Made by a program: the position numbers and the translations under genes. This document shows, piece by piece, positions 1 through 64,000 of a stretch of 64,000 nucleotides of DNA. The stretch is taken from assembly GCA_020849035.1 (NCBI GenBank), contig JADLHC010000130.1, forward strand, positions 8,214 through 72,213, written 5' to 3'. The notes under the pieces were generated by a model. The model was not told where the DNA came from. It ran no database searches and saw only the letters and a program-made list of their open reading frames with translations. This DNA comes from Planctomycetia bacterium. GTDB lineage: Bacteria > Planctomycetota > MHYJ01 > WSZJ01. How positions within the stretch are numbered: the stretch's first letter is position 1; the number at the start of each line of letters is the position of its first letter.

Positions 1-309
1 AGCTCGTATGCCCGAGTCGCGTCCCACCGGGAGTCCCAGGACTTGATTGCAGCGAGTACATCCGCCAATGAGTCCCAGGACTTGCCGGATGCTTCGGTAC
101 GCGCTGGCCGGTTGCGAACCGAGGGAGGTGACAGCGAAGTCAACGATTCGCCCGCGGAGGCACCTGCGTCGGGAGTCACGGGCACTTCGCGAAAATCCCC
201 CTGCGACTCAGGCGTTCGCTCAGGACGCGATCGATCGCTCGATCGTGGACCTCCGAGTATGAAGACCCCCTCAACGATGCAAGCCGCGACGAATGCCAGT
301 GCAAGCCAA

Positions 310-1161
310 TTATCGCGGAGTCGAGTCACGCGAGTACTCCTTCAGCTCAGAGTCCGAGAGGAGTGAGAGGCTTCCGGCCTTCTCCAGCCCCCGAAAACAC
401 GCCGCCCTCAGCGAGGGTTCGCTGAGGGTCCTGAACTGCTTCACCAGGGCGATGCAAGCCGAATCACTTCCGTCCTTCGCCAGCGACGCTGTCGCACTGA
501 TGAGTTCGGACTTCTTCTCTCGCGTGGACTGACCCTCCAGCAATCGCAGAACGAATTCGTGATCCGATTCAGATGATCGCCGAGACGTCAGGATCCAGAG
601 AGCATGCGTGGAGTCTGGTCCAGGCGGGCCTTCGGCGATGTCCCTCACATGCGAATGCACCTGCTTCACATCGAGGTGGTACGAAAGCGCCATGAAGAGG
701 TGCCAGCGCAGTTCGGAGCTTCTCTCGGATCCAAGGCGATCAAGGAGCGCAACCGCGGCAGATGCAGTGTCGAGCTTTCCGAGGTTCTCGATAGCGATCC
801 GACACACCTTGGGATTCTCGTGCAGGAGAGCCGCTGTGTACAGGCTCTCTAGGGAAGGATCGGCAACTCCAGAGACCGTCGACCGAAGTCCTTCGAGGCC
901 CTCCGGATCCCGCCGCGCTGCGTCAACGAAGCGCTTCCAGTTTGCTTCGGCCGCTGCGGCTTCAGGCGGCAAGTCCGGGGCCGGCGGGGAAGGAATCGGG
1001 TACCGGTCCTTGGGTCTCCCAAGTGGCTGGACGGGGCGTTCCCTGTCGTCGCCGATCGTCGCGGGAGCTCGGAATTCACGGAGCGCAAGGAACAGTGCGC
1101 CCGAAAGCGCCATGATGCCAAGGGTGCCGACGAGCAGATATCTTGTGCCTGCGGGGGTCAT
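310..1161 (-). CDS. hypothetical membrane-anchored helical-repeat (HEAT/ARM-like) protein
   Basis: 283-aa ORF with N-terminal hydrophobic anchor (LLVGTLGIMALSGALFLAL) followed by alpha-helical repeat-like sequence; 4-bp overlap with upstream gene 1158-1727 suggests operon; local GC lower than window average. Confidence 0.5.
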   Translation of the reverse strand: MTPAGTRYLLVGTLGIMALSGALFLALREFRAPATIGDDRERPVQPLGRPKDRYPIPSPPAPDLPPEAAAAEANWKRFVDAARRDPEGLEGLRSTVSGVADPSLESLYTAALLHENPKVCRIAIENLGKLDTASAAVALLDRLGSERSSELRWHLFMALSYHLDVKQVHSHVRDIAEGPPGPDSTHALWILTSRRSSESDHEFVLRLLEGQSTREKKSELISATASLAKDGSDSACIALVKQFRTLSEPSLRAACFRGLEKAGSLSLLSDSELKEYSRDSTPR

Positions 1162-1727
1162 TTCACGAGTTTCTTGAGCTGCCTGATCGTTTCCAGGTCG
1201 GCCTTGACCCGCTCGGACGCCGCAGCCAGCTTTTCGGCGTCGTCGATCGCAATGTCCTGAATGTCGCTCACGGCGTTCAGGTCATCTTGGATGATAGGCT
1301 GGAGATCTTTGAGATCGGCGATTTTCTTCGTGAATGCTGGATCGTCCGTCGGCAGTAGGCTCAGTTCGGTGGCAATTGAGGTCTTCAGGTCAGTCAAGTT
1401 CACGATCAACGCGCTCAGCTCATCCTTGACCTGACCGTCAATCGCGAATTTCTTGGAGTCGATCGCCCCGGCGATGCTGCCAAGCAGGACCTCGTTCTCT
1501 TTCATGCGATCTTCGGGATCTGAAGAGGAGGGCGTTGGTGTCTCCACTGGTTTGGGCGGCTTGTCGCCCGCGTCGACTTCATCGCCGAGCGGTTTGTGAC
1601 CCAGAATCTCCAGCATGTCGTTTTGAAACTTGTGAAATGCGTTCTGCTTTGCCAGCAAGTCTCCGACCTCCTCGTCGATGTCCGCAATCAACTCGGCGTC
1701 CGCAAGTGCTGCTTCCCCCAAAGCCAA
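1158..1727 (-). CDS. hypothetical acidic coiled-coil protein
   Basis: 189-aa ORF, Asp/Glu/Lys-rich with heptad-like periodicity; start/stop overlap with the downstream gene; no recognisable family. Confidence 0.45.
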   Translation of the reverse strand: MALGEAALADAELIADIDEEVGDLLAKQNAFHKFQNDMLEILGHKPLGDEVDAGDKPPKPVETPTPSSSDPEDRMKENEVLLGSIAGAIDSKKFAIDGQVKDELSALIVNLTDLKTSIATELSLLPTDDPAFTKKIADLKDLQPIIQDDLNAVSDIQDIAIDDAEKLAAASERVKADLETIRQLKKLVK

Positions 1728-2071
1728 GAGGGAAGGCCCTGCACGACCTGGAGCTTCACCTGTAGCGCCGTACGGGTCGAAGGATCTTGACTTTGGTTGA
1801 TCAGCGCGGGAAGTGATGCGGCATCACCCAGCAAGGCCAAGCCTCCGCCGACCAGTACGTCCTGGTTGCGCTTAAGGTCGTTCCGGAGTTTCTTGAGGCC
1901 GTCGCGTCGTTTCCCCAGATCATGGATCGCCTTTCCTGCGAGTTGGACATTGCCCTCAATGATCTGCTTGGGCGTCTTGTCATGCCTGGGATCCGGTGGT
2001 CGCTTTGCATCCAAGTTCCTGATCAGCATGGGAATCGAGACGACGAACATGGCGAGTCTGAGCCTCTTCAT
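1688..2071 (-). CDS. small secreted hypothetical protein
   Basis: Internal Met at 2071 gives MKRLRLAMFVVSIPMLI signal-peptide-like N-terminus and is preceded by GGAGG 7 nt upstream on the minus strand; longer ORF from 2119 lacks these. Confidence 0.4.
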   Translation of the reverse strand: MKRLRLAMFVVSIPMLIRNLDAKRPPDPRHDKTPKQIIEGNVQLAGKAIHDLGKRRDGLKKLRNDLKRNQDVLVGGGLALLGDAASLPALINQSQDPSTRTALQVKLQVVQGLPSWLWGKQHLRTPS

Positions 2072-2133
2072 GCCAGCATGCCTCCAACAGAGTACCGCGC
2101 TGTGCTCGTTCAAAACCAAGTGAGGAATGACGA

Positions 2134-3318
2134 CTATAGCACAAATTCGCCTGGGTCAGGCGCGCGCGGCGGCGGCGGCAGCTCGACCTTGGGCTGTGCG
2201 GGCGAGGGGGGAGGCCGGCCGAACAGGGTGTGTCGGACGTCGAGAAGCCCGACGGCGACGATGACGGCGACGAGGCCGAAGAGGGCTCCGAGAACGAGGA
2301 CGAGGTTGTAGCGGCGGGAGAGGAACAGGGGGCCCTCGCCGGGCTCGTCCGGTTCGGCGGGGTTGGTGGAGAGGCCGTGGGTTCCGGCGATGCGGCGGAA
2401 GTCGTTGAGATGGATGACGGGCTTGCCTGCCTTGAGGAACTGGAGCAGGACGCCGCGGACGGGGTAGTTTCGCTCGACCCACTTGTCGCTGTAGCCCGTC
2501 GGTATCAGTTTCCCGCCGGTGTAGTTCGAGCCGACGGACGCGAGGCCGCCTCCGACGTTCACGTAGCAGCGGATATTCCCCAGATCGCCCGCCGCTTTCG
2601 CGTACAGGTCCATGCGCTTCGAGATGGACGCGACGAGGGTTTTCTCCTCGATCTTCTCGATGCCGTTGCGGGCGATGGCGGCGCGGATGGCCTCGATGGA
2701 GGCCTTGTTGAGGCCGACGCCCTTGTCCTTGTCGCCGCCGATGGAAGCGGCGAGCGACCGGGTGCGGATCGCGCCGGCATCGAAGGCGGCTTTCTCCATG
2801 TCGAGCCAGGTGAACTCGGCCTGGTTGGCGCCAAAGGTCGAGGAGCCGAGGGACGTGACGACCAGCGGGCGGGCCTCGAGAGACTCGATGGCGGCGATGA
2901 CGGCCAGGTTGGCGCCGGGGAATGATCCGGTCATGCCGACGGCCACGAAGTCGCCCTTCTGCACCTTCGCCTCCCGCAGCCACGCGACGACGACGGCGGC
3001 GAGGTTGGGCTGCGTGGCGATCTGCTTGGCGCGGAGGTAGCCCTTGTCGGTCGTGAGCGGGCCGGACTGGTCGTCGGTGCCGATGAGGCCGGTGTGCTGC
3101 GGGTCCCGCTCGTAGTCGATCGCCAGCCCCGCACGCTTCCGGGCCACCCGGATCGCGTCCTGCCCGCGCTTCACGGACGCCACCGCCGCCTTCTTCTCGC
3201 GGTAGGCGTCCTCGCGCTTGTCGACCTGGAAGCGTTCGACGGCGGCCCAGGCGGTGAGGGCGAGGAGTGCGAGCCCTGCGAGGGTGGCTGGGGGGACTTT
3301 GCCTTCGCGGAATTTCAC
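2134..3318 (-). CDS. poly-gamma-glutamate system accessory membrane protein (putative)
   Basis: 394 aa with N-terminal and C-terminal hydrophobic helices; immediately downstream of pgsC with 4-bp overlap; resembles the accessory 'poly-gamma-glutamate system protein' that accompanies pgsBC in non-Bacillus loci (assignment from memory of that family, not verified). Confidence 0.5.
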   Translation of the reverse strand: MKFREGKVPPATLAGLALLALTAWAAVERFQVDKREDAYREKKAAVASVKRGQDAIRVARKRAGLAIDYERDPQHTGLIGTDDQSGPLTTDKGYLRAKQIATQPNLAAVVVAWLREAKVQKGDFVAVGMTGSFPGANLAVIAAIESLEARPLVVTSLGSSTFGANQAEFTWLDMEKAAFDAGAIRTRSLAASIGGDKDKGVGLNKASIEAIRAAIARNGIEKIEEKTLVASISKRMDLYAKAAGDLGNIRCYVNVGGGLASVGSNYTGGKLIPTGYSDKWVERNYPVRGVLLQFLKAGKPVIHLNDFRRIAGTHGLSTNPAEPDEPGEGPLFLSRRYNLVLVLGALFGLVAVIVAVGLLDVRHTLFGRPPPSPAQPKVELPPPPRAPDPGEFVL

Positions 3319-3908
3319 AGGACGGCGGCTCCGGTGAGGAGGATGAGGAGGAGGCGGACGAGGACGGAGGCCATGATGAGGGAGGAGATGGTCTGGACGA
3401 GGCCCTGGCGTTCCATCCAGTCGGCGATGAGGCCGGGGATGATGTAGCCGATGGGGGCGAGGACGATGGAGGTGCGGTCGTCGAGGCGGATGGGGAGGGC
3501 GCGGGCGAGGGCGCCGAGGGAGAAGGCGATGAGGATGATGATGACGGTGCGGCGGCGGCCGTAGATGAGCATGTAGCGGGAGAGGACGCGGACGACGCCG
3601 TAGGTGGCGAGGGCGACGGCGAGGGTGACGGCGAGGGTGCGGCCGGCGGCGAGGGGGGGCTGGGCGAGGGCGAGGGCGACGTAGCCGGGGACGATCATGC
3701 CCCCGGTGGCGAGCCCTAGGGTTTCGGAGAAGGCGAGGGAGACGACGAGCCCGAGGGCGATGGCCTCGATGAGCAGTTCGACGGTCGGCCCGCCGGGCGC
3801 GGCGGAGCCGGCGGCCCAGGCCGTCGAGGCGAAGAGGACCGTCGCGGCGGCAGCGCGCAGGAGCAGCCCGCGGGAGCCCCGAGCGCGGTCAGCTGGCGGC
3901 GGCGCCAT
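3315..3908 (-). CDS. pgsC: poly-gamma-glutamate biosynthesis protein PgsC/CapC
   Basis: Motifs GMIVPGYVALALAQP, MLIYGRRRTVIIIL, IIPGLIADWMERQGL match Bacillus CapC (GLVVPGYLGLVFNQP / MILYGRRKF / IVPGLIANTIQKQGL); multi-pass membrane protein; true start probably downstream of 3908 (non-ATG) because longest ORF overlaps pgsB by 20 nt. Confidence 0.85.
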   Translation of the reverse strand: MAPPPADRARGSRGLLLRAAAATVLFASTAWAAGSAAPGGPTVELLIEAIALGLVVSLAFSETLGLATGGMIVPGYVALALAQPPLAAGRTLAVTLAVALATYGVVRVLSRYMLIYGRRRTVIIILIAFSLGALARALPIRLDDRTSIVLAPIGYIIPGLIADWMERQGLVQTISSLIMASVLVRLLLILLTGAAVL

Positions 3909-5091
3909 GCCGGTCCTCCCCGCGGTTCTGGAAGTAGTGCACGATCGAGTGCCCCAGCCCCCCGATGTTCCCGACGCCGACCACCAGCGACCGCTCCGGC
4001 GTCGCGTCGAGCACCGCCTCGAACACGACGTTCACCTGCTCCCCGGCCAGGTCCCCCAGGTCCACGATCTTCTCTTCCGGCGCCCCGTGCCGGATCGCGC
4101 GGTTCACGACCGCCCCCGTCAGGTCGCCGGTCAGGATCACCGTGTCCACCGCCCCCATGTCCGATGCGATCATGTCCGCGAACTGCTCCGCCCGCTGGAT
4201 CCGGTCGCCGCGGGAATTGAAGATCACGATGGTCCGCCGCCCCGGCCGGGCGCCCACGCCGAGCCGACGGAAGATCCGCAGCGTCGAGTCCCGGTCGTTC
4301 GCGGCGAAGGCGTTCGCGAACTCGATCTCCTTCTGGAAGAAGCGGATGCGGTGGAGGCGCAGGACGCCCGGATCGGGCGTGCAGCGCCGCATCCCCTCGA
4401 GCGCCGCGGCGCGCGCGACGCCGCAGTGCATCGCCACCCGCAGGGCCAGCGCGACGTTCTCCCGGTGCTCGATGTAGTCGAACGTCCGGATCTCCTCCTC
4501 TGTCACCTCATCCTCGCCGCACGCGACGACCTTCGCCCCCGCCCCCGCCGCGCGCTCCTCCACGATCCGAAGGTGCTCCCGCTCGGCGGTGAAGACAAGC
4601 CCGCCGGGCGGAATGGTGGCGCAGAGGAACCGCGCGACGTCCTGCACGGTCGGCCCCATGACGTCGAGATGGTCGGCGCGGACGTTCGTGATGACGCCGA
4701 GCGTGGATTTCACGATCCGGTGCTCCGCCAGCCACTGGATGTGCGGCTGAAGCGCCATGCACTCGATCACGATCGCCTGGCACTGCTCCTGCGCGGCGCG
4801 CCGGAAGACCTTGAGCTGCTCGATGATGTTCGCACGCCCGGGGCGAGGGATGTGCTCCTCGCGGCCGTCCGGGAAGATCATCCGCGGCTCCGTCCCCGTC
4901 GTCTTGGCGAACGTGCGGATCCCGCCGGCCCGCAGCCCCGCCGCGATCAGCCGCGTCACGCTCGACTTCCCGCGCGTCCCGTTCACGTGGATCCGCGCCG
5001 GGATGGCGCGCACGCTGGCGAGGTGCCGCCGGTACTCCCAGATCCCCCCGGCCGCCAGGGCCCCGGCCAGCGACGCCGCGAGCACGCTCAT
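3889..5091 (-). CDS. pgsB: poly-gamma-glutamate synthase PgsB/CapB (Mur-ligase family amide ligase)
   Basis: N-terminal TM then EYRRHLASVRAIPARIHVNGTRGKSSVTRL matching CapB [30 protein letters not shown] P-loop region; 400 aa as expected. Confidence 0.9.
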   Translation of the reverse strand: MSVLAASLAGALAAGGIWEYRRHLASVRAIPARIHVNGTRGKSSVTRLIAAGLRAGGIRTFAKTTGTEPRMIFPDGREEHIPRPGRANIIEQLKVFRRAAQEQCQAIVIECMALQPHIQWLAEHRIVKSTLGVITNVRADHLDVMGPTVQDVARFLCATIPPGGLVFTAEREHLRIVEERAAGAGAKVVACGEDEVTEEEIRTFDYIEHRENVALALRVAMHCGVARAAALEGMRRCTPDPGVLRLHRIRFFQKEIEFANAFAANDRDSTLRIFRRLGVGARPGRRTIVIFNSRGDRIQRAEQFADMIASDMGAVDTVILTGDLTGAVVNRAIRHGAPEEKIVDLGDLAGEQVNVVFEAVLDATPERSLVVGVGNIGGLGHSIVHYFQNRGEDRHGAAAS

Positions 5092-5119
5092 GCCCGACAG
5101 CCTACACGCCCCCGGAACC

Positions 5120-6664
5120 TCACGGCCACAGGAACAGAAGCGAAAGCTCGAGGGTGTTCGAACTGCGGCGAAGGCGCCCCTCCGCGGCGGAACCCGTGCG
5201 CCCCGGAAGGTCCACCGTCCGGCGCTCCCGTTCCCAGGCCAGCTTCACCTCCGTGTCCGTCCCGATGACGTACCCCAGGTAGAGCCGGAACGCGTGACGC
5301 TGGTCCGTCCGGTCCGCGTAGGAGACGTCCTCCGACCGCGAATGGTCCGTCGTGTACCGACGCCAGGCGTACCGGTAGGAGCCCCCGAACATCACCCGCT
5401 TCACCCGCACGTCGGCCGCAATCCTCGGCGAATACTCGCGCCAGGACCGGTCCGTCTCCCCCCCGGACGCCATGCACCGCAGCCACTTCGCATCGAAGTC
5501 CAGCTCCAGCGACAGCCACTTCGCCGGCCGCACCGTGACGTCGAGCGCCGCACGGTGCGCGGAAGAGTCGCGCTCGTTGAACTTCGTGTTCCAGTCCCTC
5601 AGCTCCCAGGCGTAGGTGAGGCCCGTCGTCAGCGGCTTCCCCCACCGCACCCAGGCTTTCCCGCCGATCTCGTAGGCGTCGTAGTGCGCGTGCCCATGCT
5701 GCTGCCCCGGCGTCTCCGGCGGGTCGACGTTCCGGAGAACATGGTCGACCTCCCAGGTCCCGAACAGCCTGTAGTTCACGCCGGGAAGGACCTGGTGCCG
5801 GACGTAGGCTCCGAACGTGTCGGTGCTCAGGCGGTGATTCCGGAGGAACCACCGCTCGTCGAGCGTCCCGCCCACGAAAAACCGCCCGACCGGCGTCTCA
5901 GGCGTGATGATCTCCGCATCGAGGCTCGAGTCGATGTAGAAATCGTCCACCGACGCGATCCGGTCGTACTTGTCACGCGGGTGATTGTCGTTCCGCTCCT
6001 CCCAGTCGTGCGTTTCCACGTCGTTCAGCTCGGCCGCGTTGTCCGTGTAGCCGAACTTCAGCAGCGACCGCGTCGCCATCCAGAACGTGTCCCGGTGCGA
6101 ATCCGCCCCCGTCGTCGAGCCGTAGCTCTTCCCGGACGGCTTCGGCTCCTCGTACCGGAAACGCAGCACGAGGCCCGCCTTCGCATCCGCGGGCACCCGC
6201 AGGACCACCGCGTGCGAGCCGTCCTGCGGCAGCTCGATCACCAGCGAGTCCGCGACCCCCGGCACCCCGTCGATCCCCCCCTCGAACAGCGCGGTCCTGT
6301 GGGCCGTGGTCTTGAAGCGCTTCTTCTGCTCCGCCCCGCCGTCCACGGTCCAGTGGAGGGAGTAGCGGACCTCGGGCGCGGTGCGGTCCGCCATCTGGGG
6401 GCGGATCTGGACGAGGAGCCGGTTCTGGCCGCCGATCTTGAGCGTGCACTCGCCGCCCGGGGGCACGAACCAGCCGCGGAGCTCGCGGCCGCCCTCGTGG
6501 ACGCGCACCTCGCGGACGCCGATCTCGGGACGCGCGTCGGCCCAGCGCTGGCCGGGACGGGGGTCGGTGGCGCGAAGCCTGTCCTCCAGCCCCCCGGCCT
6601 GGGCCGAGGCGGCCGATGCGGTGACGAGGGAGATCAGGGCGGCGAGCGGGAGTAGGCGGATCAT
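5120..6664 (-). CDS. secreted protein, putative outer-membrane beta-barrel
   Basis: 514 aa; signal peptide MIRLLPLAALISLVTASAASAQA; C-terminal half rich in alternating aromatic/polar beta-strand-like segments (SYRYAWRRYTT, FRLYLGYVIGTDTEVKLAWE) ending ...LSLLFLWP; embedded between capA-like and pgsB. Confidence 0.5.
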   Translation of the reverse strand: MIRLLPLAALISLVTASAASAQAGGLEDRLRATDPRPGQRWADARPEIGVREVRVHEGGRELRGWFVPPGGECTLKIGGQNRLLVQIRPQMADRTAPEVRYSLHWTVDGGAEQKKRFKTTAHRTALFEGGIDGVPGVADSLVIELPQDGSHAVVLRVPADAKAGLVLRFRYEEPKPSGKSYGSTTGADSHRDTFWMATRSLLKFGYTDNAAELNDVETHDWEERNDNHPRDKYDRIASVDDFYIDSSLDAEIITPETPVGRFFVGGTLDERWFLRNHRLSTDTFGAYVRHQVLPGVNYRLFGTWEVDHVLRNVDPPETPGQQHGHAHYDAYEIGGKAWVRWGKPLTTGLTYAWELRDWNTKFNERDSSAHRAALDVTVRPAKWLSLELDFDAKWLRCMASGGETDRSWREYSPRIAADVRVKRVMFGGSYRYAWRRYTTDHSRSEDVSYADRTDQRHAFRLYLGYVIGTDTEVKLAWERERRTVDLPGRTGSAAEGRLRRSSNTLELSLLFLWP

Positions 6665-6728
6665 CGGGGCTCCTTGGGGATCACCGGGGCGCCCAGAGTA
6701 GAAGCTGGCGTCGCCACGTCAATGGTCG

Positions 6729-7370
6729 TCAGTCCCGGCCGACCCGTTCGAGCTCCAGCGTCGCGGCGGCCGTTCCCGCGCACCCCGGCGCCCGCAGCCA
6801 GTCCCACTCGTTCGGCGCCTCGAGGCGTCCGCGGACCCGCTCCCACTCGATCACCGCAACGTCGTCGAAGGCCACGTCGGCGACCGTGCCCTTCGGCGCC
6901 GCAGCCCGGAGGCGGATGCGGACGAAGCGCGACTTCGGCGGCCGGACCACGTCGAACGAGAACGGCTTCCAGGCCGGCCCCTCCGACCCCAGGCGCCCCG
7001 CCACCACGGTGGCGACCGGGGCGAGGGAAGGAAGCTCGCAGAAATCGCACTCGACTTCGGCCGTGGCGCCGCGGGGGGCGTTCCACCAGCCCGCGACCGT
7101 GAACCGATCGGGGACGGGGATCCGGAAGCGCATCGTCGCGTTCGACTCCGTTGCGCAGGCGAGGCGCAGGCAGGCGGCGCCGCTCCGGGGGTCATCCACC
7201 GAGATCCGCGCGCCTGCCCCGGGCGCCCAGGTCCCGGGCTCGAGCGCGTCCGCGTCGGCGTCCCCGTCCTCAAAGCCGCCGACCCGCAGCAGGTCCCGCC
7301 CCGACTCGAGCGGCGCCTGGCATCGCGCGTCGACGACATAGGTCGACGGGTCCCCGGGAGCGACGCGCAC
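6729..7370 (-). CDS. hypothetical protein
   Basis: 213-aa ORF co-directional and tightly spaced between capA-like gene and the beta-barrel gene; no signal peptide from this Met (start may be upstream non-ATG); no family recognised. Confidence 0.35.
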   Translation of the reverse strand: MRVAPGDPSTYVVDARCQAPLESGRDLLRVGGFEDGDADADALEPGTWAPGAGARISVDDPRSGAACLRLACATESNATMRFRIPVPDRFTVAGWWNAPRGATAEVECDFCELPSLAPVATVVAGRLGSEGPAWKPFSFDVVRPPKSRFVRIRLRAAAPKGTVADVAFDDVAVIEWERVRGRLEAPNEWDWLRAPGCAGTAAATLELERVGRD

Positions 7371-7400
7371 GGGCCGGTCCCCGGACAGGACGACCGTCCG

Positions 7401-8780
7401 TTACGAGGACGCCCGTTCCCCGGGCTCCAGGGCCACCTCGACACCGCCGGCGCGCCATGCGACGTCCACGCCTTCGGAGAGCGCCCCGACGCGCCGCGCC
7501 ACCCACCGCGCGACGGGCCCGGCCGCCGCCCGCACCCGGTAGTCGTCGTTGAGAATGGGGAAGAGCCTCGCGGCGGAGACGCGCCCGTCCTCGAAGTCGG
7601 CGACGAGGAGGAGCCCGGGAAGGGCCTCGTAGCGCGACTGGTCGAACGCGAAGTTCCCGAGGCAGCGCGCGACGAGGACGCCCTCGACGAGGGCGAGCCC
7701 CTGCGGCGTGTGAGCGTGGTGTCCGACGACCAGGGCGGCGCCCCCCCCGGCGGCCACGTACGCGGCGTCGCGGGCGCGCCGGGTCGGCCGGCTTGCGTAC
7801 TCCGTGCCGGTGTGGAGCGCGACGATGACCGGCGCCCTCCCGGCCGCCGCCAGCACGTCCGCGAGGATCGCCTCCGTTTCCATCGGCGCGGCGCCGCCGC
7901 GCCCGCCCTCCGCGAGCAGCGGGACGTCGCTTCCCCGGACGCCGCTGTAGGAGAGGAGGAGGAACTTCGCCGTGCCGGCCCTCAGCTCCGCGGGGCGCCG
8001 CGCGGCCGCCTCGTTCGCGCCCGCCCCGCACGAGAGGATCCCCCGCTTCCCCAGTTCCTCAAGCGTGCGCTTCAGCCCCGCCTCGCCGAAGTCCCAGCAG
8101 TGGTTGTTGCCGAGGGTGAACGCGTCCACGCCGGCGTCCGCGAAGGCGTCGAGCGCACCGGGGGGCGTGAGGAAATTGTGCTCCTTGCGGGACACGGGGT
8201 CGCCCGGCGCGTCGCCGACGACGGTCTCGAGGTTCAGCACGGCGAGGTCGGCTTCCCGCAGGACCGGAGCGACGTCCGCCAGCACGGCCGCGGCGTCGGC
8301 GTGAAGCGAGTCGGGCCTCAGGACCGGCGCGGGAGGGGACTCGATGGTGTCGGGTTTGAAGAAGCGCCGGGTCATCATGGCGTCCCCGCCGAAAACCAGG
8401 CGGACGCGGCCGGGGGCGCGGGCCCGGAGGCGGACCGTGCCGAGGTCCGCCGCGTCCTGCCCCGCGGGCAGGGCGAGGTCCGCGACGCGGAACTCGACGA
8501 AGAACCCCTCGGCGCCGACGCGGACGAGCGCGTTCCGGCGCGCCAGCGCGTCGATCCGGAACCAGCCGCGCTTGTCCGCGGCCGCCTTCCGGTCCTGGAC
8601 CGCGACTTCGGCCGCCACCCCGAACCCGTCCTCGTCCACCACCCGCCCGGTCAGCGTCACCGGCGCGGCCTTCCACGCCGCCAGCGCCTTCGCGTCGCGC
8701 GCAAGGATCTCCCCGCCGGTTTCGGCGGACGCGCACAGCGCGGCGAGCAGGACGGCGGCGATCGCCCTCATGCGGCGCAT
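7401..8780 (-). CDS. capA: CapA/PgsA-family poly-gamma-glutamate synthesis protein (metallophosphoesterase-like) with N-terminal carboxypeptidase-regulatory-like domain
   Basis: Signal peptide MRRMRAIAAVLLAALCASA; GNNHCWDFG and VVGHHAHTPQGLALVEGVLVARCLGNFAFDQ match CapA IVGHHPHVLEPIEVYNGTVIFYSLGNFVFDQ; N-terminal ~120 aa beta-sandwich-like (LTGRVVDEDGFGVAAEVAV). Confidence 0.85.
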   Translation of the reverse strand: MRRMRAIAAVLLAALCASAETGGEILARDAKALAAWKAAPVTLTGRVVDEDGFGVAAEVAVQDRKAAADKRGWFRIDALARRNALVRVGAEGFFVEFRVADLALPAGQDAADLGTVRLRARAPGRVRLVFGGDAMMTRRFFKPDTIESPPAPVLRPDSLHADAAAVLADVAPVLREADLAVLNLETVVGDAPGDPVSRKEHNFLTPPGALDAFADAGVDAFTLGNNHCWDFGEAGLKRTLEELGKRGILSCGAGANEAAARRPAELRAGTAKFLLLSYSGVRGSDVPLLAEGGRGGAAPMETEAILADVLAAAGRAPVIVALHTGTEYASRPTRRARDAAYVAAGGGAALVVGHHAHTPQGLALVEGVLVARCLGNFAFDQSRYEALPGLLLVADFEDGRVSAARLFPILNDDYRVRAAAGPVARWVARRVGALSEGVDVAWRAGGVEVALEPGERASS

Positions 8781-8792
8781 CCTACCCGCATG

Positions 8793-9917
8793 TCACAGCG
8801 GCCGGTCGTAGATCCGGTAGACCTTCGTCCGCTTCCCCCCGAACGCCTCGATCGTGTTGTTCATGACCGTGTTGTCCTCGAGGATCCAGGACATCTCGCA
8901 CTCCTGCCAGCCGCCCTTGAGCCCCGCCTGCATCGTCTCGATGTAGAAGATCGAGTCGAGCCCCCGGCGCTGGTACTCGGGGAGGATCCCCATCGTGATG
9001 TAGCGCAGGCGGCGGATCTTCCGCGCGTTCAGCAGCCAGGTAAGCCAGCCGAGCGGGAAGAGCGAGCCGTTCATCTTCCTGAGGACGAAGTTATAGTCGG
9101 GAAGAGAGAGGGAGAATCCGGCGGGCTTGCCCTGGACTTCCGCGAACAGCAGGAATTCCGGGCGGACGATCCTGCGGAAGTCGTTCGCGACGACCTCGAA
9201 CTCCGCCTCGGTCATCGGGACGGCGCCCCAGTTGTTCGCCCAGGCCCTGTTGTAGACCTCGCGGAGGAGTGCGAGCTCCTGCTCCACCCGCGACATGTCC
9301 ACGGGGCGCACGACGATCCCCTCGCGCTCCTTGAGCCGTTGCGCGACGCGGAACATCTTCTCCGGCGGCGTGAAGGACGGCCGGTCCACGAGCCACGCCC
9401 AGAGGTCCTTCGCCTTGGCGAAGCCGCAGCCTTCCACGAGCGGCACGTATCGTTTCGGGTTGTACGCCATCATGAACGTCGGCGGCTCGTGGAACCCCTC
9501 GACGAGCAGCCCGCACTCTTCGTTCGTCGAGAACGAGCACGGCCCGCGCTGGATCGTCATCCCGCGCTCCTTGAGCCAGGCGCCCGAAGCGCCGAACAGC
9601 GCCGCCGCGGTCTCCACGGAGTCCTCGCACTCGAAGAACCCCCAGAATCCCGCGCCGTCCTTCCACGCGTCGAGGTGCGCCCGGTTGACGCACGCCCCGA
9701 TCCTCCCCACGACGCGCCCGTCGCGCCGCGCGAGGAACAGCTTCGTCTCCGCGTGGCGGTGGAAGGGGTGCCCGTCCGAAAGCAGCTTCCTGACCTCGCC
9801 CAGCAGGGGAGGGACCCAGTTCGCGTCGCCGCGGTAGATGGCCCACGGGAGGCGGAGGAAGGCCTTGAGGTCCGCGGAGGTCGTGACGGGGGAGACTGAG
9901 AGGGTCACCGCTGCCAC
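8793..9917 (-). CDS. GNAT-like N-acyltransferase family protein (candidate bacterial ceramide synthase-like)
   Basis: 374 aa conserved 'GNAT family N-acetyltransferase' architecture (WGAVPMTEAEFE ... ITMGILPEYQRRGLDSIFY); GTG start at 9917 (cac on plus strand); adjacent to Spt-like gene. Confidence 0.7.
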   Translation of the reverse strand: MAAVTLSVSPVTTSADLKAFLRLPWAIYRGDANWVPPLLGEVRKLLSDGHPFHRHAETKLFLARRDGRVVGRIGACVNRAHLDAWKDGAGFWGFFECEDSVETAAALFGASGAWLKERGMTIQRGPCSFSTNEECGLLVEGFHEPPTFMMAYNPKRYVPLVEGCGFAKAKDLWAWLVDRPSFTPPEKMFRVAQRLKEREGIVVRPVDMSRVEQELALLREVYNRAWANNWGAVPMTEAEFEVVANDFRRIVRPEFLLFAEVQGKPAGFSLSLPDYNFVLRKMNGSLFPLGWLTWLLNARKIRRLRYITMGILPEYQRRGLDSIFYIETMQAGLKGGWQECEMSWILEDNTVMNNTIEAFGGKRTKVYRIYDRPL

Positions 9918-10026
9918 GAAGGAAAACGAAATGGGAAAGACGAAAAGGAAAAAAGGAAAAGCTCCGGCATGCCGTGCTTTTCGTTTTTCGTGTTTCCCTT
10001 TTCGTTTTTCGTTTGGTCTTCCTTTC
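9916..10026. repeat. AT-rich imperfect palindrome (GAAAA/TTTTC-rich arms, central GCATGC)
   Basis: cgaaggaaaacgaaatgggaaagacgaaaaggaaaaaaggaaaag ... ctccggcatgccgtg ... cttttcgtttttcgtgtttcccttttcgtttttcgtttggtcttcctttcg; sits between stop of 10032-11219 and start of 8793-9917; strikingly AT-rich in a 70% GC background. Confidence 0.6.
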
Positions 10027-10031
10027 GCCCT

Positions 10032-11219
10032 CTAGATAACCCCGGTCGCCTTCCCCACCGCCTGGATCGTCCCGAGCGCCTGTTCGAGGATCTCGTTCGT
10101 GTGGCTCGCCATGTAGCTCGTCCGGATCATCGTCCGGTTCGGCTCCACCGCCGGCGGGATCACAGGGTTCACGAACACGCCCTGCTGCAGCAGCCCGAGG
10201 TAGAAGTCGAACGTCTTGCGCATGTCGCCCACCAGGATCGGGATGATCGGCGACTGAGTGTGCCCCGTGTCGAACCCCGCGCCCTTCAGCCCCGCCTGCA
10301 TCTTCTTCGTGTTCGCCCAGAGCCGGTCGCGCAGCTGGGGGTACTCCGTCTCGATGATGTCGCACACCGCCAGCACCGTCGCCGCGTTCGACGCCGGGAT
10401 CGCCGCGCTGAATATCATCGCCCGCGAGTGGTGCTTGATCCAGTGGATCACCTGGTCCGGCCCCGCGATGAATCCGCCCAGCGAGGCGAACGACTTCGAG
10501 AACGTCCCCATCACGAGGTCCACCTCGTCCTCCAGGCCGAAGTGCTCCGCCGTGCCGCGGCCGTGCTCGCCCATCACGCCGACCCCGTGCGCGTCGTCCA
10601 CCATCAGCCGGAAGCCGAACTTCTTTTTCAGCTTCACGATCTCGGGCAGGTTCGCGAGATCCCCCTCCATCGAGAACACCCCGTCCACGATCAGGAGGCA
10701 CCTCTCAGGGTCCTTCACGTCCTTCAGGACCCGCTCGAGGTCCTCCATGTCGTTGTGCCGGTACCGCTTCGTCTCCCCGAACGCGAGGTAGCACCCGTCC
10801 ACGATCGACGCATGGTCCGTCTTGTCGATGACCACCGTGTCCCCTCGCCCCACCAGCGCCGTGATCGTCCCCAGGTTCGTCTGGAACCCCGTCGAGAACA
10901 CCAGCGCCGACTCGCGCTTCATGAATTTCGCCAGCCGCCGCTCGACGTCCTCGTGGAGAGTGAGGGTGCCGTTGAGGAAGCGCGACCCTGAGCAGCTCGT
11001 GCCGAACTCCTGCACGGCCTTGAGCGCCGCTTCCTTGACCTTGGGGTGGTGCGTCAGCCCGAGGTAGTTGTTCGAGCCGCACATGATGATCTCGCGGCCC
11101 TTGTAGATCGCCTTGGGGCCCATGGACTTGTCGAGCGCGCGGAAATAGGGGTACCAGCCCTCGCGCTGGGCGACCCGGGCTTCCTGCCAGTCGAACGCCT
11201 TCTTGAAGATATCGACCAC
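10032..11219 (-). CDS. alpha-oxoamine synthase family PLP enzyme (serine palmitoyltransferase-like / 8-amino-7-oxononanoate synthase-like)
   Basis: 395 aa; class-II aminotransferase motifs incl. PLP-lysine region GTFSKSFASLGGFIAG, DDAHGVGVMG; N-terminus FDWQEARVAQREGWYPYFRAL typical of Spt/Kbl/BioF family. Confidence 0.85.
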   Translation of the reverse strand: MVDIFKKAFDWQEARVAQREGWYPYFRALDKSMGPKAIYKGREIIMCGSNNYLGLTHHPKVKEAALKAVQEFGTSCSGSRFLNGTLTLHEDVERRLAKFMKRESALVFSTGFQTNLGTITALVGRGDTVVIDKTDHASIVDGCYLAFGETKRYRHNDMEDLERVLKDVKDPERCLLIVDGVFSMEGDLANLPEIVKLKKKFGFRLMVDDAHGVGVMGEHGRGTAEHFGLEDEVDLVMGTFSKSFASLGGFIAGPDQVIHWIKHHSRAMIFSAAIPASNAATVLAVCDIIETEYPQLRDRLWANTKKMQAGLKGAGFDTGHTQSPIIPILVGDMRKTFDFYLGLLQQGVFVNPVIPPAVEPNRTMIRTSYMASHTNEILEQALGTIQAVGKATGVI

Positions 11220-11311
11220 GGGGCGGATTTCTAACCGATCCGGGAAGGGGGCGCAAGGATCGGCTCCTTCGACGCTGGCGCGTCGGCGCGCCTCTCCCTA
11301 CCATTCCGCCC

Positions 11312-12274
11312 GTGCGGTACCTCGTCACCGGCGGCACCGGGTTCGTCGGCTCCCACCTGGTCGACGCCCTGCTCGCGCGGGGCGACGCGGTGACGGCGCT
11401 CGTGCGCGACCCGAACCGGCTGCGGTGGCTGGAAGGCCGGGACGTCCGGATCGCGCCCGGCGACACGGCGCGCGGAGTCGGGCTCGACGCCGCGCTCGAC
11501 GAGGCGGACGCCGTCATCCACGTCGCGGGCGTGATCAAGGCGCGGACGGAGTCGGAGTTCCTCGAGGGGAACGCGGAGGCGACGCGGAAGCTCCTGGTGG
11601 CGTGCGCGAAGTCGAAGCGTCCGCCGGGCGCGGTGGTGGTGGTGACGTCGCTGGCGGCCTGCGGGCCGGTGGCGGAGCGCGTGCTGCGCGAGTCGGACCC
11701 GTGCCGGCCCGTGTCGGCGTACGGGCGCAGCAAGGCCGCGGCCGAAACGGTCTGTGCGGAGTTCGCGGGGCGGCTGCCCGTCGTCGTCGCCCGCCCTCCG
11801 GTCGTCTACGGCCCGCGCGACGAGGCCGTGCTCGAGATCTTCCGGATCGTCTCCTGGAGACTCAAGCCTCTTCCCAACCCCGCCCAGCGCCTCTCGATCG
11901 TGCACGTCCGGGACCTGGCTGCAGGGCTGATCGCGGCGGCCGGGCGGGGGAAGGCGGGGGAGACGTACTTCCTGTCGCATCCGGAGGAGATCACGGCGCG
12001 GGGGCTGGCCGAGCGCGTGGAGGAGGCGGTCGGCACCCCGGCGCTGGCCGTCGGCATCCCGGGAGGGATCCTCAGGGCCGCGGCCGCCGTCTCCGAGACC
12101 GTGTCCGGCGGCCGGTCCATCTTCAATCGCGACAAGGCCGCGGAAATGCTGGCCGCCGGGTGGGCCTGCGACCCTTCCGCCGCGCGGGAGAAGCTCGGGT
12201 GGGAAGCGCGGATCGGGCACGTGGACGGGCTGCTGGAGACGGGGCGGTGGTACCGGGAGCGGGGGTGGCTGTAG
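11312..12274 (+). CDS. NAD-dependent epimerase/dehydratase (SDR) family protein
   Basis: 320 aa; Rossmann GGTGFVGSHLVDAL at N-terminus, catalytic YGRSK motif; divergent from Spt-like gene. Confidence 0.85.
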   Translation: MRYLVTGGTGFVGSHLVDALLARGDAVTALVRDPNRLRWLEGRDVRIAPGDTARGVGLDAALDEADAVIHVAGVIKARTESEFLEGNAEATRKLLVACAKSKRPPGAVVVVTSLAACGPVAERVLRESDPCRPVSAYGRSKAAAETVCAEFAGRLPVVVARPPVVYGPRDEAVLEIFRIVSWRLKPLPNPAQRLSIVHVRDLAAGLIAAAGRGKAGETYFLSHPEEITARGLAERVEEAVGTPALAVGIPGGILRAAAAVSETVSGGRSIFNRDKAAEMLAAGWACDPSAAREKLGWEARIGHVDGLLETGRWYRERGWL

Positions 12275-12380
12275 CGCGCCCCGCCCTGCGTTTCCGTTCC
12301 TCCCCTTTCTTGACCCTCCTTTGGCCCATTGCTAGCCTCTTTCCCCTTCCACCTTTCCACTCCAGGATCAGGAGCCTGAC

Positions 12381-13499
12381 ATGTCGCAGCAGCCGAAGAC
12401 CGCCGACCTGTCGAAGTCGGACGCGGAGTTCAGCATCGTGATCGAGGCGTCCAAGGACTCGAAGATCGCGGAAGCGACCGCGGGGTTTGCGAAGACGTTT
12501 ACGCTGGAGTCGAAGGTGGCGGAGCAGATCCTGAAGTCGGCGCCGATCATCTTCCTGTCGCGGCTGACGAAGCAGGACATCCGGGTGCTGAAGCCGAAGC
12601 TGATGGAGCTTTCGAATGCGGGGATCGAGTTCCGGATCACGGAGAGGCCGCAGGAGAGGATTCCGAAGGTGAACTGGCCGATCAAGCCGTCGTTCGGGAC
12701 GGCGGACGGCGGGCAGCTGGTGACGGCGGTTTCGTTCATCTGGGACAACAACGCGTTCGTGTGCCCGGCGTGCGGCGAGACGTTCGTGTTCCGGAGGGTG
12801 GGGAAGCCGAAGCCGACCCCTGCGCCGATGGAGGCTGCGGCCGCGCCCGCGGTCGCGCCTGCGGCTGCGCCTCCGGCGAAGCCCGCGGCGGCGCCTGCGC
12901 CCGCGGCAAAGCCGGCGCCGGCGCCCGCGAAGCCCGCGGCGGCCCCGGCGAAACCCGCGCCGGCGCCCGCCAAGCCCGCGGCAAAGAAGCCCGTCGAGGA
13001 GGAAGATCTCGGCACGGTGGACCTGCTGGACGAGGTTCCGACGCTGGACCTCGACGACGTCAAGCCCCTCGACGACATCGCGCCGCTGGACGACGTCAGG
13101 CCCCGCGACGAGATCGAGGAGGTGGAGGAGGTCCCGGCGAAGCCCGCCGCCAAGGGTCCTGCGCCAAAGGGGCCGGCGCCGAAGGGACCGCCGCCCAAGG
13201 GGCCGGTCAAGCCCGGCGGCATGATCAAGCCCTCCGTCGACCTGGACGAGGTGGAGGTCGCAGGCGGCGAGGACGAGCTCGCAAGCGTCTTCCTCAACCG
13301 CATTCCCAGCCCGAAGGACCAGGACACCGCTGCGAAGATCATCGCGGAGGTCCGCAGCTGCCCGATGAAGGAAGCCAAGGAGCTTGCGGCCCGAATGGTG
13401 ATCCCCGTCGTGAAGGACATCCCGATGAAGGAGGCGGAGGAGATCCTCGCCAAGTTCCAGAAGGCGAAGATCGCGGGCCGTATCACGAAGAAGAAGTAG
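12381..13499 (+). CDS. hypothetical protein with two ribosomal-L7/L12-C-terminal-like domains, Pro/Ala-rich linker and CxxC motif
   Basis: EFSIVIEASKDSKIAEATAGFAKTFTLESKVAEQILKSAPIIF...LKPKLMELSNAGIEF aligns with L7/L12 CTD ([42 protein letters not shown]...LKKALEEAGAEVEV); second copy near C-terminus (CPMKEAKELAARMVIPVVKDIPMKEAEEILAKFQKAKIAG); (PAKPA)n low-complexity middle. Confidence 0.55.
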   Translation: MSQQPKTADLSKSDAEFSIVIEASKDSKIAEATAGFAKTFTLESKVAEQILKSAPIIFLSRLTKQDIRVLKPKLMELSNAGIEFRITERPQERIPKVNWPIKPSFGTADGGQLVTAVSFIWDNNAFVCPACGETFVFRRVGKPKPTPAPMEAAAAPAVAPAAAPPAKPAAAPAPAAKPAPAPAKPAAAPAKPAPAPAKPAAKKPVEEEDLGTVDLLDEVPTLDLDDVKPLDDIAPLDDVRPRDEIEEVEEVPAKPAAKGPAPKGPAPKGPPPKGPVKPGGMIKPSVDLDEVEVAGGEDELASVFLNRIPSPKDQDTAAKIIAEVRSCPMKEAKELAARMVIPVVKDIPMKEAEEILAKFQKAKIAGRITKKK

Positions 13500-13551
13500 A
13501 GGTTCCTGCGATCCCGGAAGGGCCGGCCACCGCGGCCGTCAGGAGACTCCC

Positions 13552-14820
13552 ATGCGAATCCTCCGCCCGACGATCCTCCTCCTGGTCTCCGCTTCCGCCG
13601 CCCTCGCCCAGGAGCCGAAGACGGGTCTGGTGGACGGGGAGTTGAAGGGCTGCCGGTACCAGCTGTCCGTGCCGGACACGTGGAAGAAGACCGATGCGGG
13701 GGCGTACTGGCTGTACGTGACGTTTCCGCCGGGGCCGCACTCGGCGAAGGACTACGGGCACCTGTGGCGGGGTGTGAAGGGGCCGAAGCCGCACATCGGG
13801 CTGTGCCTGGACGGATCGGCGTCGGCCTCCGAGGTTCCGGCGGTGATCGAGAAGGTGCGCAGCGAGTACGGGTTCGACCCGGACCACGTCTTCTGCGTGA
13901 GCTACAGCGAGGGGACTGTCAAGGCGATCGACTTCGTCGTGGCGAACGCCGACATGCTGGCGGGGTGGGTGATCCTGCAGCCTTCGCTGGCGAACCGGGA
14001 GCCGAAGGCGGGGGGGAAGAGCGTTCCCGTCCTGATCATGAACGACAAGGCGTGCACCTATTCGCCGCCGTTCCAGGCGGAGGGGCTGAAGGACAAGCTG
14101 ATCGGGCTGGGGTACGAGGCGACGCTGGTCATGACGGAGGATCCGGCCAACAAGGACGGATGGCCGGTGAAGGACATGTCGAAGATGTTCGAGTGGACGA
14201 CGGGCCTGGTCCCGGCGCGGGCGGACGCCGTCTTCGACGAGGCCGCGGCCTGGCTGGCCGACGCGGGCAAGGACACGGAGCATCGTCCGAAGCTGCGCGC
14301 GGCGCTGAAGAAGGCGCTCGCGCTCTACGGGGGCGACATCTCCCCCGGCGGCGCGAAGGCGGGCGACGACGCGGTCTCCGCCTCGCTCAAGGACGGGCTG
14401 GCGTCCGGCAAGGAGATCAAGGGCGGGCTCAAGGGGCAGATCGCCCTCGTCGCCGCGGCCAGGGGGAAGAAGGTCGAGGCCGGGTCGCTGGTGATCTGCG
14501 ACAGCGCCGACTTCGACACGATCGAGGACAGCCTCGTCATCTGCTCGGGGGACGTGAAGGCGAACAAGGTCAAGGGCTCGGTGATCATCGCGAAAGGCGC
14601 GGTCACGATCGCCAAGGACGGCATGTCCTCGCTCGTCCACGCCGGGGGGCACGTCAAGTTCGGCACGACCCTCGAGGACTGCACGATCCTCGCGCAGGGC
14701 GGCGCCGAAGCCGCCGGCAAGGCGAAGAACAACTGGTTCGTGAACACGGCGGACGTGAAGATCAAGTCGAACGAGGCCGCCCGGACGGTGAAGAAGCTGA
14801 AGCTGCCGGGCGGGAAGTAG
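13552..14820 (+). CDS. secreted alpha/beta-hydrolase-like protein with C-terminal Gly/Lys-rich beta domain
   Basis: 422 aa; signal peptide MRILRPTILLLVSASAALAQ; esterase-like block HVFCVSYSEGT; no closer assignment. Confidence 0.5.
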   Translation: MRILRPTILLLVSASAALAQEPKTGLVDGELKGCRYQLSVPDTWKKTDAGAYWLYVTFPPGPHSAKDYGHLWRGVKGPKPHIGLCLDGSASASEVPAVIEKVRSEYGFDPDHVFCVSYSEGTVKAIDFVVANADMLAGWVILQPSLANREPKAGGKSVPVLIMNDKACTYSPPFQAEGLKDKLIGLGYEATLVMTEDPANKDGWPVKDMSKMFEWTTGLVPARADAVFDEAAAWLADAGKDTEHRPKLRAALKKALALYGGDISPGGAKAGDDAVSASLKDGLASGKEIKGGLKGQIALVAAARGKKVEAGSLVICDSADFDTIEDSLVICSGDVKANKVKGSVIIAKGAVTIAKDGMSSLVHAGGHVKFGTTLEDCTILAQGGAEAAGKAKNNWFVNTADVKIKSNEAARTVKKLKLPGGK

Positions 14821-14824
14821 CGCC

Positions 14825-16282
14825 TCAGCGCGACTTCGCCTTCACGACCACGACGACCAGCACGTCGCCCGACGGTCGCTCCACGGCCGAGAAGCCGGCC
14901 TTCAGGTGCAGCCAGCGCTTCCCCTGGTCCTGTTCCTCGGCGGCCACGACGGGGAGCGCCTTGAGCGCCGTCTTCCCCCACGTCGCGCTCTCGACCTCCA
15001 CGGACGCCGGGTCGCCGAACGCCCGAGGCAGCTCGATCCGGTCGCACACTTTCATCGCCATGCCGTCGCCGTCCTTGCGGAACGGGTCGCAGCACCAGAC
15101 CCAGGCCGAGTCCGCCGACACGCGGAAGGTGACGCGGAGGTTCTTCCCGTCCGGCTTCACCTCCACGGACTGCGGGAGCGTGCCCGGGGATGCGGCGAAC
15201 GGCCGCAGGGCGGGGTCGCCGTAGAGAATGCCGCCGGTGGCCCCGTCGAGCATCAGGTCGCGCACGGCGTCCAGCCCGTTGCGGGGAGTGCGGGCGCCGT
15301 CCACGACCGCGGGTGGGACGATCTCCTTTTCCCCGAAACCGAGGTATCCGAGCGTGACCTTCGCCCAGTCGGCGCGGCGCGACTCGCCGAGGGAGGCGCC
15401 TGCGAGGACGCGCTCGAAGTCGATGCTGAGCTCCGGCCCGGCGGGGCGCGGGTTCACGTAGGCCACGTAACCCGTCGCGCCGGCCTTGATCACGGACAGG
15501 GCGAAGCTGCGCTCGGGCGCGATCGCCTCGATCGTGTGGCGGATGGTGTCCGGTTCGTAGGTCTCGTTGTGCCAGCGCAAGGCCACCCCGGTGTGGCAGG
15601 CGTAATTGAAGACGACGGCGGGGAAGAGGCTGACTCTCGCGACGTCCTCGGCGCGCGGACCGGTCCCGATCTCCCAGGGCATGCCGTGCCCGCCGAACAT
15701 CACGGCGCCGCGCCCCCCCAGCGACGGGAGGTTGGCGTCGATGAAGGCCTGGTCGCGGCCGTGCTTGCCGTCCGGCGCGCGGAACGCAAGGCGGCGCGAC
15801 GCGAACTTCAGCGTCCCCGCGGCATACGGCTGCTCGTCCGCGACGCAGCCGCCGTCTCCGCCCCAGACCACGGCCTCGCCGACGGTCCGGGGGCGCTCCA
15901 TCGAGGAAACCCGGACGATGTTCGCGACGAACGCCTTCGCGTCCTCCGGCGTGGCTCCCGTGATAAAGCCGTACCCGAAGTCCACGAACGGGTCGGCGTC
16001 CACCTGCGAGGCGACGCGCAGGAACCGCCGCGCGAGATTAATGTCGAGCTCCTCCGGGCGCAGCACGATCGCCACGTGAACCGGCTTCAGTTCCTTCAGC
16101 TTCGGCAGGATCGTGTCCGGCTGCGCCGGGTCGAACGCAACGGGCGTGCCCGCCTTTCGGAACTCGGCCATCGCCGCGGCCGCCGCGTACCAGGGGTCCC
16201 TGGAGTCCACCGACGTCAGCACGACGTAGTCCCCGGCGAAGCAGGGAAGGGCGCAGGCGAGGAGGGAAGCGGCGAGGCGCAT
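14825..16282 (-). CDS. secreted hypothetical protein (possible caspase/gingipain-like His-Cys fold)
   Basis: Signal peptide MRLAASLLACALPCFAG at internal Met 16282; GGHGMPWE ... NYACHTG spacing reminiscent of clan CD peptidases (weak). Confidence 0.45.
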   Translation of the reverse strand: MRLAASLLACALPCFAGDYVVLTSVDSRDPWYAAAAAMAEFRKAGTPVAFDPAQPDTILPKLKELKPVHVAIVLRPEELDINLARRFLRVASQVDADPFVDFGYGFITGATPEDAKAFVANIVRVSSMERPRTVGEAVVWGGDGGCVADEQPYAAGTLKFASRRLAFRAPDGKHGRDQAFIDANLPSLGGRGAVMFGGHGMPWEIGTGPRAEDVARVSLFPAVVFNYACHTGVALRWHNETYEPDTIRHTIEAIAPERSFALSVIKAGATGYVAYVNPRPAGPELSIDFERVLAGASLGESRRADWAKVTLGYLGFGEKEIVPPAVVDGARTPRNGLDAVRDLMLDGATGGILYGDPALRPFAASPGTLPQSVEVKPDGKNLRVTFRVSADSAWVWCCDPFRKDGDGMAMKVCDRIELPRAFGDPASVEVESATWGKTALKALPVVAAEEQDQGKRWLHLKAGFSAVERPSGDVLVVVVVKAKSR

Positions 16283-16367
16283 GGGAGGCTCCGGATGGTT
16301 GGTCCACACCCTCTATGCCGCCGGCGTCCCGGGTCCGTTCCGGGAAACGGGAATCCCCGTGAACGGG

Positions 16368-18179
16368 CTACTTCTTCGCGGCGGGCTCGAGCTTGGGCGC
16401 CTTCTCCCCCTGCTGGATCGTCACGAAATGGTCCGCCGGCACGTCCTTGAACTCCTGGACGGTCAGGGAGGCGTCCGGCCAGCGCACCGTCACCCTGTCA
16501 GCCTTCTTAGCCGTCCCGAGCCCGAAGTGCGCCTCCAGCGCGTCCTGGTGGTTCCCCAGGCCGCTTCCGCAGCGGATCTCCCGCGTCATCGTCAGGCCGC
16601 CCGCGACGACCGTGATTCGCGCGCCGACCCCCGCGCGGTTCGCGCCGCGGCCGGTGAGCCTCACGTTGAGCCAGTGGTTCTGCGTCCGGGCCGCGTGCTC
16701 GTTGAGAAAGAGCCCGATGTCGTTGGTCTTGATCCCGCCCATGTACTTGTCCCGGTGCTCCTGGCCGAGCCGCATGAACGACCGTCCCGCGGCGATGTCG
16801 AGGTCCCCGTCCCGGTCGACGTCGCCCAGCGAGAGATCGCCGCACCCCTCCCAGTTGAACCCTGCCGCGTCGGTCACTTCCTCAAACGTCCCGTCCCCCT
16901 TGTTGCGGTAGAGGCGCAGGAACTGCCCGTCCGGGTAGTCACCCGCGCCCAGCAGCAGGTCCAGCCAGCCGTCGTTGTCGAAGTCCCCCCACGCCACGTG
17001 CAGGTCAGCGTACTGGAAGTTCCGCGCGTCGCGGAACTCACGCTTCGGCAAGGCGTCCCACACCGGCACCCGCTTGAAGGCCCACCCCTCCTTCTCGCCC
17101 TGGTTGATCAGAAGGCTCGGCGGGTCGCTCGCCTCGCCCGCCCAGGCGTGCGCGATCTCGCCGAGGAAACAGTCGAGGTCGCCGTCGTTGTCGAAGTCGC
17201 CCACAGCGCAGTCGAACGTATTGCCGTTCGACCGGAACGGCTGCTCCGGTGGCCGCCTCATTTCCGGCGGGTACTTTCCGTGCGTGATGTCGTCCCCGGC
17301 AAACCGGGTCGCCATCCCCACCTCCTCGAAAGTCCCGTCCCCACGGTTCTTCCACAGCAGGTTCCACTGCCGTCCGTAAGCCATCTCCATCAGGTCCATC
17401 CGGCCGTCGTTGTTCCAGTCCGCGTGCGTCACGCCATAACTCGGCCGCGCACTCTTCGGCGTCCCCGGCTCCGCTTCAAGCCACATTCCCGCGGCCTTCG
17501 TCACGTCCGAGAAGCCGCCCCGGCCGTCGCCCCTCCACAGCCGGTCCGGCCCGCAGCCGTACAGCACGCCGTACTGGCGGTACTCGCGGCCCTCGAAGAG
17601 GTCGAGCTTCCCGTCGTTGTCGAAGTCGCAGATCGCCAGCGACGACGCCGGCCCCGCCGACTCCGGCTTCGTGAACTCTGAGGCGGGGGCCGCCCTGAAG
17701 CGCCCCTTTCCGTCGCCGAGGTACACGCGGCTGCGCAGGCCGTGGTCGCACTCGGGGACGGTGACCCACTCGCCCTTTTCCTGGTCGAGCGTCTCCCAGT
17801 TCGAGTGGACTCCCCAGAGCGCGTCGGTCGCGCCGTCGTTGTTCACGTCGGCGAAATACAGGTACGCCGGCACGAACTTCTGCTTCTTCGCGTTCGCGGT
17901 GTCGGCCTTCCCGTCCTTGAGCGGCGTGATCGTCACCTCGGGGAACTCGATCCCGCTGTCCTTCAGTTCCTCGAACCTCCCCTTGCGGTTCAGGAAGATC
18001 CGCTCGCGCTCGATGCAGAGGTCGAGACGCCCGTCGCCGTCCACGTCGGCGAGGACGCAGTCCTTTGCGCTCACGCCCTCGAGCCCGGACGTCTTCGCGG
18101 CGTTCGTGAACCAGGGGTCGCCGGCGCGCACGGAGGCGGCGGCGAGGAGCAGCGCGGGCAGGACGAGTCTCGTGTTCAT
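16368..18179 (-). CDS. CRTAC1-family protein (FG-GAP/VCBS repeats + ASPIC/UnbV domain)
   Basis: Starts MNTRLVLPALLLAAASVRAG (signal); repeated DxDxDG (DVDGDGRLD, DFDNDGKLD, DFDNDGDLD, DFDNDGWLD, DVDRDGDLD) and C-terminal RCGSGLGNHQDALEAHFGLG UnbV/ASPIC signature; upstream 390 codons of the listed ORF are artefact. Confidence 0.85.
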   Translation of the reverse strand: MNTRLVLPALLLAAASVRAGDPWFTNAAKTSGLEGVSAKDCVLADVDGDGRLDLCIERERIFLNRKGRFEELKDSGIEFPEVTITPLKDGKADTANAKKQKFVPAYLYFADVNNDGATDALWGVHSNWETLDQEKGEWVTVPECDHGLRSRVYLGDGKGRFRAAPASEFTKPESAGPASSLAICDFDNDGKLDLFEGREYRQYGVLYGCGPDRLWRGDGRGGFSDVTKAAGMWLEAEPGTPKSARPSYGVTHADWNNDGRMDLMEMAYGRQWNLLWKNRGDGTFEEVGMATRFAGDDITHGKYPPEMRRPPEQPFRSNGNTFDCAVGDFDNDGDLDCFLGEIAHAWAGEASDPPSLLINQGEKEGWAFKRVPVWDALPKREFRDARNFQYADLHVAWGDFDNDGWLDLLLGAGDYPDGQFLRLYRNKGDGTFEEVTDAAGFNWEGCGDLSLGDVDRDGDLDIAAGRSFMRLGQEHRDKYMGGIKTNDIGLFLNEHAARTQNHWLNVRLTGRGANRAGVGARITVVAGGLTMTREIRCGSGLGNHQDALEAHFGLGTAKKADRVTVRWPDASLTVQEFKDVPADHFVTIQQGEKAPKLEPAAKK

Positions 18180-18242
18180 CGCCCCAGAATAGCACCGGCG
18201 AGGCGGCTTGCGCCGGAAAGGGCGGACCGCGAAGATGCGCAC

Positions 18243-19985
18243 ATGCCGGGACTGCCGAATTCCGCGGAGGAGGTGCTGGCCGAAGCGCGCGCGCTGGCCG
18301 CGGGCGAAGCGCCGGGCGTGGAGGCGAGGCTGGCGGACCTGCGCGGGCTGTACCGCGAGGCGCCCCTGCTGTTCACGGGGGAGGCGCTGAAGCTGCTGAA
18401 GGAGGCGGGAGAGCGGGCGAGGAGCGCGCCGGCCGACGCGAGGGCGCTCGCGGCGCTGAAGGAGGTGTTCGGGTACCCGACGTTCCGGCCGGGGCAGCTC
18501 GAGATCATCCGCGCGGTGATGGCGGGAGGGGACTGCGTGGGCGTGATGCCGACGGGCGCCGGGAAGTCCGTGACGTACCAGGTGCCGGCGCGGCTGCTGG
18601 GCGGAGTGACCCTCGTGGTGTCGCCGCTTATCTCGCTCATGAAGGACCAGGTGGACGCGATGGGCGAAGTCGGGATCCGCGCCACGTTCCTGAACTCGAC
18701 GCTCGAGCCCGCGGAAAAGGCGCGGCGCGCCGCGAAGCTGCGCGCGGGCGAGTTCGAGATGCTCTACGCCGCGCCGGAGGGGATCGACGCCTCCGTCGGC
18801 CGCCTCCTCGATCAGCTCGACCTGAAGCTCGTCGCGGTGGACGAGGCGCACTGCATCAGCGAATGGGGCCACGACTTCCGTCCGTCCTACCGGAACCTGG
18901 CGGGCCTGAAAGGGCGCTTCGGCGGCCTCCCCATCCTCGCGCTCACCGCGACCGCGACGCCGCGCGTGAAGACCGACATCATCGAACAGCTCGCGCTGCA
19001 CGACCCGCTGGAGGTCCACGGCTCGTTCTTCCGCCCCAACCTCCGCCTGTTTGCCGTGAGAAAAGGCCAGGGCGACGGGGTGCGCGACATGATCCTCCGG
19101 CTGGTGCGCGCGCGGCGCGGCGATTCCGGGATCGTCTACTGCCTCTCGCGCAAGGCGGCGGAAGGGACGGCGGAGTTCCTCGAATCGAGGGGCGTCCGGG
19201 CCGAGGCCTACCACGCCGGCATGACGCCGGAGCAGCGCGCCCGGACCCAGGAGGCGTTCAGCCGCGACGACCTCGACGTCGTCTGCGCGACCATCGCGTT
19301 CGGCATGGGGATCGACAAGTCCAACGTCCGGTACGTCCTCCACCGCGACATGCCGCGCTCGATCGAGGGCTACTACCAGGAAATCGGCCGCGCCGGTCGC
19401 GACGGCGCGGAGTCGGACTGCGTCCTCTTCTACTCATGGGCCGACGTGATGTCCCTCGACAGGCTGCTCGAGAACTCCGGGGTCCAGGATCCCGAGGTCG
19501 CCGGGCAGCAGCGTCGCGCCGTCCGCCGCATGTTCGACCTCGCGGACGGACCCGCCTGCCTCTGGCGCCGCCTCGCGGGACATTTCGCCGAGATCATCCC
19601 GCCGTGCGGGACCTCATGCGGAAGCTGCCTCCGCAGCGACATCGTCGGCGAGGCGAAGGCCGCGTCGCTCAAGGCGCACGAGCCGGCGAAGAAGCCGCGC
19701 CGGAAGGCGCGCGCGGAGGAGCCGGCGTTCGAGCCGGCCGCGCCGGAGCCGACGGAGGCGGTCCCGGACCCCGGGCTGTTCGGGCGCCTGCGCGCCCTTC
19801 GCAGGCGCCTCGCCGACGAGCGGAAGGTCCCCGCGTTCGTCGTCTTCAGCGACCGGGCGCTTCAGGACATGGCCGCGCGCCGCCCCCGGACGCGGGAGGA
19901 GTTCCTCGACGTGCACGGCGTCGGCCAGAGGAAACTCGAGGAGTACGGCGACCTGTTTCTCGCGGAGATCGCGAAGGACGCCTAG
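18243..19985 (+). CDS. recQ: ATP-dependent DNA helicase RecQ
   Basis: FGYPTFRPGQ, MPTGAGKS, DEAHCISEWGHDFRP, zinc-binding and RQC/HRDC-like C-terminus (VFSDRALQDMAARRP); unusually long (~85 aa) N-terminal extension before motif 0. Confidence 0.9.
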   Translation: MPGLPNSAEEVLAEARALAAGEAPGVEARLADLRGLYREAPLLFTGEALKLLKEAGERARSAPADARALAALKEVFGYPTFRPGQLEIIRAVMAGGDCVGVMPTGAGKSVTYQVPARLLGGVTLVVSPLISLMKDQVDAMGEVGIRATFLNSTLEPAEKARRAAKLRAGEFEMLYAAPEGIDASVGRLLDQLDLKLVAVDEAHCISEWGHDFRPSYRNLAGLKGRFGGLPILALTATATPRVKTDIIEQLALHDPLEVHGSFFRPNLRLFAVRKGQGDGVRDMILRLVRARRGDSGIVYCLSRKAAEGTAEFLESRGVRAEAYHAGMTPEQRARTQEAFSRDDLDVVCATIAFGMGIDKSNVRYVLHRDMPRSIEGYYQEIGRAGRDGAESDCVLFYSWADVMSLDRLLENSGVQDPEVAGQQRRAVRRMFDLADGPACLWRRLAGHFAEIIPPCGTSCGSCLRSDIVGEAKAASLKAHEPAKKPRRKARAEEPAFEPAAPEPTEAVPDPGLFGRLRALRRRLADERKVPAFVVFSDRALQDMAARRPRTREEFLDVHGVGQRKLEEYGDLFLAEIAKDA

Positions 19986-20692
19986 CGCGAGTCGCCCTGG
20001 ATCACGTTGCACTTCGACGGCTTCGCCGGCCTGAACTCCACCACCACCGCCTTGCGCGCGTCCGGCACCTCGAACGCGAGCGGGACGAGGGTCTTCTCGC
20101 CCGGCCTCAGCGTGACCGGCGCGTACTCGACCGCCGCGGCCGTGTCCCGCCCGTAGCGCGCCCCGTCGGCGCTCAGCGTGAAGTACACCGGCGCGACCGA
20201 GACTTCCTCGTAACCGTGGTTCGACACCTCGACGCGCATCCCGAGGTACTGCGTGCTTCCCTCCAGGACGTTCCGCTTGTCGGGCGGCAGCACCTCCTCG
20301 TCGAACGTCACCCGCAGCACCACCCAGCGCTTGTCCTCCTGCTCCTTCCTCGCCTCCTCCGCCTTCCTCGCCGCCGCCTGCTCGTCCGCCTTCTTCGCCC
20401 GCTCCAGGGCCTGGCCGCGCTTGAAGAACACCAGCCCCCCGATTCCGCCCAGGACGAGCAGGATTGCGAGCACAGTGGGGGCGCCGCCGGCTCCTCCGCC
20501 CGGCTGCCGGGCCGGCGCCGGAGCGGCCCGGGGCCGGGGCGCCGCGGCCCGCGCCGCGGGAGCCGCCACGGGCGGCGCGGACGGCGGCAGCACCATCTGC
20601 TGCCCGCACGTGCACGATCCCACGCGTCCCCCCGCGCTGTCGGGGAACTGCAGCAGCCGCCGGCACTTCGGACAGGCCACGCTGATCGTCAC
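19982..20692 (-). CDS. zinc-ribbon / single-TM / DUF4352-like domain protein
   Basis: N-terminal CPKCRRLLQF...CTCGQ zinc ribbon, Pro/Ala linker, TM (VLAILLVLGGIGGLVFF), C-terminal beta domain; 4-bp overlap with recQ end (convergent). Confidence 0.55.
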   Translation of the reverse strand: MTISVACPKCRRLLQFPDSAGGRVGSCTCGQQMVLPPSAPPVAAPAARAAAPRPRAAPAPARQPGGGAGGAPTVLAILLVLGGIGGLVFFKRGQALERAKKADEQAAARKAEEARKEQEDKRWVVLRVTFDEEVLPPDKRNVLEGSTQYLGMRVEVSNHGYEEVSVAPVYFTLSADGARYGRDTAAAVEYAPVTLRPGEKTLVPLAFEVPDARKAVVVEFRPAKPSKCNVIQGDSR

Positions 20693-20722
20693 GGCGTCAT
20701 GCTACGAAATGCAGGGGGGCGC

Positions 20723-21127
20723 TCAATGACTCTCCTTGCCGCCGCATCCGCCGAGCTCCCTTCCCGCGTCGTACGGGCTCGGACCGCATCCGCCGCCGGC
20801 GTCGTGCCCCTCCTTCACGGTCTTGAGCGAGCCCTGCAGCCACGCGTGCAGCGCAGCCTTGGCGTCCCCCGTCGCGCCCAGCAGGATCTTGATGCCGACC
20901 ACGTCGAACATCTCCCGCGCCGGGGGAGGGCAGCCCCACGCAAGGATCTGGTTCACGCCGCGCCGCGCCAGGAACGCCGGCGGCGGCCCACCCGGGCCGT
21001 GCCCGGGATTGGGCAGCAGTTCCTCCTTCACGACCATCCCGTCCGTAAGATCGGCGAACAGGAACGACTGGCAGTGGCCGAGGTGATTCGGGATCTGTCC
21101 GTCCGTCACAGGGATCGCGACGCGCAT
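20723..21127 (-). CDS. NifB/NifX-family (dinitrogenase FeMo-cofactor-binding-like) protein
   Basis: MRVAIPVTDGQIPNHLGHCQSFLFADL...ILLGATGDAKAALHAW typical of Nitro_FeMo-Co domain; Cys/Gly-rich tail. Confidence 0.65.
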   Translation of the reverse strand: MRVAIPVTDGQIPNHLGHCQSFLFADLTDGMVVKEELLPNPGHGPGGPPPAFLARRGVNQILAWGCPPPAREMFDVVGIKILLGATGDAKAALHAWLQGSLKTVKEGHDAGGGCGPSPYDAGRELGGCGGKESH

Positions 21128-21184
21128 GGAGCCTCTCCTTTGGATAAGTGACTTACCTATACACGGACTCGACCGCCCCGCCAG

Positions 21185-21862
21185 TCACCGCGTCGATTTC
21201 GCGGGCACCTGCATCCGGTGGCCGCAGAACCGGCACGTCCCGAACGTCCCGGCGAACTCCGGCGGCGTCGCCATCTTCTTGCCGCACCCGGCGCACAGGT
21301 ACCGGATCCGGTTGTCCGCCGTCGCCGGCGCGTCGCTCTTCTTCGCCTCCGGAGCCGTCATGATGGCCGGCGTCGGCAGCCCCGTGTCCGCATGCGCCGC
21401 ACGGCCCGGAGCGGGCGCCGCCTCCTTCAACGGCGCGCTTCCCCCCTCCGCCGCCTTCTTCACCTGCGCGACCTTCTCCGCCGCAAGCGCCGCCAGCTCG
21501 TGCTTCACCCTCTCCAACTCCGCCTCCGCCTGCTCCCGCTTCCGCCGCTCCTCCACCGCCGCCGCCGCCTTCTTCTGCAGGTCCGCCTTCTCGGCCGCCA
21601 GCGTCGCCTTCTCGATCTTCAGCTTCTCGATTTCGGCGTGCGCCTTTTCGTGGAACTTCCGAAGCGTCTGCAGGTCGGCGGCCTGGCGCTCGGCGGTGGA
21701 GCGGGTGGTGGCGTGGTCCTTCGCGTCGCGGGTGAGGCGGTCGATCTCCGCGAGGGCGCGTTCCAGCTCCTCGCGGCGGACGACGTCCGTCGGCGTCACC
21801 GGCGGCGAGGCCGGCGCGCCCGGGACCGGAGCGGGAAGGGGGTTCGGATCGGTGTCGGCCAT
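21185..21862 (-). CDS. coiled-coil protein with C-terminal zinc ribbon
   Basis: Real start judged at MADTDPNPLP (21862); long coiled coil (EKLKIEKATLAAEKADLQKKAAAAVEERRKREQAEAELERVKHELAALAAEK); C-terminal CAGCGKK...CRFCGH; upstream Arg-rich part of listed ORF is GC artefact. Confidence 0.5.
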   Translation of the reverse strand: MADTDPNPLPAPVPGAPASPPVTPTDVVRREELERALAEIDRLTRDAKDHATTRSTAERQAADLQTLRKFHEKAHAEIEKLKIEKATLAAEKADLQKKAAAAVEERRKREQAEAELERVKHELAALAAEKVAQVKKAAEGGSAPLKEAAPAPGRAAHADTGLPTPAIMTAPEAKKSDAPATADNRIRYLCAGCGKKMATPPEFAGTFGTCRFCGHRMQVPAKSTR

Positions 21863-21914
21863 GCGGGCTGCCAGTGTACCGGCCGTCCGCGCGGGGTCCA
21901 CGAGCCGAGGGGGC

Positions 21915-22901
21915 CTACCGGCGCTTCTCCGGCTTCTCCTTCGATGTCGAGGCCTTGCGGCGGGGCGTCTCCTGTTTCGGCGAGGGTTCCCGTCTCGGCG
22001 CGGATTCGACGCGGGCTGAGGGGGTCTCGGGGCGGCGTGCGGGCGCCTCGACGCCCGGCCGGGGCGTGCCGGTGCGACGGACCGGCGTCTCCACGCGTGG
22101 CGCGGGGGACGGCGTCCGGGGCGCCGTCGCCCGCGGCGCCTGCGGGGTGCGTCCGCGCGGCTGCGGCGTGACCCGCTGGGGCGATTCCGCCGCGCCCCGC
22201 GGCTCAGGTCGCGAGGCACCCCCGCCCTGCGGCTCCCGGACCCTCGCCGGGGGAGCCTCCACCCGCTCCACCCTCGATCCGCCGGAACCGCCGCGGGACG
22301 CCGACATCGGCTCCCGGACCGTCGTCGACCCGCCTTCCGCCCGTGTGGGGGCCGTCGTCGAGCGGAGAACCTTCGGTTTCTTCGAGGCGGCCTTCATCGG
22401 CTCGGAGTGGTGCCCCTTCGGAGGGGAGTGCGAGAAGTGATGGCGCCTGTGACCGATGTAGACGTAGTCGTGGGCGTGGGTGTTCCAGCACCCGTGGTGG
22501 TAGAAATGGCCGCACCCGTGCCCGTGGACGTGGTGCTCCAGCATCAGGAAGCGGCACCCGTCCCAGACGCGGGCCCAGGGGTTCCCGCCGTAGATGAAGC
22601 CGTCGGTGATACCGAAATGCGCGTACCCGATCTCGACGTAGGTCCAGTCGAACGGGCGAAGGTGCCAGCAGCCATGATGGAACCAGTGGCCGCAGCCGGG
22701 GCCGTGCACGTGCGCGTCTACGTAGACCCAGGTGTGCCCGTCCCAGACGGGATCGACCTCCTCGACGATGATCACGTCCCCTTCCGGCTCGACCAGGACG
22801 ACCTCGTCCGGCGGAGGCGCGCTTTCCGCCACCGTCACGTGCCGGTGGACGCATCCCGCCAACAGCAGTCCTCCCACGAGGACAGCGGTGACCCGCTTCA
22901 T
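21915..22901 (-). CDS. His/Cys-rich lipoprotein with duplicated HVHGxGCGHxxHHGCW motif and Pro/Arg-rich tail
   Basis: Lipoprotein signal MKRVTAVLVGGLLLAGC at internal Met 22901; repeats HVHGPGCGHWFHHGCWH and HVHGHGCGHFYHHGCWN; probable metal-binding. Confidence 0.55.
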   Translation of the reverse strand: MKRVTAVLVGGLLLAGCVHRHVTVAESAPPPDEVVLVEPEGDVIIVEEVDPVWDGHTWVYVDAHVHGPGCGHWFHHGCWHLRPFDWTYVEIGYAHFGITDGFIYGGNPWARVWDGCRFLMLEHHVHGHGCGHFYHHGCWNTHAHDYVYIGHRRHHFSHSPPKGHHSEPMKAASKKPKVLRSTTAPTRAEGGSTTVREPMSASRGGSGGSRVERVEAPPARVREPQGGGASRPEPRGAAESPQRVTPQPRGRTPQAPRATAPRTPSPAPRVETPVRRTGTPRPGVEAPARRPETPSARVESAPRREPSPKQETPRRKASTSKEKPEKRR

Positions 22902-23069
22902 GGACACTTCCTCCGACTTCCGGCCTGAAATCCCCTTTTCCGGCGCCGGCGGCCGTGCAACTCCGGCCGCCGCCGCACAGGGAACGATTTTCGCAAAAGC
23001 CATGCCTCCGTTGACGGGCTCTTCCTAAAATCGCACTCTGTCCCCGGTCCCTCAGCCCGGAGGTTTCCC

Positions 23070-23867
23070 ATGCTGCGCCTGATCCCCGCTGCCGCCGCGG
23101 TCTTGCTTCTCGCGACCGTCCTGCGCGCCGAAGACTGCCCCAACTGCGCCGACGGCAAGCTCTGCCTGTCGCACGAGGCCATCGACGACATCGCCGTCAA
23201 GGATGCCGACATCAAGCTGAAGACGAAGGACATGATGGGGAAGCGGGAGGCGGTGAACGGGCTGGCGGACGCGCAGCTCAAGCACATGAACGTGCGGTCG
23301 AAGAAGATCACGATGGCGCTGGTGAAGGCGCTGGCGGATCCCGAGGAGAACGTGAAGCTCCTGGCGGCCGAGAAGATCGCCACGCTGGGGGAGCCGTCGG
23401 TGGCGGCGCAGGGGCTGGCGTCGCAGGTGGCCTGGTACAAGAAGCAGATCGGCAACAATCGGCCGAAGAAGGCGGTGGACCAGCCGGTCTGGGACGGGCA
23501 CGTGAAGATGTTGAAGCTGATGTACGAGTCGCTGGCGACGGTGAAGGATCCGTCGGTGGTGAAGACGTTCGTGGAGGACATCGGCAGTTCGTCGCCGTGG
23601 GTTGCGAAGTCCGCGGCGGAGTGCACGGCGCCGTTCAAGGAGAACAAGGAGATCGTGAAGGCGCTGATGGACGGCATGAAGAAGTGGATTGGACCGTCGC
23701 AGCAGCCGGCGCGCCCGGAGGGGACGCTGGAGGCGTTTTTCGCGTGCTCGCAGGGCCTTGAGAAGATCGTTCCCGATCCGCCGAAGGACCTGAACGGGAA
23801 GACGCAGCCGGAGTGTCTCTCGCGGTGGGACTCCTGGTGGAAGGCGAACGAGGCGAAGTACAAGTAG
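23070..23867 (+). CDS. secreted hypothetical protein
   Basis: 265 aa, signal peptide MLRLIPAAAAVLLLATVLRA, Cys pairs (CPNCADGKLC), Lys-rich; followed by strong terminator. Confidence 0.55.
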   Translation: MLRLIPAAAAVLLLATVLRAEDCPNCADGKLCLSHEAIDDIAVKDADIKLKTKDMMGKREAVNGLADAQLKHMNVRSKKITMALVKALADPEENVKLLAAEKIATLGEPSVAAQGLASQVAWYKKQIGNNRPKKAVDQPVWDGHVKMLKLMYESLATVKDPSVVKTFVEDIGSSSPWVAKSAAECTAPFKENKEIVKALMDGMKKWIGPSQQPARPEGTLEAFFACSQGLEKIVPDPPKDLNGKTQPECLSRWDSWWKANEAKYK

Positions 23868-24033
23868 GCGGGCGGGTGCGCGGGTGCGCGGGTACGCGAG
23901 TGCGCGGGAGAGAAGAAAAACGGCAACCGAGCGATCTCGGTTGCCGTCGTTGTTGACCCGCCTACCCGCGTACTCGCGCACCCGCGTACCCGCGCACCCG
24001 CGTACTCGCGTACCCGCGTACTCGCGTACCCTA
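23868..24033. repeat. nested palindrome: outer inverted arrays of an 8-bp tandem unit (GGGTGCGC / ACCCGCGT) flanking a terminator hairpin
   Basis: left arm gggtgcgcgggtgcgcgggtacgcgagtgcgcggg; right arm acccgcgtactcgcgcacccgcgtacccgcgcacccgcgtactcgcgtacccgcgtactcgcgtaccc (about 8.5 units); between convergent genes. Confidence 0.7.
23921..23946. terminator. bidirectional rho-independent terminator hairpin
   Basis: cggcaaccgag-cgat-ctcggttgccg (11-bp stem) preceded by agagaagaaaaa and followed by tcgttgttg, giving a U-tract on either strand. Confidence 0.65.
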
Positions 24034-25314
24034 CCGCGTCAGCACCACCCCCACCGGCATCGTCGCCTTCTTCAGGAACAACAGCGCGAAGCACGAGTCC
24101 AGCACGTCCGCCGGCTCCAGCTCCGTCCCGCTGTTCCAGTGACCGTCCGCCTTCTGCGCGCCCACGAGGTGCTGCGCACCCTGCACGTACCACGCGTTCG
24201 CGCCGATCATGTCGATCCCCCCCAGCACGCCCACACGCTCCAGGCCGTACAGGTAGTAATAGTGGCTCCGGTGCCCGCCCGGATTGCTCGTCACCGTCCA
24301 GTTGGCGTCGATCCACGCCAGCCCGTCGAAAATTCCCTTCTCCACCCGCGCCTGCAGCTCCTTGTTGAAGAGCGGGTTCCCCTTCAGCTGGCTCTTGATG
24401 ATGATCAGGCTGCAGACGCCCGAGGCCGTCATGCCGCCGGAAACCTGCTGGTCCTTCGTGTCCCCCGCGTTCGGCGTGTACGCCCAGCCGCGGCACTTGT
24501 CCGTCTCCATCACCATCGTGCCGCTCCCGTCGGCCGGCTTCTTCGGCTTCGCGGGAGGGCCGTCCTTCGACTGGTTCTCCAGCGTCGTGATCACCGCGTT
24601 GTAGAAGACCTTGTCGTCCACCGGCAGCCCCATGCGCACCGCCGAGACGAGGCCGAGAAGCGCGATCTGCGTCGAGCTCGTGTCCTGGTCCACGCCGAGC
24701 GGCGAGGGGAACGCCGGAGGCCCGTAGCGCCAGCCCCCCGTCCTCGACTGCGTCGCCGCCAGGAACGAGACCGCCCCCTTGCACCACGTCTCGTGCTCCG
24801 GGTCGAGCTTCGGCGTCGGCCGCTTCTCCTTCCGCGGGTCCTTCTTCGCCGCGCGCACCTGCTTCTCCCACTTTGCGTCGTAGTACGACTCGATCATCAT
24901 GATGAGGACGGCGCTCTCGTAGCACATGCACTGCATCTTGCCCCCGCCGCCGCCGACGCCCGCGGCGTTGAAGTTCGTGTCGAGGTTGCGCTTGATGTAG
25001 TCCATGCCGCTGACGATCGTCGGGTCCTCGGGGTCCACGTCGCACTCGAGGAGCGTGTAGAGGGCGAACGCGGTGATCCCGATGTAGAGGGGGTGCGCGG
25101 GGCCGGCGCCGCCCGGGTAGAGCGGGTTGTTCCCCGTGCCCCAGGAGTCCTTTTCCGCGCCGTCCTTGATCTGGCGCGCCTTGAGCCATTTGACGCCGTT
25201 GTCGATCGCCTGGTTGATCCTGGGCGGCAGGTCGGCGGGCATCGCCTGCGCGTGCGCGGCCGAGCGGGCGAGGAGGAGGGAAGCGACGAGGGCTGCGGTG
25301 GAGAGGAGGCGCAT
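24031..25314 (-). CDS. secreted prenyltransferase/squalene-oxidase-repeat-like (alpha/alpha-toroid) protein
   Basis: 427 aa; signal peptide MRLLSTAALVASLLLARSAAHAQA; repeated helical hairpin motifs with conserved aromatic/Gly (QIALLGLVSAVRMGLPVDDKVF, YYYLYGLERVGVLGG); family assignment tentative. Confidence 0.5.
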   Translation of the reverse strand: MRLLSTAALVASLLLARSAAHAQAMPADLPPRINQAIDNGVKWLKARQIKDGAEKDSWGTGNNPLYPGGAGPAHPLYIGITAFALYTLLECDVDPEDPTIVSGMDYIKRNLDTNFNAAGVGGGGGKMQCMCYESAVLIMMIESYYDAKWEKQVRAAKKDPRKEKRPTPKLDPEHETWCKGAVSFLAATQSRTGGWRYGPPAFPSPLGVDQDTSSTQIALLGLVSAVRMGLPVDDKVFYNAVITTLENQSKDGPPAKPKKPADGSGTMVMETDKCRGWAYTPNAGDTKDQQVSGGMTASGVCSLIIIKSQLKGNPLFNKELQARVEKGIFDGLAWIDANWTVTSNPGGHRSHYYYLYGLERVGVLGGIDMIGANAWYVQGAQHLVGAQKADGHWNSGTELEPADVLDSCFALLFLKKATMPVGVVLTR

Positions 25315-25386
25315 CGGTAATCCCCTATGTGAGGGAGGCTCGGGCGAATGTAGCAGGTCGGGGCGGCGCGTGGAAGAACGCGGCGG

Positions 25387-26280
25387 TCACGAGCGCAGAA
25401 GGTCCGGCGCCCAGATCCACCCCTCCTGGGCGATGGCGGCCCGGTCCTCCTCGCTCGCCTCCGGCTCGTACTCCCGCAGCAGGTCGGGGGTCATGTTTTT
25501 CGCCACGATCTCCGGCGCCGGGGTCGCGCCCGGGTCGACCGGGGGGAGGAGCGGGAAGCGCCCGCGGGCGATCCCGGTCGCGGCCACGTCGTACCAGACC
25601 GCGTTGAGCGCGCACACCGTCGCGTCCAGCGCGTTCGCGTCGTCGCCGCGCTGCGACTCCGGTATGCACGCGCTGGTGAAGTTGATCCACTTCTCCGACC
25701 ACCACACGGCCGGGTGCACCTCGATCGCCGCCATGCGCGTCTGACCCGGGACGTCCGGCCGGAACGGGGGCACCGCCATCTGCGGGTTCTCCCGGATGAC
25801 CTCCGCGAGCGCCGCCCGCGCCTTGGTCCCGTTGTTGGTCAGCCGGTCGAGGCTCGGCGAAAGGGGCTTCACGTCGAAGCGCTTCGCGACGAGGCGGTCC
25901 GTGACGCGGTAGGCGAGGCGCCAGTCGGCGAAGCGTTCGAGAGCGTACTCGGGTTCGGGGACGCGGGCGATGTCGGCCTGGATGGCCTGGGTGAAGCGTG
26001 CGGGGACGCCGAGGGGGGCATTGACGGCGAGGACGACGCGGTCGAAGCGGTCGAGGGTGGCCATGGGGTCGAGGAGGCGGAGGAGGCGCTCGAGGGACCA
26101 GCGCTGGCCCTCGAGCTCCTTCCAGAGGGAGACGGTGCGGCCGGGGATCTGGCGGAGGAGTGTGCCGCTGTGGCCGAAGGTGTAGGCGGCGAGGCCGTCG
26201 GTCTTGCCGAGCCAGCCGCCGACGTCCCAGCCGATGTAGAGCCGTCGTCCGACGCGGGTGCCGGTGTCGCGGTCGATCAT
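25387..26280 (-). CDS. DUF429-like (RNase-H-fold) hypothetical protein
   Basis: Start at internal Met 26280 (MIDRDTG) preceded by GGAGGG; YIGWDVGGWLGKTDGLAA N-terminal motif as in DUF429 proteins; upstream 124 codons of the listed ORF judged artefact. Confidence 0.45.
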   Translation of the reverse strand: MIDRDTGTRVGRRLYIGWDVGGWLGKTDGLAAYTFGHSGTLLRQIPGRTVSLWKELEGQRWSLERLLRLLDPMATLDRFDRVVLAVNAPLGVPARFTQAIQADIARVPEPEYALERFADWRLAYRVTDRLVAKRFDVKPLSPSLDRLTNNGTKARAALAEVIRENPQMAVPPFRPDVPGQTRMAAIEVHPAVWWSEKWINFTSACIPESQRGDDANALDATVCALNAVWYDVAATGIARGRFPLLPPVDPGATPAPEIVAKNMTPDLLREYEPEASEEDRAAIAQEGWIWAPDLLRS

Positions 26281-26617
26281 GGTCCCTCCGTTGTCCCCCG
26301 CGGGGATCTTACTGCTTCGGGGTCGGGTGCTACCATTTCGCGAGTGGAGACGACGCGCGACCCGGGGAGGCTGCTCGCCCGCATCGAGAGGGAGGCGGGC
26401 GTGCCCGGTCTCGCCTCGATCCTCGTGGACCGGCTTTCGCCGACGGACCTGCAGTCGCTGATGCTGCTCCCGGAGTCCGGCGCACCCGTGGAGGTCGGTG
26501 ACGGCGGCTTCAACGACTGGACGGCCAGGCTCCTCGGCAACGCGAAGGAGCGCCTGCTGTGCGGTTGTATTGCCGGAGAGCGTGTGCTGCAGGCCGCGAG
26601 GCAGTAGGATTCCCTCG

Positions 26618-27013
26618 ATGACGCGCGACGAGACTGACATCCGGGAGGTCATCGCTTCGTGGGCCCGGGCGGCCGAGGCGGGGGACTACGAGGCGGTCTT
26701 CTCGCTGATCGCGGCGGACGGCGTGATGCTCGTCGCCGGCCTGCCCGCCTTCCGCAGCCGCGCCGAGTACCGCGCGTTCGTGCTCGGCGCTGTCAAACCC
26801 GGGCGGCAATTCAAGGCTACCTTCGACATCCGCGAGATCGCCGTCTTCGGCGACTGGGCCCACGTCTGGACCCGCGAACGCTCCGAAATCGTCCGCGAGC
26901 CCGGTACGCCCGTCGTCCGCGCTTCCGGCGACTCGCTCAACGTGCTGCGGCGGCTGCCCGGCGGCGGCTGGTGCATCGCCCTCGCGGCGAACATGATGGC
27001 GCTGGAGGTCTGA
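26618..27013 (+). CDS. SnoaL-like/DUF4440 (NTF2-fold) protein
   Basis: 131 aa; IREVIASWARAAEAGDYEAVFSLIAADGVMLVAG typical NTF2-like start; TGATG 1-nt overlap with downstream paralog. Confidence 0.6.
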   Translation: MTRDETDIREVIASWARAAEAGDYEAVFSLIAADGVMLVAGLPAFRSRAEYRAFVLGAVKPGRQFKATFDIREIAVFGDWAHVWTRERSEIVREPGTPVVRASGDSLNVLRRLPGGGWCIALAANMMALEV

Positions 27014-27396
27014 TGGGAGCGGAGCAGGATCTGCGGGACATGATCGCCGCGTGGATCCGCGCGGTCGCGGAGGACGACGTGGAGACGCTGGCGGCGCTGG
27101 CGGCGCCGGACGTCGTTTTCCTCGCGCCGGGCCGGGCGCCCGTCGAGGGCCGGGACGCGTGGCTCACGGTGCGCGACCGGCCGATCCACGGCGTCGAGAC
27201 CCGCTGCGAACCGCAGCAGGTCCGGGCCTACGGGGACGCCGGCCACGCCTGGTTCGACCTGCGGCTCCGGATCCCGGCCGCGCAGGGCGCTTCCGAAGTC
27301 CGGATCGAGGGGCATCTCCTGGCGCTCTACCGGCGGGACGCGGCGGGACAGTGGCGCCTCGCGCGCGAGGCGAGGATGCTGGCGCCTGGAAAGTGA
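27013..27396 (+). CDS. SnoaL-like/DUF4440 (NTF2-fold) protein, tandem paralog
   Basis: 127 aa; LRDMIAAWIRAVAEDDVETLAALAAPDVVFLAPG parallels upstream gene. Confidence 0.6.
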   Translation: MGAEQDLRDMIAAWIRAVAEDDVETLAALAAPDVVFLAPGRAPVEGRDAWLTVRDRPIHGVETRCEPQQVRAYGDAGHAWFDLRLRIPAAQGASEVRIEGHLLALYRRDAAGQWRLAREARMLAPGK

Positions 27397-27439
27397 CGCG
27401 GCGGGAAACCCGCGGGGACCGGCCGGTGTAGAAGCGGGG

Positions 27440-29551
27440 ATGAAACTCGTTCGGACGGCCCTGCTCCTGGCGCTCGCCGTGAACGCCCACGCCGGGAACC
27501 TGCTGAAGAACGGCGGCTTCGAGTCCGGACCGGCGCGCCCGCCCGAAGGCTGGACGCTCGAGGACCGCGCGCGCCCCCTCGGGGCCCTCGAGTGGGACGA
27601 GTCGGCGCCCGGCGGGAAGCGCGCGCTCCGCCTCGTCCCCACCCCGAAGAACACCCGCCTGGATGCGCCGTTCGGCGTCGGACAGAGCATCCCCGTCGAG
27701 ACCCTCGCCGGAAAGACGCTCCGCGTGGCCGCGCGCCTGCGCTGCGACGGCGCCGCCGTCGGCCAGGTCGTGACGCTCGTCGTCCGCCGGGGCGGCGCGT
27801 TCGAGCTCGGGCCGACCCTCAAGGACGAAATCCTCAAGGGCCAGTGGCGGCTCTACCGCAACAGCCTTCGACTGCCCCGGGACGCGACGTCGGTCGTCCT
27901 CGTCCTCGCCGTCCTCGGGACTTCCGGCACCGCTTCCTTCGACGACGTCGAGCTGGCCGAGGGGCCCTCGCGCGTCGAAGAGGACCGGGCGCTGGATCTC
28001 GAGGCCGCAAAGACAACCGTCCGGGTGAGCGTGGACGCCGGGAAGGACCTTCGCAGGGTCAACACGGACGTCTTCGGCACGAACATTCCGTGGGTCTGGA
28101 ACGGGAACTGGCTCTGGGACGACAGGGCGAACCGGCTCGATCCCGCCCTCGTCGCCCTGTCCCGCGATCTCGGGCCGAGCGTCCTCCGTTTTCCCGCCGG
28201 GTTCTTCGCCGACTACTACCACTGGCGCGACGGCGTCGGGGACCGCTCGAAGCGGCCGGAGCGCCCGCACGACGTGGGGAAGGAGACGTCGCCGAACAAC
28301 TTCGGCACGGACGAACTCGTGGAGTTCTCGCGCCTGACCGGCGGGCGGCTGATGCTGCAGGCCAACATCGTGACGGGCACCCCCGAGGAGGCGGCCGCGT
28401 GGGCGGGCTACCTGAAGTCGAAGGGCGCGCTGGATCGCGTCGCGTACTGGGAGCTGGGGAACGAGAGCTACCTGAACGACGGCGGTCCCCAGTCGGCGAC
28501 GAGCGCGCGCACGCCCCGGGAGTACGCGGCGCTTGTGAAGCCGTTCGCGAAGGCCATCCGGGCGGTGGACCCGGACGCGAAGATCATCGCGATCGGCGCC
28601 GAGCGCTGGGAGGCGCGCGACGGCGCGGGCGCCGACCACGACTGGAACGGCCCGGTCCTCGAGGCGGCGGGCGACGACATCGACGCGCTCGCCGTCCACG
28701 TCGGCTACTACCCGATCTGCTACCCCGACCGCGACGAGCCCGTGGAAACCGTCTACCGCTTCATGCTCGCGGGCCCCGAGGCCGTCGCCGCGAAATTCGC
28801 GCGGTTCGAAGGCGACATCCGCCGGCACGCTCCGGGACGGGCCGGGAAGATCGGCCTCGCGCTCACGGAATGGGCGCCGTTCTTCCACTTCAAACCGGAC
28901 GAGCGCTTCGTGGATCACATCCGCACCCTGGGCTCGGCCGTCTACACCGCGGCGCTGGCGCGCCTGCTCCTCGACACGCCGGGCGTCCGCGTCGCCAACT
29001 ACTTCCAGCTCTGCGACCCGATCTTCAACGGGACCATCGGCGCGAACGGCAAGGCCCCCAGGGCCACCTACTACGCGCTCCAGCTCTTCACACGGCATTT
29101 CGGAACCACGCTGGTTCCGTCCTCGGCCGCCGGCCCGGCGTTCGACGCGCCCTCCCTCGGCTACGGCGGGGACATCCAGGAAGCCCCGTACGTCCTGGTT
29201 CTCGCGTCGAGGAGCGAGGACGGGAGGCGGCTGTTCGTGATGGCGATCAACCGGAACCTGTCCGCGGGCATGCCTGTGGAGGTGGAGGTGAAGGGGTTTG
29301 CGCCGAAGGCGGCGGGGATTGCGTGGCGCCTGTCGGGGAAGGCGATGGACGCGCACAACGGATGCGACAACTTCACGCCCCCGGGGATGACGTGGGCGAA
29401 GCAGGCGCACGCGGAGGGGTCGCCGGCGTTCGAGGAGTGGAAGGCGGGGAGCGTGACCCTGGAGGGAAGACCGTTCGCGGGGTTCGGCGGGACGTTCCGG
29501 GACGTGCTGCCGGAACATTCGGTGACGGTTTATGAGATGGAGGCGGAATAG
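27440..29551 (+). CDS. secreted GH51 alpha-L-arabinofuranosidase with N-terminal CBM-like domain
   Basis: Signal peptide MKLVRTALLLALAVNAHA; LLKNGGFESG CBM4/9/22-like start; catalytic-acid motif YWELGNESY, second motif LALTEWAPF; C-terminal beta-sandwich (TVYEME). Confidence 0.8.
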   Translation: MKLVRTALLLALAVNAHAGNLLKNGGFESGPARPPEGWTLEDRARPLGALEWDESAPGGKRALRLVPTPKNTRLDAPFGVGQSIPVETLAGKTLRVAARLRCDGAAVGQVVTLVVRRGGAFELGPTLKDEILKGQWRLYRNSLRLPRDATSVVLVLAVLGTSGTASFDDVELAEGPSRVEEDRALDLEAAKTTVRVSVDAGKDLRRVNTDVFGTNIPWVWNGNWLWDDRANRLDPALVALSRDLGPSVLRFPAGFFADYYHWRDGVGDRSKRPERPHDVGKETSPNNFGTDELVEFSRLTGGRLMLQANIVTGTPEEAAAWAGYLKSKGALDRVAYWELGNESYLNDGGPQSATSARTPREYAALVKPFAKAIRAVDPDAKIIAIGAERWEARDGAGADHDWNGPVLEAAGDDIDALAVHVGYYPICYPDRDEPVETVYRFMLAGPEAVAAKFARFEGDIRRHAPGRAGKIGLALTEWAPFFHFKPDERFVDHIRTLGSAVYTAALARLLLDTPGVRVANYFQLCDPIFNGTIGANGKAPRATYYALQLFTRHFGTTLVPSSAAGPAFDAPSLGYGGDIQEAPYVLVLASRSEDGRRLFVMAINRNLSAGMPVEVEVKGFAPKAAGIAWRLSGKAMDAHNGCDNFTPPGMTWAKQAHAEGSPAFEEWKAGSVTLEGRPFAGFGGTFRDVLPEHSVTVYEMEAE

Positions 29552-29622
29552 CGGGCGGTTCGGACGTGGACTCCCGTGGGCCCCGCGCTACCATGGCGTG
29601 CCACATCAGGGAGTGAGTTTCC

Positions 29623-30327
29623 ATGGGCGATAGTCCGGATCACTCGTCCGGGGTCGGCTTTCCGACGACGCTGTGGTCCCAGGTCCTTTCCGCGGGGCGC
29701 GGGTCCGCCCGCGCCTTCGAGGCGCTGGCGCGGCGCTATCGCCCCGTCGTGCTCACGCTCGTGCGCTGGTCCCTGCGGCTCCACGGTCCCGCGCGGGTGG
29801 ACCCGGAGGACGTCGTCCAGGACTTCTTCCTGCACCTGACCGAGCGGCGCGGCGCGATCCTCGGCCGCGCCGATCGCACCCGCGGGCGCTTCCGGGCCTG
29901 GCTGCGCGCCTGCCTCCGTAACTGGCTGCTCGACTGGAGCGAGCAGGCGAGGCGGCGCGAACGTGGCGCGGCAGCGGCGGGCGGCGCGGGCGAGATCGCG
30001 GGCGACGAGATGGAGCGGGAGTTCGACCGCCAGTGGGCGCGCGACGTCATGGACTCCGCGATGCGGCGGCTCCAGGAGGACGCCGGCACCCGGGCCCTCG
30101 AGGCCCATGACCTCCGCGTCTGGCAGCTGAAACACGGCGGTGACGACCCGTCGGCCCGCGAAATCGCCATGGCGCTCGGCCTCCCCGAGAACGCCGTCGT
30201 CGTGTCGCTCCGCCGCACGCGGCGTCGCTTCCGCATCCACCTCGAAGCGGAAGTCGAGGCGACCGTGACGTCGCGAGAGGAACTGGAGGAGGAGATCCGG
30301 GACCTGCGGCGGGCGGCCGGGGCATAG
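29623..30327 (+). CDS. ECF-type RNA polymerase sigma factor
   Basis: 234 aa; region-2-like FEALARRYRPVVLTLVRW...DVVQDFFLHL and region-4-like AREIAMALGLPENAVVVSLRRTRRRF; immediately upstream of Ser/Thr kinase. Confidence 0.75.
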   Translation: MGDSPDHSSGVGFPTTLWSQVLSAGRGSARAFEALARRYRPVVLTLVRWSLRLHGPARVDPEDVVQDFFLHLTERRGAILGRADRTRGRFRAWLRACLRNWLLDWSEQARRRERGAAAAGGAGEIAGDEMEREFDRQWARDVMDSAMRRLQEDAGTRALEAHDLRVWQLKHGGDDPSAREIAMALGLPENAVVVSLRRTRRRFRIHLEAEVEATVTSREELEEEIRDLRRAAGA

Positions 30328-30337
30328 GGGAGGAGGC

Positions 30338-33300
30338 ATGGGCGGGGGGCGGGCGTGCGCGAAGTGCGGCGGCGACCTGGAGCTCCGGGCGGGCGGGTCG
30401 TTCTGCCCGCGGTGCGCCCTCCGCTCGGCCTTCGAGGACGATGCCCGCGTGATCCCGCCGGCGTCGTCGCTCCCGTCCCGGGGCGCCGTGCCCGCGGAGG
30501 TCCTGGCCGCGCCCGCCGATCACCGGATCGGGCGCTACGTCCGCACGGCGCGTCTCGGCGACGGCGGCATGGGCGAGGTGTGGCAGGCATGGGACACGGA
30601 GCTCGAGCGCTGGGTCGCGCTGAAATTCGTGAAGGGCGGGAGCGGCGAGGATGTGGAGCGCCTGCGCCGCGAGGCGCGCACGACCGCGACCCTGTCTCAC
30701 CCGAACATCGCCCCCGTGTTCGAGGTCGGGGAAGAGGGCGGACGGCACTTCATCGCGATGCGCCTCATCGAGGGGCGGACGATGAGGGGATGGCCGCGAG
30801 GGGACCGGGCGGAGGTTGTGGCCCTGGTCCGGGACGCGGCGCGGGCCGTGGCGCACGCGAATGATCGCGGGATCGTCCACCGGGACCTGAAGCCCGACAA
30901 CCTGATGGTGGAGCGTGGTCCCGCCGGGGCGCATGTGTGGGTCATGGACTTCGGGCTGGCCCGCGTCGTCTCCACCCCCTCGGGGTTCTCGGTGACCGGG
31001 ATCATTCTCGGCACGCCCGCCTACATGAGCCCCGAGCAGGCCGCAGGGGACCCCGCCGACGCGCGCTCGGACGTGTACTCGCTCGGCGCGACGCTCTTCG
31101 ACCTCCTCACCGGGCGGCCGCCGTTCGAGGGGAAGAGCAGCCTGGACGTGCTGCTGAAGGTCCGCCAGGACGATCCGCCGCGGCTGAGGGAACTGGACGC
31201 GACGCTGGAGCCGGACCTGGAGACGATCGTTGCGAAGTGCCTCGAGAAGGAAGCGGGGAGACGGTATTCGACGGTGGGGGAGGTGGCGGACGAACTCGAC
31301 CGGTGGCTGCGGCACGATCCGATCCGGGCGCGGCCGGCGAGCATCGCGTACCGGGCGCGCAAGGCGATCCGGCGACACCGCGCGCCTGTCGCCGTCGGCG
31401 CGGTGGCGCTCGTCCTCGTGGTGACGGCCGCCTCGTTCCGTCCGGCCTCGGAGGCGCTGGCGCGGTCGCGGGAGGCGGCGGCCCGGTCGGCGCGGGAGTC
31501 CGATGCGCGCCGGAGGCTGGCCGGGGCGCGCGAGCGGCTCGCGCGCGGCGAGGCGGCCGCCGCGCGCGACGAGGCGCTCGCGGTCGCCTCCATGACCGCG
31601 GACGGCGCCGCGATCCCCGTGGCGCAGGCGCATGCGGTTGCCGCGCAGGCGCTGGAACTGCTGGGGAAGGCGGACGAGGTTCACGCCGAGACCACGAGGG
31701 CCTGGATCTCAGGCGCCGCGTCCGCGGATCCGGGGGAACGCGCCGCTGCCGCGGAGGCGCTGTTCCTGGCCGGCCGGATCTGGGAGGCGCGAGGGGAGCT
31801 GTCGCACGCGCGCGGCGCCTGGCGCTCGGTCGTGTCCCGGTTCCCGGACGTCCAGTGCGCTCCGGACGCGGCCTTCTTCGCGGCGCGCGCAAGCATGCAG
31901 CTCGGCGAGCTCTCGACGGCCTTTCGCGAGTTCTCCGCGCTCGTCGCGCGGCCGGGACTCGATCCCTCCCGGAGGCAAGAGGCGGAGCAACGGGTCGACC
32001 TCCTGCGGCATCTCGCCTCCGTCCGCGAGTTCGCGCTGCCCCCCGGGCACGTCGTCGCGGCCCGGCTCCACGGCGGCTCGCCTCCACGCCTCGTCGCGCT
32101 CGGCCGCGACGGAGCCCTGCAGGTGCTGCAGTTTGGCTCCGCGGGCCTCGACGTCGCATTCGAGTCACGGCTCGCGGCGCCGCAACCGTCGGCCGTTTGG
32201 GTGCGCGCCTTCGCGGCCGACCTCGACGGCGACGGCTCCGACGAGATCCTCGCCACCTGGGACGCCCCGCGGCCCGAACTCTCCTTCGGAGGACTCCGCG
32301 TCCTCCGCCGGCGCGACCATGCCCTCGAGGCCGTCGCTGACATCCCCCTGAAGTCGAGCGTCGTCGCCGCCCTTCCCGTCGACCTCGACGGCGACGGCAG
32401 ACGCGAGCTCGTTTTCGGCACCCAGTACGAGGACCGCACCCTCCAGGTCTGGTCCCTCTCCGGCCCGTCTCCGCAGAAGCTCTTCGAGCATTCCTTCGGC
32501 GGCGGCTCCGACGTCTTCGATATCCGCGAGACCGGCGTTGCCCCGGGCGATTTGCTCGTCTCCTTCGGGGGCTGGAAGGGGTGGAGGCTGTGGCGTGCTC
32601 GCTGGCAGCCGGAGGCGAAACTCCTCGCCGCGTCGGCGACGTCGCCGGATCTCGTCCACGCGAGGTCGCTCGTTCTCCTGGCCCCCGGCCGCTTCGCCAT
32701 CGCCAACTGGTGGCCGGAGGACCATGCCCGCGCGGCCGGGCGGCTTTCGCCGGCTCACCGGCTGGAGCCCGGGCTTTACGAGGTGACGTGCAGCCGGGAG
32801 GGCGGGCTCGAAGCGCCGCGCCTGTGGATGTCGATCGACGGGGAGGCCGAGGTCGAGCGGGCGGCCCCGGCGCGGGTGGCGGGACGCGACATGGTCGTGC
32901 TCCAGTCGCGGAGGGTCGTGGAGGGCGGCTACAGGCCCCGGATCGACCTGGTCCCGGTGGACGCTCCCGGCGCGCCGGTCGCCACGCTCACCCTGGAGCC
33001 CGAGGTCTTCCTCGGCACCGCCGATTTCGACGGCGACGGCGACCTCGAGCTCGCGACCACGAGGTCAGCGGGGGGCGGCGGGCTGATCCGCGTCCATGGC
33101 TGGGGGGGAGCCGTCGCGGACGGCGATCCGGCCCGAGTCGAAGGGGACGCCGCCTCGGCCCTCGCGCCGGGCCGCGACCTTCTCGCCGCCGGGCTCTTCG
33201 ACGGCGCCGCCGACGCCTGCGCCCGTATCGGCGACTGGGTTGGCGCCGGCCTTGCCCGCATGGAACAGGGCCGCTTCGCCGACGCCGCCGACCTCCTCGG

Positions 33301-34381
33301 CCGCGCGGCCGGCTCCTCCCGCACCGAAGCCCTCCGGCACCTTGCGGCCTGCCTCCGCCGCCTCCGGGACTGGCCGCGTCTCTGCTCCACGCTCCAGGAA
33401 CTCTGCGAGCGGCCCGACCTCGATCCGCTCGAACGGCGGCAGGGCGAGCTCGAACTCCAGGCCGCGCACCTGTCCGCCCGCCTCGTGCCGCGCGCCGAAG
33501 TCCGGAGCCTGGCCTTCGCCCCGGGCCTCCGCGCCGAGAACCCCTGCCTCGTCCGCGCGGCGGGCGAAGACCTGGAGTTCCTCGTGGGCAAGGGCTACCG
33601 GACCTGCAGCGGGCTCCCGTTCGTGCTCACGGGCGGGCCGTTCCGCGCGCGGTGGTCCATGAAGATCGAGCCGCACGTCCTCGAGGCGAGCCCGATCGTC
33701 GGCTTCCGCGGCGCGCGCGACCGCCTCGGAGTCGCCTGCTTCCTCTCGGCGACGGCGAGCGCGCCGAGCGAGAAGCAGGCTCTGCTCTGGGACTGCGAGC
33801 CGTCGTGGTCGGAGAGCACGCCCGAACGGGACAACCGGTTCGAGACAGGAAGCGACTGGTTCGACGTCGAGATCGAGTACGCGCCTTCGGTGCCCATTCT
33901 GCACGCGACCTTCTCGCGCGGCGGGTCGCGCTACGACCTGGACCTGCACCCGCGCGGCCCGCTCACCCCCGGCGCCTACGTGTTCGGCCCGTTCGGACGC
34001 CGCGGCGAATCGGCGCCGACCGAGCAGCCCACGGTCGTGGTGATCCGGAACCTCGCGTTCGAGTCATCGGACCTCCTCTCCGGCCTCCGCCCGGCGTCGC
34101 CGGGCGACGACGACCCCCTCGGCGACGCCAACGGCCTGCTGGCGAAGGGGCGGGCCGAGGAAGCGCTGGCGCTCTACGGCCGCGCCGGGTCGGCCTCGCC
34201 CCGAGAGCACCCCGAGGCCGCGTTCTTCGCCGCGGTCGCGCTCCACAGGCTCGGCCGCGCCCCGGACGCCCGCGAGGCGCTTCGCACCCTGCGCGCCGCG
34301 GCCCCCGCCGATGCCGGCCGGCTCCTCTCCGAGTCCTGGGCAGGCCTTTCCGGCCCCGAGCGCGACTTTTTCCGGGAGTAG
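30338..34381 (+). CDS. Ser/Thr protein kinase, 1347 aa: N-terminal zinc ribbon, kinase domain, TM helix, large extracytoplasmic TPR / FG-GAP-like domain
   Basis: CAKCGGDL...CPRCAL; LGDGGMGEVWQAWD...VALKFV, HRDLKPDNLMV, DFGLAR, GTPAYMSPEQ; TM VAVGAVALVLVVTAASF; repeated DxDGDG motifs (DLDGDGSDE, DLDGDGRRE, DFDGDGDLE); RBS GGGGAGGAGG before ATG. Confidence 0.9.
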   Translation: MGGGRACAKCGGDLELRAGGSFCPRCALRSAFEDDARVIPPASSLPSRGAVPAEVLAAPADHRIGRYVRTARLGDGGMGEVWQAWDTELERWVALKFVKGGSGEDVERLRREARTTATLSHPNIAPVFEVGEEGGRHFIAMRLIEGRTMRGWPRGDRAEVVALVRDAARAVAHANDRGIVHRDLKPDNLMVERGPAGAHVWVMDFGLARVVSTPSGFSVTGIILGTPAYMSPEQAAGDPADARSDVYSLGATLFDLLTGRPPFEGKSSLDVLLKVRQDDPPRLRELDATLEPDLETIVAKCLEKEAGRRYSTVGEVADELDRWLRHDPIRARPASIAYRARKAIRRHRAPVAVGAVALVLVVTAASFRPASEALARSREAAARSARESDARRRLAGARERLARGEAAAARDEALAVASMTADGAAIPVAQAHAVAAQALELLGKADEVHAETTRAWISGAASADPGERAAAAEALFLAGRIWEARGELSHARGAWRSVVSRFPDVQCAPDAAFFAARASMQLGELSTAFREFSALVARPGLDPSRRQEAEQRVDLLRHLASVREFALPPGHVVAARLHGGSPPRLVALGRDGALQVLQFGSAGLDVAFESRLAAPQPSAVWVRAFAADLDGDGSDEILATWDAPRPELSFGGLRVLRRRDHALEAVADIPLKSSVVAALPVDLDGDGRRELVFGTQYEDRTLQVWSLSGPSPQKLFEHSFGGGSDVFDIRETGVAPGDLLVSFGGWKGWRLWRARWQPEAKLLAASATSPDLVHARSLVLLAPGRFAIANWWPEDHARAAGRLSPAHRLEPGLYEVTCSREGGLEAPRLWMSIDGEAEVERAAPARVAGRDMVVLQSRRVVEGGYRPRIDLVPVDAPGAPVATLTLEPEVFLGTADFDGDGDLELATTRSAGGGGLIRVHGWGGAVADGDPARVEGDAASALAPGRDLLAAGLFDGAADACARIGDWVGAGLARMEQGRFADAADLLGRAAGSSRTEALRHLAACLRRLRDWPRLCSTLQELCERPDLDPLERRQGELELQAAHLSARLVPRAEVRSLAFAPGLRAENPCLVRAAGEDLEFLVGKGYRTCSGLPFVLTGGPFRARWSMKIEPHVLEASPIVGFRGARDRLGVACFLSATASAPSEKQALLWDCEPSWSESTPERDNRFETGSDWFDVEIEYAPSVPILHATFSRGGSRYDLDLHPRGPLTPGAYVFGPFGRRGESAPTEQPTVVVIRNLAFESSDLLSGLRPASPGDDDPLGDANGLLAKGRAEEALALYGRAGSASPREHPEAAFFAAVALHRLGRAPDAREALRTLRAAAPADAGRLLSESWAGLSGPERDFFRE

Positions 34382-34513
34382 TCCGGAATTTTCGTCACCG
34401 GATCCGCTTCCCGCCGTAAAGGCCGATGCTGAGGGAATCTTTGGAGGGAGGACCGGCGGGCGGCGCAGGCTCCGTCGTCACGGCGCGAGCCCCGCCCGCC
34501 GGCATGCATCGAG

Positions 34514-35176
34514 ATGCCCCACCGTGGAGCCGGCCGGACGCCGGGCCAATCGCCGCGCGACCCGAACAAGACCGACGTTCTCAATCCCGGTCTCGCGGCT
34601 GCCTTCTATAACTGCGGCCTCGATCGGCAGGACCAGGGCGACTTCGCAGGCGCCATCTCCGACTTCAGCCAGACGCTCAGATTCGAGCCCGAGCACTTCG
34701 GCGCCCTCATGGGCCGCGCCTTCGCCTGTGTCGCCCTCCTGAACTGGCGCGTGGCACTCGCCGACCTCCGTGCGATGAGCCGCATCGGGCTCGAGGCCCA
34801 CCGCGAGGATTCCCTGCGGCTCCAGGTCTGCGCCCTGCGGATGCGCCTGGGCGAAAGACAGCCCGCGGTGCTGGAACTGCGCGACTACTTCGCCCGCCGC
34901 GGCATCCGGAGCGTCTCGGGCTGGTCCTGGCGCCTCGCGGGGTTCCTGTGCGGCACCGTGACCGAGCGGGACCTGCTGACGGGCCTGGATCCGGCGGACG
35001 GAAACGCCTCGCGGTCCACGGCGTGCGAGGGGTACTGGCACGCGGCGACCGTGAAAGCCGTGGCCGGCGACACGGCCGCCGCGCGCGAACGCCTGTCCCG
35101 CTGCGCAGCCTTCCACCAGCCGACACTCGCCGTCTGGTGGGCCGCCCGCTCCGAACTTGCCCGACTGCCGTGCTGA
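34514..35176 (+). CDS. TPR-like repeat protein (start uncertain)
   Basis: 220-aa ORF with TPR-like helices (AAFYNCGLDRQDQGDFAGAISDFSQTLRFEPEHFGALMGRAFA); may start upstream with non-ATG codon. Confidence 0.4.
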   Translation: MPHRGAGRTPGQSPRDPNKTDVLNPGLAAAFYNCGLDRQDQGDFAGAISDFSQTLRFEPEHFGALMGRAFACVALLNWRVALADLRAMSRIGLEAHREDSLRLQVCALRMRLGERQPAVLELRDYFARRGIRSVSGWSWRLAGFLCGTVTERDLLTGLDPADGNASRSTACEGYWHAATVKAVAGDTAAARERLSRCAAFHQPTLAVWWAARSELARLPC

Positions 35177-35228
35177 ATCGCCACCGCCACCGGCCCCGCG
35201 CCGTCCTCACTCCCCGGGAGGGAACACC

Positions 35229-35738
35229 ATGACCGACCTCGACCAGATCGTCGTCTCCTCGTTGCGCAGCTTCCTCATGGAAGTCGTTTCCAACGGCTGG
35301 CAGGGGCGTGAAAGGGAAGCGGTCAGCCTCTACGCCTTCGGGGCGTTGCTCGCGGCCACGAAGCCGATGGTCGTCGACCCGCGCCAGATCGGCGTGGAGG
35401 TCGCCGTGCCCCAGATCCCCGCAAGAGGCGACGCCGCGAAGCTCTACGTCTGCAAGGACCTCGTGATCTGGCCGCGCCCGTTCGACAGCGCCTGGTCGAA
35501 CGCGGCCCCGCTCGCCGTCATGGAGTGGAAGGTCGATGCGGAGGTCAAGGCGCGGCGCGTCTCGGCCCCGGAGTTCCTAGAAACCGAACGGTGGCTCGAG
35601 GAGTTCACGCTCCTCCCGAAGCACGAGCAGACCTCCGGATATGCTGTCCACGTCAGCTTCTTCCCTCCGGCACGCGTCGTGTCCCTGCTCGCCTTCCGCT
35701 GCGGCAGGCGCTTCGAACTCACCCCGCACCTCTCCTGA
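35229..35738 (+). CDS. hypothetical protein
   Basis: 169 aa from MTDLDQIV, preceded by GGGAGGG RBS; no family recognised. Confidence 0.45.
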   Translation: MTDLDQIVVSSLRSFLMEVVSNGWQGREREAVSLYAFGALLAATKPMVVDPRQIGVEVAVPQIPARGDAAKLYVCKDLVIWPRPFDSAWSNAAPLAVMEWKVDAEVKARRVSAPEFLETERWLEEFTLLPKHEQTSGYAVHVSFFPPARVVSLLAFRCGRRFELTPHLS

Positions 35739-35806
35739 TCTCCCGCCTTGGGCGCGCCCCACCCCCGGCGTTACCATCCCCACTTCACCCACGCCGAGGA
35801 GTCCCC

Positions 35807-37216
35807 ATGCCGCCCTTCCTTCGCCGGTTCGCCGCCCTGCTGCTCCTTCCCGCGCTCGCCGCGCGCGCGGAGGAGGTCGACCTGTCCGACACCTGCCTGA
35901 AGCTCGCGGCCGTGCAGGAGCCGGACGTGGACGTTGCGAAGATGAAAGAAGCGCTGGCGGCGCTCGAGGCGAAGGCGAAGAAGCGGCTGGAGGGTGTGAA
36001 GGAGCCGCGGGAGGTCGTTGCGGGGCTGAACGAGGTCCTGCTGCTCGACCGGAAGGTCAGCTACATCTCGAACAAGTACTGGCGCGACTCGACGCTCGCG
36101 GCTTCCGTCCTGCGCGGGCAGGGGAACTGCCTGTCGACGTCGACGCTCTTCGCCGTCATCGGCCAGCGCCTGGGGCTGCCGATCCACGCGGTCACGGTCC
36201 CGGGGCACGCGTTCGCGCGGTTCGACGACGGGAAGACGCGGATCAACATCGAGACGACGAATCGCGGCGTCGAGATGACCGACGCGTACTACCGCTCGAT
36301 GGGGAGCTGGAGCGACGAGGACGCCGCCGCGATCGGCCACGGCCTGACCCTGTCCTCCGCGCAGTTCGCTTCGCTGCTCCACTCCTACGCCGGCCGCCAC
36401 CTCGTCTCGCTCGAGAAGCACACGGAGGCGCTGGCCCAGATCGACGCTGCGCTCAAGCTCTGGCCCGCCAACGAGGAGTACGCGCTGGAGCGCCTCGGGA
36501 TGCTCTACGACGGGCTGGGGAAGCGCGCGGAGGCGCTGAAGGGGTACCAGCGGCTGGCGAAGGAGGCGAAGAGCCCGGAAATCCGCGCCCGGTCGCTGGT
36601 CGGGATCGCGAACGACCTGCAGGCGACGGACAGGAACGAGGAGGCGCTCGACGTGCTGCGGCGGGCGTTCCACGACGCGCCGAAGTCGGCGCTTCCGGCG
36701 GTGCTGACGGAGATGGCGGCGTCGTACCGCACGCTGCGGCGGTTCAACGAGGCGCTGACGACGCAGGACCTCGCGCTCGCGGCGACGTTCCAGCCGGAGG
36801 CGGACGACTACACGCTGCTGGCGATCTACTACAAGAACGCGAACCTGCTGGACGACGCGATCCGCTGCCTCAAGCACAGCGTGGAGCGCAACCCCGAGGA
36901 CTGGAACACCCGCCTGATCCTCGCCGGCTACCTGATCCGCGGGAAGCGCGACGACGAGGGCTGGGAGTTGTTCAAGACGGTGCAGAAGCCGCCGGTGGAC
37001 GAGCAGTTCTACGAGACGAACATGGCGTGGTTCTTCGGGTCGGTCGGGAAGAAGAAGGAGTTCCTCGAGCACCTCGGGAATGCGCTCGACCTCGCGACGG
37101 AGCCCTCGATCCTGAACTACATCAAGACCGAGGTGGACTTCGACAAGTTCCGGGACGACGCGGAGTTCAAGGCGCTGGTGGAGAAGCACCGGAAGCGGCT
37201 GATGGAAAAGCGTTGA
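35807..37216 (+). CDS. secreted transglutaminase-like cysteine-protease-fold protein fused to TPR repeats
   Basis: Signal peptide MPPFLRRFAALLLLPALAARA with GAGGAG RBS; GNCLSTSTLFAVIGQRLGLPIHAVTVPGHAFARF = Cys...His arrangement of transglutaminase-like domain; C-terminal TPR helices. Confidence 0.7.
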   Translation: MPPFLRRFAALLLLPALAARAEEVDLSDTCLKLAAVQEPDVDVAKMKEALAALEAKAKKRLEGVKEPREVVAGLNEVLLLDRKVSYISNKYWRDSTLAASVLRGQGNCLSTSTLFAVIGQRLGLPIHAVTVPGHAFARFDDGKTRINIETTNRGVEMTDAYYRSMGSWSDEDAAAIGHGLTLSSAQFASLLHSYAGRHLVSLEKHTEALAQIDAALKLWPANEEYALERLGMLYDGLGKRAEALKGYQRLAKEAKSPEIRARSLVGIANDLQATDRNEEALDVLRRAFHDAPKSALPAVLTEMAASYRTLRRFNEALTTQDLALAATFQPEADDYTLLAIYYKNANLLDDAIRCLKHSVERNPEDWNTRLILAGYLIRGKRDDEGWELFKTVQKPPVDEQFYETNMAWFFGSVGKKKEFLEHLGNALDLATEPSILNYIKTEVDFDKFRDDAEFKALVEKHRKRLMEKR

Positions 37217-37322
37217 AGGGTTGATAGGTTGAGAGGTTGAGGGGGCCGCCATGCGGTCCGGAGGGCTCCCATGCGTAACCCTGATCCCCTCAACCCTTCA
37301 ACCCATCAACCTATCAACCCTC
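37212..37322. repeat. inverted arrays of 8-bp GTTGA(R)GG tandem units flanking a 40-bp spacer; embeds both convergent stop codons
   Basis: gttgaagg gttgatag gttgagag gttgaggg ...spacer ccgccatgcggtccggagggctcccatgcgtaaccctgat... ccctcaac ccttcaac ccatcaac ctatcaac cctc; TGA of 35807-37216 and TCA (minus-strand TGA) of 37314-38693 lie inside units. Confidence 0.75.
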
Positions 37323-38693
37323 GATCTCCGCCACGCCGGCACGCGCGCAGGCCTCGCGCATGTTCCCGCGCTTGAACTCAAGGTCCTTCGGCGTGCCGGA
37401 CTCGCGGAGGACCGACTCGCCGGCCCGCCACGCCTCCCGCGCCTCTCCCCGCCGCCCCTGGGCCGCCAGCACGCAGGCAAGGTCGCACTGCGCGCCTCCC
37501 TCGAACCGCCGGTTCCGCATGTCGCGGTGAATCCCCAGCGCCTCGCGCAGCGCCGCCTCCGCGGCCGCCGGGCGCCCCGTTTCGAGAAGCAGCAACCCGA
37601 GATTGCCGAGCTCGATCCCCTCGGACCGCCGGTTCCCGACCTCCCGGTGCACCGCGAGCGCCTCCGCGAACGCCCGTTCCGCCTCCGCAAGCCGGCCCAG
37701 GTCCTGCAGCACGTTCGCGAGATGCCCGAGCGAGATCCCCTCCGACCGGCGGTTCCCGATCTCACGGTGGATCGCGAGCGCTTCCCGGTGCGCCGCCTCC
37801 GCCTCAGCAAGCCTCCCCGCCATGCGCCGGACGAGCGCCAGCGCGCCGATGGCCACGCCTTCGTGAAGGCGGTTCCCCGTCGCGCGGTGAAGGGCGAGGG
37901 CCTGTTCGGCGGCGGCTTCCGCCTCCGCGTGCTTTCCGCCCTCGCGAAGGAGGGCGCCGAGATGACCCAGCGCGATCCCTTCGCCCTCCGCGTCGCCCGC
38001 CTGCCTCAGCAGCGCCAGCGCCTCTTCGAGCAGGCGCGCGGCGCTCGCCGCCCTTCCCGTCTCTCGGTGCAGGTTGCCCAGGACGGTCATCGCGCGCCCG
38101 AGCAGGCGCGAGTCCCCGGCGGCCTCGAGAGCAGCGACGACCTCCTTCTGCAAACGTTCCGCCTCGGAGGGGCGTCCCGTTTCGAAGAGCAGGCTGGCGA
38201 GATTCCCCCTCGTGGCCGTCGCCTCCCTCGCGTGTCCCCCCGAGGCCAGGAGCGGGATCGCCTCGAGGAGCAGCCGCTCCGCTTCCCGGACCTGGCCGCT
38301 GCGCCAGAGAGCCTGCGCGGCGCCCCGGAGCGCCTCGCCCTTCCGGGCCCCTTCGCTTCCCGCCGCCAGCCTCTTCCACAGCCGGATCGCCGCGCCGAGC
38401 CGCCACGACCGCTCTTCGAACGCCGCCGCCCGGCGGAGCGCCCCACGCTCGGCCTCTCCCCATCGCGCCACGTCGCCCCCGCCCGCCGCCCCCCGCGCGT
38501 GGTCCGCCAGCTCCTCCGCGAACGCGTCGATCTCGTGAGGTCCGATCCCCGGGGGAAGCCCGCCGTGCAGCGCTTCGATCGCCGCGAACGCCGCGCCGTG
38601 CAGCCGCGCCCGGTCGCCCGGCAACTGAAGCTGGTACGCGGCGTCCCGCAGGACCGCGTGGCGAAAGAGGCAGGACTGCTCCGCGTGCACCAC
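37314..38693 (-). CDS. TPR-repeat protein, paralog family A (N-motif FRHAVLRDAAYQLQLPGDRARLH; C-terminal CARAGV)
   Basis: 459 aa; many 34-aa TPR units (GNRRSEGI.LGNL... AL..HRE); shares N- and C-terminal motifs with 38700-40091 and 55995-57497. Confidence 0.75.
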   Translation of the reverse strand: MVHAEQSCLFRHAVLRDAAYQLQLPGDRARLHGAAFAAIEALHGGLPPGIGPHEIDAFAEELADHARGAAGGGDVARWGEAERGALRRAAAFEERSWRLGAAIRLWKRLAAGSEGARKGEALRGAAQALWRSGQVREAERLLLEAIPLLASGGHAREATATRGNLASLLFETGRPSEAERLQKEVVAALEAAGDSRLLGRAMTVLGNLHRETGRAASAARLLEEALALLRQAGDAEGEGIALGHLGALLREGGKHAEAEAAAEQALALHRATGNRLHEGVAIGALALVRRMAGRLAEAEAAHREALAIHREIGNRRSEGISLGHLANVLQDLGRLAEAERAFAEALAVHREVGNRRSEGIELGNLGLLLLETGRPAAAEAALREALGIHRDMRNRRFEGGAQCDLACVLAAQGRRGEAREAWRAGESVLRESGTPKDLEFKRGNMREACARAGVAEIEG

Positions 38694-38699
38694 GCGAGT

Positions 38700-40091
38700 C
38701 TAACCGGCCCCGTCGAAGGGCTCGACGCCGGCGTCCGCGCACGCCTTCGCCATCGTCTCCCGCTTCCGGACCAGACTCCCGCTGTCCCCCACCTCCCGCA
38801 ACAGATCCGTCCCCCGCCGCCAGTCGGCCCGCGCTTCGTCGAGGCGGCCCTCGCGCACGTGGAACACGGCGCGTTCGCACAGGACGATCCCCTCGGACCG
38901 GCGATTCTGGAAGCGCCGGTGAGTGGCGAGGGCTTCCTCCACCGCTGCGAGGCCGCGCGCCCTTTCGCCGCGCTCCAGGAGGAGACTCCCCAGGTTCCCC
39001 AACGCCGCGCCCAGCATGCGGCCGTTGTCCACCTCGCGATGAAGCGCGATGGCCGCGACGAGCAGGCGTTCCGACTCGGCCGGGCGATCCGTGTTCATGA
39101 GGTGCGCGCCGAAGTTCATGAGCGTCGTGGCCTCCGAGCGGCGGTTGCCGGTCTCGCGGTGGATCGCGAGGGCCGCCTCGAAGGCGCGCTCGGCGTCGGT
39201 CCGGCGATCCGCGGTGCTGTGCATGACGGCGAGATTCCCCCACGCGATCCCCGCCGACCGGCGGTCTCCGCGCTCGACGAACGCGTCGAGCGCCTTCGTC
39301 GCCGCCTCCACCGCCTGGTCCGTCCGGCCGCTCTCCTGCAGCAGCCCGGAGAGATTCGCCAGCGCCTTCGCCTCGTTTTCGCGGTCCCCCAGCTCCCCGT
39401 GCGTCGCCAGCACTTCCCGCAGAATCGCCTCCGCTTCCCGGACCCGCCCCGTCATGCGCAGGAGGACGGCCTGTCCGTTCTGCGAGGCGGTCGCCGCGAG
39501 CCGGTCGCCGTCGGCGCGCTGGAGGGCGAGGGCCTCGTCGAACCGCCGCCGCGCGCCCTCGACGTCGCCGAGTTCCAGCAGCACGAAGCCGAGCTGCGTG
39601 ACGGCGCCGGCCTCGCGGTGCCGGACTCCGCCGGCGCGGAAGAGGGCGATAGCGTCTTCCCACAGTTCGACCGCGGCGCGAGGGCGCCCGGCGTGTGCCG
39701 CGGCAGTCGCGGCCTCCGCGGTCGAGTCCGCCCTCTGCACGCCCTCGCACAGCTCCGCATGCGCCCGCCAGAGCCGCTCCGCAGCTTCGTCCCGGTACAT
39801 CGCCGCCGCATGCCGGGCCGCCCGCGCCAGGTAGAGCCTCCGCACCCCGTCCTGTCCCGCCCCCGCGGCGTGGGCCGCCAGCTCCTCCGCCACCGCATCC
39901 GACGCATGTCCGCCCTCCGCCGCCGGCCGGCCCCCGAATCCCCGCTCGATCGCCTCCAGCGCCAGCCCGTGCAGCCTCTCGCGGTCGCCCGGAAGCTGGA
40001 GCTGGTAGACGGCTTCGCGTGCCATCGCATGCCGGAAGGCGTACGCGACCTCCGCGAAGGGCGGTCCTGGCGTCTCCGGTTCGTCGGCCAC
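38700..40091 (-). CDS. TPR-repeat protein, paralog family A (tandem copy)
   Basis: 463 aa; AYAFRHAMAREAVYQLQLPGDRERLHGLALEAIE near N-terminus; C-terminal KACADAGV; 6 bp from downstream paralog. Confidence 0.75.
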   Translation of the reverse strand: MADEPETPGPPFAEVAYAFRHAMAREAVYQLQLPGDRERLHGLALEAIERGFGGRPAAEGGHASDAVAEELAAHAAGAGQDGVRRLYLARAARHAAAMYRDEAAERLWRAHAELCEGVQRADSTAEAATAAAHAGRPRAAVELWEDAIALFRAGGVRHREAGAVTQLGFVLLELGDVEGARRRFDEALALQRADGDRLAATASQNGQAVLLRMTGRVREAEAILREVLATHGELGDRENEAKALANLSGLLQESGRTDQAVEAATKALDAFVERGDRRSAGIAWGNLAVMHSTADRRTDAERAFEAALAIHRETGNRRSEATTLMNFGAHLMNTDRPAESERLLVAAIALHREVDNGRMLGAALGNLGSLLLERGERARGLAAVEEALATHRRFQNRRSEGIVLCERAVFHVREGRLDEARADWRRGTDLLREVGDSGSLVRKRETMAKACADAGVEPFDGAG

Positions 40092-40112
40092 CGCCCGAGT
40101 CTACCCGGGCGA

Positions 40113-41132
40113 TCAGCCGTCCCCCTCCCGTTCGGGAAGCGCCGCCTTCAGCCGCTCGGGCATGGTCTCGAGAAGCCGGGCTGTCCAGTCCGCGACGGCG
40201 ATCGGCTTGACGATGTCCCGCAGGGCGCACTCGACGACGGCGCCGTTGCGGCCCCGGGCCAAGAGGAGGCCCAACGTCGGGCCGTCCCCCGGCCTGCGGA
40301 ACCGGTCGTCCACCGCGGAGAGGTAGAAGTTGAGCTTGCCCGCGAACTCGGGACGGAACGCGCGCGCCTTCAAATCCACGACGACGAAGCAGCGCAGGTC
40401 GAGGTGGTAGAAGAGGAGGTCCAGCCAGAACTCGTCGCCTCCGACGTCGAGCCGGACCTGGCGGCCGACGAGGGCGAACCCCGTCCCCAGCTCCAGCAGC
40501 GTCTGCTGGACGTGGTCCACCAGTCCCTGCTCCAGGTCGCGCTCGGCCGCGTCGCCGGAAAGGGTGAGGAAATCGAAGTTGTAGGGATCCTTGAGGATCG
40601 AGGCCGCGAGGTCGGACTTCTCGGGCGGAAGTATGCGGGAGAAGTTGTTCGAGGTGCGGCCTTCGCGCTCGTGCAGTCCGGACTCGATTTGAAGGTCCAG
40701 TACGGCACGGGACCAGCCGTGGGCCACCGCCTTTCGCGCATACCAGGCGCGGAGGTCGGATTGCTTCAAGGCGCGCAGCAGCAAGAGGTTAGGGCCCCAG
40801 GGCAATTGTCCAACACCCTGTTGGACATTTTCCTCCGCGGGCCAGGCCGCGGCGAAAGCGCGCATGTGCATGAGATTCGCGCGAGAGAAGCCGCGCATCG
40901 CGGGGAACTCGCCGGTGAGGTCCTGGGCAAGGCGGTCGACAACTCCTGCCCCCCAACCTTGTTCTTTCTGGGCGCGGAGGATGGAGCGACCGATTTGCCA
41001 GTAAAGCAAGACCAGCTCGCGATTGACTGCGGTCGCAGCGCGCGTTTGGGCGGAATAGACCTTGCTCTTCAACTCGGCGAGCAGGGGCAGGTAGCCATCC
41101 AATGGCGGCCTGTACTCCGGTGGAGAAGGCAT
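40113..41132 (-). CDS. YhcG/DUF1016-family PD-(D/E)xK nuclease domain protein
   Basis: 339 aa; C-terminal ILKDPYNFDFLTL...ERDLEQGLVDHVQQTLLELGTGFALVGRQVRLDVGGDEFWLDLLFYHLDLRCFVVVDLK matches YhcG-type PDDEXK core. Confidence 0.8.
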   Translation of the reverse strand: MPSPPEYRPPLDGYLPLLAELKSKVYSAQTRAATAVNRELVLLYWQIGRSILRAQKEQGWGAGVVDRLAQDLTGEFPAMRGFSRANLMHMRAFAAAWPAEENVQQGVGQLPWGPNLLLLRALKQSDLRAWYARKAVAHGWSRAVLDLQIESGLHEREGRTSNNFSRILPPEKSDLAASILKDPYNFDFLTLSGDAAERDLEQGLVDHVQQTLLELGTGFALVGRQVRLDVGGDEFWLDLLFYHLDLRCFVVVDLKARAFRPEFAGKLNFYLSAVDDRFRRPGDGPTLGLLLARGRNGAVVECALRDIVKPIAVADWTARLLETMPERLKAALPEREGDG

Positions 41133-41239
41133 CCATCCTCCAGGCGCGGTGAGGGACAGGGGGGCGCGGGCTCGCCGTGCGAGACCCGGATCGCCCGCCG
41201 CGCGGGACCGAAGCGGCGCAGGGCCGCCTCGGGAGGCGG

Positions 41240-41340
41240 ATCGAATGTTCGTATTCAGTATCGCTTATGTTAGTGGAAAGTCAAGCTAAATTTGGGAACT
41301 TGTCTCGAAAATGAAACACCATCTTCCGCGCTCGCACCGC
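41240..41340 (+). promoter_or_regulatory. AT-rich putative promoter region upstream of S8-peptidase operon
   Basis: cgaatgttcgtattcagtatcgcttatgttagtggaaagtcaagctaaatttgggaacttgtctcgaaaatgaaacacc: local GC far below window mean, 200-300 bp upstream of 41543 start. Confidence 0.35.
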
Positions 41341-41542
41341 CGGCGTGATTGCTCGTGTGGAAGTTCCGAGCCCGTGACCGCCAGCCGCGAAGGGCAGGAC
41401 CACTCGAGTTCCCAGCGACCCGCTCTCCGGATCCCCCTAGATCGCCACCTTCCGTCATTTCCTTGCCACAGACACGGCCCGGGGAGAGGATGCTCCACCC
41501 CGGCTCGAGGGATCCGGGTTTCCATTTTCAGGGTAGTGGCCC

Positions 41543-43120
41543 GTGAAGAACTTGTGTGCGGTCCTCCGTCCTTGCTTCGTCGCGATCGCCGCTCTCGGCG
41601 CGTGTGCCGAAGACGCGTCGTCCCCGGTGACCGTCGCCCTCGTTGACTCCGGCGTGGACCCTTCCCATCCGGCCCTTCAAGGCGCCCTCGTTGCCGGCGT
41701 CGATGTGCTCAACCCCGGGAAAGCCATGGCCGACGCGTCCGGGCACGGGACTGTGATGGCCGGCCTCATCGTGGGGCGGTCGGACCGGCCCGAAGTGCGG
41801 GGCTGGGCGGCGGACGAGGCTGTGAGCCTCCTGCCGATCAAGGTGACGGACGGCGAAGTCGTCGCGCCGGCCGCGCTGGCCGCCGGCATCGACGCCGCCG
41901 TCGAGCGCAAGGTCGCCGTGATCTGCATCCCGCTCGCATCCCCAGAGTCAACCGCCGAGATCGACGCCGCACTCGATCGCGCCCGCGAGGCCGGGATCCT
42001 CGTCGTCTCCGCGGCGGGGCCGGTCTCCCCCGAGTTCGGAGGGTTCGACCTTCAGCCCGCGGCTCACCCGTGGGTCGTGTCCTGCACCGACTCGGAAGTG
42101 GGCCCGCTGCTCCTTCCCCGCGGTCGTGGCGTCGCAGCCCGCGGCGCGCGCGCCGAACGTGTCCCGGCCGGAAGCGCCGCGACGGGCAAGACCGAACTCA
42201 TGGTCGACGGCCGCGCGATCCCGATCGCCGTCAAGGGTGCACCGGAGACGATTCGCGGCACCTCTGTCGCCTGCGCCCGCGCCGCGGCGCTCGCCGCGCT
42301 CCTTCGCGCGGCCCGCCCGGACCTCGACGCCGCCCGAGCCCGAGAAATCCTCGTGACCGCCGGCCCGCTTCCCGAGGGGATCCGCGAGCAGGCCACCGAG
42401 CGGCTGCGAAGGGCCAGCCGCGAGGGCGTGACGGCCTGGTCGCGCAGGCGAGACGGTCCCGCCGGGGACCTGTACATCGCCACCGTCCGCCGCGCGCACG
42501 GTCCGCAGAAGTGCCTGCAGGTCCTGGTCGAGGTCGCCAATCTCGGCGGCGCGCCCCTCGCCGGGCGGGTCGAGTTCCAGCCGCCGGGCGACCGCGACCT
42601 GCTCTCCGAGGATCTCGAACCGATTCAGCCAGGCGGCCGCCGGGCCGTCGTCTTCCGTCTGCTGGACGTGCCGTTCAACGAGGTCGCGCTCGTCCGGCTC
42701 GTCGCCCCGGAGGACATCAACCCCGGGAACAACGTGACTCGCGTGATCTGCCACCCGCCGGAACAGGGCGGCGTCGAGGTCCACGGTCTGCGCCTCCTCG
42801 GTCGCCGCGCCGGATCGCCGCGGGTCGTCGCTTCCGCCCGCCTCTGGAACGCCCTCGAGGAGCCGCTCGAGGTCGACGTATCCGCGGGCGTCGGCGAGGC
42901 CGGCGGGACCGCGCGCGCCACGGTCCCGGGGGCGGGGTTCGCGGACGTGGAGATTCCCTTCGACGTGCCTGGCGGCGCCGATCCCATGGAGTCGCCCTTC
43001 GTGCTGTCCGTCACCTCCGGCCGCCGGCAAGTCGCGCGCGCCGCAGCCCTTCTCGATTTCGGCCCCGCCGAGTTCGTCCCCAGGCTCACCCCGCCGTTCC
43101 CCGGGAGGAAAGTACGCTGA
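41543..43120 (+). CDS. secreted subtilisin-like S8 peptidase with C-terminal CARDB-like domain, no propeptide
   Basis: Signal MKNLCAVLRPCFVAIAALGACA; catalytic D (VALVDSGVD), H (SGHGTVMAG), S (GTSVACARAAAL); oxyanion position reads AAGP instead of canonical AAGN; C-terminal VEFQPPGD...INPGNNVTRV CARDB-like. Confidence 0.85.
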   Translation: MKNLCAVLRPCFVAIAALGACAEDASSPVTVALVDSGVDPSHPALQGALVAGVDVLNPGKAMADASGHGTVMAGLIVGRSDRPEVRGWAADEAVSLLPIKVTDGEVVAPAALAAGIDAAVERKVAVICIPLASPESTAEIDAALDRAREAGILVVSAAGPVSPEFGGFDLQPAAHPWVVSCTDSEVGPLLLPRGRGVAARGARAERVPAGSAATGKTELMVDGRAIPIAVKGAPETIRGTSVACARAAALAALLRAARPDLDAARAREILVTAGPLPEGIREQATERLRRASREGVTAWSRRRDGPAGDLYIATVRRAHGPQKCLQVLVEVANLGGAPLAGRVEFQPPGDRDLLSEDLEPIQPGGRRAVVFRLLDVPFNEVALVRLVAPEDINPGNNVTRVICHPPEQGGVEVHGLRLLGRRAGSPRVVASARLWNALEEPLEVDVSAGVGEAGGTARATVPGAGFADVEIPFDVPGGADPMESPFVLSVTSGRRQVARAAALLDFGPAEFVPRLTPPFPGRKVR

Positions 43121-46100
43121 TGAAGAGCTCGACCGTGATCGCGTGCCTGCTCGCGCTGTTCTTCACGGCCTGCGGCAAGCCGCCCGTGCCGCCGCGGCCA
43201 GCTGTGCCGCAACAGCCGCCCCAGGGCGACCCGCCGCCGCGCGATCCCCCGCCCGCGACTCCCGCTGCATGGGCGCCCCGCGCAACTCCGATCGAAGGCG
43301 ACATCGTCGTCGCCGTGATCGACACCGGCGTGGACGCGACGCACCCGGCGCTGAAGGGCAAGGTCCTCGAGGGCGTCTCGCTCGCCCCCGTCCCCGGCAC
43401 GACGGAGGACGCGATCGGCCACGGCACGGCCGTCGCGGGTCTCGTCTGCGCCGACGCCGAAGACGACCAGTTCGACGGCGTCTGTGCGAAGCAGCCGGTG
43501 AAGATCCTCCCGATCAAGGTGACCGGCGACCTGGGCGCGGAGGCGCTGCCGACCGCCGTCGGCCTGGCCGTGACCGAAGCCGTGAAACGCGGCGCCCACG
43601 TCGTCTGCATCCCGATGGGCGGCTCGTTCACGACCGACGCCCTGGAGTCCGGGATGGCGCTGGCGAAGGAGAAGGGCGTGCTGGTGCTCGCCGCGGCGGG
43701 GATCGGGACGCCTGCGACGCACGACTTCTACCCGGCCGCCCACCCCTGGGCCATTTCCTGCACCGGCGAGCGGGAAGCGCGGACGGAGACGTTCGCCGGG
43801 CGCGAGATGCAGTGGTACTACCGCGCCGACTACGCGAACTGGTCCGGCAAGACGGAGCTCATGGGCCCGATCTTCGCGAAGGTCCTCGCCCCCGGAGACG
43901 GCTACGCGTCGCTGCAGGGCACGAGCGTCGCCTGCGCGCGTGCCGCCGGCCTCGCCGCGAAGCTCATCGCCGCGAACCGGAGCTGGAGCGCCCAGCGCGT
44001 GCGGGACGTGCTGACGCTGTCGGGGTCGCCGGACTATGCCGGTAACGCCTATGCGCACTGCCCCGCGCGCCATGTCGATGCGGAGATACTCGATGATGCG
44101 ACGAAGTCGCCGCCGAAGGAGAAGTCGGATCTCGCCGTGCTCTGGATAGAGCCGGAACCCTGGCCGAAGCCCGATCAGGCCTTTCGTGCACGAGTGGAGG
44201 TTCGGAACGTGGGGGCTGCCCCCGGCGCGGGAAGCGTCACCTTCCGGATTGCCTCGGAGAATGTCGAGGTGAAGGTCCCCATCAGTGAGTTGCTACCGGG
44301 CGAAGGTTGCACGGTCCGGATCCCTGTTCCAGGACTAAAGCAAGGCAAGTTCTTGAGTGAAGTCGAGGTCTTCGAGGACAAAGCGGCCAGCCTCGCGAAC
44401 AACCGGTTGATCGCGAAGCTCGCGGTGGATCCTCGCGACAACGCGGCAGGATGTGGGCTTGTCTGGCTTGAGGGGATGCGTGCCGATTCGGACGAGTTGG
44501 TCCTGCACGGGCTCGCCTCGAATCCGAACGATCGCGCTCTCGAGACGGCAATCTCCGTCGCCGTTGCGGAACCGGATGCCAGGCTGCAACTCCGTTTGAA
44601 TCCGTTCGAGTCGCGGTGGGTTCGGTTGCCCATGGTCATAGGCAAGCCGGGTGGCGGCAAGAAGGGCGTCGCCGTCGTCGTGAAGACCGTTGAAGAAGGC
44701 GAGTCCTTCGGGAACGTAACTGTCCTGCTCGATGTCTCCCGAACTACTTACTCACCGCAGTACGCCGACGTATGGGGATTGAAGGAGATCATCGTGGATG
44801 CGCCGGCTAGCATCTCTACGGCGCGCTCCACCCTTCCCATCATGCTGTTCACTCCCGAGATTCACACTGCGCAGCTCCCAGAGCGGTTCCTTTACGAGGA
44901 TGGGGACACCGGGGAGTTGTATGCAGGCTCCGGCCTCTGGTTGTCCGATGTGATGATTGACCTGCTGAGCGGTCCTCAGGCAGCCACCCACGTACCGCAG
45001 CCCAGGTTCGATCCGCACGTCCCAACCGGGCGATGCCTGTTCCGGGCCCACCAGGAACTCGGATCTTCCGTGCTCAGTGGTCCAGTCACATTCTGGAATC
45101 GAGGTCGGTCGGCCCGTGTGGAGAACTGGTGCGGAACGAAAGTAGGCCGTGACCAGTTCCTCGGCTGGAAGCGCCATGATGGCTGGCATGCGGTCATTGT
45201 CGTTCCACGCGAAGACGTCGAGTACTTCGCGCAGCAGGACTATGACCGGGTCAGGGATGAGTACTTCAGGGTTGCGGTCCATTACTTCTCCCTCGCGAAG
45301 CACCCCAGCGTCACCAACTCGAAGCGCCGCGGCTACGACGAACGGACCGAGGAACAGGACCAGGAACTCTGGCAGGAAACCGTCCTCCGCGTCACGTTTA
45401 ACGTGGATCCCCCGAGGCTGGATGACAGGGGGCACTACTACGACGTGCACGTCCACACGGCGGCGGAGTTCTCGCGCGACGCCGTGGAGCCCCGGCTGGC
45501 CTTCGGCGGGCCGCCGTGGATGATCGCGCGGAGCGCCCATGCGATGGGGTTGATCGACGACGAGGATCTGCTGACGGTTCTGCTCCGCGTTCATCCGGCG
45601 GGCCAGGCGTTCGCCGCGCGATGGAACTTGCAGCTCGGCGAAGACGTGCTCATCACGACCGACCACAACTGTTTTCTCTCCGACACGGACGAGCCCACGG
45701 CTGCGCCGTGGGGCGGGAGATTCGGCGGGAACGAGATCGGCGTCCTGCGCGAGTCGTTCGGACGCTGCGACAACCAGGAGCTCTCGATGGCCAAGCCGTT
45801 CGCGGCCACGGGCGCGATGCACGCCCTCGTCTACGGCGCGGAGCCGATGGAAGGCCCGTGGCACGGCGGCCGCGGCATGCGCGGCATGCTGGCGGCGATC
45901 CGGGACACGCTCGAAGCCGTGGCGCTGACGGATCGCGCCATGGACTACCTCGGCTGGCACCCGAAGACGAAGAGGCTGAAACCGCCGACGTGGGTCATCG
46001 CGAAGCTGCTTCACCTGCTCAAGTACGGCGCCGGCGTGACGGAGCAGCAGAGCGCCGAGGTCCGGGACGGCCTGCAGGAGTGCCTGAAGTCCGTCCTGGA

Positions 46101-48741
46101 CCAGCACACGCGGCGGGACATCGATCCGTCCCTGATCCGCAGGTTCTGCGACATGTGGGGGGACACTTCCCAGGCGGACCTGCGGGCGTTGCTGGACCAG
46201 ATCGACGCGGTGCTCGAGTCCGCCGAACACCGGCCGGAGAAGAACCCGTGGGACGTCGTCGCGACGGAGGACCGCATGGCACGCGACGATGCCGCCTACG
46301 TCGCCGCCCACCCGTTCCTCGGGACGAAGTCCTTCCGCCACGCCGACGACGTCGCGCGCTCGACCTCGACAGGGGATCGCGAGGCTCGGGGAACCCCCTG
46401 GATCCAGGAGGGGCTTCCCCTCGGTCCCGGCGACCTGGCGTGGCTCGAGGGCGAGCTCAAGCGCGCCGCGAACCTGGCCGGGATCCACCGCAACGCCGCG
46501 CGTTATCCGCACCGGTTCCCGTTTCGCGGCGTGCAGCTCTGGAACGAGCCTCACTTCTACGCGACCGCCCTCGACAGCCCGAACGACCTCACGATGCTCA
46601 ACATCTGGCGGACCGGCGTGCTGAAGCCGCAGCCGAAGTGGTTCGACGAGCTGGGCTTCGGCGTCCACTACTACCTGAAAGAGCTCGTGCAGCCGGGGTT
46701 GCGCTGGTCGTTCGAGCCCGACCTGCGGCGCGAGGACGGGGCGACGCGGCTCCTGCTGCGGAAGCTGTTCCACTACGCGGGAAGCGACGCGCATGGCAGC
46801 TTCAACTTCACGACGGGCGTCGGCGCCTCGATGCTGACGGAGCCGCGTTTCGAAGCGATCTTTGCCCTGCTCGGGCACGGCCACGGCACGGAGACGCACA
46901 CGTCGCACTACGGGGCGGCGCGGGTGTACGCGGAGAAGGAGTCGCTGGACGAGGTGCTGGCGGGGCGCGTCGTGTGCACCGACGGGCCGGTGGTCTGGCC
47001 GGAGCTGGACACGGACGTGAAATTCGACTCGCTGGCGCTGCTCTGGCACGACAGCTGGCGCGCGGCGAGCCAGGGGATCAACCGGGACGGCGAGATCGGC
47101 GGCGGCGGGGACTTCGACGGCGCGCGGACGGCGCTCGCGCGTCGGGGCTGCCCGGACATGGTCCTGCGCTGGCGCGCGGCCGGCGATCGAGGGCTGCGCG
47201 GGCCGGTCCGCCGCATCGAGTGCTACCGCGTGACCGCGTCGCAGGACCGCGTCCCCCGCGCGACGCGCGGCATGCCGCTGCCGTTCCTCGAACCTGCCGT
47301 CACCGCGCCCTGCGCGGAGCACGCGGACACGCAGTTCGCGCTTCTCGGAAGCGCCCTCGGCCCGGGGGAGCCGCAGGCGCTTCTCGTGGCCGGCTACACG
47401 GCGGAGGAGGACCGGGCGCTGTTCGACGTGGAGCAGCGGCGCTGCCTGGCGAACCCGATCTGGGTATCGACGGTGAAGATCGGGGCGACGGCGGCGCCGG
47501 TGGTCGCGGACGGGAAGGCGTTCATTCCGCCGGGTGCGCTGATCGCGACGTTCCGGACGGACCATTCGGGGGCGGACGTCGGGCCGGGCGGGGCGGGGAA
47601 GGGCGCGCCGCCGGTCGTGTGGGCGAGGCAGCTGGACGTGAAGGGGGACAGCGTGCTGGGGCGGTGGCGGCTCAAGCCGGTCTGGCGCGGCGATGCCGTC
47701 GGTTACTGGGACAACGAGGAGCGGCAGATCGGCGGGAAGGTCCTGCGGGTGGCGGACTGCCTGATGACGGCCGTGAACGAGGAGCCGATTCCGCTTCGGC
47801 CGGACTGGTATCCGATCGAGGGAGTGGACACGTTCGCGATCATGTGGGAGAAGCCGCAGGACGCGTTCGGGAACGTGCTGAACGCGGTGGCGGACCTGCT
47901 CGAGGTCGCGGTCCCGGCGGGGACGGTGACGACAGGGGATCCGGGCTCCCCCGGCGATCCGGGCGTGGAGCCCGAGCCGAAGCCCGTCGAGTCCGGGCGC
48001 GGCCCGAACGGGGGACCTCCCGACACGGCGACCGTGCAGGTGCGGCCCGGGGAGACGGTGCAGTTGCCGAAGGGTGGGACCTGCGACGGGAAGAGGATTC
48101 CCCCCGGGGACTGGACGGTCCCGGATCTTCCCGCGGCCGGCGTGTCGCTCGTCGTTTCGGCCGGCGGGCAGACGCTGACGATCCTGCTCCGCGAGACGCC
48201 GTCCCCCTCTCCTGCATTCCTGGACCAGACGACCCGCGGTTTCTACGGCGCCGCGCCGACGCCCGGTCAGGGGCCCGCGACCGTGTCCCTCAAGAACCAC
48301 ACCCAGAAGACGCTCGAGGCGCCCGTTCCGGTCGTCGTGTCCGGCTCCACCTGCGTCTTCTCCGCACCGCTTGCGGAGCCCGGCGCCTGCGACGTCACCG
48401 TGATCCAGGGTGGGGCATCAAAGACAACGTCGATCGAGGCCGTCGCGCCGAGAATCGCATGGGACCAGCCGGACGCGCAGCCGGGCGAAACCCGCGTGCT
48501 CCGCGTCACGCTCGAAGGCGCGAAGTCGCCCGGCGACTGGTCGCTCTCGGGGACCGTCGAGATCGCGAACGGACAGGTGATGTCCGTCGCAGACCCCGCG
48601 CGCATCGCGCTGAAGGGGCCCGTGCTGACGCTGGACGCGCTGCCCGCCTCCGTCCGCGACATCGCGCAGGTCCAGGCGCAGCAAAGCGGGACGATGATCG
48701 CGACGGCCCGGCTGCGGGTGAGGAGGAACGCGGAGAGGTGA
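43120..48741 (+). CDS. giant (1873 aa) lipoprotein: N-terminal S8 peptidase domain + CARDB-like domains + PHP-phosphoesterase-like motifs + C-terminal Ig-like region
   Basis: Lipobox LLALFFTACGK; GGGAGG RBS; TGATG overlap with upstream S8; S8 triad VAVIDTGVD / IGHGTAVAG / GTSVACARAAGL (oxyanion position AAGI); CARDB-like VEVRNVGAAPGAGSVTF; PHP-like motifs YYDVHVHTAAEFSRD, ITTDHNCF, HYAGSDAHGSFNF. Confidence 0.8.
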   Translation: MKSSTVIACLLALFFTACGKPPVPPRPAVPQQPPQGDPPPRDPPPATPAAWAPRATPIEGDIVVAVIDTGVDATHPALKGKVLEGVSLAPVPGTTEDAIGHGTAVAGLVCADAEDDQFDGVCAKQPVKILPIKVTGDLGAEALPTAVGLAVTEAVKRGAHVVCIPMGGSFTTDALESGMALAKEKGVLVLAAAGIGTPATHDFYPAAHPWAISCTGEREARTETFAGREMQWYYRADYANWSGKTELMGPIFAKVLAPGDGYASLQGTSVACARAAGLAAKLIAANRSWSAQRVRDVLTLSGSPDYAGNAYAHCPARHVDAEILDDATKSPPKEKSDLAVLWIEPEPWPKPDQAFRARVEVRNVGAAPGAGSVTFRIASENVEVKVPISELLPGEGCTVRIPVPGLKQGKFLSEVEVFEDKAASLANNRLIAKLAVDPRDNAAGCGLVWLEGMRADSDELVLHGLASNPNDRALETAISVAVAEPDARLQLRLNPFESRWVRLPMVIGKPGGGKKGVAVVVKTVEEGESFGNVTVLLDVSRTTYSPQYADVWGLKEIIVDAPASISTARSTLPIMLFTPEIHTAQLPERFLYEDGDTGELYAGSGLWLSDVMIDLLSGPQAATHVPQPRFDPHVPTGRCLFRAHQELGSSVLSGPVTFWNRGRSARVENWCGTKVGRDQFLGWKRHDGWHAVIVVPREDVEYFAQQDYDRVRDEYFRVAVHYFSLAKHPSVTNSKRRGYDERTEEQDQELWQETVLRVTFNVDPPRLDDRGHYYDVHVHTAAEFSRDAVEPRLAFGGPPWMIARSAHAMGLIDDEDLLTVLLRVHPAGQAFAARWNLQLGEDVLITTDHNCFLSDTDEPTAAPWGGRFGGNEIGVLRESFGRCDNQELSMAKPFAATGAMHALVYGAEPMEGPWHGGRGMRGMLAAIRDTLEAVALTDRAMDYLGWHPKTKRLKPPTWVIAKLLHLLKYGAGVTEQQSAEVRDGLQECLKSVLDQHTRRDIDPSLIRRFCDMWGDTSQADLRALLDQIDAVLESAEHRPEKNPWDVVATEDRMARDDAAYVAAHPFLGTKSFRHADDVARSTSTGDREARGTPWIQEGLPLGPGDLAWLEGELKRAANLAGIHRNAARYPHRFPFRGVQLWNEPHFYATALDSPNDLTMLNIWRTGVLKPQPKWFDELGFGVHYYLKELVQPGLRWSFEPDLRREDGATRLLLRKLFHYAGSDAHGSFNFTTGVGASMLTEPRFEAIFALLGHGHGTETHTSHYGAARVYAEKESLDEVLAGRVVCTDGPVVWPELDTDVKFDSLALLWHDSWRAASQGINRDGEIGGGGDFDGARTALARRGCPDMVLRWRAAGDRGLRGPVRRIECYRVTASQDRVPRATRGMPLPFLEPAVTAPCAEHADTQFALLGSALGPGEPQALLVAGYTAEEDRALFDVEQRRCLANPIWVSTVKIGATAAPVVADGKAFIPPGALIATFRTDHSGADVGPGGAGKGAPPVVWARQLDVKGDSVLGRWRLKPVWRGDAVGYWDNEERQIGGKVLRVADCLMTAVNEEPIPLRPDWYPIEGVDTFAIMWEKPQDAFGNVLNAVADLLEVAVPAGTVTTGDPGSPGDPGVEPEPKPVESGRGPNGGPPDTATVQVRPGETVQLPKGGTCDGKRIPPGDWTVPDLPAAGVSLVVSAGGQTLTILLRETPSPSPAFLDQTTRGFYGAAPTPGQGPATVSLKNHTQKTLEAPVPVVVSGSTCVFSAPLAEPGACDVTVIQGGASKTTSIEAVAPRIAWDQPDAQPGETRVLRVTLEGAKSPGDWSLSGTVEIANGQVMSVADPARIALKGPVLTLDALPASVRDIAQVQAQQSGTMIATARLRVRRNAER

Positions 48742-49832
48742 CGTCCCGCGCTCGTTCCTTTGACGCGCGCCGCAGTTCTCCCTTTCATTCCCCCGTGAAC
48801 CGCGAACGCAAGGACGCCGTCGCCGCCGCCGCGCAGACGCTTTACGACGCGAAGCCCTGGGAGACGCTCGAGGGCGAGGATTTCTTCGGCTTCGTCCACC
48901 CGCCTACCGGCCTCCGGGCCTGCGTCTCCGTGATCGGCTCCGCCGGCCAGACCTTCGGCCTGTCGATCTGGATGGGTGACGGCGGATTCGAGCAGGCGGC
49001 GCGCTTCGTCGCCGGCGCAACCGGCCCCGACGAAATGGCCCTGTCTTCCGATCTCCTCTCGCTCACTTTCGAGCGCGGCCCCGACCCGGCCTGGCGCGGG
49101 CGCAAGGACCCGACGTTGCTCGCCCCGATCCGCGCGGGAAAGCGCACGCTGTACCCGAGCGTGTGGCGCAAGCCCGCCGGCCGCATGCAGGAGGCGCCCG
49201 ACAACGCGCACGCGCTTTTCCTCGAAGCGCTGGCCCTCGCGATCCCGCGGCTGATCGCCGCCGGGCGCATGGTCCCCGCGGGCAAGGCGGGAGCGCTTGA
49301 GATCCCCGCCTTCACACTTCCGGCGGATCCCGGCGGCGAAATCCTCGACGCGGAGCCGTGGAGGGTTTCGGAGAAGCGCCTCGAACCGGAGACGCCGGCG
49401 ATCGAGGTCCCCGAGGACGTCCGGGCACGCCTCCGGCTGCGCCGCGCGACAGGCGAAGTCGCGGTCTCTCTCGCGCTCGTCCCCATGACCGTCCAGGACG
49501 ATCCGGTCCGCCTGTTGATCGTGGCCTCGCAGGAGGGGCTGGTCCTCGACGCCTGCCCGATGCTCGGACCGTCGGCCGTCCGCGATTCGGTCCACCGCCT
49601 CCTGCGCGCCTTCTCGGGCCTCCAGGCCGGCGGCGCCGGACGCGACGTGCCTCTCCCCGAGGTGATCATCGCCGACACGCCGGACCTCCACCGCGCGATC
49701 GAGCCGGTCCTCGCCCCATTCGGGGTCACGGTGCTCTTCGAGTCGCCATTCGAGCCGCTCGACCGGATCAAGGATGCGTTCGTGGAGAAGATGCTGTCGG
49801 AGCGGCCAGGGGGGAGGATGAAGGGGAAATGA
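48738..49832 (+). CDS. hypothetical protein, translationally coupled to giant lipoprotein gene
   Basis: GTG start overlapping TGA of upstream gene (GTGA) with AGGAGG 10 nt upstream; 364 aa, no signal peptide, no family recognised. Confidence 0.5.
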   Translation: MTSRARSFDARRSSPFHSPVNRERKDAVAAAAQTLYDAKPWETLEGEDFFGFVHPPTGLRACVSVIGSAGQTFGLSIWMGDGGFEQAARFVAGATGPDEMALSSDLLSLTFERGPDPAWRGRKDPTLLAPIRAGKRTLYPSVWRKPAGRMQEAPDNAHALFLEALALAIPRLIAAGRMVPAGKAGALEIPAFTLPADPGGEILDAEPWRVSEKRLEPETPAIEVPEDVRARLRLRRATGEVAVSLALVPMTVQDDPVRLLIVASQEGLVLDACPMLGPSAVRDSVHRLLRAFSGLQAGGAGRDVPLPEVIIADTPDLHRAIEPVLAPFGVTVLFESPFEPLDRIKDAFVEKMLSERPGGRMKGK

Positions 49833-49931
49833 GCGGCCCGGGACGCATCGGACGCGGCATGCCGCGTTGACGGCACAGCGACAGCCGGTCGGCTCCTTCG
49901 TGCATCGACGGGCCTCCAGGCGGCGGCCTGC

Positions 49932-52013
49932 TCAGCCCCCAAGCTGCGCCCACGCCGCCCACACGCTGGCCGGCGCTCCGGCGGCGAGGGCGCTGCGCTG
50001 GGCGGCGGAAGCGGAGAAGCCGCCGGTGTAGTAGGCGGCCATGAAGTCCCGGAGGGTCGCGTGGTCCTCGAGCGGCCAGAGCGTGGCGACGACGGAAGCG
50101 GCGCCGGCCCTGAGGAAGGCGCGCGGGAGGCCGACCATCTCCTCGGCGCGGGTCCAGTCGCCGCGGGCGGAGTCGCAGGCGGACAGGACGGCAGCGCGCG
50201 TTCGGGAGAGGTCCAGCGCGGCGAGGTCGCTCGCCGTGAGGCGGTCGCCCTTCGCGAGCTGCAGGTGCGACAACTCGGGCCGGTCCGGGCGCCAGACCGC
50301 GTGCGTGGCGAAGTGAAGGACGTCGTGTCCCGGAGCGGCGCGCATCACGGCGTCGCGAGTGGCCGCGCCGGCCTCGAGGACCGTCAGGCGCTGTCCGAAG
50401 ACGCGCGCCACGGCCTCCCGTTCGCCCGCCGCGTTCGGGAGCGAGCCCGTCGGGTCCTCCACGAACAGGCACCGCGCGCGCTTCGCGTCGAACGCCCGCT
50501 GCCGTGACCGGAGCGTGGCGAAGACGCTGGCGGAAGGGGCGGTGACGACGTCGAGAGAAGCGGCGGCGGGGCGGCCGCGGAGGCGCAGGGCGGGGAAGGG
50601 GACGACGTGGAGGGCATCGTCAGGGACGACGACGAGGCGCGAGAGGCCGTCCAGCTCCAGGGGCGCGAGAAGCGCGTCGCCGAGGAGGGCGAAGTGCCAG
50701 TCGGCGACGGCGCTTCGGCCGGCGCGTTCTTCGCGGCGCGCGAGGGCGAGGACGCGGTTGAGGTCGTGCGCGGCCTCGAGGGCTTCGGCGGCGGGCAGGC
50801 GTACGGCGCGGAAGCTGCCGCGGGTGAAGACGAAGGCGAGGAGGTCGTCGCCCACGCGCTGGTACTGGACGAGGGCCTCCGCCGGGCGCAGCGCGGCGCG
50901 CACCTGCGCGGCGGCGAGCGGCGCGCGCGGCTGGACGCGGGCCTGCGCGAGGCGCTCCTTTTCGTAGCGGCGCAGCGCGAGGCGCTCGTCGTCCTCGAGC
51001 CGGCGGAGGCGCCCGGGGTCGCGGCCCTCGCGCTGCAGCCGCTCGATTTCCGCGCGCAGCGTCTCGAACCGCGCGCGCTCCGACGGCGCGAGGTGCGACA
51101 GGTCGCGCGGCCGCGGCGCCGCGACGAAGTCGAGAAACGCCCGCGCCCGCGCCGCTTCCGCCGCGCGGAACGCCCCCGCCCACCGCCCGGCCTCCGCTTC
51201 CAGCGCCACCCGCATCTCGTGCACGCCGTGCGCCGCGCCCGCGAACGCCGCCCGCCCCTCGTCCAGGTCCCGCCCTCCCCGCCCCTCCTCGATCGCCCGC
51301 TCCCCCCGCCTCAGCTCCCGCCGCGCCTCGTCGCGCTTCCCCAGCCCCAGCCACGCCCGCGCCCGGTACGCAAAGGCCCTCGGCCGGTTCCCGGGATCGA
51401 GCGTGAGCACCGCGCGGTAGTCGCGGAGCTCGAGATTCGCCCACGCGACGTTCACGGGGTCCTTGAGGAGGGGAAGGGCCTTTCGCGGGCGGCCCTCGCG
51501 GAGGAGCGCGATGCCGATCGTCTGGCGCGCGGTGGCGGCCGCTTTCGGATCGTCGGTGGCGCGGAGCGCGCGCTCGGCCCATCGGCGCGCCTCGGCGTGG
51601 CGGCCGAGGTAGCTGCAGCTGACGCCGCGCGTGTTCCAGACCTTGGCGCGCGCGTGGTCGTCGGGGGCGGCGGCCTCGGCCTCGTCGCAGAGGCGAAGGG
51701 CGGTCTCGTGGTCGCCGAGCATGCCGCAGGTCATGGCGACGCCGCGCAGGGCCTCCCAGAGCGCGGGGTCGCCGCCGAGGGAGCGGTAGATGGCGCAGGC
51801 GTTCTGGAACATCGCGCCGCCGGCCTCCGGGTCGCGCCGCGCGATCGTGGCATTCCAGCCCGCGAGGCGCCAGCGGTGGCCGATGTCCCGCATCACCGCG
51901 GGGTCGCGCCCCGAGAGATCGCGCGCCCGGTAGAACGCCCGCCGCGCCCCGAGCACGTCGCCGCCCGCGAGCCGCTGGTCCGCCTCCGCGAGCGTCTCCT
52001 CGACCGCGCTCAT
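49932..52013 (-). CDS. TPR + CHAT-domain (caspase-like) protease
   Basis: N-terminal TPR helices; C-terminal CHAT signature with His (DVLHFATHAVW) and Cys (AAVLSACDSARG) dyad; ATGA overlap with upstream sigma gene on minus strand. Confidence 0.8.
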   Translation of the reverse strand: MSAVEETLAEADQRLAGGDVLGARRAFYRARDLSGRDPAVMRDIGHRWRLAGWNATIARRDPEAGGAMFQNACAIYRSLGGDPALWEALRGVAMTCGMLGDHETALRLCDEAEAAAPDDHARAKVWNTRGVSCSYLGRHAEARRWAERALRATDDPKAAATARQTIGIALLREGRPRKALPLLKDPVNVAWANLELRDYRAVLTLDPGNRPRAFAYRARAWLGLGKRDEARRELRRGERAIEEGRGGRDLDEGRAAFAGAAHGVHEMRVALEAEAGRWAGAFRAAEAARARAFLDFVAAPRPRDLSHLAPSERARFETLRAEIERLQREGRDPGRLRRLEDDERLALRRYEKERLAQARVQPRAPLAAAQVRAALRPAEALVQYQRVGDDLLAFVFTRGSFRAVRLPAAEALEAAHDLNRVLALARREERAGRSAVADWHFALLGDALLAPLELDGLSRLVVVPDDALHVVPFPALRLRGRPAAASLDVVTAPSASVFATLRSRQRAFDAKRARCLFVEDPTGSLPNAAGEREAVARVFGQRLTVLEAGAATRDAVMRAAPGHDVLHFATHAVWRPDRPELSHLQLAKGDRLTASDLAALDLSRTRAAVLSACDSARGDWTRAEEMVGLPRAFLRAGAASVVATLWPLEDHATLRDFMAAYYTGGFSASAAQRSALAAGAPASVWAAWAQLGG

Positions 52014-53278
52014 GCGCGCCGGCCGCGGATCCACTGCATCGCCCGCTCGCGAACCCGGTCGCGGTCCAGCCCCTCCGCGCCCCGCGTCACGACGTCGGGG
52101 CCGCCGAGCGGCGTGGCGGGCAGCGCCTTCAGCGTCTGCGCCGGAACTTCGAGGACCTCGGCCAGCCGTTTCAGCAGCGCCGCGTCCGGTTTCAACTCGT
52201 CGGAGAGCAACCGGCGGAACTGCGACGGCGTGAGGCGCAGCGCCTTGCGCGCCGACTCGCACTCGTCGGCCGTCCGCAGCCGCGCCTGCACGAACGCTCC
52301 GAGCGTCGTGAACGCCGCCTCGAGCGGCGCCACGCCGAACGCCGCGCGCACGAGGGCGATCGTCCGCCGCGCCCGCGCGAGCAGCGGATCCTCCGCCGCA
52401 CCGCCGATGTCGAGCACCTGCGCGAGGACCTTGCCACGCCCGCGCAGCGTCGCCTGCCGGTACAGGTCGTGCGCCGCCGAGAGCAGAAGCGCCCGCGTCT
52501 CTTCCAGCCCGAGTCCCGACGCCTTCGCCGCCGCCGCCAGGTCGCCCGTCAGCCACGCGCGGTACGCCGCCCGCGCCGCGGGGTCCTTGATCTTCTCCGG
52601 GTCGAGCCGCTCAGACATGGCGGGCCCCAGCGCCGACAGCACGGCCTCGGCCTTCGTCCCGCCGCGCCGCTGCCACTCCTCGAAGAACGCGGCCGTCGCG
52701 CGCTCCTTGAGCTTGCGGATCGCGTCGGGCTTCCTGTCCGGGTAGAGGTCCTGCAGCTGCGGCCCCGAGAAGTCGAGCAGCACCATCCACACGAAGGCGA
52801 CGCGGTCGGATTCGCGAAGGGCCTTGAGCGCGGCGGTCGCGATCTCGAGGACCTCGATGAGCGTCACGTGCGCCATGGAGCCGGGCGGGATGACCGGTGC
52901 CGCGTTGCGGTCCTCGCGCGGCTCGCCGTCCTCGTCCACCGGCACGCCGACGAGCTTGACCTTGCGGCGGATCCCCGACGTCATCGCGTTCACCAGGATC
53001 CGGCACGCGTAGGTCCGGAACTGCGCCCCGCCGTCCCGCCGGTAGTCGCAGATCGCCCGGCCGAGCACGTCGCCGACGAAGTCCTCCAGCGAACCCATCG
53101 CGGTGTTCGCCAGCAGGCGCGCGATCGCTCGTGTCCTGCCGTAGACGACGCCCTTCAGGATCGGCAGGTTTCGCCGGTAGAGCTCGTCGAAGGCCGCCTT
53201 CTGCCGCACATCGCCTTGCGTCCGCGCGGCCTCCACGAGGTCCTCGTCCGGCGCCTGCGACAGGGAGAGTTCGCTCAT
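52010..53278 (-). CDS. ECF-like sigma factor with ~230-aa C-terminal extension
   Basis: Region-2-like DEDLVEAARTQGDVRQKAAFDELYRRNLPILKGVVYGRT...EDFVGDVLGRAI; region-4-like ESDRVAFVWMVLLDFSGPQLQDLYPDRKPDAIRKLKERA; long helical C-terminal tail; 422 aa. Confidence 0.7.
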   Translation of the reverse strand: MSELSLSQAPDEDLVEAARTQGDVRQKAAFDELYRRNLPILKGVVYGRTRAIARLLANTAMGSLEDFVGDVLGRAICDYRRDGGAQFRTYACRILVNAMTSGIRRKVKLVGVPVDEDGEPREDRNAAPVIPPGSMAHVTLIEVLEIATAALKALRESDRVAFVWMVLLDFSGPQLQDLYPDRKPDAIRKLKERATAAFFEEWQRRGGTKAEAVLSALGPAMSERLDPEKIKDPAARAAYRAWLTGDLAAAAKASGLGLEETRALLLSAAHDLYRQATLRGRGKVLAQVLDIGGAAEDPLLARARRTIALVRAAFGVAPLEAAFTTLGAFVQARLRTADECESARKALRLTPSQFRRLLSDELKPDAALLKRLAEVLEVPAQTLKALPATPLGGPDVVTRGAEGLDRDRVRERAMQWIRGRRA

Positions 53279-53468
53279 CGGTGCTATTCGAAGAAGGCAC
53301 GAGCGTAGCCGCGTGACGGGGCGGTTTCAAGCAAGCGGGGGGGCGGGTCGGGCTCATGGCGCTGGCACTCCGAGCGGACGGTGCGACTTACGCCGGAAAC
53401 GGGCGGGTGTGACGGGGAATCCGGATGGCGGGGGAGCGGTGTCACGGTGCGGGGGCGGTCGCGTAGGT

Positions 53469-53505
53469 GGGGTTGAGCGGTTGATGGGTTGAGGGGTTGA
53501 GGGAG
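53469..53505. repeat. single-arm copy of the 8-bp GGTTGAGG tandem repeat
   Basis: ggttgagc ggttgatg ggttgagg ggttgagg gag, in divergent promoter region between 52010-53278 (-) and 53534-54478 (+). Confidence 0.65.
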
Positions 53506-53533
53506 TGGGCCCGCGGGAACTTCGATCGGAGAG

Positions 53534-54478
53534 ATGACCATGGAACCGACGATGGACAGCCAGGACGGGGCGATCCGGAAGCTGCTGGAGACGTGCCGGC
53601 CCGGCGCGGCCCTCAGCCGGGGCAACCTGACAGTCGTGCCGCTCTTCGGGCCGCCTTGCGGGCCCGAGGTCACGCTTCTCCGCGACGCCCTCCGCGATGG
53701 CTCGGCGGAGATCACGGAAGTCGGCGAGCAGGGAAGCGTCAACCTCCTGCTCGTCCGCAATCGAGGCGACCGCCCGCTCCTCCTCCTCGACGGCGACCTC
53801 GTCGTCGGCGGCAAGCAGAACCGCGTCGTCAACGCCACCTTCCTCGTCGGCGCCCGCTCCGAGGCGCGCATCCCCGTCAGTTGCGTCGAGCACGGCCGCT
53901 GGCGCCACGAGGGGAAGCGATTCGAGGCGTCCGCGGCCTCGCTCAATCTCGGCCTGAAGTCGGCGAAGTTCGCGCGGCTGATGGAGTCGCTGAAGCGGGA
54001 CGGCCGGTACGACGCGGACCAGGGGGCGGTCTGGGACGACGTCGCGAGCTACTCGGCGCGGCGCGGGGTGGCGTCGCGGACCGACGCGCTCGCCGACGCC
54101 GTCGAGGTCTCCCTCCCCGGCGCGGAGCAGCTGGCGCAGGGCATCCGGCCCGCCGAAGGCCAGACCGGGCTCGCCGTCTTCATCAACGGCCGCTTCGCGG
54201 GCCTCGACCTGTTCGGCCGCCCTGCGGTCCTCGCGGCGGCGCACGACGCGCTTGTTCGGGCCAGCGCCCTCGAGGCGATGGACCAGGCCGGCGGGACGCG
54301 CGCCGCGCGCCGGGTGTCGGCGCGCGCCGTGCTCGGTCGCCTCGCGCGATCCGCCAAGGCCGGGCACCCTGCGCCCGGCGAGGGGACCAGCGTCCTGCTC
54401 GAGGATCGCCGTCTCGCCGGCTGCGCGCTCGTCAGCCCCGACGGTCCCGTTCACCTCGCGGCGTTCGCGGTCCGATGA
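53534..54478 (+). CDS. hypothetical protein
   Basis: 314 aa; divergent from sigma gene; no family recognised from sequence alone. Confidence 0.5.
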   Translation: MTMEPTMDSQDGAIRKLLETCRPGAALSRGNLTVVPLFGPPCGPEVTLLRDALRDGSAEITEVGEQGSVNLLLVRNRGDRPLLLLDGDLVVGGKQNRVVNATFLVGARSEARIPVSCVEHGRWRHEGKRFEASAASLNLGLKSAKFARLMESLKRDGRYDADQGAVWDDVASYSARRGVASRTDALADAVEVSLPGAEQLAQGIRPAEGQTGLAVFINGRFAGLDLFGRPAVLAAAHDALVRASALEAMDQAGGTRAARRVSARAVLGRLARSAKAGHPAPGEGTSVLLEDRRLAGCALVSPDGPVHLAAFAVR

Positions 54479-54672
54479 GCCCCGCCCGCTTCTGCCACCG
54501 CGAACGAGGCCGCGCCGGCGCGGCGTCGCGCCTCGTCCGCCACGGCCTCCGCCCGCCCGCCGGCGCCGCGGTGCGGCTCGCCTGGGGCGCGGCCGAGGTC
54601 GGGCTGCTCGTGCTCACCGTGACGGGTGCGCTCCTCGTGGCACGCGCGCTGCTGGGGAAGCGACGCTGCTGA
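54475..54672 (+). CDS. small hypothetical membrane protein (65 aa)
   Basis: ATGA start/stop overlap with upstream gene; C-terminal hydrophobic helix GLLVLTVTGALLVARALLG; weak. Confidence 0.3.
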   Translation: MSPARFCHRERGRAGAASRLVRHGLRPPAGAAVRLAWGAAEVGLLVLTVTGALLVARALLGKRRC

Positions 54673-54736
54673 ATTCCCGTCACGCCGGCCGGCTTCGTGC
54701 GAAGGAAGGAAGGCACTTCACTGGGAGGGGACGCCG

Positions 54737-55870
54737 ATGACGCTTCCGTACGAACACGCCGAAGTTCTCGCGCTGAACCTCGTGTCTCGCGGCGAAGGAA
54801 CGCACCCCGTCACCGGCGCGCCGGGAGTGCAGGACGCCGTCGTGCGATTCCCCGCGGAGAAACGCGGCTCCGTCGAGGTGGCGCTTCGCGATGGCGGAAA
54901 GACGGTGCACCGGTTCGTGTTCCATTTCGGCGCCCCCGACGAGGAGATCCCGGCTGCGGAGCCCGCCCGCAAGGAGCCGCCCCTCGACGTCAAGCTCGAG
55001 GAGCTCCGCGGCGCCGTCGCGGCGAACCCCGAGGACGCCGGCGCCTGGAACTCGCTGGGAAGCGCCCTCTTCAATGCCGGCCGCGCGCGCCAATCGGTCG
55101 GGCCGCTGCGGAAGGCCGTGGAGCTCGCGCCGAAGAACCCGTACTACGCGCTCGAGCTCGGCCTCGCGCTGTCGCGGGACCGGAACTACGCCGAGGTCGA
55201 GCGGGTGCTCGAGTCCGTCGTTGCCGCCGACCCGAAGCTGGAGATGTGGCCCTCGCACCCCGGCGTCATCGCGATGGTGAAGCTGGCGCACGCCCGCTGG
55301 AAGCTGGGGAACGCCGCAAAGGCCGTCGCGACGCTCCGTCCCACACTTCCGCTCGTCACCGGGATCCTCCGCGACCTGGGCGCCTACGCGATGGACGCCG
55401 GCCGCCACGCGGAGGCCGTCACGTTCCACTCCGCCGCCGGCAGCCTCGACCCCTCGATGGAGGACGCCCTCCACGGCGCCGGCCGCTCGCTGCTCTGGCT
55501 CGGGCGCGCGAAGGAAGCGGTCCCCTGGCTCGAGAAGGCGACGCGCGCCAAGCCGTCCTGCGACGACGCCTGGTACGACCTCGCCCTCGCCTACGCCCGC
55601 CTCGGCCGCCGCCGCGACGCCCGCGGCGTCCTCCGCCGGCTCCTCCGTCGCAACCCGAGGCACGCCCCTGCCTGGTACGAGCTCGCCTGCCTCGACGCCC
55701 TCGACCGCCACCGCGCCTCCGCCTTCCGCCACCTCACCCGCGCCGCCCGCTGCGGCTGGAACCGCGTCGCCCACGCGCAGGTCGACCCGGACCTCGCCGG
55801 CCTCCGCGAGGACCGGCGGTGGGCCGGGGTTGTGGAGGAGATGCGGAAGGCGGGGCCGCCGCCGAGATGA
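54737..55870 (+). CDS. TPR-repeat protein
   Basis: 377 aa from MTLPYEH with GGGAGGGGA RBS; multiple TPR helices (AWNSLGSALFNAGRARQSVGPLRKAVELAPKNP...). Confidence 0.6.
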   Translation: MTLPYEHAEVLALNLVSRGEGTHPVTGAPGVQDAVVRFPAEKRGSVEVALRDGGKTVHRFVFHFGAPDEEIPAAEPARKEPPLDVKLEELRGAVAANPEDAGAWNSLGSALFNAGRARQSVGPLRKAVELAPKNPYYALELGLALSRDRNYAEVERVLESVVAADPKLEMWPSHPGVIAMVKLAHARWKLGNAAKAVATLRPTLPLVTGILRDLGAYAMDAGRHAEAVTFHSAAGSLDPSMEDALHGAGRSLLWLGRAKEAVPWLEKATRAKPSCDDAWYDLALAYARLGRRRDARGVLRRLLRRNPRHAPAWYELACLDALDRHRASAFRHLTRAARCGWNRVAHAQVDPDLAGLREDRRWAGVVEEMRKAGPPPR

Positions 55871-55994
55871 CGCTGGCGGAGATGTTCGAGCGGGTGAGCG
55901 GCGCAAGGGGGAGCTGCTGGAGGAGCGGGCGGTTCCGGCGGGACTCGGGGCGGCGAGGATGCGGTAGCGGAACGCGGGGGTACGGCTTCGCCGG

Positions 55995-57497
55995 CTATGC
56001 ATCCAGCGCCGGCACGCCGGCCTTCGCGCACGTCGAGCGCATGGACTTGGTGATCTGTCGAATGCTCGCCTCGGCCTTGATGGATCCCAGGACTCCGGTC
56101 CCTTCCGACCATCGCTCGCGGGCCGGTCCCCCGCGGCCCGTGATGGCGAAGACCGCCGCGAGGCCGCAGAGGTGGACGCCCTCGAAATGCCGGTTTCCCG
56201 TGGCGCGATCGAGCTCCAGCGCCTTCTCGTAAGCGCGTTCGGCCTCCCCGGCGCGGCCGGTTTCGAGGTACAGCCCCGCCAGGTTTCCCGTCGTGATCCC
56301 CTCGTTCCTGCGCTGGCCGATCTCGCGATGGATCGCGAGCGACTCCGCGTAGGTTCTCTCGGCGAGCTCGATCCGGCCGGCGTCCTTGAAGCAGCCGGCC
56401 AGCGCGTCCAGCGTCGTGCCTTCGCTGCGGCGGTTCCCGACCTCCCGGTGGATGGCGAGCGCCTGCCGCAGCAGGTGTTCCTCCTCGTCCGGCCGCCCGA
56501 GGTCCCGGGACAGGACCGCGAGGTTCTGCAGGGCCGCCCCCTCGCCCCTCCGGTTGCCCACTTCGCGGTGGATGGCCAGCGCCTGCCTGCCGGTCTGCTC
56601 GGCGAGCTCCGCACGGCCGCTTTCGGAGTACACCGTGGCCAGGTTCCCGATCGCCAGGCCCTCGCTGCGGCGATTGCCGACCTCGCGGTGGATCCGGATG
56701 GCCTCCCGGAAGGTCTCCTCGGCCAGGGCGACGCGCCCCGAGTCCTGGTAGAGGATCGCCAGGTTCCCCAGCACCAGTCCCTCGTTGCGGCGATCGTCGC
56801 TTTCGCGATGAAGCGCGAGCGCCCGGAGGAACGTCCGCTCCGCCGGCTCGGCGCGCCCGGTCTCCAGCTGGGTGATGCCCATCGTCCCCAGGAGCGCGCC
56901 CTCGCTGCGCAGATCCCCCGTTTCGCGGGCGATCTCCCGCGCCTGCTCCAGCAGGCCCTCGGCAAGGTCCATGCGCCCGAGGTGCTGGTGGACGGTGCCG
57001 AGCATCCACAGGGCCGTCATCTCCCCACGCCGCGCGCCCCGCCGCCGATGCACCTCGAGCGCCTCCTCCAGCAACGGCAGCGCCCGCTTCGCCCCCCCGC
57101 GGAGCAGCGCCGCCGACGCGGCACGGACCAGCGCCGTTCCCCGCTCCTCCGGGGCGCAGACCCCCGCCAGTTCCGCCCAGCACGCCTCCTCCTCAGGCCG
57201 GAACGTGCGCTGCGCCACCTCCGCCGCTCGGCGGAGGTAGAGGGGAAGCAGCGCCGGTGCCGCGACGCGGGCGTGCATCGCCAGCTCCAGCGCGAACGGG
57301 TCCGTCGCGTGCCCGTCGACTGCGGACTCCTCTCCCGCTTCCAGCGGCGGCGGCTCCGCCGGGCGCCCCCCGCACACGCCCTCGATCGTCGCCAGGGCCA
57401 GCGCGTGCAGCCGCGCGCGGTCGCCCGGGATCTGGACCTGGTACGCGGCGTCGCGGAGGAGGGCGTGGCGGAAGAGGTAGAGGAGTTCGGCGGACAC
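55995..57497 (-). CDS. TPR-repeat protein, paralog family A (third copy)
   Basis: LYLFRHALLRDAAYQVQIPGDRARLHALALATIE near N-terminus and STCAKAGV C-terminus; many GNRRSEG-type TPR units; start set at GTG 57497 by analogy with paralogs (ORF from ATG 57686 adds 63 unlikely codons). Confidence 0.65.
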   Translation of the reverse strand: MSAELLYLFRHALLRDAAYQVQIPGDRARLHALALATIEGVCGGRPAEPPPLEAGEESAVDGHATDPFALELAMHARVAAPALLPLYLRRAAEVAQRTFRPEEEACWAELAGVCAPEERGTALVRAASAALLRGGAKRALPLLEEALEVHRRRGARRGEMTALWMLGTVHQHLGRMDLAEGLLEQAREIARETGDLRSEGALLGTMGITQLETGRAEPAERTFLRALALHRESDDRRNEGLVLGNLAILYQDSGRVALAEETFREAIRIHREVGNRRSEGLAIGNLATVYSESGRAELAEQTGRQALAIHREVGNRRGEGAALQNLAVLSRDLGRPDEEEHLLRQALAIHREVGNRRSEGTTLDALAGCFKDAGRIELAERTYAESLAIHREIGQRRNEGITTGNLAGLYLETGRAGEAERAYEKALELDRATGNRHFEGVHLCGLAAVFAITGRGGPARERWSEGTGVLGSIKAEASIRQITKSMRSTCAKAGVPALDA

Positions 57498-57699
57498 GCG
57501 TGAAGTGAACCGCGGGTTCCGCCGGATGTCGAGCGGGCGGACCAACGCACCTCCGGAGATGCTCGTCGAGCAGGGGGACCGTGAACCTGTCGCCGGCCTT
57601 GGCGGCCATCCGTTCGACCTCGTTGAAAAGCTCGGTCTCTCCCGCGACGAGCCTCGAACCGCTGTCAGGGGGAGGGATGCCCGCATCGGGGAAAGCGGA

Positions 57700-57870
57700 T
57701 GCTTGAGGGAGCCATTTGTAGTGACTTCTACCCATCTATAATCGGAATTGAGTAGACATCTCCATGAAGTGGCAAGTCCTTCTGCGCGAAGAAGTTAGGA
57801 CAATTGGAGGAGCTGGCTAGCTGCCCGCGTGACCTGGAAGGAAGAAGCTCCGGGAGGAGTAGGGTGGCCG
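57700..57870. other. AT-rich non-coding patch at left edge of defence/TA island
   Basis: ccatttgtagtgacttctacccatctataatcggaattgagtagacatctccatgaagtggcaagtccttctgcgcgaagaagttaggacaattggaggagctggctagc: compositionally foreign relative to 70% GC flank; no ORF >20 codons. Confidence 0.5.
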
Positions 57871-57871
57871 C

Positions 57872-58399
57872 TCAGTCGCGCTGCAGCCCATCGGCGAACC
57901 CCTGCCGGCTGATGTCCTCGCGGTACTTTCTCGTGAAGTGCCTCGCCAGGTCCGGCTGAACTCGCCCGATGGCGGCCAAGATCTCCTCGAGCGAAATCCC
58001 GGCCTCGGACCGGCGTTTCATCCCGAGCACGCGAAACGTGATGTGGTCGGCAGAGCACAACCGGTAAGCGGGCTCGGACGGCTGCGACAGGAGCCAGGCC
58101 AGCGAAGCGGTTTCTCCCGGGTTCATGTCCGGGCGCCAGGCCGCGGGAACGGACTCGATGAGCTGCTGGATCTGCGCGAGGGCGACGCTCACGATCTTCA
58201 CATTGCCGGACGCGACGTCGGGAGCCAGGTCAATCTCGTGGCGATTCCCGTCGGCGTCCTCGTAGAAACGCGCCTCGTCGCGCACCGTCTCGACCATCGT
58301 GATCTCGCCGTGCGAGACCAGGTGCCGCCACGCGCCGCGCCGCCAGACCTCGATGACGACGTCCGCATCAAGGAGAAGGAATCGGAATCGCTTCGCCAT
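57872..58399 (-). CDS. PIN-like / DUF4411-like small protein (putative toxin partner of HTH-ImmA/IrrE)
   Basis: 175 aa; N-terminal FLLLDADVVIEV resembles PIN/DUF4411 acidic start; overlaps upstream HTH-ImmA gene by 32 nt. Confidence 0.45.
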   Translation of the reverse strand: MAKRFRFLLLDADVVIEVWRRGAWRHLVSHGEITMVETVRDEARFYEDADGNRHEIDLAPDVASGNVKIVSVALAQIQQLIESVPAAWRPDMNPGETASLAWLLSQPSEPAYRLCSADHITFRVLGMKRRSEAGISLEEILAAIGRVQPDLARHFTRKYREDISRQGFADGLQRD

Positions 58400-59483
58400 T
58401 CCGTGCGTCCTCAGCGAGGAGGCGCAGGGCCTGCGCCCGGGACGTGTTCGTCATCCGCGCAAAGGTGCCGACGGAAAGCCGGCCGCCCCGGAGGGCATGC
58501 CAGGCGAGCGACTCGAAGCGGGCAGGGAGTTCCGGGGCGGGGGAGTCGTGCCGGAACGCCAGCGAGGGGGTCAGCGCCTTCGCCCTCTCGATCAGCTGCC
58601 GTGTGCCGGGGCCGTCCTCCACCCGGCGGCCATAGACGTAGTGAAGCCTCCAGATCGCCGACTCGACCGACACGTCGAACGAGCGCGCGACGTCGTGAAG
58701 CGCCTCAGGGCCGATGGTGCCGTCGCGGGTGCGCTCATCCACCGCGGTTCGGAAGGCCTCCTCCGGCATGAGCAGCGCCGCCGCGAACGCCGTCGCCAGC
58801 TTCTCTTCGCCGTCCCACGCCTCCGCCGCCGGCGCCGCGCCGTCTCCGTGAAACACATTCCAGGTGAGCAGGTGAAAGAGCTCGTGGGCCAGATCGTGAT
58901 TCCGCCGCCACCGCACGCTGCGCCGGTTCAGGAGGATCGCCGCGCCGACGTCCCCGGAGACATGGGAAGCGGCCGTCCCCTCGGGCTCGAAGTCGAGGTG
59001 GAAGACCTTGATCTTCCAGACTTCTTCGAGGACGCGGAGCAACACAGGGCCCGGGCGATCGCCGAGGGCGAGCGTCCGCCGGACCGTGTGCGCGAGCTCG
59101 GCCGCCCTGCGGTAGTCCCACTCCGCCGCCCGGCCCGCGGCCTGCGGCAACGGCGGCGCCGGCGGTTCCTGTTCGAGGATCTCGAGCCTCCGGTACGTGC
59201 GGCAGAGTTCGAGGAAGCGGCCCTCGACGTCCCGCGCCCCGGCGGCGGGACGCTGGCGCCAGAGGACGAGCGGCTCCGAGGTGATCGGCGTTTCTTCGAG
59301 GAACCAGGCGAAGGGCCGGTGATAGGCCCGGCCGAGCGCCTCCAGTTGCCCCAGGCTGGGCTCGCGCTTTCCCCCCTCGAACTCCGACAGCGAGGACTCG
59401 CCGACGCCCGAGCGCACGGAGGCCTCGGCCTGGGTCAGGCCGGAGCGTTCGCGGGCGGCGCGAAGGCGGTCGGGGAGAGGCAT
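58368..59483 (-). CDS. XRE-family HTH fused to ImmA/IrrE (M78-like) metallopeptidase domain
   Basis: N-terminal LRAARERSGLTQAEASVRSGVGESSLSEFEGGKREPSLGQLEALGRAY (HTH_XRE); HEXXH in HDLAHELFHLL. Confidence 0.8.
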   Translation of the reverse strand: MPLPDRLRAARERSGLTQAEASVRSGVGESSLSEFEGGKREPSLGQLEALGRAYHRPFAWFLEETPITSEPLVLWRQRPAAGARDVEGRFLELCRTYRRLEILEQEPPAPPLPQAAGRAAEWDYRRAAELAHTVRRTLALGDRPGPVLLRVLEEVWKIKVFHLDFEPEGTAASHVSGDVGAAILLNRRSVRWRRNHDLAHELFHLLTWNVFHGDGAAPAAEAWDGEEKLATAFAAALLMPEEAFRTAVDERTRDGTIGPEALHDVARSFDVSVESAIWRLHYVYGRRVEDGPGTRQLIERAKALTPSLAFRHDSPAPELPARFESLAWHALRGGRLSVGTFARMTNTSRAQALRLLAEDARNGEAIPIPSP

Positions 59484-59659
59484 GGCGGCTCCGAAGTTCT
59501 GGATAACAGATGAACATTAACCTATCTTTTGAACAAGTCAAGGCAGTGGCCTTGAAAACCAGAGAAATCTCCTTCGCCTCGCCGCCAGGGACAGGCCGTG
59601 CGGTTCGCGCCCAGTTTGCCTCCGGCTCGCTATCATGTCGCAACGAACCGACACCGCCG

Positions 59660-60655
59660 ATGCCTCTCCCCGCCCCCCTCCTCGACTCCCTCCACAAGCT
59701 CAAGCGCGACACGCGCGGCGGCTGGGGCGACGACACGCGCGGCGGCGCGCCGCACAAGCCGATCCTGCTGCTGGCGGTGATGGATCTCGTGGAAGCGGGG
59801 CTCCTGCGCGAGAACCTCGTCGCGTACGACGAGCGGTTCCTCGAGGTGTTCGACCAGTACTGGACCGCGTGCCGCGGCGACCGGCCGACGAACCCGCTGC
59901 AGCCGTTCTGGTACCTCAAGGGCGACGGCGTCTGGAGCCACGTCCCGCGCCCCGGGCAGAAACTGGTCCTCGACGCGCTCGCCGCCGCCGGCCGCGTCCC
60001 CCCGCTGCGGCGCTTCCGCGACATCGTCGCCGGCGGGCGCCTGAGCCCGGCGCTGTGGGACGCGATGCGGACGCAGGAAGGGCGCGACGAGCTGCGCCGC
60101 GCGCTGCTGGCCCGCTACTTCGGCGACGAACTCCGCGGCCGCCTCGCCGCCCGCCACGGCCTCGTCGTGGAGTCGGTGAAGTGCGAGTCCGCCCTCCGCC
60201 GCCGCCTCGAACAGGAACTCGCCGACCTCTTCGCCGGCGACGGCGCCCTCGGCGAGCAGTTCACCGAGGAGGGCCGCTCCCTCGCCTTCCGCTCCGTCGT
60301 CGTCGCCGCCTACGAGCACACCTGCGCCGTCTGCCGCGCCCGCCTCCGCACCCCGACCGGCCGCAGCGCCGTCCAGGCCGCGCACATCGTCCCGTTCAGC
60401 GTCTGCCGCAACAACGACCCGCGCAACGGCCTCGCGCTCTGCCCGCTGCACCACTGGGCCTTCGACCAGGGGATGCTCGCGGTGACCGACGAGTACGCGG
60501 TGAAGGTGCACCCGTACGCGGAGGAACTGCCGGCGGACGAGGGGTTCCGGGCGCTGAAGGGGCGGGCGCTGCGGCTGCCGGGGGACGCGAGGATGCACCC
60601 GGCGCGGGTGGCGATCGAGTGGCATCGGATGAGGGTGTTCGGGCAGGTCGGATGA
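59660..60655 (+). CDS. HNH_2-type endonuclease with N-terminal putative sensor domain
   Basis: C-terminal CAVCRARL...SAVQAAHIVPFSVCRNNDPRNGLALCPLHHWAFDQGMLAV (His-Asn-His nuclease core); start placed at second Met because first 50 codons lie in AT-rich promoter-like DNA. Confidence 0.7.
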   Translation: MPLPAPLLDSLHKLKRDTRGGWGDDTRGGAPHKPILLLAVMDLVEAGLLRENLVAYDERFLEVFDQYWTACRGDRPTNPLQPFWYLKGDGVWSHVPRPGQKLVLDALAAAGRVPPLRRFRDIVAGGRLSPALWDAMRTQEGRDELRRALLARYFGDELRGRLAARHGLVVESVKCESALRRRLEQELADLFAGDGALGEQFTEEGRSLAFRSVVVAAYEHTCAVCRARLRTPTGRSAVQAAHIVPFSVCRNNDPRNGLALCPLHHWAFDQGMLAVTDEYAVKVHPYAEELPADEGFRALKGRALRLPGDARMHPARVAIEWHRMRVFGQVG

Positions 60656-60694
60656 CGCGAGGAGCCTCGGGAGTCCCCCGCCCCCGATTGCGGC

Positions 60695-60967
60695 CTACGT
60701 GGGCAGCCACAGCACGGCGTTGCGCACGTCCTCCGCCGTGTGGACTGCGAGGAATCGAAGCGTTCTTGCCAGCAGCTCCCGGAATGGCCGCTGCGGCGTC
60801 AGGAGCGCTCGCCCCTGCCGGGTCGCTTCGCGCAGGACATCCACGTCCGCGGCACCGGACAACCGGAGCTGGTTGACGTGCACGGCGTCGAACCCGCGGT
60901 CGCGCAGCGTCTCGGCCAGCAGGGGCCGGGTGTCCTCGTCGAGGAGCAGGCGGACCGGATCGGCCAC
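60695..60967 (-). CDS. DUF5615-family (PIN-like) putative toxin
   Basis: 90 aa, LLDEDTRPLLAETLRDRGFDAVHV typical of DUF5615; GTG start 1 nt from stop of DUF433 gene. Confidence 0.7.
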   Translation of the reverse strand: MADPVRLLLDEDTRPLLAETLRDRGFDAVHVNQLRLSGAADVDVLREATRQGRALLTPQRPFRELLARTLRFLAVHTAEDVRNAVLWLPT

Positions 60968-60968
60968 G

Positions 60969-61250
60969 TCAGACGGAGAGCTTGCGGCGCACCGCGGCCG
61001 GCTGCTGCCTCCGGATCAGCGCGTCGACCTCGCCCTTGTGATCGTGGTAGTACGAAAGCGCGTCGTACACCTGGGCCAGCGACAGGTGCGACCACTCGCG
61101 CACCATCTCCTCCGGCGCCATTCCCTGGCGCAGCACGTACTCGACGACGGAGCGGACGGGGAAGCGCGTCCCACGGATCACGGGTTCCCCCCCGCAGACG
61201 GACTTGCGGCGGGAGACGTAGGGGTGGCTGGGGATGGTGGGGCGAGGCAT
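60969..61250 (-). CDS. DUF433-family putative antitoxin
   Basis: 93 aa; CGGEPVIRGTRFPVRSVVEYVLRQGMAPEEMVREWSHLSLAQVYDALSYY is the canonical DUF433 core. Confidence 0.8.
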   Translation of the reverse strand: MPRPTIPSHPYVSRRKSVCGGEPVIRGTRFPVRSVVEYVLRQGMAPEEMVREWSHLSLAQVYDALSYYHDHKGEVDALIRRQQPAAVRRKLSV

Positions 61251-61361
61251 ATTTCTGATTCTAGCACGCAGCCTTCGAGTGCGGCATGTGCGGTTCGAGA
61301 AGGCGGACAAATGGCCCGCCTCTCTTGATGCACGGCTCTCGAGACTCGTACCATTCCGCCC

Positions 61362-62285
61362 GTGAGGGGCCTCATCGGACTGACCGACTTTGACTGGTAC
61401 ACGCAGCTCGCGGCGACTCCGTCGCTGCCTGAGGTGAACTTCTGGCTCCCGGGCGGCCACGCGAGCGTCAAGATCATCGGCCCCGGCGACCCGTTCTTCT
61501 TCCAGCTCAAGGCGCCGCACAACGCGATCGCGGGGTTCGGGACGTTCGTGCGGTCGTGCCCGGCGACGGCGGCGCAGGCGTGGGACGCGTTCGGCGCGAT
61601 GAACGGCACGCGCTCGCACGCCGAGCTGCTCGAGCGGATCTCGTACTACCGCGCGAAGCACGGCCGGCCGGTACAGCCCGGCGAGGACCCCGAGATCGGG
61701 TGCGTCCTTCTCACGGAGCCCGTCTTCTTCCCGCGCGCCGACTGGGTCCGCCGCCCCGCCGACTGGCCGGCGAACACGGAGCGCTGGAAGTCCTACGACC
61801 TCGCGGCAGGGGAGGGCGCTCGCCTCTGGGCCGACTGCCGCGACCGTGCCAGGGTCGTCCCGATCGTCGCCGAGGAAGCGCCCCGCTACGGCGCCGCGCA
61901 GTTCGTCGAGCCTCGCCTCGGCCAGGGCGCGTTCCGCCTCGCCGTCACCGACGCCTGGCGCCGCGCCTGCGCCGTCACCGAGGAGCACTCGCTCCCCGCC
62001 CTCGAGGCCGCCCACATCCGCCGATACCGCGACGGGGGTCCGCACTCGCTGCGCAACGGCCTCCTCCTCCGCGCCGACATCCACCGCCTGTTCGACCGCG
62101 GCTACGTCTCTGTGGACCCGGACGGCGTGTTCCGAGTGAGCCCGCTCCTCCGGCGCGACTTCAAGAACGGCAAGTCGTACTACCAGCACGATGGGCGACG
62201 ACTCGTGCTCCCAGAGGCAGAGCGTGACCGTCCGGATCCGGCGCTCCTCCGGACTCACTTCGAAGGGGTGTTCAAGCGTGCGTGA
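61362..62285 (+). CDS. HNH_2-type endonuclease with distinct N-terminal beta-rich (PUA/EVE-like?) domain
   Basis: C-terminal EAAHIRRYRDGGPHSLRNGLLLRADIHRLFDRGYVSVDPDG nuclease core, paralogous to 59660-60655 core; N-terminal domain differs. Confidence 0.7.
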   Translation: MRGLIGLTDFDWYTQLAATPSLPEVNFWLPGGHASVKIIGPGDPFFFQLKAPHNAIAGFGTFVRSCPATAAQAWDAFGAMNGTRSHAELLERISYYRAKHGRPVQPGEDPEIGCVLLTEPVFFPRADWVRRPADWPANTERWKSYDLAAGEGARLWADCRDRARVVPIVAEEAPRYGAAQFVEPRLGQGAFRLAVTDAWRRACAVTEEHSLPALEAAHIRRYRDGGPHSLRNGLLLRADIHRLFDRGYVSVDPDGVFRVSPLLRRDFKNGKSYYQHDGRRLVLPEAERDRPDPALLRTHFEGVFKRA

Positions 62286-62373
62286 GGGCTGCGCGTCCAG
62301 GAACTCCCACGGTGGAAGCGCCCATTCATCGTCCTTCCTGACCTGCGTCGGAAGTCGATGACTCGTCAGCCTG

Positions 62374-62868
62374 TCAGCGGGTCGCGCCCAATACGAAGGT
62401 CGCTCTCTCAACCCGCAACATCTCGAAGGGCGTCATGCACTTGACCCTAACTCCGATGCATGCGTTCGGAATCTTGATCTTCTTCGGGGACGGTGCCGCG
62501 ACTTCGTGGGTGACGACTGTGTACCCGTGCGCAAGGGCGTGCGCGACGAGGTAGTAGTCGGCGCGCTGCAGGAAGACGCTGACACCGCTCTGATCGTAGC
62601 CAGCCCCGTTGGCCCAGGTGCTCACCGGCCCCAGCGCCGCAAGCAACGGTGCATCCGGCTTGAGGAAGAAGTTTGCGCCCCTCCTGGCCGCCCAGACTGA
62701 CAGCTCATCGGCGACCGCGGCGAGTTCGTCCGCGACTTTCTCGATGCTGAACACCTGGCCAGCCGCGTTTCTGGCGACCAGCCACTCCCAGAAGGCAGGG
62801 CAGAAGTCCAGACCGTAGTGCAGATTCTTGGCCTGTATGAAGACATCGGAGTCGAGGAGATACGCCAT
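62374..62868 (-). CDS. DUF4411-family protein (putative toxin partner of HTH-ImmA/IrrE)
   Basis: Start at internal Met 62868 (MAYLLDSDVFIQAKNLHYGLDFCPAFWEWL) with TGATG overlap to upstream gene; ...YYLVAHALAHGYTVVTHEVAAPSPKKIKIPNACIGVRVKCMTPFEML matches DUF4411 conserved end. Confidence 0.75.
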   Translation of the reverse strand: MAYLLDSDVFIQAKNLHYGLDFCPAFWEWLVARNAAGQVFSIEKVADELAAVADELSVWAARRGANFFLKPDAPLLAALGPVSTWANGAGYDQSGVSVFLQRADYYLVAHALAHGYTVVTHEVAAPSPKKIKIPNACIGVRVKCMTPFEMLRVERATFVLGATR

Positions 62869-63983
62869 CAGAGCACGCCCAGGCTGCTGCCCAGCTGCCG
62901 GAACGTCGCGAGCTTCGAGAAGCCCAAAAGGCGGAATGCGTCTGTATACAGGGTGAGCCCCTCGAGCGTGTTCACAACCAGCGCTCTCGCGAAGCGCTTG
63001 CTGACTCGCGCTGCCTGCGTCAGGTAGAAGTTCCCGCCGTCGCCCTTCTTGATCGCCTTCAGCCGCGCCAGTTCGTCGAAGTACAACTCCCACATTCTCT
63101 CGCGGGTCAGCCCCCCGGCGTCGTGCATGCGCCGGAGGACGACGAGCGCGCTGACCTTGAAGCGACGAGCAAGTCGGCCGGCCTCATCGAGCGGAGGTGT
63201 CCCCCGGTCGTACTCATTCCGAAGGACCTCGATGGGAACGAGGAGCTCAGCCGCGACCGCGTTGCACCACTTTTCGATGCGATTGTCGGGGTAGGTGACG
63301 GGGCGGACGTTCGATACTCCGGTTTCGCCCAGCCAGATGTGCGCCAACTCGTGGGCGAGCGAGAACATCTGCGCAGATTTCGAGTCCGAGCCGTTGATGA
63401 AGACGAGCGGGGCCACGCCGTCGGCCAGGGCGAACCCGCGAAATTCCTCGGGGTCCAGTTTCCGCGTGTTGTTGCTCCCGACCACCCCGCTCACCATCAC
63501 GAGAACACCAAGCGCGTCCGCCTGGTCGATGAATCGCCGGAGCGCATCAGTCCACGTCGGGAGACCTCGCCGCTCTTCAAGATCCAGCCCGAGCCTGTGG
63601 CGCATGTCCGCCGCGGTTTTCACGACGTCGCTCGTCACCTTCGCCGAGCCTACGAATTGCAGCGGCTTCTCGCCGAGCGACCGTGCAAAGTCCCGATACC
63701 ACTCCTGACGTTGCTGGCACAAGTACAGGGTGTCCAGCAGGTCCGGCGAAGGCCGGTCGATGGGCCGGTGTTCCATGGTCCGGAAATCCGGAATCGGCAG
63801 CGTCTCCACCGGCGGTGCATCGAGAAAGAGGTACCCGATGGGCGCATGAGTGGCCTTCGCGAATGTCTCGAGTTGCCGAAGAGTCGGCTGACTCCGGCCG
63901 AGTTCCCACGCCGGCAAGCCTGGCAGTCGCCCCGCAAGCGCGCCGATCTCCAGCCCGGCCCTTTCCCGGGCCCAGCGGAGCAA
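62868..63983 (-). CDS. XRE-family HTH fused to ImmA/IrrE (M78-like) metallopeptidase domain, second copy (start may lie beyond window end)
   Basis: HEXXH in SLAHELAHIWL; N-terminal LRWARERAGL... parallels 58368-59483; first Met 17 nt from window edge so N-terminus may be truncated. Confidence 0.75.
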   Translation of the reverse strand: MLRWARERAGLEIGALAGRLPGLPAWELGRSQPTLRQLETFAKATHAPIGYLFLDAPPVETLPIPDFRTMEHRPIDRPSPDLLDTLYLCQQRQEWYRDFARSLGEKPLQFVGSAKVTSDVVKTAADMRHRLGLDLEERRGLPTWTDALRRFIDQADALGVLVMVSGVVGSNNTRKLDPEEFRGFALADGVAPLVFINGSDSKSAQMFSLAHELAHIWLGETGVSNVRPVTYPDNRIEKWCNAVAAELLVPIEVLRNEYDRGTPPLDEAGRLARRFKVSALVVLRRMHDAGGLTRERMWELYFDELARLKAIKKGDGGNFYLTQAARVSKRFARALVVNTLEGLTLYTDAFRLLGFSKLATFRQLGSSLGVL

Positions 63984-64000
63984 TTCCGGTTTGACCTGGA

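Follow-up and report, generated by a model that had tools for sequence, protein, structure and literature searches.

A predicted ceramide biosynthesis gene cluster in a probable Planctomycetota genome

Bacterial sphingolipids were long considered rare, and it took until 2021-2022 for the genes of the pathway to be established; later surveys put the number of phyla with predicted producers at about 40, nearly all of these producers being uncultured and untested. Three contiguous genes in a 64-kb stretch of DNA from a probable Planctomycetota genome (64,000 nucleotides, hereafter the window) raise the question of whether this genome, too, encodes a ceramide pathway. An initial annotation, made from the sequence, had read the trio as serine palmitoyltransferase (Spt), a GNAT-type bacterial ceramide synthase (bCerS) and an epimerase-family ceramide reductase (CerR), which together constitute a known pathway whose genes are often clustered (PMC11334938). 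Family matches, trees of the synthase and the SDR, homology and synteny all support this assignment, as set out below.

The locus and its gene content

The boundaries and strands of the three open reading frames, including the divergent orientation of the SDR gene, are exactly those given initially (Table 1). Third-position GC (GC3) is 0.95 in each of the three, a strong coding signal, in a genome of ~70% GC, and an independent gene call on a second contig (L099, 99.97% identical, from sequencing run SRR34519444) yielded the same products of 374, 395 and 320 aa. A GNAT protein identical to that of the window occurs in this run and in two others, SRR31646711 and SRR35011325. A stretch of 60% GC at positions 1-2134 was considered as a possible breakpoint and rejected, the window being collinear with contig L099 over 1-19306. 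A promoter scan returned no sigma-70 consensus site, either in the region between the divergent genes or elsewhere across 3000-12600; the promoters of spt and cerR are presumed to lie within 11220-11311. Rfam and tRNA scans of the whole window were empty.

Table 1. Features of the candidate ceramide locus, in window coordinates
Feature	Coordinates	Strand	Size	Assignment
spt-like gene, PLP-dependent alpha-oxoamine synthase	10032..11219	-	395 aa	Predicted serine palmitoyltransferase, Bacteroidota/Myxococcota type
bcerS-like gene, tandem-GNAT N-acyltransferase	8793..9917	-	374 aa	Predicted bacterial ceramide synthase
cerR-like gene, extended SDR (epimerase/dehydratase family)	11312..12274	+	320 aa	Predicted 3-keto reductase, ceramide pathway
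Divergent intergenic region spt/cerR	11220..11311		92 nt	From gene coordinates; both promoters presumed inside

No ACP or acyl-ACP synthetase gene had been seen next to the trio, and this holds for the entire 64-kb window: tblastn searches of its full length with AcpR (E. coli and Sphingomonas) and AasR (E. coli) gave no match at E <= 1e-3, and Pfam scans of the window's other genes detected neither an ACP nor an acyl-ACP synthetase. LptF/LptG paralogues, a ceramide kinase and phosphoglycerate head-group genes were likewise not found nearby, nor were head-group or transport genes found in the window. The locus is not a rhodobacteria-type five-gene system (Spt, AcpR, AasR, CerR and bCerS). That both are missing does not argue against a ceramide pathway, since published work links a dedicated pair with the Spt subgroup of alpha-, beta- and gammaproteobacteria (PMC9386255) and the enzyme in the window resembles the Bacteroidota/Myxococcota subgroup.

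Family placement of the three enzymes

The synthase matches the Pfam family Aminotran_1_2 (E 5.5e-59), and its top NCBIfam model is NF047600 (Spt, CFB group). Since it reaches 516.8 bits on this model against a curated cut-off of 640, and falls short of the trusted cut-offs of all NCBIfam Spt equivalogs, it is placed in the wider Spt clade only and not in the CFB-group equivalog. The top PDB match is the SPT of Sphingobacterium multivorum (3a2b, 380 bits, residues 18-388), with SPT structures scoring 278-380 bits versus 234-255 for Kbl and about 190 or less for BioF. Identity to the Spt of S. parapaucimobilis is 38% (E 4e-91). A neighbour-joining tree, built from a reduced taxon set with custom distance code, places the synthase in a clade with Sphingomonas Spt (89% bootstrap) and leaves Kbl, BioF and HemA outside, so that the phylogenetic check suggested at the outset groups this PLP enzyme with characterised Spt.

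At the residue level, Lys242 (in GTFSKS), Asn50/51, His136, Asp209/His211 and Arg366 align with the SPTs of S. multivorum and S. paucimobilis, so that the catalytic Lys, His, Asp and Arg are all present. The resemblance to the S. multivorum enzyme (3a2b, 8guh), the best match of solved structure, extends to a V/I-x-P-A-V loop where Sphingomonas SPT has R-P-P-A-T-P; the two proteins differ in phylum, and the one in the window, at 517 bits, is below the 640-bit cut-off of the CFB-group equivalog. These results support the initial Spt-like designation and membership of the Spt clade, with a predicted activity on serine and a long-chain acyl thioester.

The GNAT-like acyltransferase, first described as having ~370 residues, has 374. 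Its Pfam match is borderline, with Acetyltransf_1 in the C-terminal half at 20.4 bits against a cut-off of 20.7; no NCBIfam model matched, and a PDB sequence search gave no match. The AlphaFold model (pLDDT 87, pTM 0.86) has a tandem GNAT fold, and a structure search with it returned tandem GNATs as the best folds (E about 1e-13, TM about 0.6). A QRRGLD motif lies at residue 316.

For this protein and for the SDR, homology to the Caulobacter enzymes was measured through published Sphingomonas and E. coli homologues (tblastn, plasmid collection). The GNAT protein is 35% identical over residues 4-374 (E 5e-79) to a Sphingomonas N-acetyltransferase whose gene sits after lptF/lptG in the sphingolipid cluster, and 35% identical to E. 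coli YghO (E 1e-70, 99% coverage). CC_1154, yghO (ECD_02850) and Swit_3908 are listed by the Geiger laboratory as one gene, aca (PMC9386255). Homology along the full length, both to YghO and to the Sphingomonas counterpart of CC_1154, bears out the proposed similarity to bCerS and supports assignment of the protein to the CC_1154/YghO family, as a predicted ceramide synthase.

The SDR matches the Pfam family Epimerase (E 1.6e-31) and carries both motifs of an extended SDR, an N-terminal GxxGxxG (GGTGFVG, residue 7) and a catalytic YxxxK (YGRSK, residue 137). It aligns end to end with the Sphingomonas homologue of CC_1164 at 30% identity (E 6e-32), and is 29% identical to the E. coli homologue and 40% identical to a Streptomyces SDR that adjoins a bCerS-like gene. 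Plasmid-borne SDRs beside bCerS-like genes are among its strongest matches (Aureispira 168 bits, Streptomyces 138, Rubrobacter 126). Pairwise scores do not place CerR any closer than HpnA (76-100 bits for rhodobacterial CerR, 84-101 for HpnA), and the assignment therefore rests on synteny and on a neighbour-joining tree with two outgroups. In that tree rhodobacterial CerR falls among syntenic SDRs, in a clade to which the window protein also belongs, and the clade is split from HpnA and a haloarchaeal SDR, its only two outgroups, in 200 of 200 replicates. BT_0972, the 3-ketosphinganine reductase of Bacteroides, was considered as a further reference and rejected as a 31-kDa classical SDR of another subfamily. 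Caulobacter CerR is reported to be periplasmic (PMC11087976); in the window SDR the Rossmann motif stands at the very start of the protein and no signal peptide is evident, and the same is true of the Sphingomonas homologue. The full-length homology to the CC_1164 homologues and, in the two-outgroup tree, the clustering with them rather than with HpnA uphold the similarity to CerR noted earlier and favour a probable CerR-family protein, a predicted 3-keto reductase.

Gene order in other genomes and in known systems

The grouping of the three genes is not due to chance, as judged from 80 genomes of many phyla, each carrying a relative of the GNAT protein: a synthase lies within 8 kb of that relative in 61 of the 80, mostly directly upstream on the same strand, a homologous SDR within 8 kb in 47, and both in 45. 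The commonest layout is that of the window, with synthase and GNAT genes in this order on one strand and the SDR gene divergent (18 loci; counting two more, in which synthase and GNAT genes lie further apart, gives 20). Divergent spt and cerR genes also occur on an Aureispira plasmid (L102); the trio is found together on Streptomyces and Aureispira plasmids, and on replicons of Streptomyces, Rubrobacter, Nonomuraea and Aureispira the SDR adjoins bCerS-like genes. The identity, homology and synteny of the genes are in this sense direct observations.

The position downstream of the trio varies. A PAP2_3 gene follows it in one relative, and in other lineages the position is taken by PAP2_3 and Rce1-like genes or by a condensation-domain gene. 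The PAP2_3 family includes sphingolipid head-group transferases.

In accounts of Olea-Ozuna 2021 and Stankeviciute 2022 given in PMC9393093 and PMC11087976, the Caulobacter crescentus enzymes are Spt (CCNA_01220/CC_1162), bCerS (CCNA_01212/CC_1154) and CerR (CCNA_01222/CC_1164). The window encodes the same three families, with full-length identities, via the Sphingomonas and E. coli homologues, of 38% for Spt, 35% for bCerS and 29-30% for CerR; the Sphingomonas cluster resembles Caulobacter CC_1168-CC_1152 in layout. Unlike Caulobacter, the window has no AcpR, AasR, LptF/LptG paralogues, ceramide kinase or phosphoglycerate head-group genes nearby, and its trio is contiguous, whereas bcerS is several genes away from spt in Caulobacter. 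The E. coli YghO locus (BL21 ECD_02850-02854; PMC9386255) also combines Spt with an epimerase-family SDR and a GNAT protein (YghO, 35% over 99% of the length), but this locus, intact in BL21, belongs with the five-gene rhodobacterial systems and includes AcpR, AasR and LptF/LptG paralogues. In Bacteroidota sphingolipid producers the three genes are not clustered (PMC11334938). The spt-bcerS-cerR clusters of a Black Sea MAG survey (PMC11334938) and of the Streptomyces and Aureispira plasmids are identical in gene content and often in order and orientation too.

The predicted pathway and alternative readings

Together the three genes probably specify the central bacterial route to the backbone of ceramide. 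By analogy with characterised homologues, from which we take the substrates, step order, product and localisation, Spt would form 3-ketosphinganine by condensation of L-serine with a long-chain acyl thioester, of which acyl-CoA is the likeliest; the tandem-GNAT bCerS would N-acylate the amine with acyl-CoA; and the extended SDR CerR would produce dihydroceramide by NAD(P)H-dependent reduction of the 3-keto group. This order, Spt, bCerS and then CerR, is reportedly that of the Klein laboratory; which of the last two steps comes first is said to be disputed even in Caulobacter.

The strongest alternative, which we nevertheless regard as unlikely, is that the same three enzyme types make a lipid not derived from serine, either a capnine-type sulfonolipid from cysteate or a 1-deoxy-ceramide-like product from alanine or glycine. 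The known bacterial pathway, as described, includes 1-deoxy-ceramides, and sequence alone fixes neither the amino-acid substrate (serine, alanine or glycine) nor the chain lengths. The cysteate acyltransferases SulA/CapB (PDB 7u7h, 28eh) share the fold and condensation chemistry of Spt and score 259-273 bits against the window enzyme, but the S. multivorum SPT, at 380 bits, stands about 100 above them. A lysine at SulA position 281, 30 residues past the Schiff-base lysine, is diagnostic for all known SulA (PMC9304779); the corresponding residue of the window enzyme (Lys242 + 30) is Ala272, an alanine as in Spt, including that of S. multivorum. In addition, Pfam scans revealed no cysteate synthase gene in the window.

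A second alternative leaves the enzymes as assigned and changes the purpose of the lipid: spt and bcerS would belong to a larger operon with poly-gamma-glutamate synthesis genes, and the lipid, instead of forming bulk membrane, would act as an anchor or partner of the polymer. These downstream genes are the sole unusual feature of the locus; other spt-bcerS-cerR clusters lack them, and they lie directly downstream in the window lineage alone. A capA-like gene starts 12 nt beyond the GNAT stop codon on the same strand, and the poly-gamma-glutamate genes continue from there, with the order spt, bcerS, capA-like, OMP-like, pgsB and capC kept in close relatives. No terminator-like site was found between the GNAT and capA-like genes, the only two such sites lying at about 5883-5904 and 4600-4612, inside the OMP-like and pgsB genes. 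However, the linkage is limited to close relatives whose GNAT protein is at least 77% identical, is broken by an insert of ~8 kb in one of these, and is absent in all 80 of the more distant genomes, which makes this reading very improbable. We know of no precedent for an operon joining ceramide and poly-gamma-glutamate genes. It is correspondingly very doubtful that spt and bcerS are co-transcribed with the capA-like gene, the gene for a predicted outer-membrane barrel, pgsB and capC, such that ceramide and an anionic surface polymer would form one unit; if this were true, the sphingolipid might anchor the polymer in the membrane, or both might be under shared regulation when the envelope is remodelled.

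It is barely conceivable that the synthase is instead a housekeeping enzyme, Kbl or BioF, with an unrelated GNAT and SDR as neighbours. Alpha-oxoamine synthases are all similar (368 bits on the BioF model, 363 on Kbl and 234 on HemA), but the BioF and Kbl scores are under their cut-offs and well under the Spt score. The tree sets the enzyme apart from Kbl, BioF and HemA; its gene, unlike those at the reference Kbl and BioF loci, is not adjoined by tdh or bio genes; and the trio co-occurs across many phyla.

The literature searched contains no biochemical or lipid data for any Planctomycetota isolate. A total of 138 Planctomycetota MAGs encode Spt-like proteins (PMC11334938), and clusters of this type are already on record from hundreds of genomes, this phylum included. 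The locus leaves the current picture of the ceramide pathway unchanged; as a clean, complete and contiguous example of the version that does without a dedicated ACP, and one from a probable planctomycete, it would be suited to confirming ceramide production in Planctomycetota.

Predicted acyltransferase and reductase genes

The three genes that the initial annotation had read as a candidate bacterial ceramide cluster, encoding a serine palmitoyltransferase (Spt), a bacterial ceramide synthase (bCerS) and a ceramide reductase (CerR), were found as open reading frames exactly where it had placed them, with the SDR frame divergent from the 395-aa PLP-enzyme frame and the two starts 92 nt apart. 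Third-position GC is 0.95 in each of the three, in a window of ~70% GC, and a gene call on L099, a public contig 99.97% identical to the window, gave the same three products.

Features of the window, with positions, strands and family matches
Feature	Position	Strand	Remarks
GNAT-like ORF	8793-9917	-	374 aa; borderline Pfam GNAT match, C-terminal half only
PLP enzyme ORF	10032-11219	-	395 aa; Pfam Aminotran_1_2, E 5.5e-59
SDR ORF	11312-12274	+	320 aa; Pfam Epimerase, E 1.6e-31
Pro/Ala-rich ORF	12381-13499	+	372 aa; just downstream of SDR; no Pfam or NCBIfam match
capA-like (PGA_cap) gene	6729-8780	-	first gene downstream of GNAT
Predicted outer-membrane barrel	within 2134-8780	-	514 aa; weak MtrB/PioB barrel match
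pgsB	within 2134-8780	-	TIGR04012, 410 bits
capC	within 2134-8780	-	after pgsB
394-aa protein	within 2134-8780	-	no family match; last of module
YhcG/DUF1016 PDDEXK nuclease	40113-41132		
S8 subtilase	42070-48741		2223 aa
CHAT-TPR protein	49932-52556		
ARPP-1 protein	53534-54478		
Peptidase_M78 (IrrE-like) gene	58368-59483		also HTH domain
HNH_2 endonuclease gene	59510-60655		between the two Peptidase_M78 genes
HNH_2 endonuclease gene	61362-62285		between the two Peptidase_M78 genes
Peptidase_M78 (IrrE-like) gene	62868-63983		

Planctomycetota MAGs supply the closest relatives of the GNAT protein (84-88% identity), and among the candidates scored 2604 proteins from many phyla were related at E <= 0.001, including Myxococcaceae proteins at ~47% identity. 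One relative, P0009 (638 aa, 39% identity over 99% of the query), exceeds the other family members by ~260 residues and may be a fusion. In a tblastn search of a plasmid collection, the GNAT protein matched E. coli YghO over its full length (35%, E 1e-70), and further matches were a Sphingomonas parapaucimobilis N-acetyltransferase, encoded on a replicon, and a Roseomonas plasmid protein; in BLASTP against the Sphingomonas protein, residues 4-374 aligned at 35% identity (E 5e-79). The Sphingomonas locus runs NAD(P)H-binding protein, ACP, synthase, ATP-binding protein, LptF, LptG, desaturase, N-acetyltransferase, and matches the layout of Caulobacter CC_1168-CC_1152, in which CC_1164 is cerR, CC_1163 acpR, CC_1162 spt, CC_1156/CC_1155 LptF2/LptG2 and CC_1154 cerS (PMC11324152). 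The Geiger laboratory treats CC_1154, yghO ECD_02850 and Swit_3908 as one N-acyltransferase gene and likewise equates CC_1164 with ECD_02852, the reductase gene (PMC9386255); the names in PMC9393093 are bcerS for CCNA_01212 and cerR for CCNA_01222. An AlphaFold model made from 16 homologues was confident (pLDDT 87, pTM 0.86), and its top structural matches, at TM ~0.6, were tandem-GNAT enzymes: glucosamine N-acetyltransferase, MAB_4324, the clavulanate tandem GNAT and mycothiol synthase. Taken together, the full-length homology, the published gene equivalence and the modelled fold identify the protein as a predicted two-lobed GNAT acyltransferase of the bCerS/YghO family.

The SDR protein carries an N-terminal GGTGFVG and a catalytic YGRSK motif, and aligns end-to-end with the CC_1164 homologues of Sphingomonas (30%, E 6e-32) and E. 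coli (29%, E 1e-24). Its alignment with a Streptomyces plasmid SDR encoded after a bCerS-like gene is at 40% (E 4e-55). Its pairwise scores overlap between rhodobacterial CerR (76-100 bits) and HpnA (84-101 bits). In a neighbour-joining tree, the rhodobacterial CerR proteins are nested among the syntenic SDRs, that of the window included, and 200/200 replicates leave HpnA and a haloarchaeal SDR outside; because these are the only two outgroups, the tree is support rather than proof that the window SDR groups with CerR homologues and not with HpnA. The similarity to bCerS and CerR expected from the initial annotation was in both cases recovered through published homologues. The Rossmann motif lies at the very start of the SDR protein, as in the Sphingomonas homologue; Caulobacter CerR has been reported to be periplasmic (PMC11087976).

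The synthase and the proposed pathway

Against NCBIfam, the PLP enzyme scored highest with the CFB-group Spt equivalog (516.8 bits), followed by a BioF/Kbl-related subfamily (403), betaproteobacterial Spt (391), BioF (368), Kbl (363) and alphaproteobacterial Spt (326), none of these scores, that for CFB-group Spt included, reaching the trusted cut-off. The top solved structure was Sphingobacterium multivorum SPT (380 bits), ahead of Sphingomonas wittichii SPT (300), S. paucimobilis SPT (278), Kbl (234-255) and BioF (~190 or less). The Schiff-base lysine, Lys242 in GTFSKS, aligns with that of the SPT structures, as do their conserved Asn, His, Asp/His and Arg, and the loop ahead of this Arg (I-P-P-A-V-E-P) is nearer to the V-S-P-A-V-P of S. 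multivorum SPT than to the R-P-P-A-T-P of Sphingomonas.

Two Spt subgroups have been distinguished: that of alpha-, beta- and gammaproteobacteria requires its own ACP and synthetase, and the other occurs in Bacteroidota and deltaproteobacteria (PMC9386255). The window enzyme resembles the latter, and the lack of an ACP is therefore expected and no weakness of the ceramide reading. The observation that no ACP or acyl-ACP synthetase gene is adjacent extends to the whole 64-kb window, within which neither these nor an LptF/LptG paralogue, lipid kinase, CDP-alcohol transferase or PAP2 gene was detectable. S. multivorum SPT takes palmitoyl-CoA directly.

The trio probably constitutes a ceramide pathway running Spt, bCerS, CerR. 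Spt would condense serine with an acyl-CoA to 3-ketosphinganine, bCerS would N-acylate the amine, and CerR would reduce the ketone to yield dihydroceramide; the order of the bCerS and CerR steps is debated even in Caulobacter (PMC11087976, PMC11324152). Beyond gene identity and synteny, we infer all of this from homologues. It is improbable that the trio uses another amino acid to make a related lipid. The cysteate version is disfavoured by Ala272, which lies 30 positions past the Schiff-base lysine, at a site that Radka and colleagues proposed as a discriminator because Spt has Ala there and every known cysteate acyltransferase has Lys (PMC9304779), and by the score gap between S. multivorum SPT and the solved cysteate acyltransferases (273 and 259 bits).

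The one unusual feature of the locus is the presence of poly-gamma-glutamate genes directly after the GNAT gene, in a same-strand module (2134-8780) separated from the GNAT stop by 12 nt. The close relatives L084, L085 and L099 share this gene order; in a further relative (GNAT 77% identical; L097, region 2633-9373), the GNAT and capA-like genes are separated by an insert of ~8 kb, which carries a sigma-70-like gene together with a dozen small ORFs without family. The linkage was not found in any of 80 more distant genomes (the best 80 of at least 599 GNAT relatives), and a lineage-specific tie of spt/bcerS to these downstream genes is very unlikely. An in-frame TAA (7401-7403) breaks the window's capA-like gene into ORFs of 459 aa and 213 aa; the corresponding codon in L099 is GAA (Glu), and the products of L099 (680 aa) and L084 (683 aa) are both intact. 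The TAA is either a nonsense mutation in the window strain or a sequencing error.

That the PLP enzyme is a housekeeping Kbl or BioF, with the GNAT and SDR genes as unrelated neighbours, is scarcely credible: in a neighbour-joining tree of 40 sequences, with references from annotated loci (Kbl beside tdh, BioF within bio operons, and HemA), it falls with Sphingomonas Spt and synthases adjoining GNAT homologues (bootstrap 89%), and Kbl, BioF and HemA all lie outside this clade, in line with the Spt role that the initial annotation proposed for it. A Priestia megaterium plasmid synthase (NZ_CP137804.1, 6001-7215; 54% identical) groups with it with weak support; it adjoins genes for an acyltransferase-family protein and a methyltransferase, and its surroundings contain neither a bCerS-like nor a CerR-like gene.

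Distribution of the locus

We used the GNAT alignment to scan a single genome of each species and examined the best 80 loci from at least 599 relatives. A synthase lies within 8 kb of the GNAT gene in 61 of these, an SDR in 47 and both in 45, across Zixibacteria, Ignavibacteria, Planctomycetota, Gemmatimonadota, Acidobacteriota, Myxococcota, Nitrospirota, Bacteroidota and others. The window's layout, with synthase then GNAT on one strand and the SDR divergent upstream, is the commonest (18/80, or 20/80 if two loci with a wider synthase-GNAT gap are included). An Aureispira plasmid has the identical layout, and on a Streptomyces plasmid (NZ_CP108712.1, 4772-9298) synthase, GNAT and SDR form one operon; the condensation-domain gene directly after it suggests further lipid modification in that organism. 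In L098 (GNAT 51% identical; 7800-12781), PAP2_3 and Rce1-like genes come after the SDR-synthase-GNAT trio, and in Bacteroides finegoldii (L096, 4989-6952) a homologous SDR gene precedes a PAP2 phosphatase gene. The PAP2_3 family includes sphingolipid head-group transferases, and both arrangements possibly reflect head-group steps.

A complete rhodobacterial-type cluster lies beside glcC in E. coli PN43 (NZ_MG591698.1, 573-11128), comprising the bCerS-like yghO and genes for a fatty acyl-AMP ligase, an epimerase-family SDR, an ACP and an Spt-like synthase, as well as for paralogues of LptG and LptF. It is carried by non-K-12 E. coli and is relevant to the choice of expression host; the BL21 version has already been described (PMC9386255).

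Elsewhere in the window, the Pro/Ala-rich ORF has similar-sized counterparts after the SDR gene in L084, L085 and L099. The far half (40113-63983), within which local GC falls to 0.64-0.65, looks like a variable or defence-type region.

The bacterial ceramide pathway was defined in 2021-2022. None of the papers recovered in our literature search demonstrates ceramides in a planctomycete culture; a Black Sea survey reported Spt-like genes from 40 phyla, with 138 MAGs of Planctomycetota among the carriers, and often located bCerS and CerR genes next to them (PMC11334938). Since both the pathway and such planctomycete genes are already on record, the trio is a good but unsurprising candidate ceramide locus, a member of a family of loci already known.

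Follow-up and report, generated by a model that had tools for sequence, protein, structure and literature searches.

TPR proteins of an amplified Planctomycetota gene family very probably derive from the C-terminal half of cyclase-type STAND ATPases

A 64,000-nucleotide stretch of a Planctomycetia bacterium (GCA_020849035.1, contig JADLHC010000130.1, positions 8,214 to 72,213; the window) contains a tandem pair of TPR genes, named here TPR_B and TPR_A, downstream of a gene for a YhcG/DUF1016 nuclease, and a dispersed third copy, TPR_C. What these TPR proteins are, and whether they form a unit with the nuclease, is the question raised by this locus. The first-pass annotation had likened their N-terminal motif to the tail of the STAND winged-helix region, considered the proteins NTPase-less remnants or partner sensors, and suggested a TPR-sensor plus nuclease-effector unit.

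Three TPR paralogs and their family

The annotated coordinates and gene content, two genes of ~460 codons in tandem and a third copy elsewhere, are correct (Table 1). TPR_B lies upstream of TPR_A with a gap of exactly 6 bp, and pairwise identity among the three proteins is 43-45%. Comparison of the sequences confirmed that all three have both an N-terminal motif (N-motif) and a C-terminal motif (C-motif). For the latter, the presence in each copy stood, while the pattern first given was slightly mis-registered for TPR_C; the common core is [AT]-C-A-[RDK]-A-G-V. TPR_A consists of a winged-helix tail, an arm, ~9-10 TPR_12-type repeats and a C-terminal capping helix, with Pfam matches to TPR_12 (2.9e-36), TPR_10 and TPR_MalT. 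A protein identical to TPR_A is encoded on 5 Logan metagenome contigs. The TPR_C reading frame is open as far as 57686; we placed its start at 57497 because this is supported by the family-wide start position, the chosen codon lying 8 codons before the Phe of the N-motif, the commonest position in the family. Long antisense ORFs in this region, e.g., 37251-41273 on the forward strand, were rejected as genes, as their codon-position G+C mirrors the real genes, and are artefacts of the 70-75% G+C content.

Table 1 Features of the window around the TPR genes and the YhcG gene.
Feature	Position	Strand	Description
Hairpin	37212-37325		long, imperfect, of GGTTGA-type octamers; RNA fold -61.4 kcal/mol, z = -5.3
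TPR_A	37314-38693	-	459 aa; ORF and codon-position G+C
C-motif of TPR_A	37332-37361	-	MREACARAGV
N-motif of TPR_A	38598-38672	-	residues 8-32, CLFRHAVLRDAAYQLQLPGDRARLH
TPR_B	38700-40091	-	463 aa; longer, 18-residue leader precedes the N-motif
C-motif of TPR_B	38724-38753	-	MAKACADAGV
N-motif of TPR_B	39969-40043	-	residues 17-41, YAFRHAMAREAVYQLQLPGDRERLH
YhcG/DUF1016 PD-(D/E)xK nuclease	40113-41132	-	339 aa; Pfam PF06250 and PF17761
TPR_C	55995-57497	-	500 aa, GTG start; dispersed third family member
C-motif of TPR_C	56013-56042	-	MRSTCAKAGV
N-motif of TPR_C	57405-57479	-	residues 7-31, YLFRHALLRDAAYQVQIPGDRARLH

TPR_A, TPR_B and TPR_C are members of a large, unnamed and heavily amplified gene family specific to the Planctomycetota lineage. 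More than 100 homologs of 430-520 aa, annotated merely as TPR proteins of Planctomycetota MAGs, carry both motifs, at residue ~9 (N-motif) and at the protein end (C-motif). More than 586 pattern matches came out of a genome scan, of which 266 were confirmed, and 76 loci from ~19 assemblies (by accession prefix) were kept, all from MAGs labelled Planctomycetota, Planctomycetia or Brocadiia save one 'uncultured bacterium'. With the N-terminal 133 aa of TPR_C as query, 555 representative proteins were matched at E<=1e-3 and 273 at E<=1e-10, the best 150 all aligning at their own N-terminus; family size is at least 273 clusters at 50% identity, every one from a MAG of the Planctomycetota. The start codon lies 4-14 codons upstream of the N-motif in 163 of 183 occurrences, most frequently 8 or 9. 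Further paralogs, which the first-pass annotation had proposed to search for, were found by the dozen in single genomes, often as tandem arrays in which the genes are closely packed or overlap, and two MAGs supply ~36-37 family genes each. Among 90 neighbouring pairs of family genes, 53 share a strand and lie at most 150 bp apart, and stop and start overlap in 23 of these 53 (starts as assigned in this analysis).

A winged-helix tail at the N-terminus

The N-motif is the last wing strand, the conserved His and the next helix of the STAND winged-helix domain. By hhalign, the first ~115 residues of the family match the C-terminal part of cyclase-AAA_16 STANDs (97.5%, E 7e-12; family columns 5-132 on STAND columns 571-671 of 728), and both alignments show F, H, R, Y, R and H as invariant or almost invariant at the same positions. 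From its position 829 on, the TIGR03903 kinase/cyclase/ATPase profile matches TPR_A, starting at residue 6 of the latter. Full-length cyclase-AAA_16-TPR proteins (Guanylate_cyc, AAA_16 and TPR) of the same MAGs contain the motif, internal rather than terminal (..LFRHALIRDAAYGLVTKKERARLH..), ~110 residues past the GGNP motif, and it was seen at the same place in ~100 cyclase-AAA_16 proteins of other phyla among ~120 matches listed. In the AlphaFold2 model of one STAND (P0124, pLDDT 86.5), the motif comprises wing strand 527-529, His531 and helix 532-540. Foldseek matched the TPR-STAND structure 6MFV, in which His382 of the winged helix forms hydrogen bonds with the phosphates of ADP, while the arm is in autoinhibitory contact with the NBD (PMC6468293).

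The proposed likeness to the winged-helix tail is thus upheld by hhalign, TIGR03903 and the internal STAND copies alike, and the N-motif is not simply a first TPR helix. The family proteins are indeed NTPase-less and contain no P-loop domain. The family very probably originated from the C-terminal half of STAND ATPases of the cyclase type (AAA_16). Winged-helix tail, arm and TPR_12/TPR_MalT-type sensor of the cyclase-AAA_16-TPR STANDs (MalT/PH0952-type, TIGR03903-like kinase/cyclase fusions) are collinear and homologous with it, whereas the family lacks the effector domain, P-loop NBD and helical domain, keeps only the last strand and helix of the winged helix, adds the conserved C-motif and occurs in arrays of dozens of copies per genome.

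The TPR-like regulators of the NsdA family in Streptomyces and the C-terminal TPR region of AfsR are likewise TPR modules, stand-alone or C-terminal, with a relation to STAND sensors. Membership of the family in either was rejected: the NCBIfam matches are below cut-off (NsdA 61.7 bits vs 75; AfsR 96 bits vs 1430) and cover TPR repeats only, leaving out both motifs.

Conservation at both termini

Across 69 sequences, F10, R11, H12, A13, R16, Y20, P25, L31 and H32 of the N-motif are invariant. Its mean consensus fraction is 0.90 in 160 genes, compared with ~0.5 elsewhere in the protein, while synonymous codons vary normally (observed/expected entropy: N-motif 0.89, other conserved columns 0.91). 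The family consensus of the C-motif is M-R-x-A-C-A-[KR]-A-G-[VI]-P-P-[FL]-[DE]-E; its Cys stands ~14 residues before the protein end. The strict pattern was matched in 134 of 160 family genes; occurrences beyond the called genes are mainly truncated or unrecognised family copies, and the C-motif was not found in the three full-length STANDs examined. Intact reading frames, a fixed start and constraint on the protein sequence characterise the family genes, and the term 'remnants' therefore had to be dropped.

Possible function of the family proteins

The family members are cytoplasmic sensor-arm-only proteins that start at the tip of the winged-helix 'wing'. Of the winged helix they retain the final wing strand, the conserved His and the terminal helix, followed by the helical arm, about ten TPR_12-type repeats and a family-specific C-terminal helix and tail (MRxACAKAGVPPFDE). 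The constant N-terminal module may dock in trans on STAND nucleotide-binding modules or another common partner, the variable TPR surfaces may bind different ligands or proteins, and cyclase/kinase STAND signaling would thereby be restrained or re-targeted. Docking in trans is favoured because winged-helix tail and arm are among the parts that contact the NBD in solved STANDs, because they are the best-conserved part of the family proteins, and because at least one MAG has cyclase-STAND genes within its family arrays. We propose this trans-acting mechanism tentatively, as one possibility; the account as a whole, a STAND-derived sensor-arm family docking in trans with YhcG as a separate gene, comes close to an even chance.

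Duplicated STAND-pathway modules persist as separate genes in human CARD-only and PYD-only proteins and in truncated plant NLR genes. Such domain-only modules can act in trans on their parent machinery, and domain-only decoys regulate inflammasome proteins. These regulators comprise few effector or adaptor domains with demonstrated decoy function, whereas the Planctomycetota family is a hugely amplified sensor half known from sequence.

Regarding gene linkage, two loci (L029 and L032) have a cyclase-STAND gene within a family array of the same strand or at its end; at a third (L008) such a gene is divergently adjacent to family genes, and at a fourth (L040) it is one gene away. STAND genes are embedded in family arrays in the MAG X3_MetaBAT.40; for L082, fourth cyclase-STAND of the same MAG, the 10 kb upstream contain no family gene. 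Around most of the ~96 arrays, no STAND gene occurs within 10 kb, family paralogs far outnumber the STAND genes seen, and no NOD protein lacking its own winged-helix tail, the obvious complementation partner, was found in the neighbourhoods or the cyclase-AAA_16 listing. STAND adjacency could reflect merely an origin by local partial duplication.

The scarcity of nearby STANDs would also suit proteins that are STAND-derived but now STAND-independent, i.e., autonomous TPR scaffolds in which the N-terminal segment caps the arm and TPR solenoid. They would act as general protein-protein adaptors, e.g., in Ser/Thr kinase signaling, with an own client for each paralog. The immediate neighbours of family genes are heterogeneous without a conserved partner gene, Ser/Thr kinase genes are somewhat nearer to family genes than expected (12 of 23 at a distance of ~2.1 kb or less), and one member, P0044, is fused to an APH-type kinase-like domain. 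Moreover, the AlphaFold2 monomer of TPR_A is a complete and confident solenoid of 22 helices (pLDDT 95.6), in which the N-motif is modelled less confidently (pLDDT 73-80) as a helix that packs against the arm, so that its conservation could be structural. Foldseek matched this model to the TPR superhelices of LGN/Pins, KLC and OGT; LGN/Pins and kinesin light chain share the superhelical TPR_12-type fold (E ~1e-10, TM 0.4-0.6) but are eukaryotic scaffolds without evolutionary or contextual link, the likeness being generic for TPR solenoids. However, a purely structural cap rarely stays at ~90% identity when framework TPR positions have fallen to ~50%, the retained residues are those conserved in STANDs, including the position-equivalent of the ADP-contacting His, and the X3_MetaBAT.40 arrays do contain STAND genes. 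We consider such scaffolds rather unlikely.

Conservation of both termini around a variable middle would further be expected if the N-terminal module and the C-terminal tail (..ACAKAGVPPFDE) were mutual docking sites, by which co-expressed paralogs of one array chain head-to-tail into mixed TPR filaments or rings. Tight packing with frequent start/stop overlap and a C-motif specific to the short family fit this idea, and members truly without C-motif tend to have a more divergent N-motif (0.77-0.85 vs a mean of 0.93). This co-variation is, however, weak and confounded by overall divergence, 29 of 74 loci have a single family copy, and TPRs usually bind extended peptides in their groove and not at a terminal cap, which makes head-to-tail assembly improbable.

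The YhcG neighbour

The nuclease gene directly upstream of the tandem pair was correctly annotated: YhcG, co-directional with TPR_B, ends 21 bp upstream of it, matches YhcG_C (3.7e-55) and DUF1016_N (1e-41), and displays a PD-(D/E)xK signature (..WLDLLFYH.. / ..VVVDLKA..). The sole sigma-70-like site of the region (41284-41257, reverse strand) is upstream of YhcG, a hairpin follows TPR_A, and YhcG and the TPR genes are probably co-transcribed in this genome. This arrangement, together with a match of YhcG to the PADLOC candidate defence family PDC-S02 (E 2.5e-133; both Pfam domains far above threshold), would agree with a two- or three-gene defence unit of tandem TPR sensors and a nuclease effector. 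PDC-S02, however, is a YhcG-only family that requires no TPR partner. Of the 76 related loci, just 2 have a YhcG gene close to a family gene; they belong to two further MAGs (L047, L001), and both times the orientation is divergent. Among 122 immediate neighbours of family genes, 1 is a YhcG (the gene at L047:2386-3801). Conversely, no family gene occurs in the vicinity of the 80 metagenomic YhcG sequences most closely related to this one (flanks up to 6 kb, 518 kb of DNA). The adjacency is therefore not conserved, and the co-occurrence data largely refute the proposed sensor-effector unit, which we rate as very improbable. The G+C content of YhcG (0.663) is below that of the TPR genes (0.745), and its closest relatives stem from loci of 0.39-0.66. 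The sequence right before the TPR_B start resembles the TPR_B/TPR_A junction, suggesting that YhcG landed beside a pre-existing array. YhcG is a separate, unrelated and mobile neighbour that heads the array in this genome and no conserved partner.

Remaining alternatives and the region downstream of TPR_A

In CDI/Rhs systems, orphan toxin modules recombine into an expressed gene. Family genes might likewise be silent cassettes, stored sensor arms that recombine into an expressed STAND gene at the conserved motif, as same-strand arrays flank STAND genes and the motif lies exactly at the junction. The motif is, however, conserved at the amino-acid and not the DNA level, the longest amino-acid runs common to STAND and family (LFRHAL, RDAAY, RARLH) are too short for homologous recombination, and STAND arms and TPRs share only ~27% identity with family proteins and carry no C-motif. 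With conserved starts of their own and stop/start overlaps between neighbours, the family genes appear to be translated as such, and a cassette function is highly doubtful. The reading as functionless, pseudogenised 3' halves of STAND genes, to which the missing NTPase and some frameshifted STAND copies (L008, L032) might point, is refuted and barely conceivable given 160 intact ORFs of consistent length and fixed start, strongly conserved amino acids with free synonymous variation, a gained family-specific C-motif and an identical protein in several metagenomes.

The hairpin of GGTTGA-type octamers sits between the convergent ends of a transglutaminase-TPR gene and TPR_A, its right-hand arm overlapping the last codons of the latter, and is likely a bidirectional terminator or a repeat element.

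Paralogs at the window locus

Throughout this region G+C lies at ~70-75%, and a gene call required G+C at codon position 3 to be above that at position 1; in the TPR genes, position 1 almost equals position 3. A long plus-strand ORF over the region was rejected by codon-position G+C as an antisense artefact of base composition. The gene for the DUF1016 nuclease YhcG and the TPR_B and TPR_A genes are co-directional, with gaps of 21 bp and then 6 bp. Over their whole length TPR_A, TPR_B and the third paralog TPR_C share 43-45% pairwise identity and all carry the same N- and C-terminal motifs, as the first-pass annotation had described. Conservation of the C-motif was confirmed as well, but the expression given there does not quite fit TPR_C; common to all three is the core [AT]CA[RDK]AGV.

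Features of the window around the TPR paralogs
Feature	Coordinates	Strand	Size	Basis or remark
Ser/Thr kinase	30338-34381	+	1347 aa	long C-terminal region without a relative in the 76 loci
ORF	35229-35738		169 aa	no Pfam match; between kinase and transglutaminase-like genes
Transglutaminase-like (Transglut_core2) + TPR protein	35807-37216	+		immediately downstream of the array
Hairpin	37212-37325			RNA fold -61.4 kcal/mol, z -5.3
TPR_A	37314-38693	-	459 aa	codon-position G+C and Pfam
TPR_B	38700-40091	-	463 aa	codon-position G+C and Pfam
YhcG	40113-41132	-	339 aa	codon-position G+C and Pfam
S8 subtilase	41543-43120
Giant S8 protein	43123-48741		1872 aa
TPR-CHAT	49932-51980	-
sigma70_r2-like protein	52010-53278	-		long tail
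Second copy of hairpin element	53470-53500			single arm
ARPP-1	53534-54478
TPR protein	54734-55870			weak TPR-S match
TPR_C, third paralog	55995-57497	-		ORF and both terminal motifs
ORF overlapping HTH + Peptidase_M78 gene	57872-59483	-	175 aa (ORF)
HNH_2 endonuclease	59510-60655

YhcG, TPR_B and TPR_A probably form one transcript in this genome, since the only sigma-70-like site in 37000-41700 precedes YhcG and a strong hairpin follows TPR_A. This hairpin, placed where the transglutaminase-TPR gene and TPR_A converge, is long and imperfect, with GGTTGA-type octamers and CCCATCAA on the other arm. Its 16-mer has 6 matches in the window against 0.01 expected, and the second copy of the element precedes the ARPP-1 gene, in a divergent intergenic region. 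Internal repeat homogenisation was considered and rejected, the sole array found being one of 120 bp in TPR_A, with 2.7 copies at 72% identity. Neither Rfam nor tRNA scanning of the whole window gave any match.

The N-terminal motif is the end of a STAND winged helix

All three paralogs match TPR_12 (2.9e-36, 7.4e-31 and 8.2e-51), and the 22-helix AlphaFold2 model of TPR_A together with TPR solenoids retrieved by Foldseek agrees with a superhelix of ~34-42-residue helix-turn-helix repeats. As the first-pass annotation had proposed, the proteins are NTPase-less: Pfam gave no AAA_16, NACHT or NB-ARC match in TPR_A, TPR_B or TPR_C. The N-terminal 133 aa are without a Pfam match even at E<=1. Each protein begins 8-18 residues ahead of the N-motif.

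In four genes of related loci (L029 3187-6783, L040 2747-6244, L008 and L032), long coding extensions lie upstream of this motif. These genes encode Guanylate_cyc + AAA_16 + TPR proteins, the L032 copy being frameshifted, and are referred to here as STANDs. Their motif is internal (..LLPGDDQHLFRHALIRDAAYGLVTKKERARLH..), ~110 residues past a GGNP[LY]Y[VL]EE motif. A search with the region from AAA_16 to the winged helix (NOD) retrieved cyclase-AAA_16 proteins of many phyla, most of which have G[DE]xQ[FY]xF[KR]HALIRDVAYxxLPRAxRRxxH at the same place. Invariant or near-invariant in the STAND alignment are F529, H531, R535, A538, Y539, R547, H551 and, later, H576; the family counterparts F10, H12, R16, A19, Y20, R28, H32 and, later, H65 are invariant. 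Profile-profile comparison by hhalign aligned family columns 5-132 with STAND columns 571-671 of 728 (101 columns, 97.5% probability, E 7e-12). TIGR03903, the NCBIfam model of a kinase/cyclase/ATPase fusion, starts its alignment at residue 6 in both TPR_A and TPR_C and at its own position ~829 of 1267, and BLASTP of the TPR region against the L029 STAND gave E 1e-18. The suggestion that the N-motif is the end of a STAND winged-helix region was thereby upheld, and homology extends through the arm, the helical segment after the winged helix, into the repeat sensor.

Structural models place the truncation point. In the AlphaFold2 model of the Planctomycetia STAND P0124 (pLDDT 86.5), the motif covers the second wing strand 527-529 (paired with 513-515), His531, helix 532-540 and helix 544-559, and the remaining winged-helix elements (helices 471-509, strand 513-515) come before it. 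The family does not contain a complete winged helix; all that it keeps is the final wing strand, the His and the final helix. With the P0124 model as query, Foldseek retrieved the TPR-STAND crystal structure 6MFV as well as cyclase domains; PDB sequences searched with the L029 NOD gave no match. The winged-helix domain of 6MFV closes with the S7-S8 wing and helix H12, its His382 hydrogen-bonds the ADP phosphates, and its arm, built of three helical hairpins, contacts the nucleotide-binding domain in an autoinhibitory manner (PMC6468293). Judged from matching topology rather than by residue-level superposition, H12 of TPR_A corresponds in position to His382. The family thus descends from STANDs: half a wing, the His and the last winged-helix helix are followed by the arm, a TPR sensor and a new C-motif, and there is no NTPase.

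An amplified family with a fixed start

TPR_A used as a protein query retrieved over 100 proteins, 430-520 aa long, at ~40-46% identity and ~100% coverage, named merely 'tetratricopeptide repeat protein' and every one from Planctomycetota MAGs. Nearly all carry AYLFRHALLRDAAYQLQLPGDRARLH from about residue 6-9 and end in ..MReACAKAGVPPFDE... A scan of species-representative genomes gave over 586 pattern matches, and 266 of them were confirmed. The 76 best loci, from about 19 assemblies as counted by accession prefix, belong to MAGs labelled Planctomycetota, Planctomycetia or Brocadiia, bar one 'uncultured bacterium'. Two MAGs each yielded at least about 36-37 family genes. A protein identical to TPR_A was found on 5 Logan metagenome contigs, the three shown coming from three different runs.

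The truncation point is fixed. Against 1.84 billion representative proteins, the N-terminal 133 aa of TPR_C had 555 matches at E<=1e-3 and 273 at E<=1e-10, and the best 150 all align at their own N-terminus. Across 1.34 Mb of related loci and the window, a start codon lies 4-14 codons upstream in 163 of 183 motif occurrences, most commonly 8 or 9 codons before the Phe, and 57497 is therefore supported as the start of TPR_C.

Family genes are frequently arrayed, with two to eight copies in 45 of the 74 sequences that carry them. Of 90 neighbouring family pairs, 53 share a strand and are separated by no more than 150 bp, which makes the window's 6-bp tandem pair a typical arrangement for the family; stop and start codons overlap in 23 of these 53, by our own start assignment. 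One member, P0044 (798 aa, JGI metagenome), has the N-motif at residue 13 and a C-terminal APH-type (aminoglycoside phosphotransferase-like) kinase domain; no other clear domain fusion was seen among family members.

Pfam and NCBIfam hold no model for the N-terminal ~130 residues or the C-motif, and no description of an NTPase-less sensor-arm family was found in the literature searched; the TPR passages of Kaur et al. 2020 (PMC7159879) do not describe it.

Conserved termini and possible modes of action

Across 160 unique family genes, the mean consensus fraction is 0.90 for residues 10-32, 0.63 for the C-motif and 0.47-0.63 for the rest of the protein. The strict pattern M-R-x-A-C-A-[KR]-A-G-[VI]-P-P-[FL]-[DE]-E, with its Cys ~14 residues from the end, occurs in 134 of the 160; outside called family genes it was found mainly in truncated or unrecognised family copies. 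A second conserved Cys stands at position 403. The TPR_A model is a 22-helix solenoid at pLDDT 95.6, with the first 20 residues at 73-80 and modelled as helix, and Foldseek with it returned generic TPR scaffolds only.

In STAND/NLR proteins, sensor, arm and NTPase normally belong to one chain and regulate each other in cis. Here the sensor-plus-arm half survives as a separate gene in dozens of copies per genome and retains the STAND-conserved winged-helix residues, including the counterpart of the ADP-contacting His of a solved TPR-STAND. The components (TPR, STAND arm, YhcG) are all of known kinds; what is new is a sensor-arm-only STAND derivative with a truncation point fixed inside the wing, a gained C-motif and, in a single bacterial lineage, expansion to dozens of copies in arrays. 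Annotation of Planctomycetota MAGs would benefit from a model of the family.

We tentatively favour docking in trans, because the elements that touch the nucleotide-binding domain in solved STANDs are kept and best conserved, and the TPR surfaces differ between paralogs. The constant N-terminal module might dock on STAND nucleotide-binding modules or another shared partner, and docked proteins could modulate or re-target cyclase/kinase STAND signalling. Action in trans would exemplify, in bacteria, STAND signalling regulated by modules or decoys, and would offer a tractable route to the role of the winged-helix tail and arm alone. Almost as likely as docking in trans, the proteins may be autonomous TPR adaptors whose N-terminal segment is a structural cap.

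A more specific version of trans-docking, which we regard as rather improbable, holds that the family is an exchangeable repertoire of sensor subunits, docking on or completing the nucleotide-binding module of a few cyclase/kinase STANDs via the winged-helix strand, His and arm. If true, dozens of TPR surfaces could share one NTPase engine, and bacteria would possess an NLR-like receptor system that is split and combinatorial; the C-terminal tail might in addition allow assembly head to tail. That paralogs assemble head to tail by way of both conserved termini is a fainter possibility still.

Silent recombination cassettes are very unlikely. The ratio of observed to expected synonymous codon entropy is 0.89 in the motif versus 0.91 in other conserved columns; constraint therefore acts on amino acids, which rules out DNA-level conservation of the motif as a recombination site. 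CDI/Rhs-type cassettes need DNA-level junction homology and recent C-terminal exchange, whereas STAND and family arms are only ~27% identical and the C-motif is absent from the full-length STANDs examined. Similarly, there is hardly any chance that these genes are pseudogenes, or the remnants suggested by the first-pass annotation, given their fixed start and the protein-level constraint on their termini: they are functional and selected at the protein level.

YhcG is not part of the TPR unit

The first-pass annotation had proposed that TPR sensors and the adjoining nuclease effector could form one unit. YhcG itself is a candidate for defence: DUF1016_N and YhcG_C both score above Pfam thresholds (142.7 bits, cut-off 32.8, and 186.5, cut-off 32.5), the PD-(D/E)xK signature D...D-x-K is visible, and residues 12-336 match the PADLOC candidate defence family PDC-S02 (E 2.5e-133). 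Co-occurrence fails from both sides. YhcG is present in two of the 76 best family loci, in orientations unlike the window's: at L047 it is flanked by two family genes of the opposite strand (L047:2386-3801, the one YhcG among 122 immediate non-family neighbours), and at L001 it is divergently oriented, with 349 bp separating it from a five-gene array. No family gene was found near the 80 closest metagenomic YhcG relatives (50-60% identity, 518 kb of DNA, locus G+C 0.39-0.66). YhcG is not part of the TPR unit, the family is independent of it, and a nuclease-coupled defence unit is correspondingly most improbable, which removes a false lead.

G+C is 0.663 in the window YhcG versus 0.745 in the TPR genes. 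YhcG seems to have landed next to a pre-existing array, because the bases directly before the TPR_B start (TAGACTCGGGCGGTG, 40092-40112) resemble the junction of TPR_B stop and TPR_A start (TAGACTCGCGTGGTG, 38694-38699). Another family gene may once have preceded TPR_B, where YhcG now sits.

Neighbours of family arrays

No gene family accompanies the arrays consistently. A Pfam scan of the 122 immediate neighbours, leaving out genes >900 aa, revealed no consistent partner; the commonest non-TPR neighbours were catalase-peroxidase (4), aminotransferase (3), protein kinase (3) and AAA_14/DUF4143 (3). All-against-all clustering of ~1100 flanking ORFs gave Ser/Thr kinases as the sole recurrent family. 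Kinases were recounted separately because of the size limit of the scan, and 12 of 23 kinase genes lie within about 2.1 kb of a family gene in loci chosen through a family gene.

In MAG X3_MetaBAT.40, one STAND gene stands between same-strand family genes with a 48-bp gap (L029, region 1717-6950), a frameshifted one follows four or five same-strand family genes (L032, region 213-9585), and a third is divergently adjacent to an array (L008); a fourth STAND has no family gene in the 10 kb upstream. In another MAG, a STAND gene is one gene away from an array (L040). Partial tandem duplication as the origin, a functional link or the two together would fit this linkage. Both the STAND and the kinase proximity signals are suggestive only, since loci were selected through the family gene without a genome background.

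STANDs stopping just before the motif, as split partners would, were found neither in the loci nor among 120 NOD homologs; P0121 of L032 was rejected in this role as a frameshifted STAND copy. Many zinc-ribbon + cyclase + AAA_16 proteins of other phyla (P0127-P0240; Chloroflexota and several actinobacterial groups seen) are only ~650-730 aa long and end ~120 residues past the winged-helix tail motif, with an arm and no TPR sensor, a mirror image of the family.

TPR_C lies within a stretch (41543-60655) rich in conflict/defence-type genes. CHAT, S8 proteases, ARPP-1 and M78 were rejected as family-wide associates, their microsynteny being with single MAGs only (L010, L060, L050). On a Hainich groundwater contig (P0004 locus, L080 307-14402), tandem family genes, two confirmed and a third by size and position, come after a CHAT protein (1062 aa) and a caspase-like Peptidase_C14 (587 aa) and before a Pkinase + FGE-sulfatase protein. 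The order of family gene then kinase-FGE recurs in several loci of MAG H51-bin301_1 (L034, L050, L042).

Follow-up and report, generated by a model that had tools for sequence, protein, structure and literature searches.

Gene B, the central gene of a locus within the 64,000-nt stretch of DNA analysed here (the window), encodes an 1873-aa lipoprotein in which an S8 peptidase domain is followed by a predicted, highly divergent PHP-fold domain. This combination recurs in a protein family that is apparently restricted to Planctomycetota, multi-copy and without a name. We consider it probable that gene B is an exported, lipid-anchored multi-domain hydrolase whose S8 and PHP-fold domains act on one extracellular substrate. 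The G+C content of the window is ~70%, and the database record matching at 100% identity (P0001) comes from a Planctomycetia MAG. Three co-directional open reading frames, namely gene A, gene B and a third one ending at 49832, were found where an earlier note on this DNA had placed them. The features of the locus are:

40113-41132, minus strand: yhcG/DUF1016 nuclease gene, start at 41132 (Pfam 3.7e-55)
41240-41319, no strand: AT-rich island, 36% GC (composition profile)
41543-43120, plus strand: gene A, exported S8 protein, 525 aa, GTG start
43104-43122, plus strand: coupling site TGATG, in which the gene A TGA (43118-43120) overlaps the gene B ATG (43120-43122)
43120-48741, plus strand: gene B, lipoprotein, 1873 aa, ATG start, with S8 domain, beta-domains, predicted PHP-fold domain and C-terminal domains
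43120-43284, plus strand: gene B signal peptide, lipobox (Cys18) and Pro-rich linker (aa 19-55)
43285-44079, plus strand: S8 peptidase domain, aa 56-320 (Pfam 3.1e-24)
44113-44754, plus strand: tandem CARDB-like region, aa 332-545
44752-45414, plus strand: conserved pre-domain, aa 545-765, motifs QYADVWG, DAPA, PE.HT and DGWH
45415-47379, plus strand: predicted PHP-fold domain and C-terminal beta extension, aa 766-1420
45877-46239, plus strand: helical insertion of ~120 aa between barrel strands 4 and 5, aa ~920-1040
47380-47919, plus strand: post-domain, aa 1421-1600, motifs RC.(A/T)NPIW and GN.LN
48013-48729, plus strand: C-terminal domain of the close family only, aa 1632-1870
48795-49832, plus strand: gene C, DUF7309/DUF6930 protein, 345 aa

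The N-terminus of gene B agrees with its earlier designation as a lipoprotein. By inspection, it carries the lipobox LFFTAC-G, the Cys of which is aligned in all five close orthologues of ~1850 aa (P0001-P0005), and the relatives of ~1750 aa have a Cys-less signal or anchor in place of the lipobox. The S8 domain that follows matches Peptidase_S8 (PF00082) at 86.2 bits, compared with a Pfam cut-off of 21.8, and no propeptide was detected. The catalytic triad is complete, as had been proposed: none of D68, H101 and S269 varies among 12 close homologues, and the triad is likewise constant in 75 out of 75 wider-family S8 domains. The oxyanion hole is remodelled. In an alignment with thermitase, the AAAGN sequence that includes the oxyanion-hole Asn stands opposite AAAGI of gene B (Ile195). 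The same position is occupied by V, I or A in 17 out of 17 close relatives, whereas Asn is found in 41 out of 58 distant members. Since Asn is kept in most distant members and replaced in the close ones, its loss is derived in the sub-lineage of gene B. Gene A has Pro at this position, and the loss of the Asn from both implies that the protease activity of gene A and of the S8 domains of the gene B sub-lineage may be weak or specialised.

Gene B contains the motifs DVHVHT, TTDHN and GSDAH, on which the earlier note had based a PHP assignment, and all three are invariant in the family. The profile-HMM search that the note proposed as a check returned no PHP match, and the fold became visible only through structure prediction on a deep alignment. 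Neither the Pfam model PF02811 nor the PHP-type models of NCBIfam matched the whole protein, and the excised or spliced candidate PHP segments had no PHP match in Pfam or NCBIfam even at E<=10. Pfam covered the PHP-fold domain in none of 39 family members scanned. Searches of PDB sequences with family profiles A2 and A7 yielded only spurious matches to helical proteins or antibodies. Comparison of the family profiles with E. coli YcdX and Rnm by hhalign gave a probability below 2%, with only the D.H.H, TDH and AHP motifs aligned.

An AlphaFold2 (AF2) model of the PHP-fold domain reached a pLDDT of 86.1 and a pTM of 0.88; a model built from a 12-row alignment was discarded (pLDDT 42). The accepted model adopts a distorted (beta/alpha)7-barrel like that of solved PHP proteins. 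In a Foldseek search of the PDB, its best match was a PHP enzyme, with a non-significant E value of 0.1. The match list of the domain comprised 3e38 (13.8), PsfC (7rty; second-best, 13.3), TM0559 (2anu; 12.3), 3o0f (11.8), EndoQ (5zb8; 11.7), the PHP domains of DnaE (10-11), RNase AM (9etk; 10.8), PolX (7.8), YcdX (7.7) and histidinol phosphatase (7.6), and most of the top matches were phosphoesterases or nucleases. Nine residues, H777, H779, E783, H849, E887, H901, H1064, D1223 and H1225, are invariant in an alignment of 113 sequences (26-83% identical to the query), and are located at or just past strands 1, 2, 3, 4, 5 and 7 of the model. In PHP sites, three metals are held by nine His/Asp/Glu/Cys residues (PMC5636811). 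The nine candidate ligands follow the PHP order and may converge on one site. The distance from the second His to E783 is four residues, compared with six to the corresponding His/Asp in E. coli YcdX and Rnm, so a ligand role of E783 is assumed. The invariance of nine residues in PHP order across 113 homologues indicates that the assignment of a highly divergent PHP-fold domain to gene B holds at the level of predicted fold and motifs.

The helical insertion occupies model positions 181-297, which correspond to gene B aa 920-1036. Its alignment occupancy is only 0.1-0.3 in the wider family, and it is specific to the close family of gene B; most family proteins found by profile search, distant members included, are matched in two separate halves, with these ~120 aa left out.

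The chemistry of the domain can be read in two ways. We infer that it binds metals and hydrolyses phosphoesters. Alternatively, it could catalyse another metal-dependent reaction, such as an oxidation of the kind seen in PsfC or hydrolysis of an ester, carbamate or amide, or it could serve as a metal-dependent binding module. PsfC is a fosfomycin (phosphonate) biosynthesis enzyme with a 244-aa chain, a PHP fold and a dinuclear non-heme-iron site (PMC12871164), and its position as the second-best match means that a PHP fold is by itself no proof of phosphoesterase chemistry. Two further residues, N1142 and K1215, are likewise invariant in the 113-sequence alignment, which would fit a different reaction. 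However, all nine canonical positions are invariant, as in trinuclear hydrolytic PHP sites (PMC5636811), and the predominance of phosphoesterases and nucleases among the top matches also argues against a non-phosphoesterase function, which we regard as improbable. Phosphoester hydrolysis is the preferred reading of the domain.

The regions flanking the PHP-fold domain were traced with local HMMs built region by region from gene B and run on 160 family proteins. The tandem CARDB-like region matched 52 family proteins. The CARDB-like domains named in the earlier note receive partial backing: the Pfam CARDB model (PF07705) falls below threshold in gene B itself (E=0.27; 11.9 bits vs 22.7), but it is recorded in the relatives P0012 and P0014 and in five out of 39 wider-family members. 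The pre-domain has no Pfam match, and its local HMM matched 37 family proteins. The post-domain is widespread (97 out of 160), and the C-terminal domain was matched in 16 out of 160 proteins. A stand-alone copy of the C-terminal domain is present in locus L007 at 16378-16821.

Outside the S8 part of gene B, a word-indexed search of 5.8 billion proteins detected only 14 relatives. When 1.84 billion representatives were searched exhaustively with a profile, 154 proteins were retrieved at E<=1e-3, 100 of them at E<=1e-30. All named family members derive from Planctomycetota MAGs. Signal-like N-termini were detected in 88 out of 110 full-length members by a crude hydrophobicity test. Paralogues occur within genomes, five in one Brocadiia MAG and two in another MAG, and the contig of the window itself carries a second family copy (P0006). 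An S8 domain precedes the PHP-fold domain in 81 out of 160 family proteins, which makes S8 plus PHP-fold the commonest architecture of the family. The fusion is consequently recurrent and not a one-off, and the architecture is not unique to this locus as the earlier note had supposed. Literature searches for S8 together with PHP returned no reports. Both folds are already known. What appears to be undescribed is this divergent clade of PHP-fold domains, for which the profile libraries contain no model, together with its fusion to subtilases.

Gene A begins with a signal peptide containing an LGAC lipobox (aa 1-21), followed by an S8 domain without propeptide (aa 29-273) and a C-terminal region (aa ~300-525). 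The presence of a free, propeptide-less S8 protein upstream of gene B was thereby corroborated: PF00082 matches gene A at 80.8 bits (cut-off 21.8; E 1.4e-22), and the triad D33/H68/S241 is intact and kept in orthologues. In these orthologues GLS or GIS stands in place of GTS, and P or H in place of the oxyanion Asn. Gene A shares 34% identity over 335 aa with gene B aa 62-383, which identifies it as a duplicate of the N-terminal module; it is evidently a paralogue of the N-terminal S8 domain of gene B and the region that follows. The TGATG overlap at 43120 and the Shine-Dalgarno sequence GGGAGG, 10 nt 5' of it, are both present as first described. An overlap of the pair, there of 4 nt, is kept in three out of three orthologous loci (L001, L007 and L009). 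At every ~1850-aa locus (L001/L002/L011, L007/L012 and L009) the giant gene overlaps a preceding 525-aa S8 gene, and gene A orthologues adjoin solely giant genes of subfamily 1. No gene A partner was found beside the ~1750-aa relatives of gene B, nor was one seen at either of the two wider-family loci read. Genes A and B are, judging from these loci, a conserved two-gene pair that is coupled in the sub-lineage of gene B only.

This distribution bears on whether the S8 parts are digestive enzymes or maturases. In a maturation cascade, the processing protease, either the fused S8 domain or gene A, would act on the giant precursor and thereby release or activate the PHP-fold domain. The A-B stop/start overlap kept in three out of three loci and the lack of a propeptide in both S8 proteins are compatible with such a cascade, the remodelled oxyanion hole would suit a protease that is slow, works for a single turnover or is highly specific, and the proline-rich tether and inter-domain linkers could provide cleavage sites. 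Against this, no cleavage motif was identified, and most distant members (41 out of 58) have the canonical Asn of ordinary active subtilases. Furthermore, gene A is missing beside the ~1750-aa relatives and was not seen at the two wider-family loci read, and its absence beside the former means that it cannot be a general requirement. A cascade in which the free S8 protein activates the giant one, as the earlier note had envisaged, is not supported as an obligatory step, given these partnerless relatives, and we consider processing of this kind unlikely overall. The reading we favour remains that of a hydrolase with two activities directed at an external substrate.

The third gene is best regarded as an unrelated neighbour and not as a conserved partner. 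Described at first as lacking any recognisable domain, gene C in fact matches DUF7309 (PF23988) at 41 bits, compared with a cut-off of 27 (E 1.7e-10), with a sub-threshold match to DUF6930; DUF7309 is also precomputed for P0015 and P0016, and a literature search on it found no reports. No N-terminal hydrophobic signal-like segment was found in gene C. The elements named for translational coupling at its start, GTGA (48738-48741) and AGGAGG (48721-48726), exist in the sequence, but GTG 48738 is probably not the start codon and was rejected as such, since both the NCBI record (345 aa) and a 70%-identical orthologue begin with MNRERKD. This start corresponds to GTG 48795 in the window and to ATG in L008, where no other in-frame start codon lies 5' of the ATG. 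Directly before it, the window and L008 have TTGAC-N17-T(T/C)TCAT in common. The coinciding starts and this shared element make 48795, 54 nt after the gene B stop, the most likely start of gene C, and the GTGA overlap incidental. The only orthologue of gene C detected (P0016 in L008, 70% identity) is located away from any giant gene, gene C adjoins no other giant gene among the loci examined, and in L009, which has the closest orthologue of gene B, a convergent gene occupies the place 3' of the giant gene. Gene C was accordingly dismissed as an operon partner, since it lies at no other giant-gene locus examined and most likely has a start of its own. The three-gene operon proposed originally thus reduces to the A-B pair: when synteny was compared, A-B was kept in L001/L002/L011, L007/L012 and L009, and gene C was found only in L008.

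The AT-rich island that had been taken for a promoter of the operon does exist, at 36% GC, but it is not specific to gene A. It lies inside a 410-bp divergent intergenic region between yhcG on the minus strand and gene A, a region common to both genes, and its sole sigma-70-like match is on the minus strand (41284 to 41257). A plus-strand open reading frame of 1340 aa (37251-41273) was discarded as a shadow of yhcG and two minus-strand TPR genes.

The neighbours of the A-B pair include the YhcG/DUF1016 PDDEXK nuclease (PADLOC PDC-S02, 2.5e-133) and a CHAT-TPR protein, and ~460-aa TPR proteins, YhcG-type nucleases and CHAT proteins recur alongside the pair in orthologous loci. These neighbours, arrays of the TPR proteins near orthologues and the multi-copy nature of the family (five paralogues in one MAG) could suggest a conflict or defence island in which the giant protein, secreted or displayed at the surface, would act as an effector against competitors or phage. 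However, PADLOC returned only generic subtilase matches for genes A and B, and no genes for a toxin, for immunity or for a secretion system were observed. In addition, TPR, CHAT and kinase genes are found repeatedly across the window and related loci, so adjacency is weak evidence, and a defence role seems very improbable.

Under the hydrolase model that we prefer, the polypeptide would run from the lipobox through a proline-rich tether to the S8 domain, beta-sandwich spacers, the PHP-fold (beta/alpha)7-barrel and further beta-rich domains. The S8 domain or domains, with an intact Asp/His/Ser triad and a remodelled oxyanion hole, would cut protein. The nine invariant His/Asp/Glu residues lie at those ends of the strands that carry the metal centre in PHP enzymes, and such a centre would hydrolyse phosphoester (or similar ester) bonds. 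Both activities would be directed at a single complex substrate in an extracytoplasmic location, and we infer that they act together. The outcome would be extracellular breakdown of phosphorylated biopolymers and nutrient scavenging. A broader proposal, which we put forward tentatively and with more doubt than conviction, is that these proteins form a new class of extracytoplasmic bifunctional S8/PHP-fold enzymes, peculiar to Planctomycetota, that dismantle phosphorylated macromolecules. If so, a trinuclear PHP-type metal centre would operate outside the cell while physically coupled to a subtilase, with extracellular DNA-protein complexes, phosphoproteins or phosphorylated glycopolymers as possible substrates, and the subtilase of the gene B sub-lineage, which has lost the Asn and gained gene A, may be a dedicated processing or substrate-handling module.

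Because the PHP-fold domain is invisible to profiles, public records describe these proteins of 1500-3000 aa only as "S8 peptidase" or "hypothetical". Recognition of the domain delimits a sizeable family (154 cluster representatives at E<=1e-3) and gives its members a second likely catalytic centre, and it shows protease plus PHP-fold to be a recurrent, selected combination in exported Planctomycetota proteins.

Genes A and B resemble the subtilases (MEROPS S8) in their PF00082 match and in the canonical order of D, H and S. Thermitase and subtilisin are the nearest solved chains, with a thermitase match of 1e-19. However, subtilisin BPN' has the oxyanion Asn (N155) where gene B has Ile and gene A has Pro, and the motif around the catalytic Ser reads GTSVACARAAG here, in contrast to GTSMATPHVAG in thermitase and savinase. 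The mycosin model TIGR03921 scores 102 bits, far below its cut-off of 279. With the PHP superfamily (3e38, a two-domain PHP-like phosphoesterase; 2anu; RNase AM/TrpH, 9etk; 5zb8; DnaE/PolX; YcdX; HisK), gene B has no match by sequence profile, either to a PHP model or to a PDB chain. At more than double the usual PHP size, its barrel region contains large insertions that include the ~120-aa helical bundle, and it differs from PHP proteins in the Glu at the third ligand position, in the spacing and in the additionally invariant Asn and Lys. PsfC is small and has a dinuclear iron centre, whereas gene B is an exported giant with all nine trinuclear-type positions. Finally, gene B is exported and fused to a protease, whereas the named solved PHP relatives are nucleases, phosphatases and polymerase domains, none of which is fused to a protease.

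The giant S8/PHP-fold gene is multi-copy. One Brocadiia MAG carries five paralogues (L014, L016, L018, L019 and L020) and a second MAG carries two (L017 and L021); a second giant copy, P0006, with 42% identity, is located on the window's contig, outside the window. The end of the giant protein's C-terminal domain exists as a stand-alone copy in a 158-aa gene (L007 16378-16821, the same DNA as L012 15122-15565), whose product shares 68% identity with the last ~150 residues of that domain; in these loci it lies downstream of the giant gene, at a distance of a few kb. In L013, a short S8-like stretch (5406-5855; 38% identity to residues 29-188 of the exported S8 protein encoded by gene A) is positioned upstream of a giant gene with 42% identity and may represent either a divergent gene A or what is left of one. 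Family members lacking the N-terminal S8 domain were read in two loci (L022 6885-10616 and L023 4461-8715). One such protein, P0027, may be a truncated copy, because an IS66 transposase gene directly precedes it. Both S8-less members examined are adjoined by a gene of ~420 aa whose only matches are faint WD40-like beta-propeller hits.

Directly before the conserved start of gene C, which encodes the DUF7309/DUF6930 protein, the arrangement TTGAC-N17-T(T/C)TCAT is kept in both loci (window 48755-48797; L008 73-113). This candidate element may represent gene C's own promoter, which would yield a near-leaderless mRNA.

The A-B pair and gene C have the following neighbours in the window:

30338-34381 (+), Ser/Thr kinase carrying FG-GAP and TPR repeats, 1347 aa, upstream of the A-B locus
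35525-37216 (+), transglutaminase-like and TPR protein, 563 aa, upstream of the A-B locus
37314-38693 (-), ~460-aa TPR_12/TPR_10 protein
38700-40091 (-), ~460-aa TPR_12/TPR_10 protein
40113-41132 (-), YhcG/DUF1016 PDDEXK nuclease, divergent from gene A
49932-52556 (-), TPR and CHAT (caspase-like) protein, 874 aa, convergent with gene C

A 1340-aa ORF at 37251-41273 (+) had zero Pfam matches and was rejected as a gene; it is a shadow ORF over three real minus-strand genes, of the kind typical of 70% G+C DNA. The window's YhcG/DUF1016 nuclease matches the PADLOC candidate defence gene PDC-S02 (2.5e-133). Upstream of the orthologous A-B pair in L001 are a YhcG copy at 60% identity and a shorter YhcG paralogue, and the pair in L007 is flanked by CHAT and Peptidase_C14 genes.

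Recurrent arrays of the paralogous ~460-aa TPR_12/TPR_10 proteins adjoin the A-B pair in several MAGs, including:

L001 13578-15071, 16397-17779 and 20166-21347
L007 16988-18388, 18391-20148 and 20169-21548

These proteins have no NTPase domain ahead of them and share the N-terminal motif FRHA..R.A.YQLQLPGDR..LHG. Their N-termini may resemble the helix that precedes the TPR arm of STAND-type NTPases.
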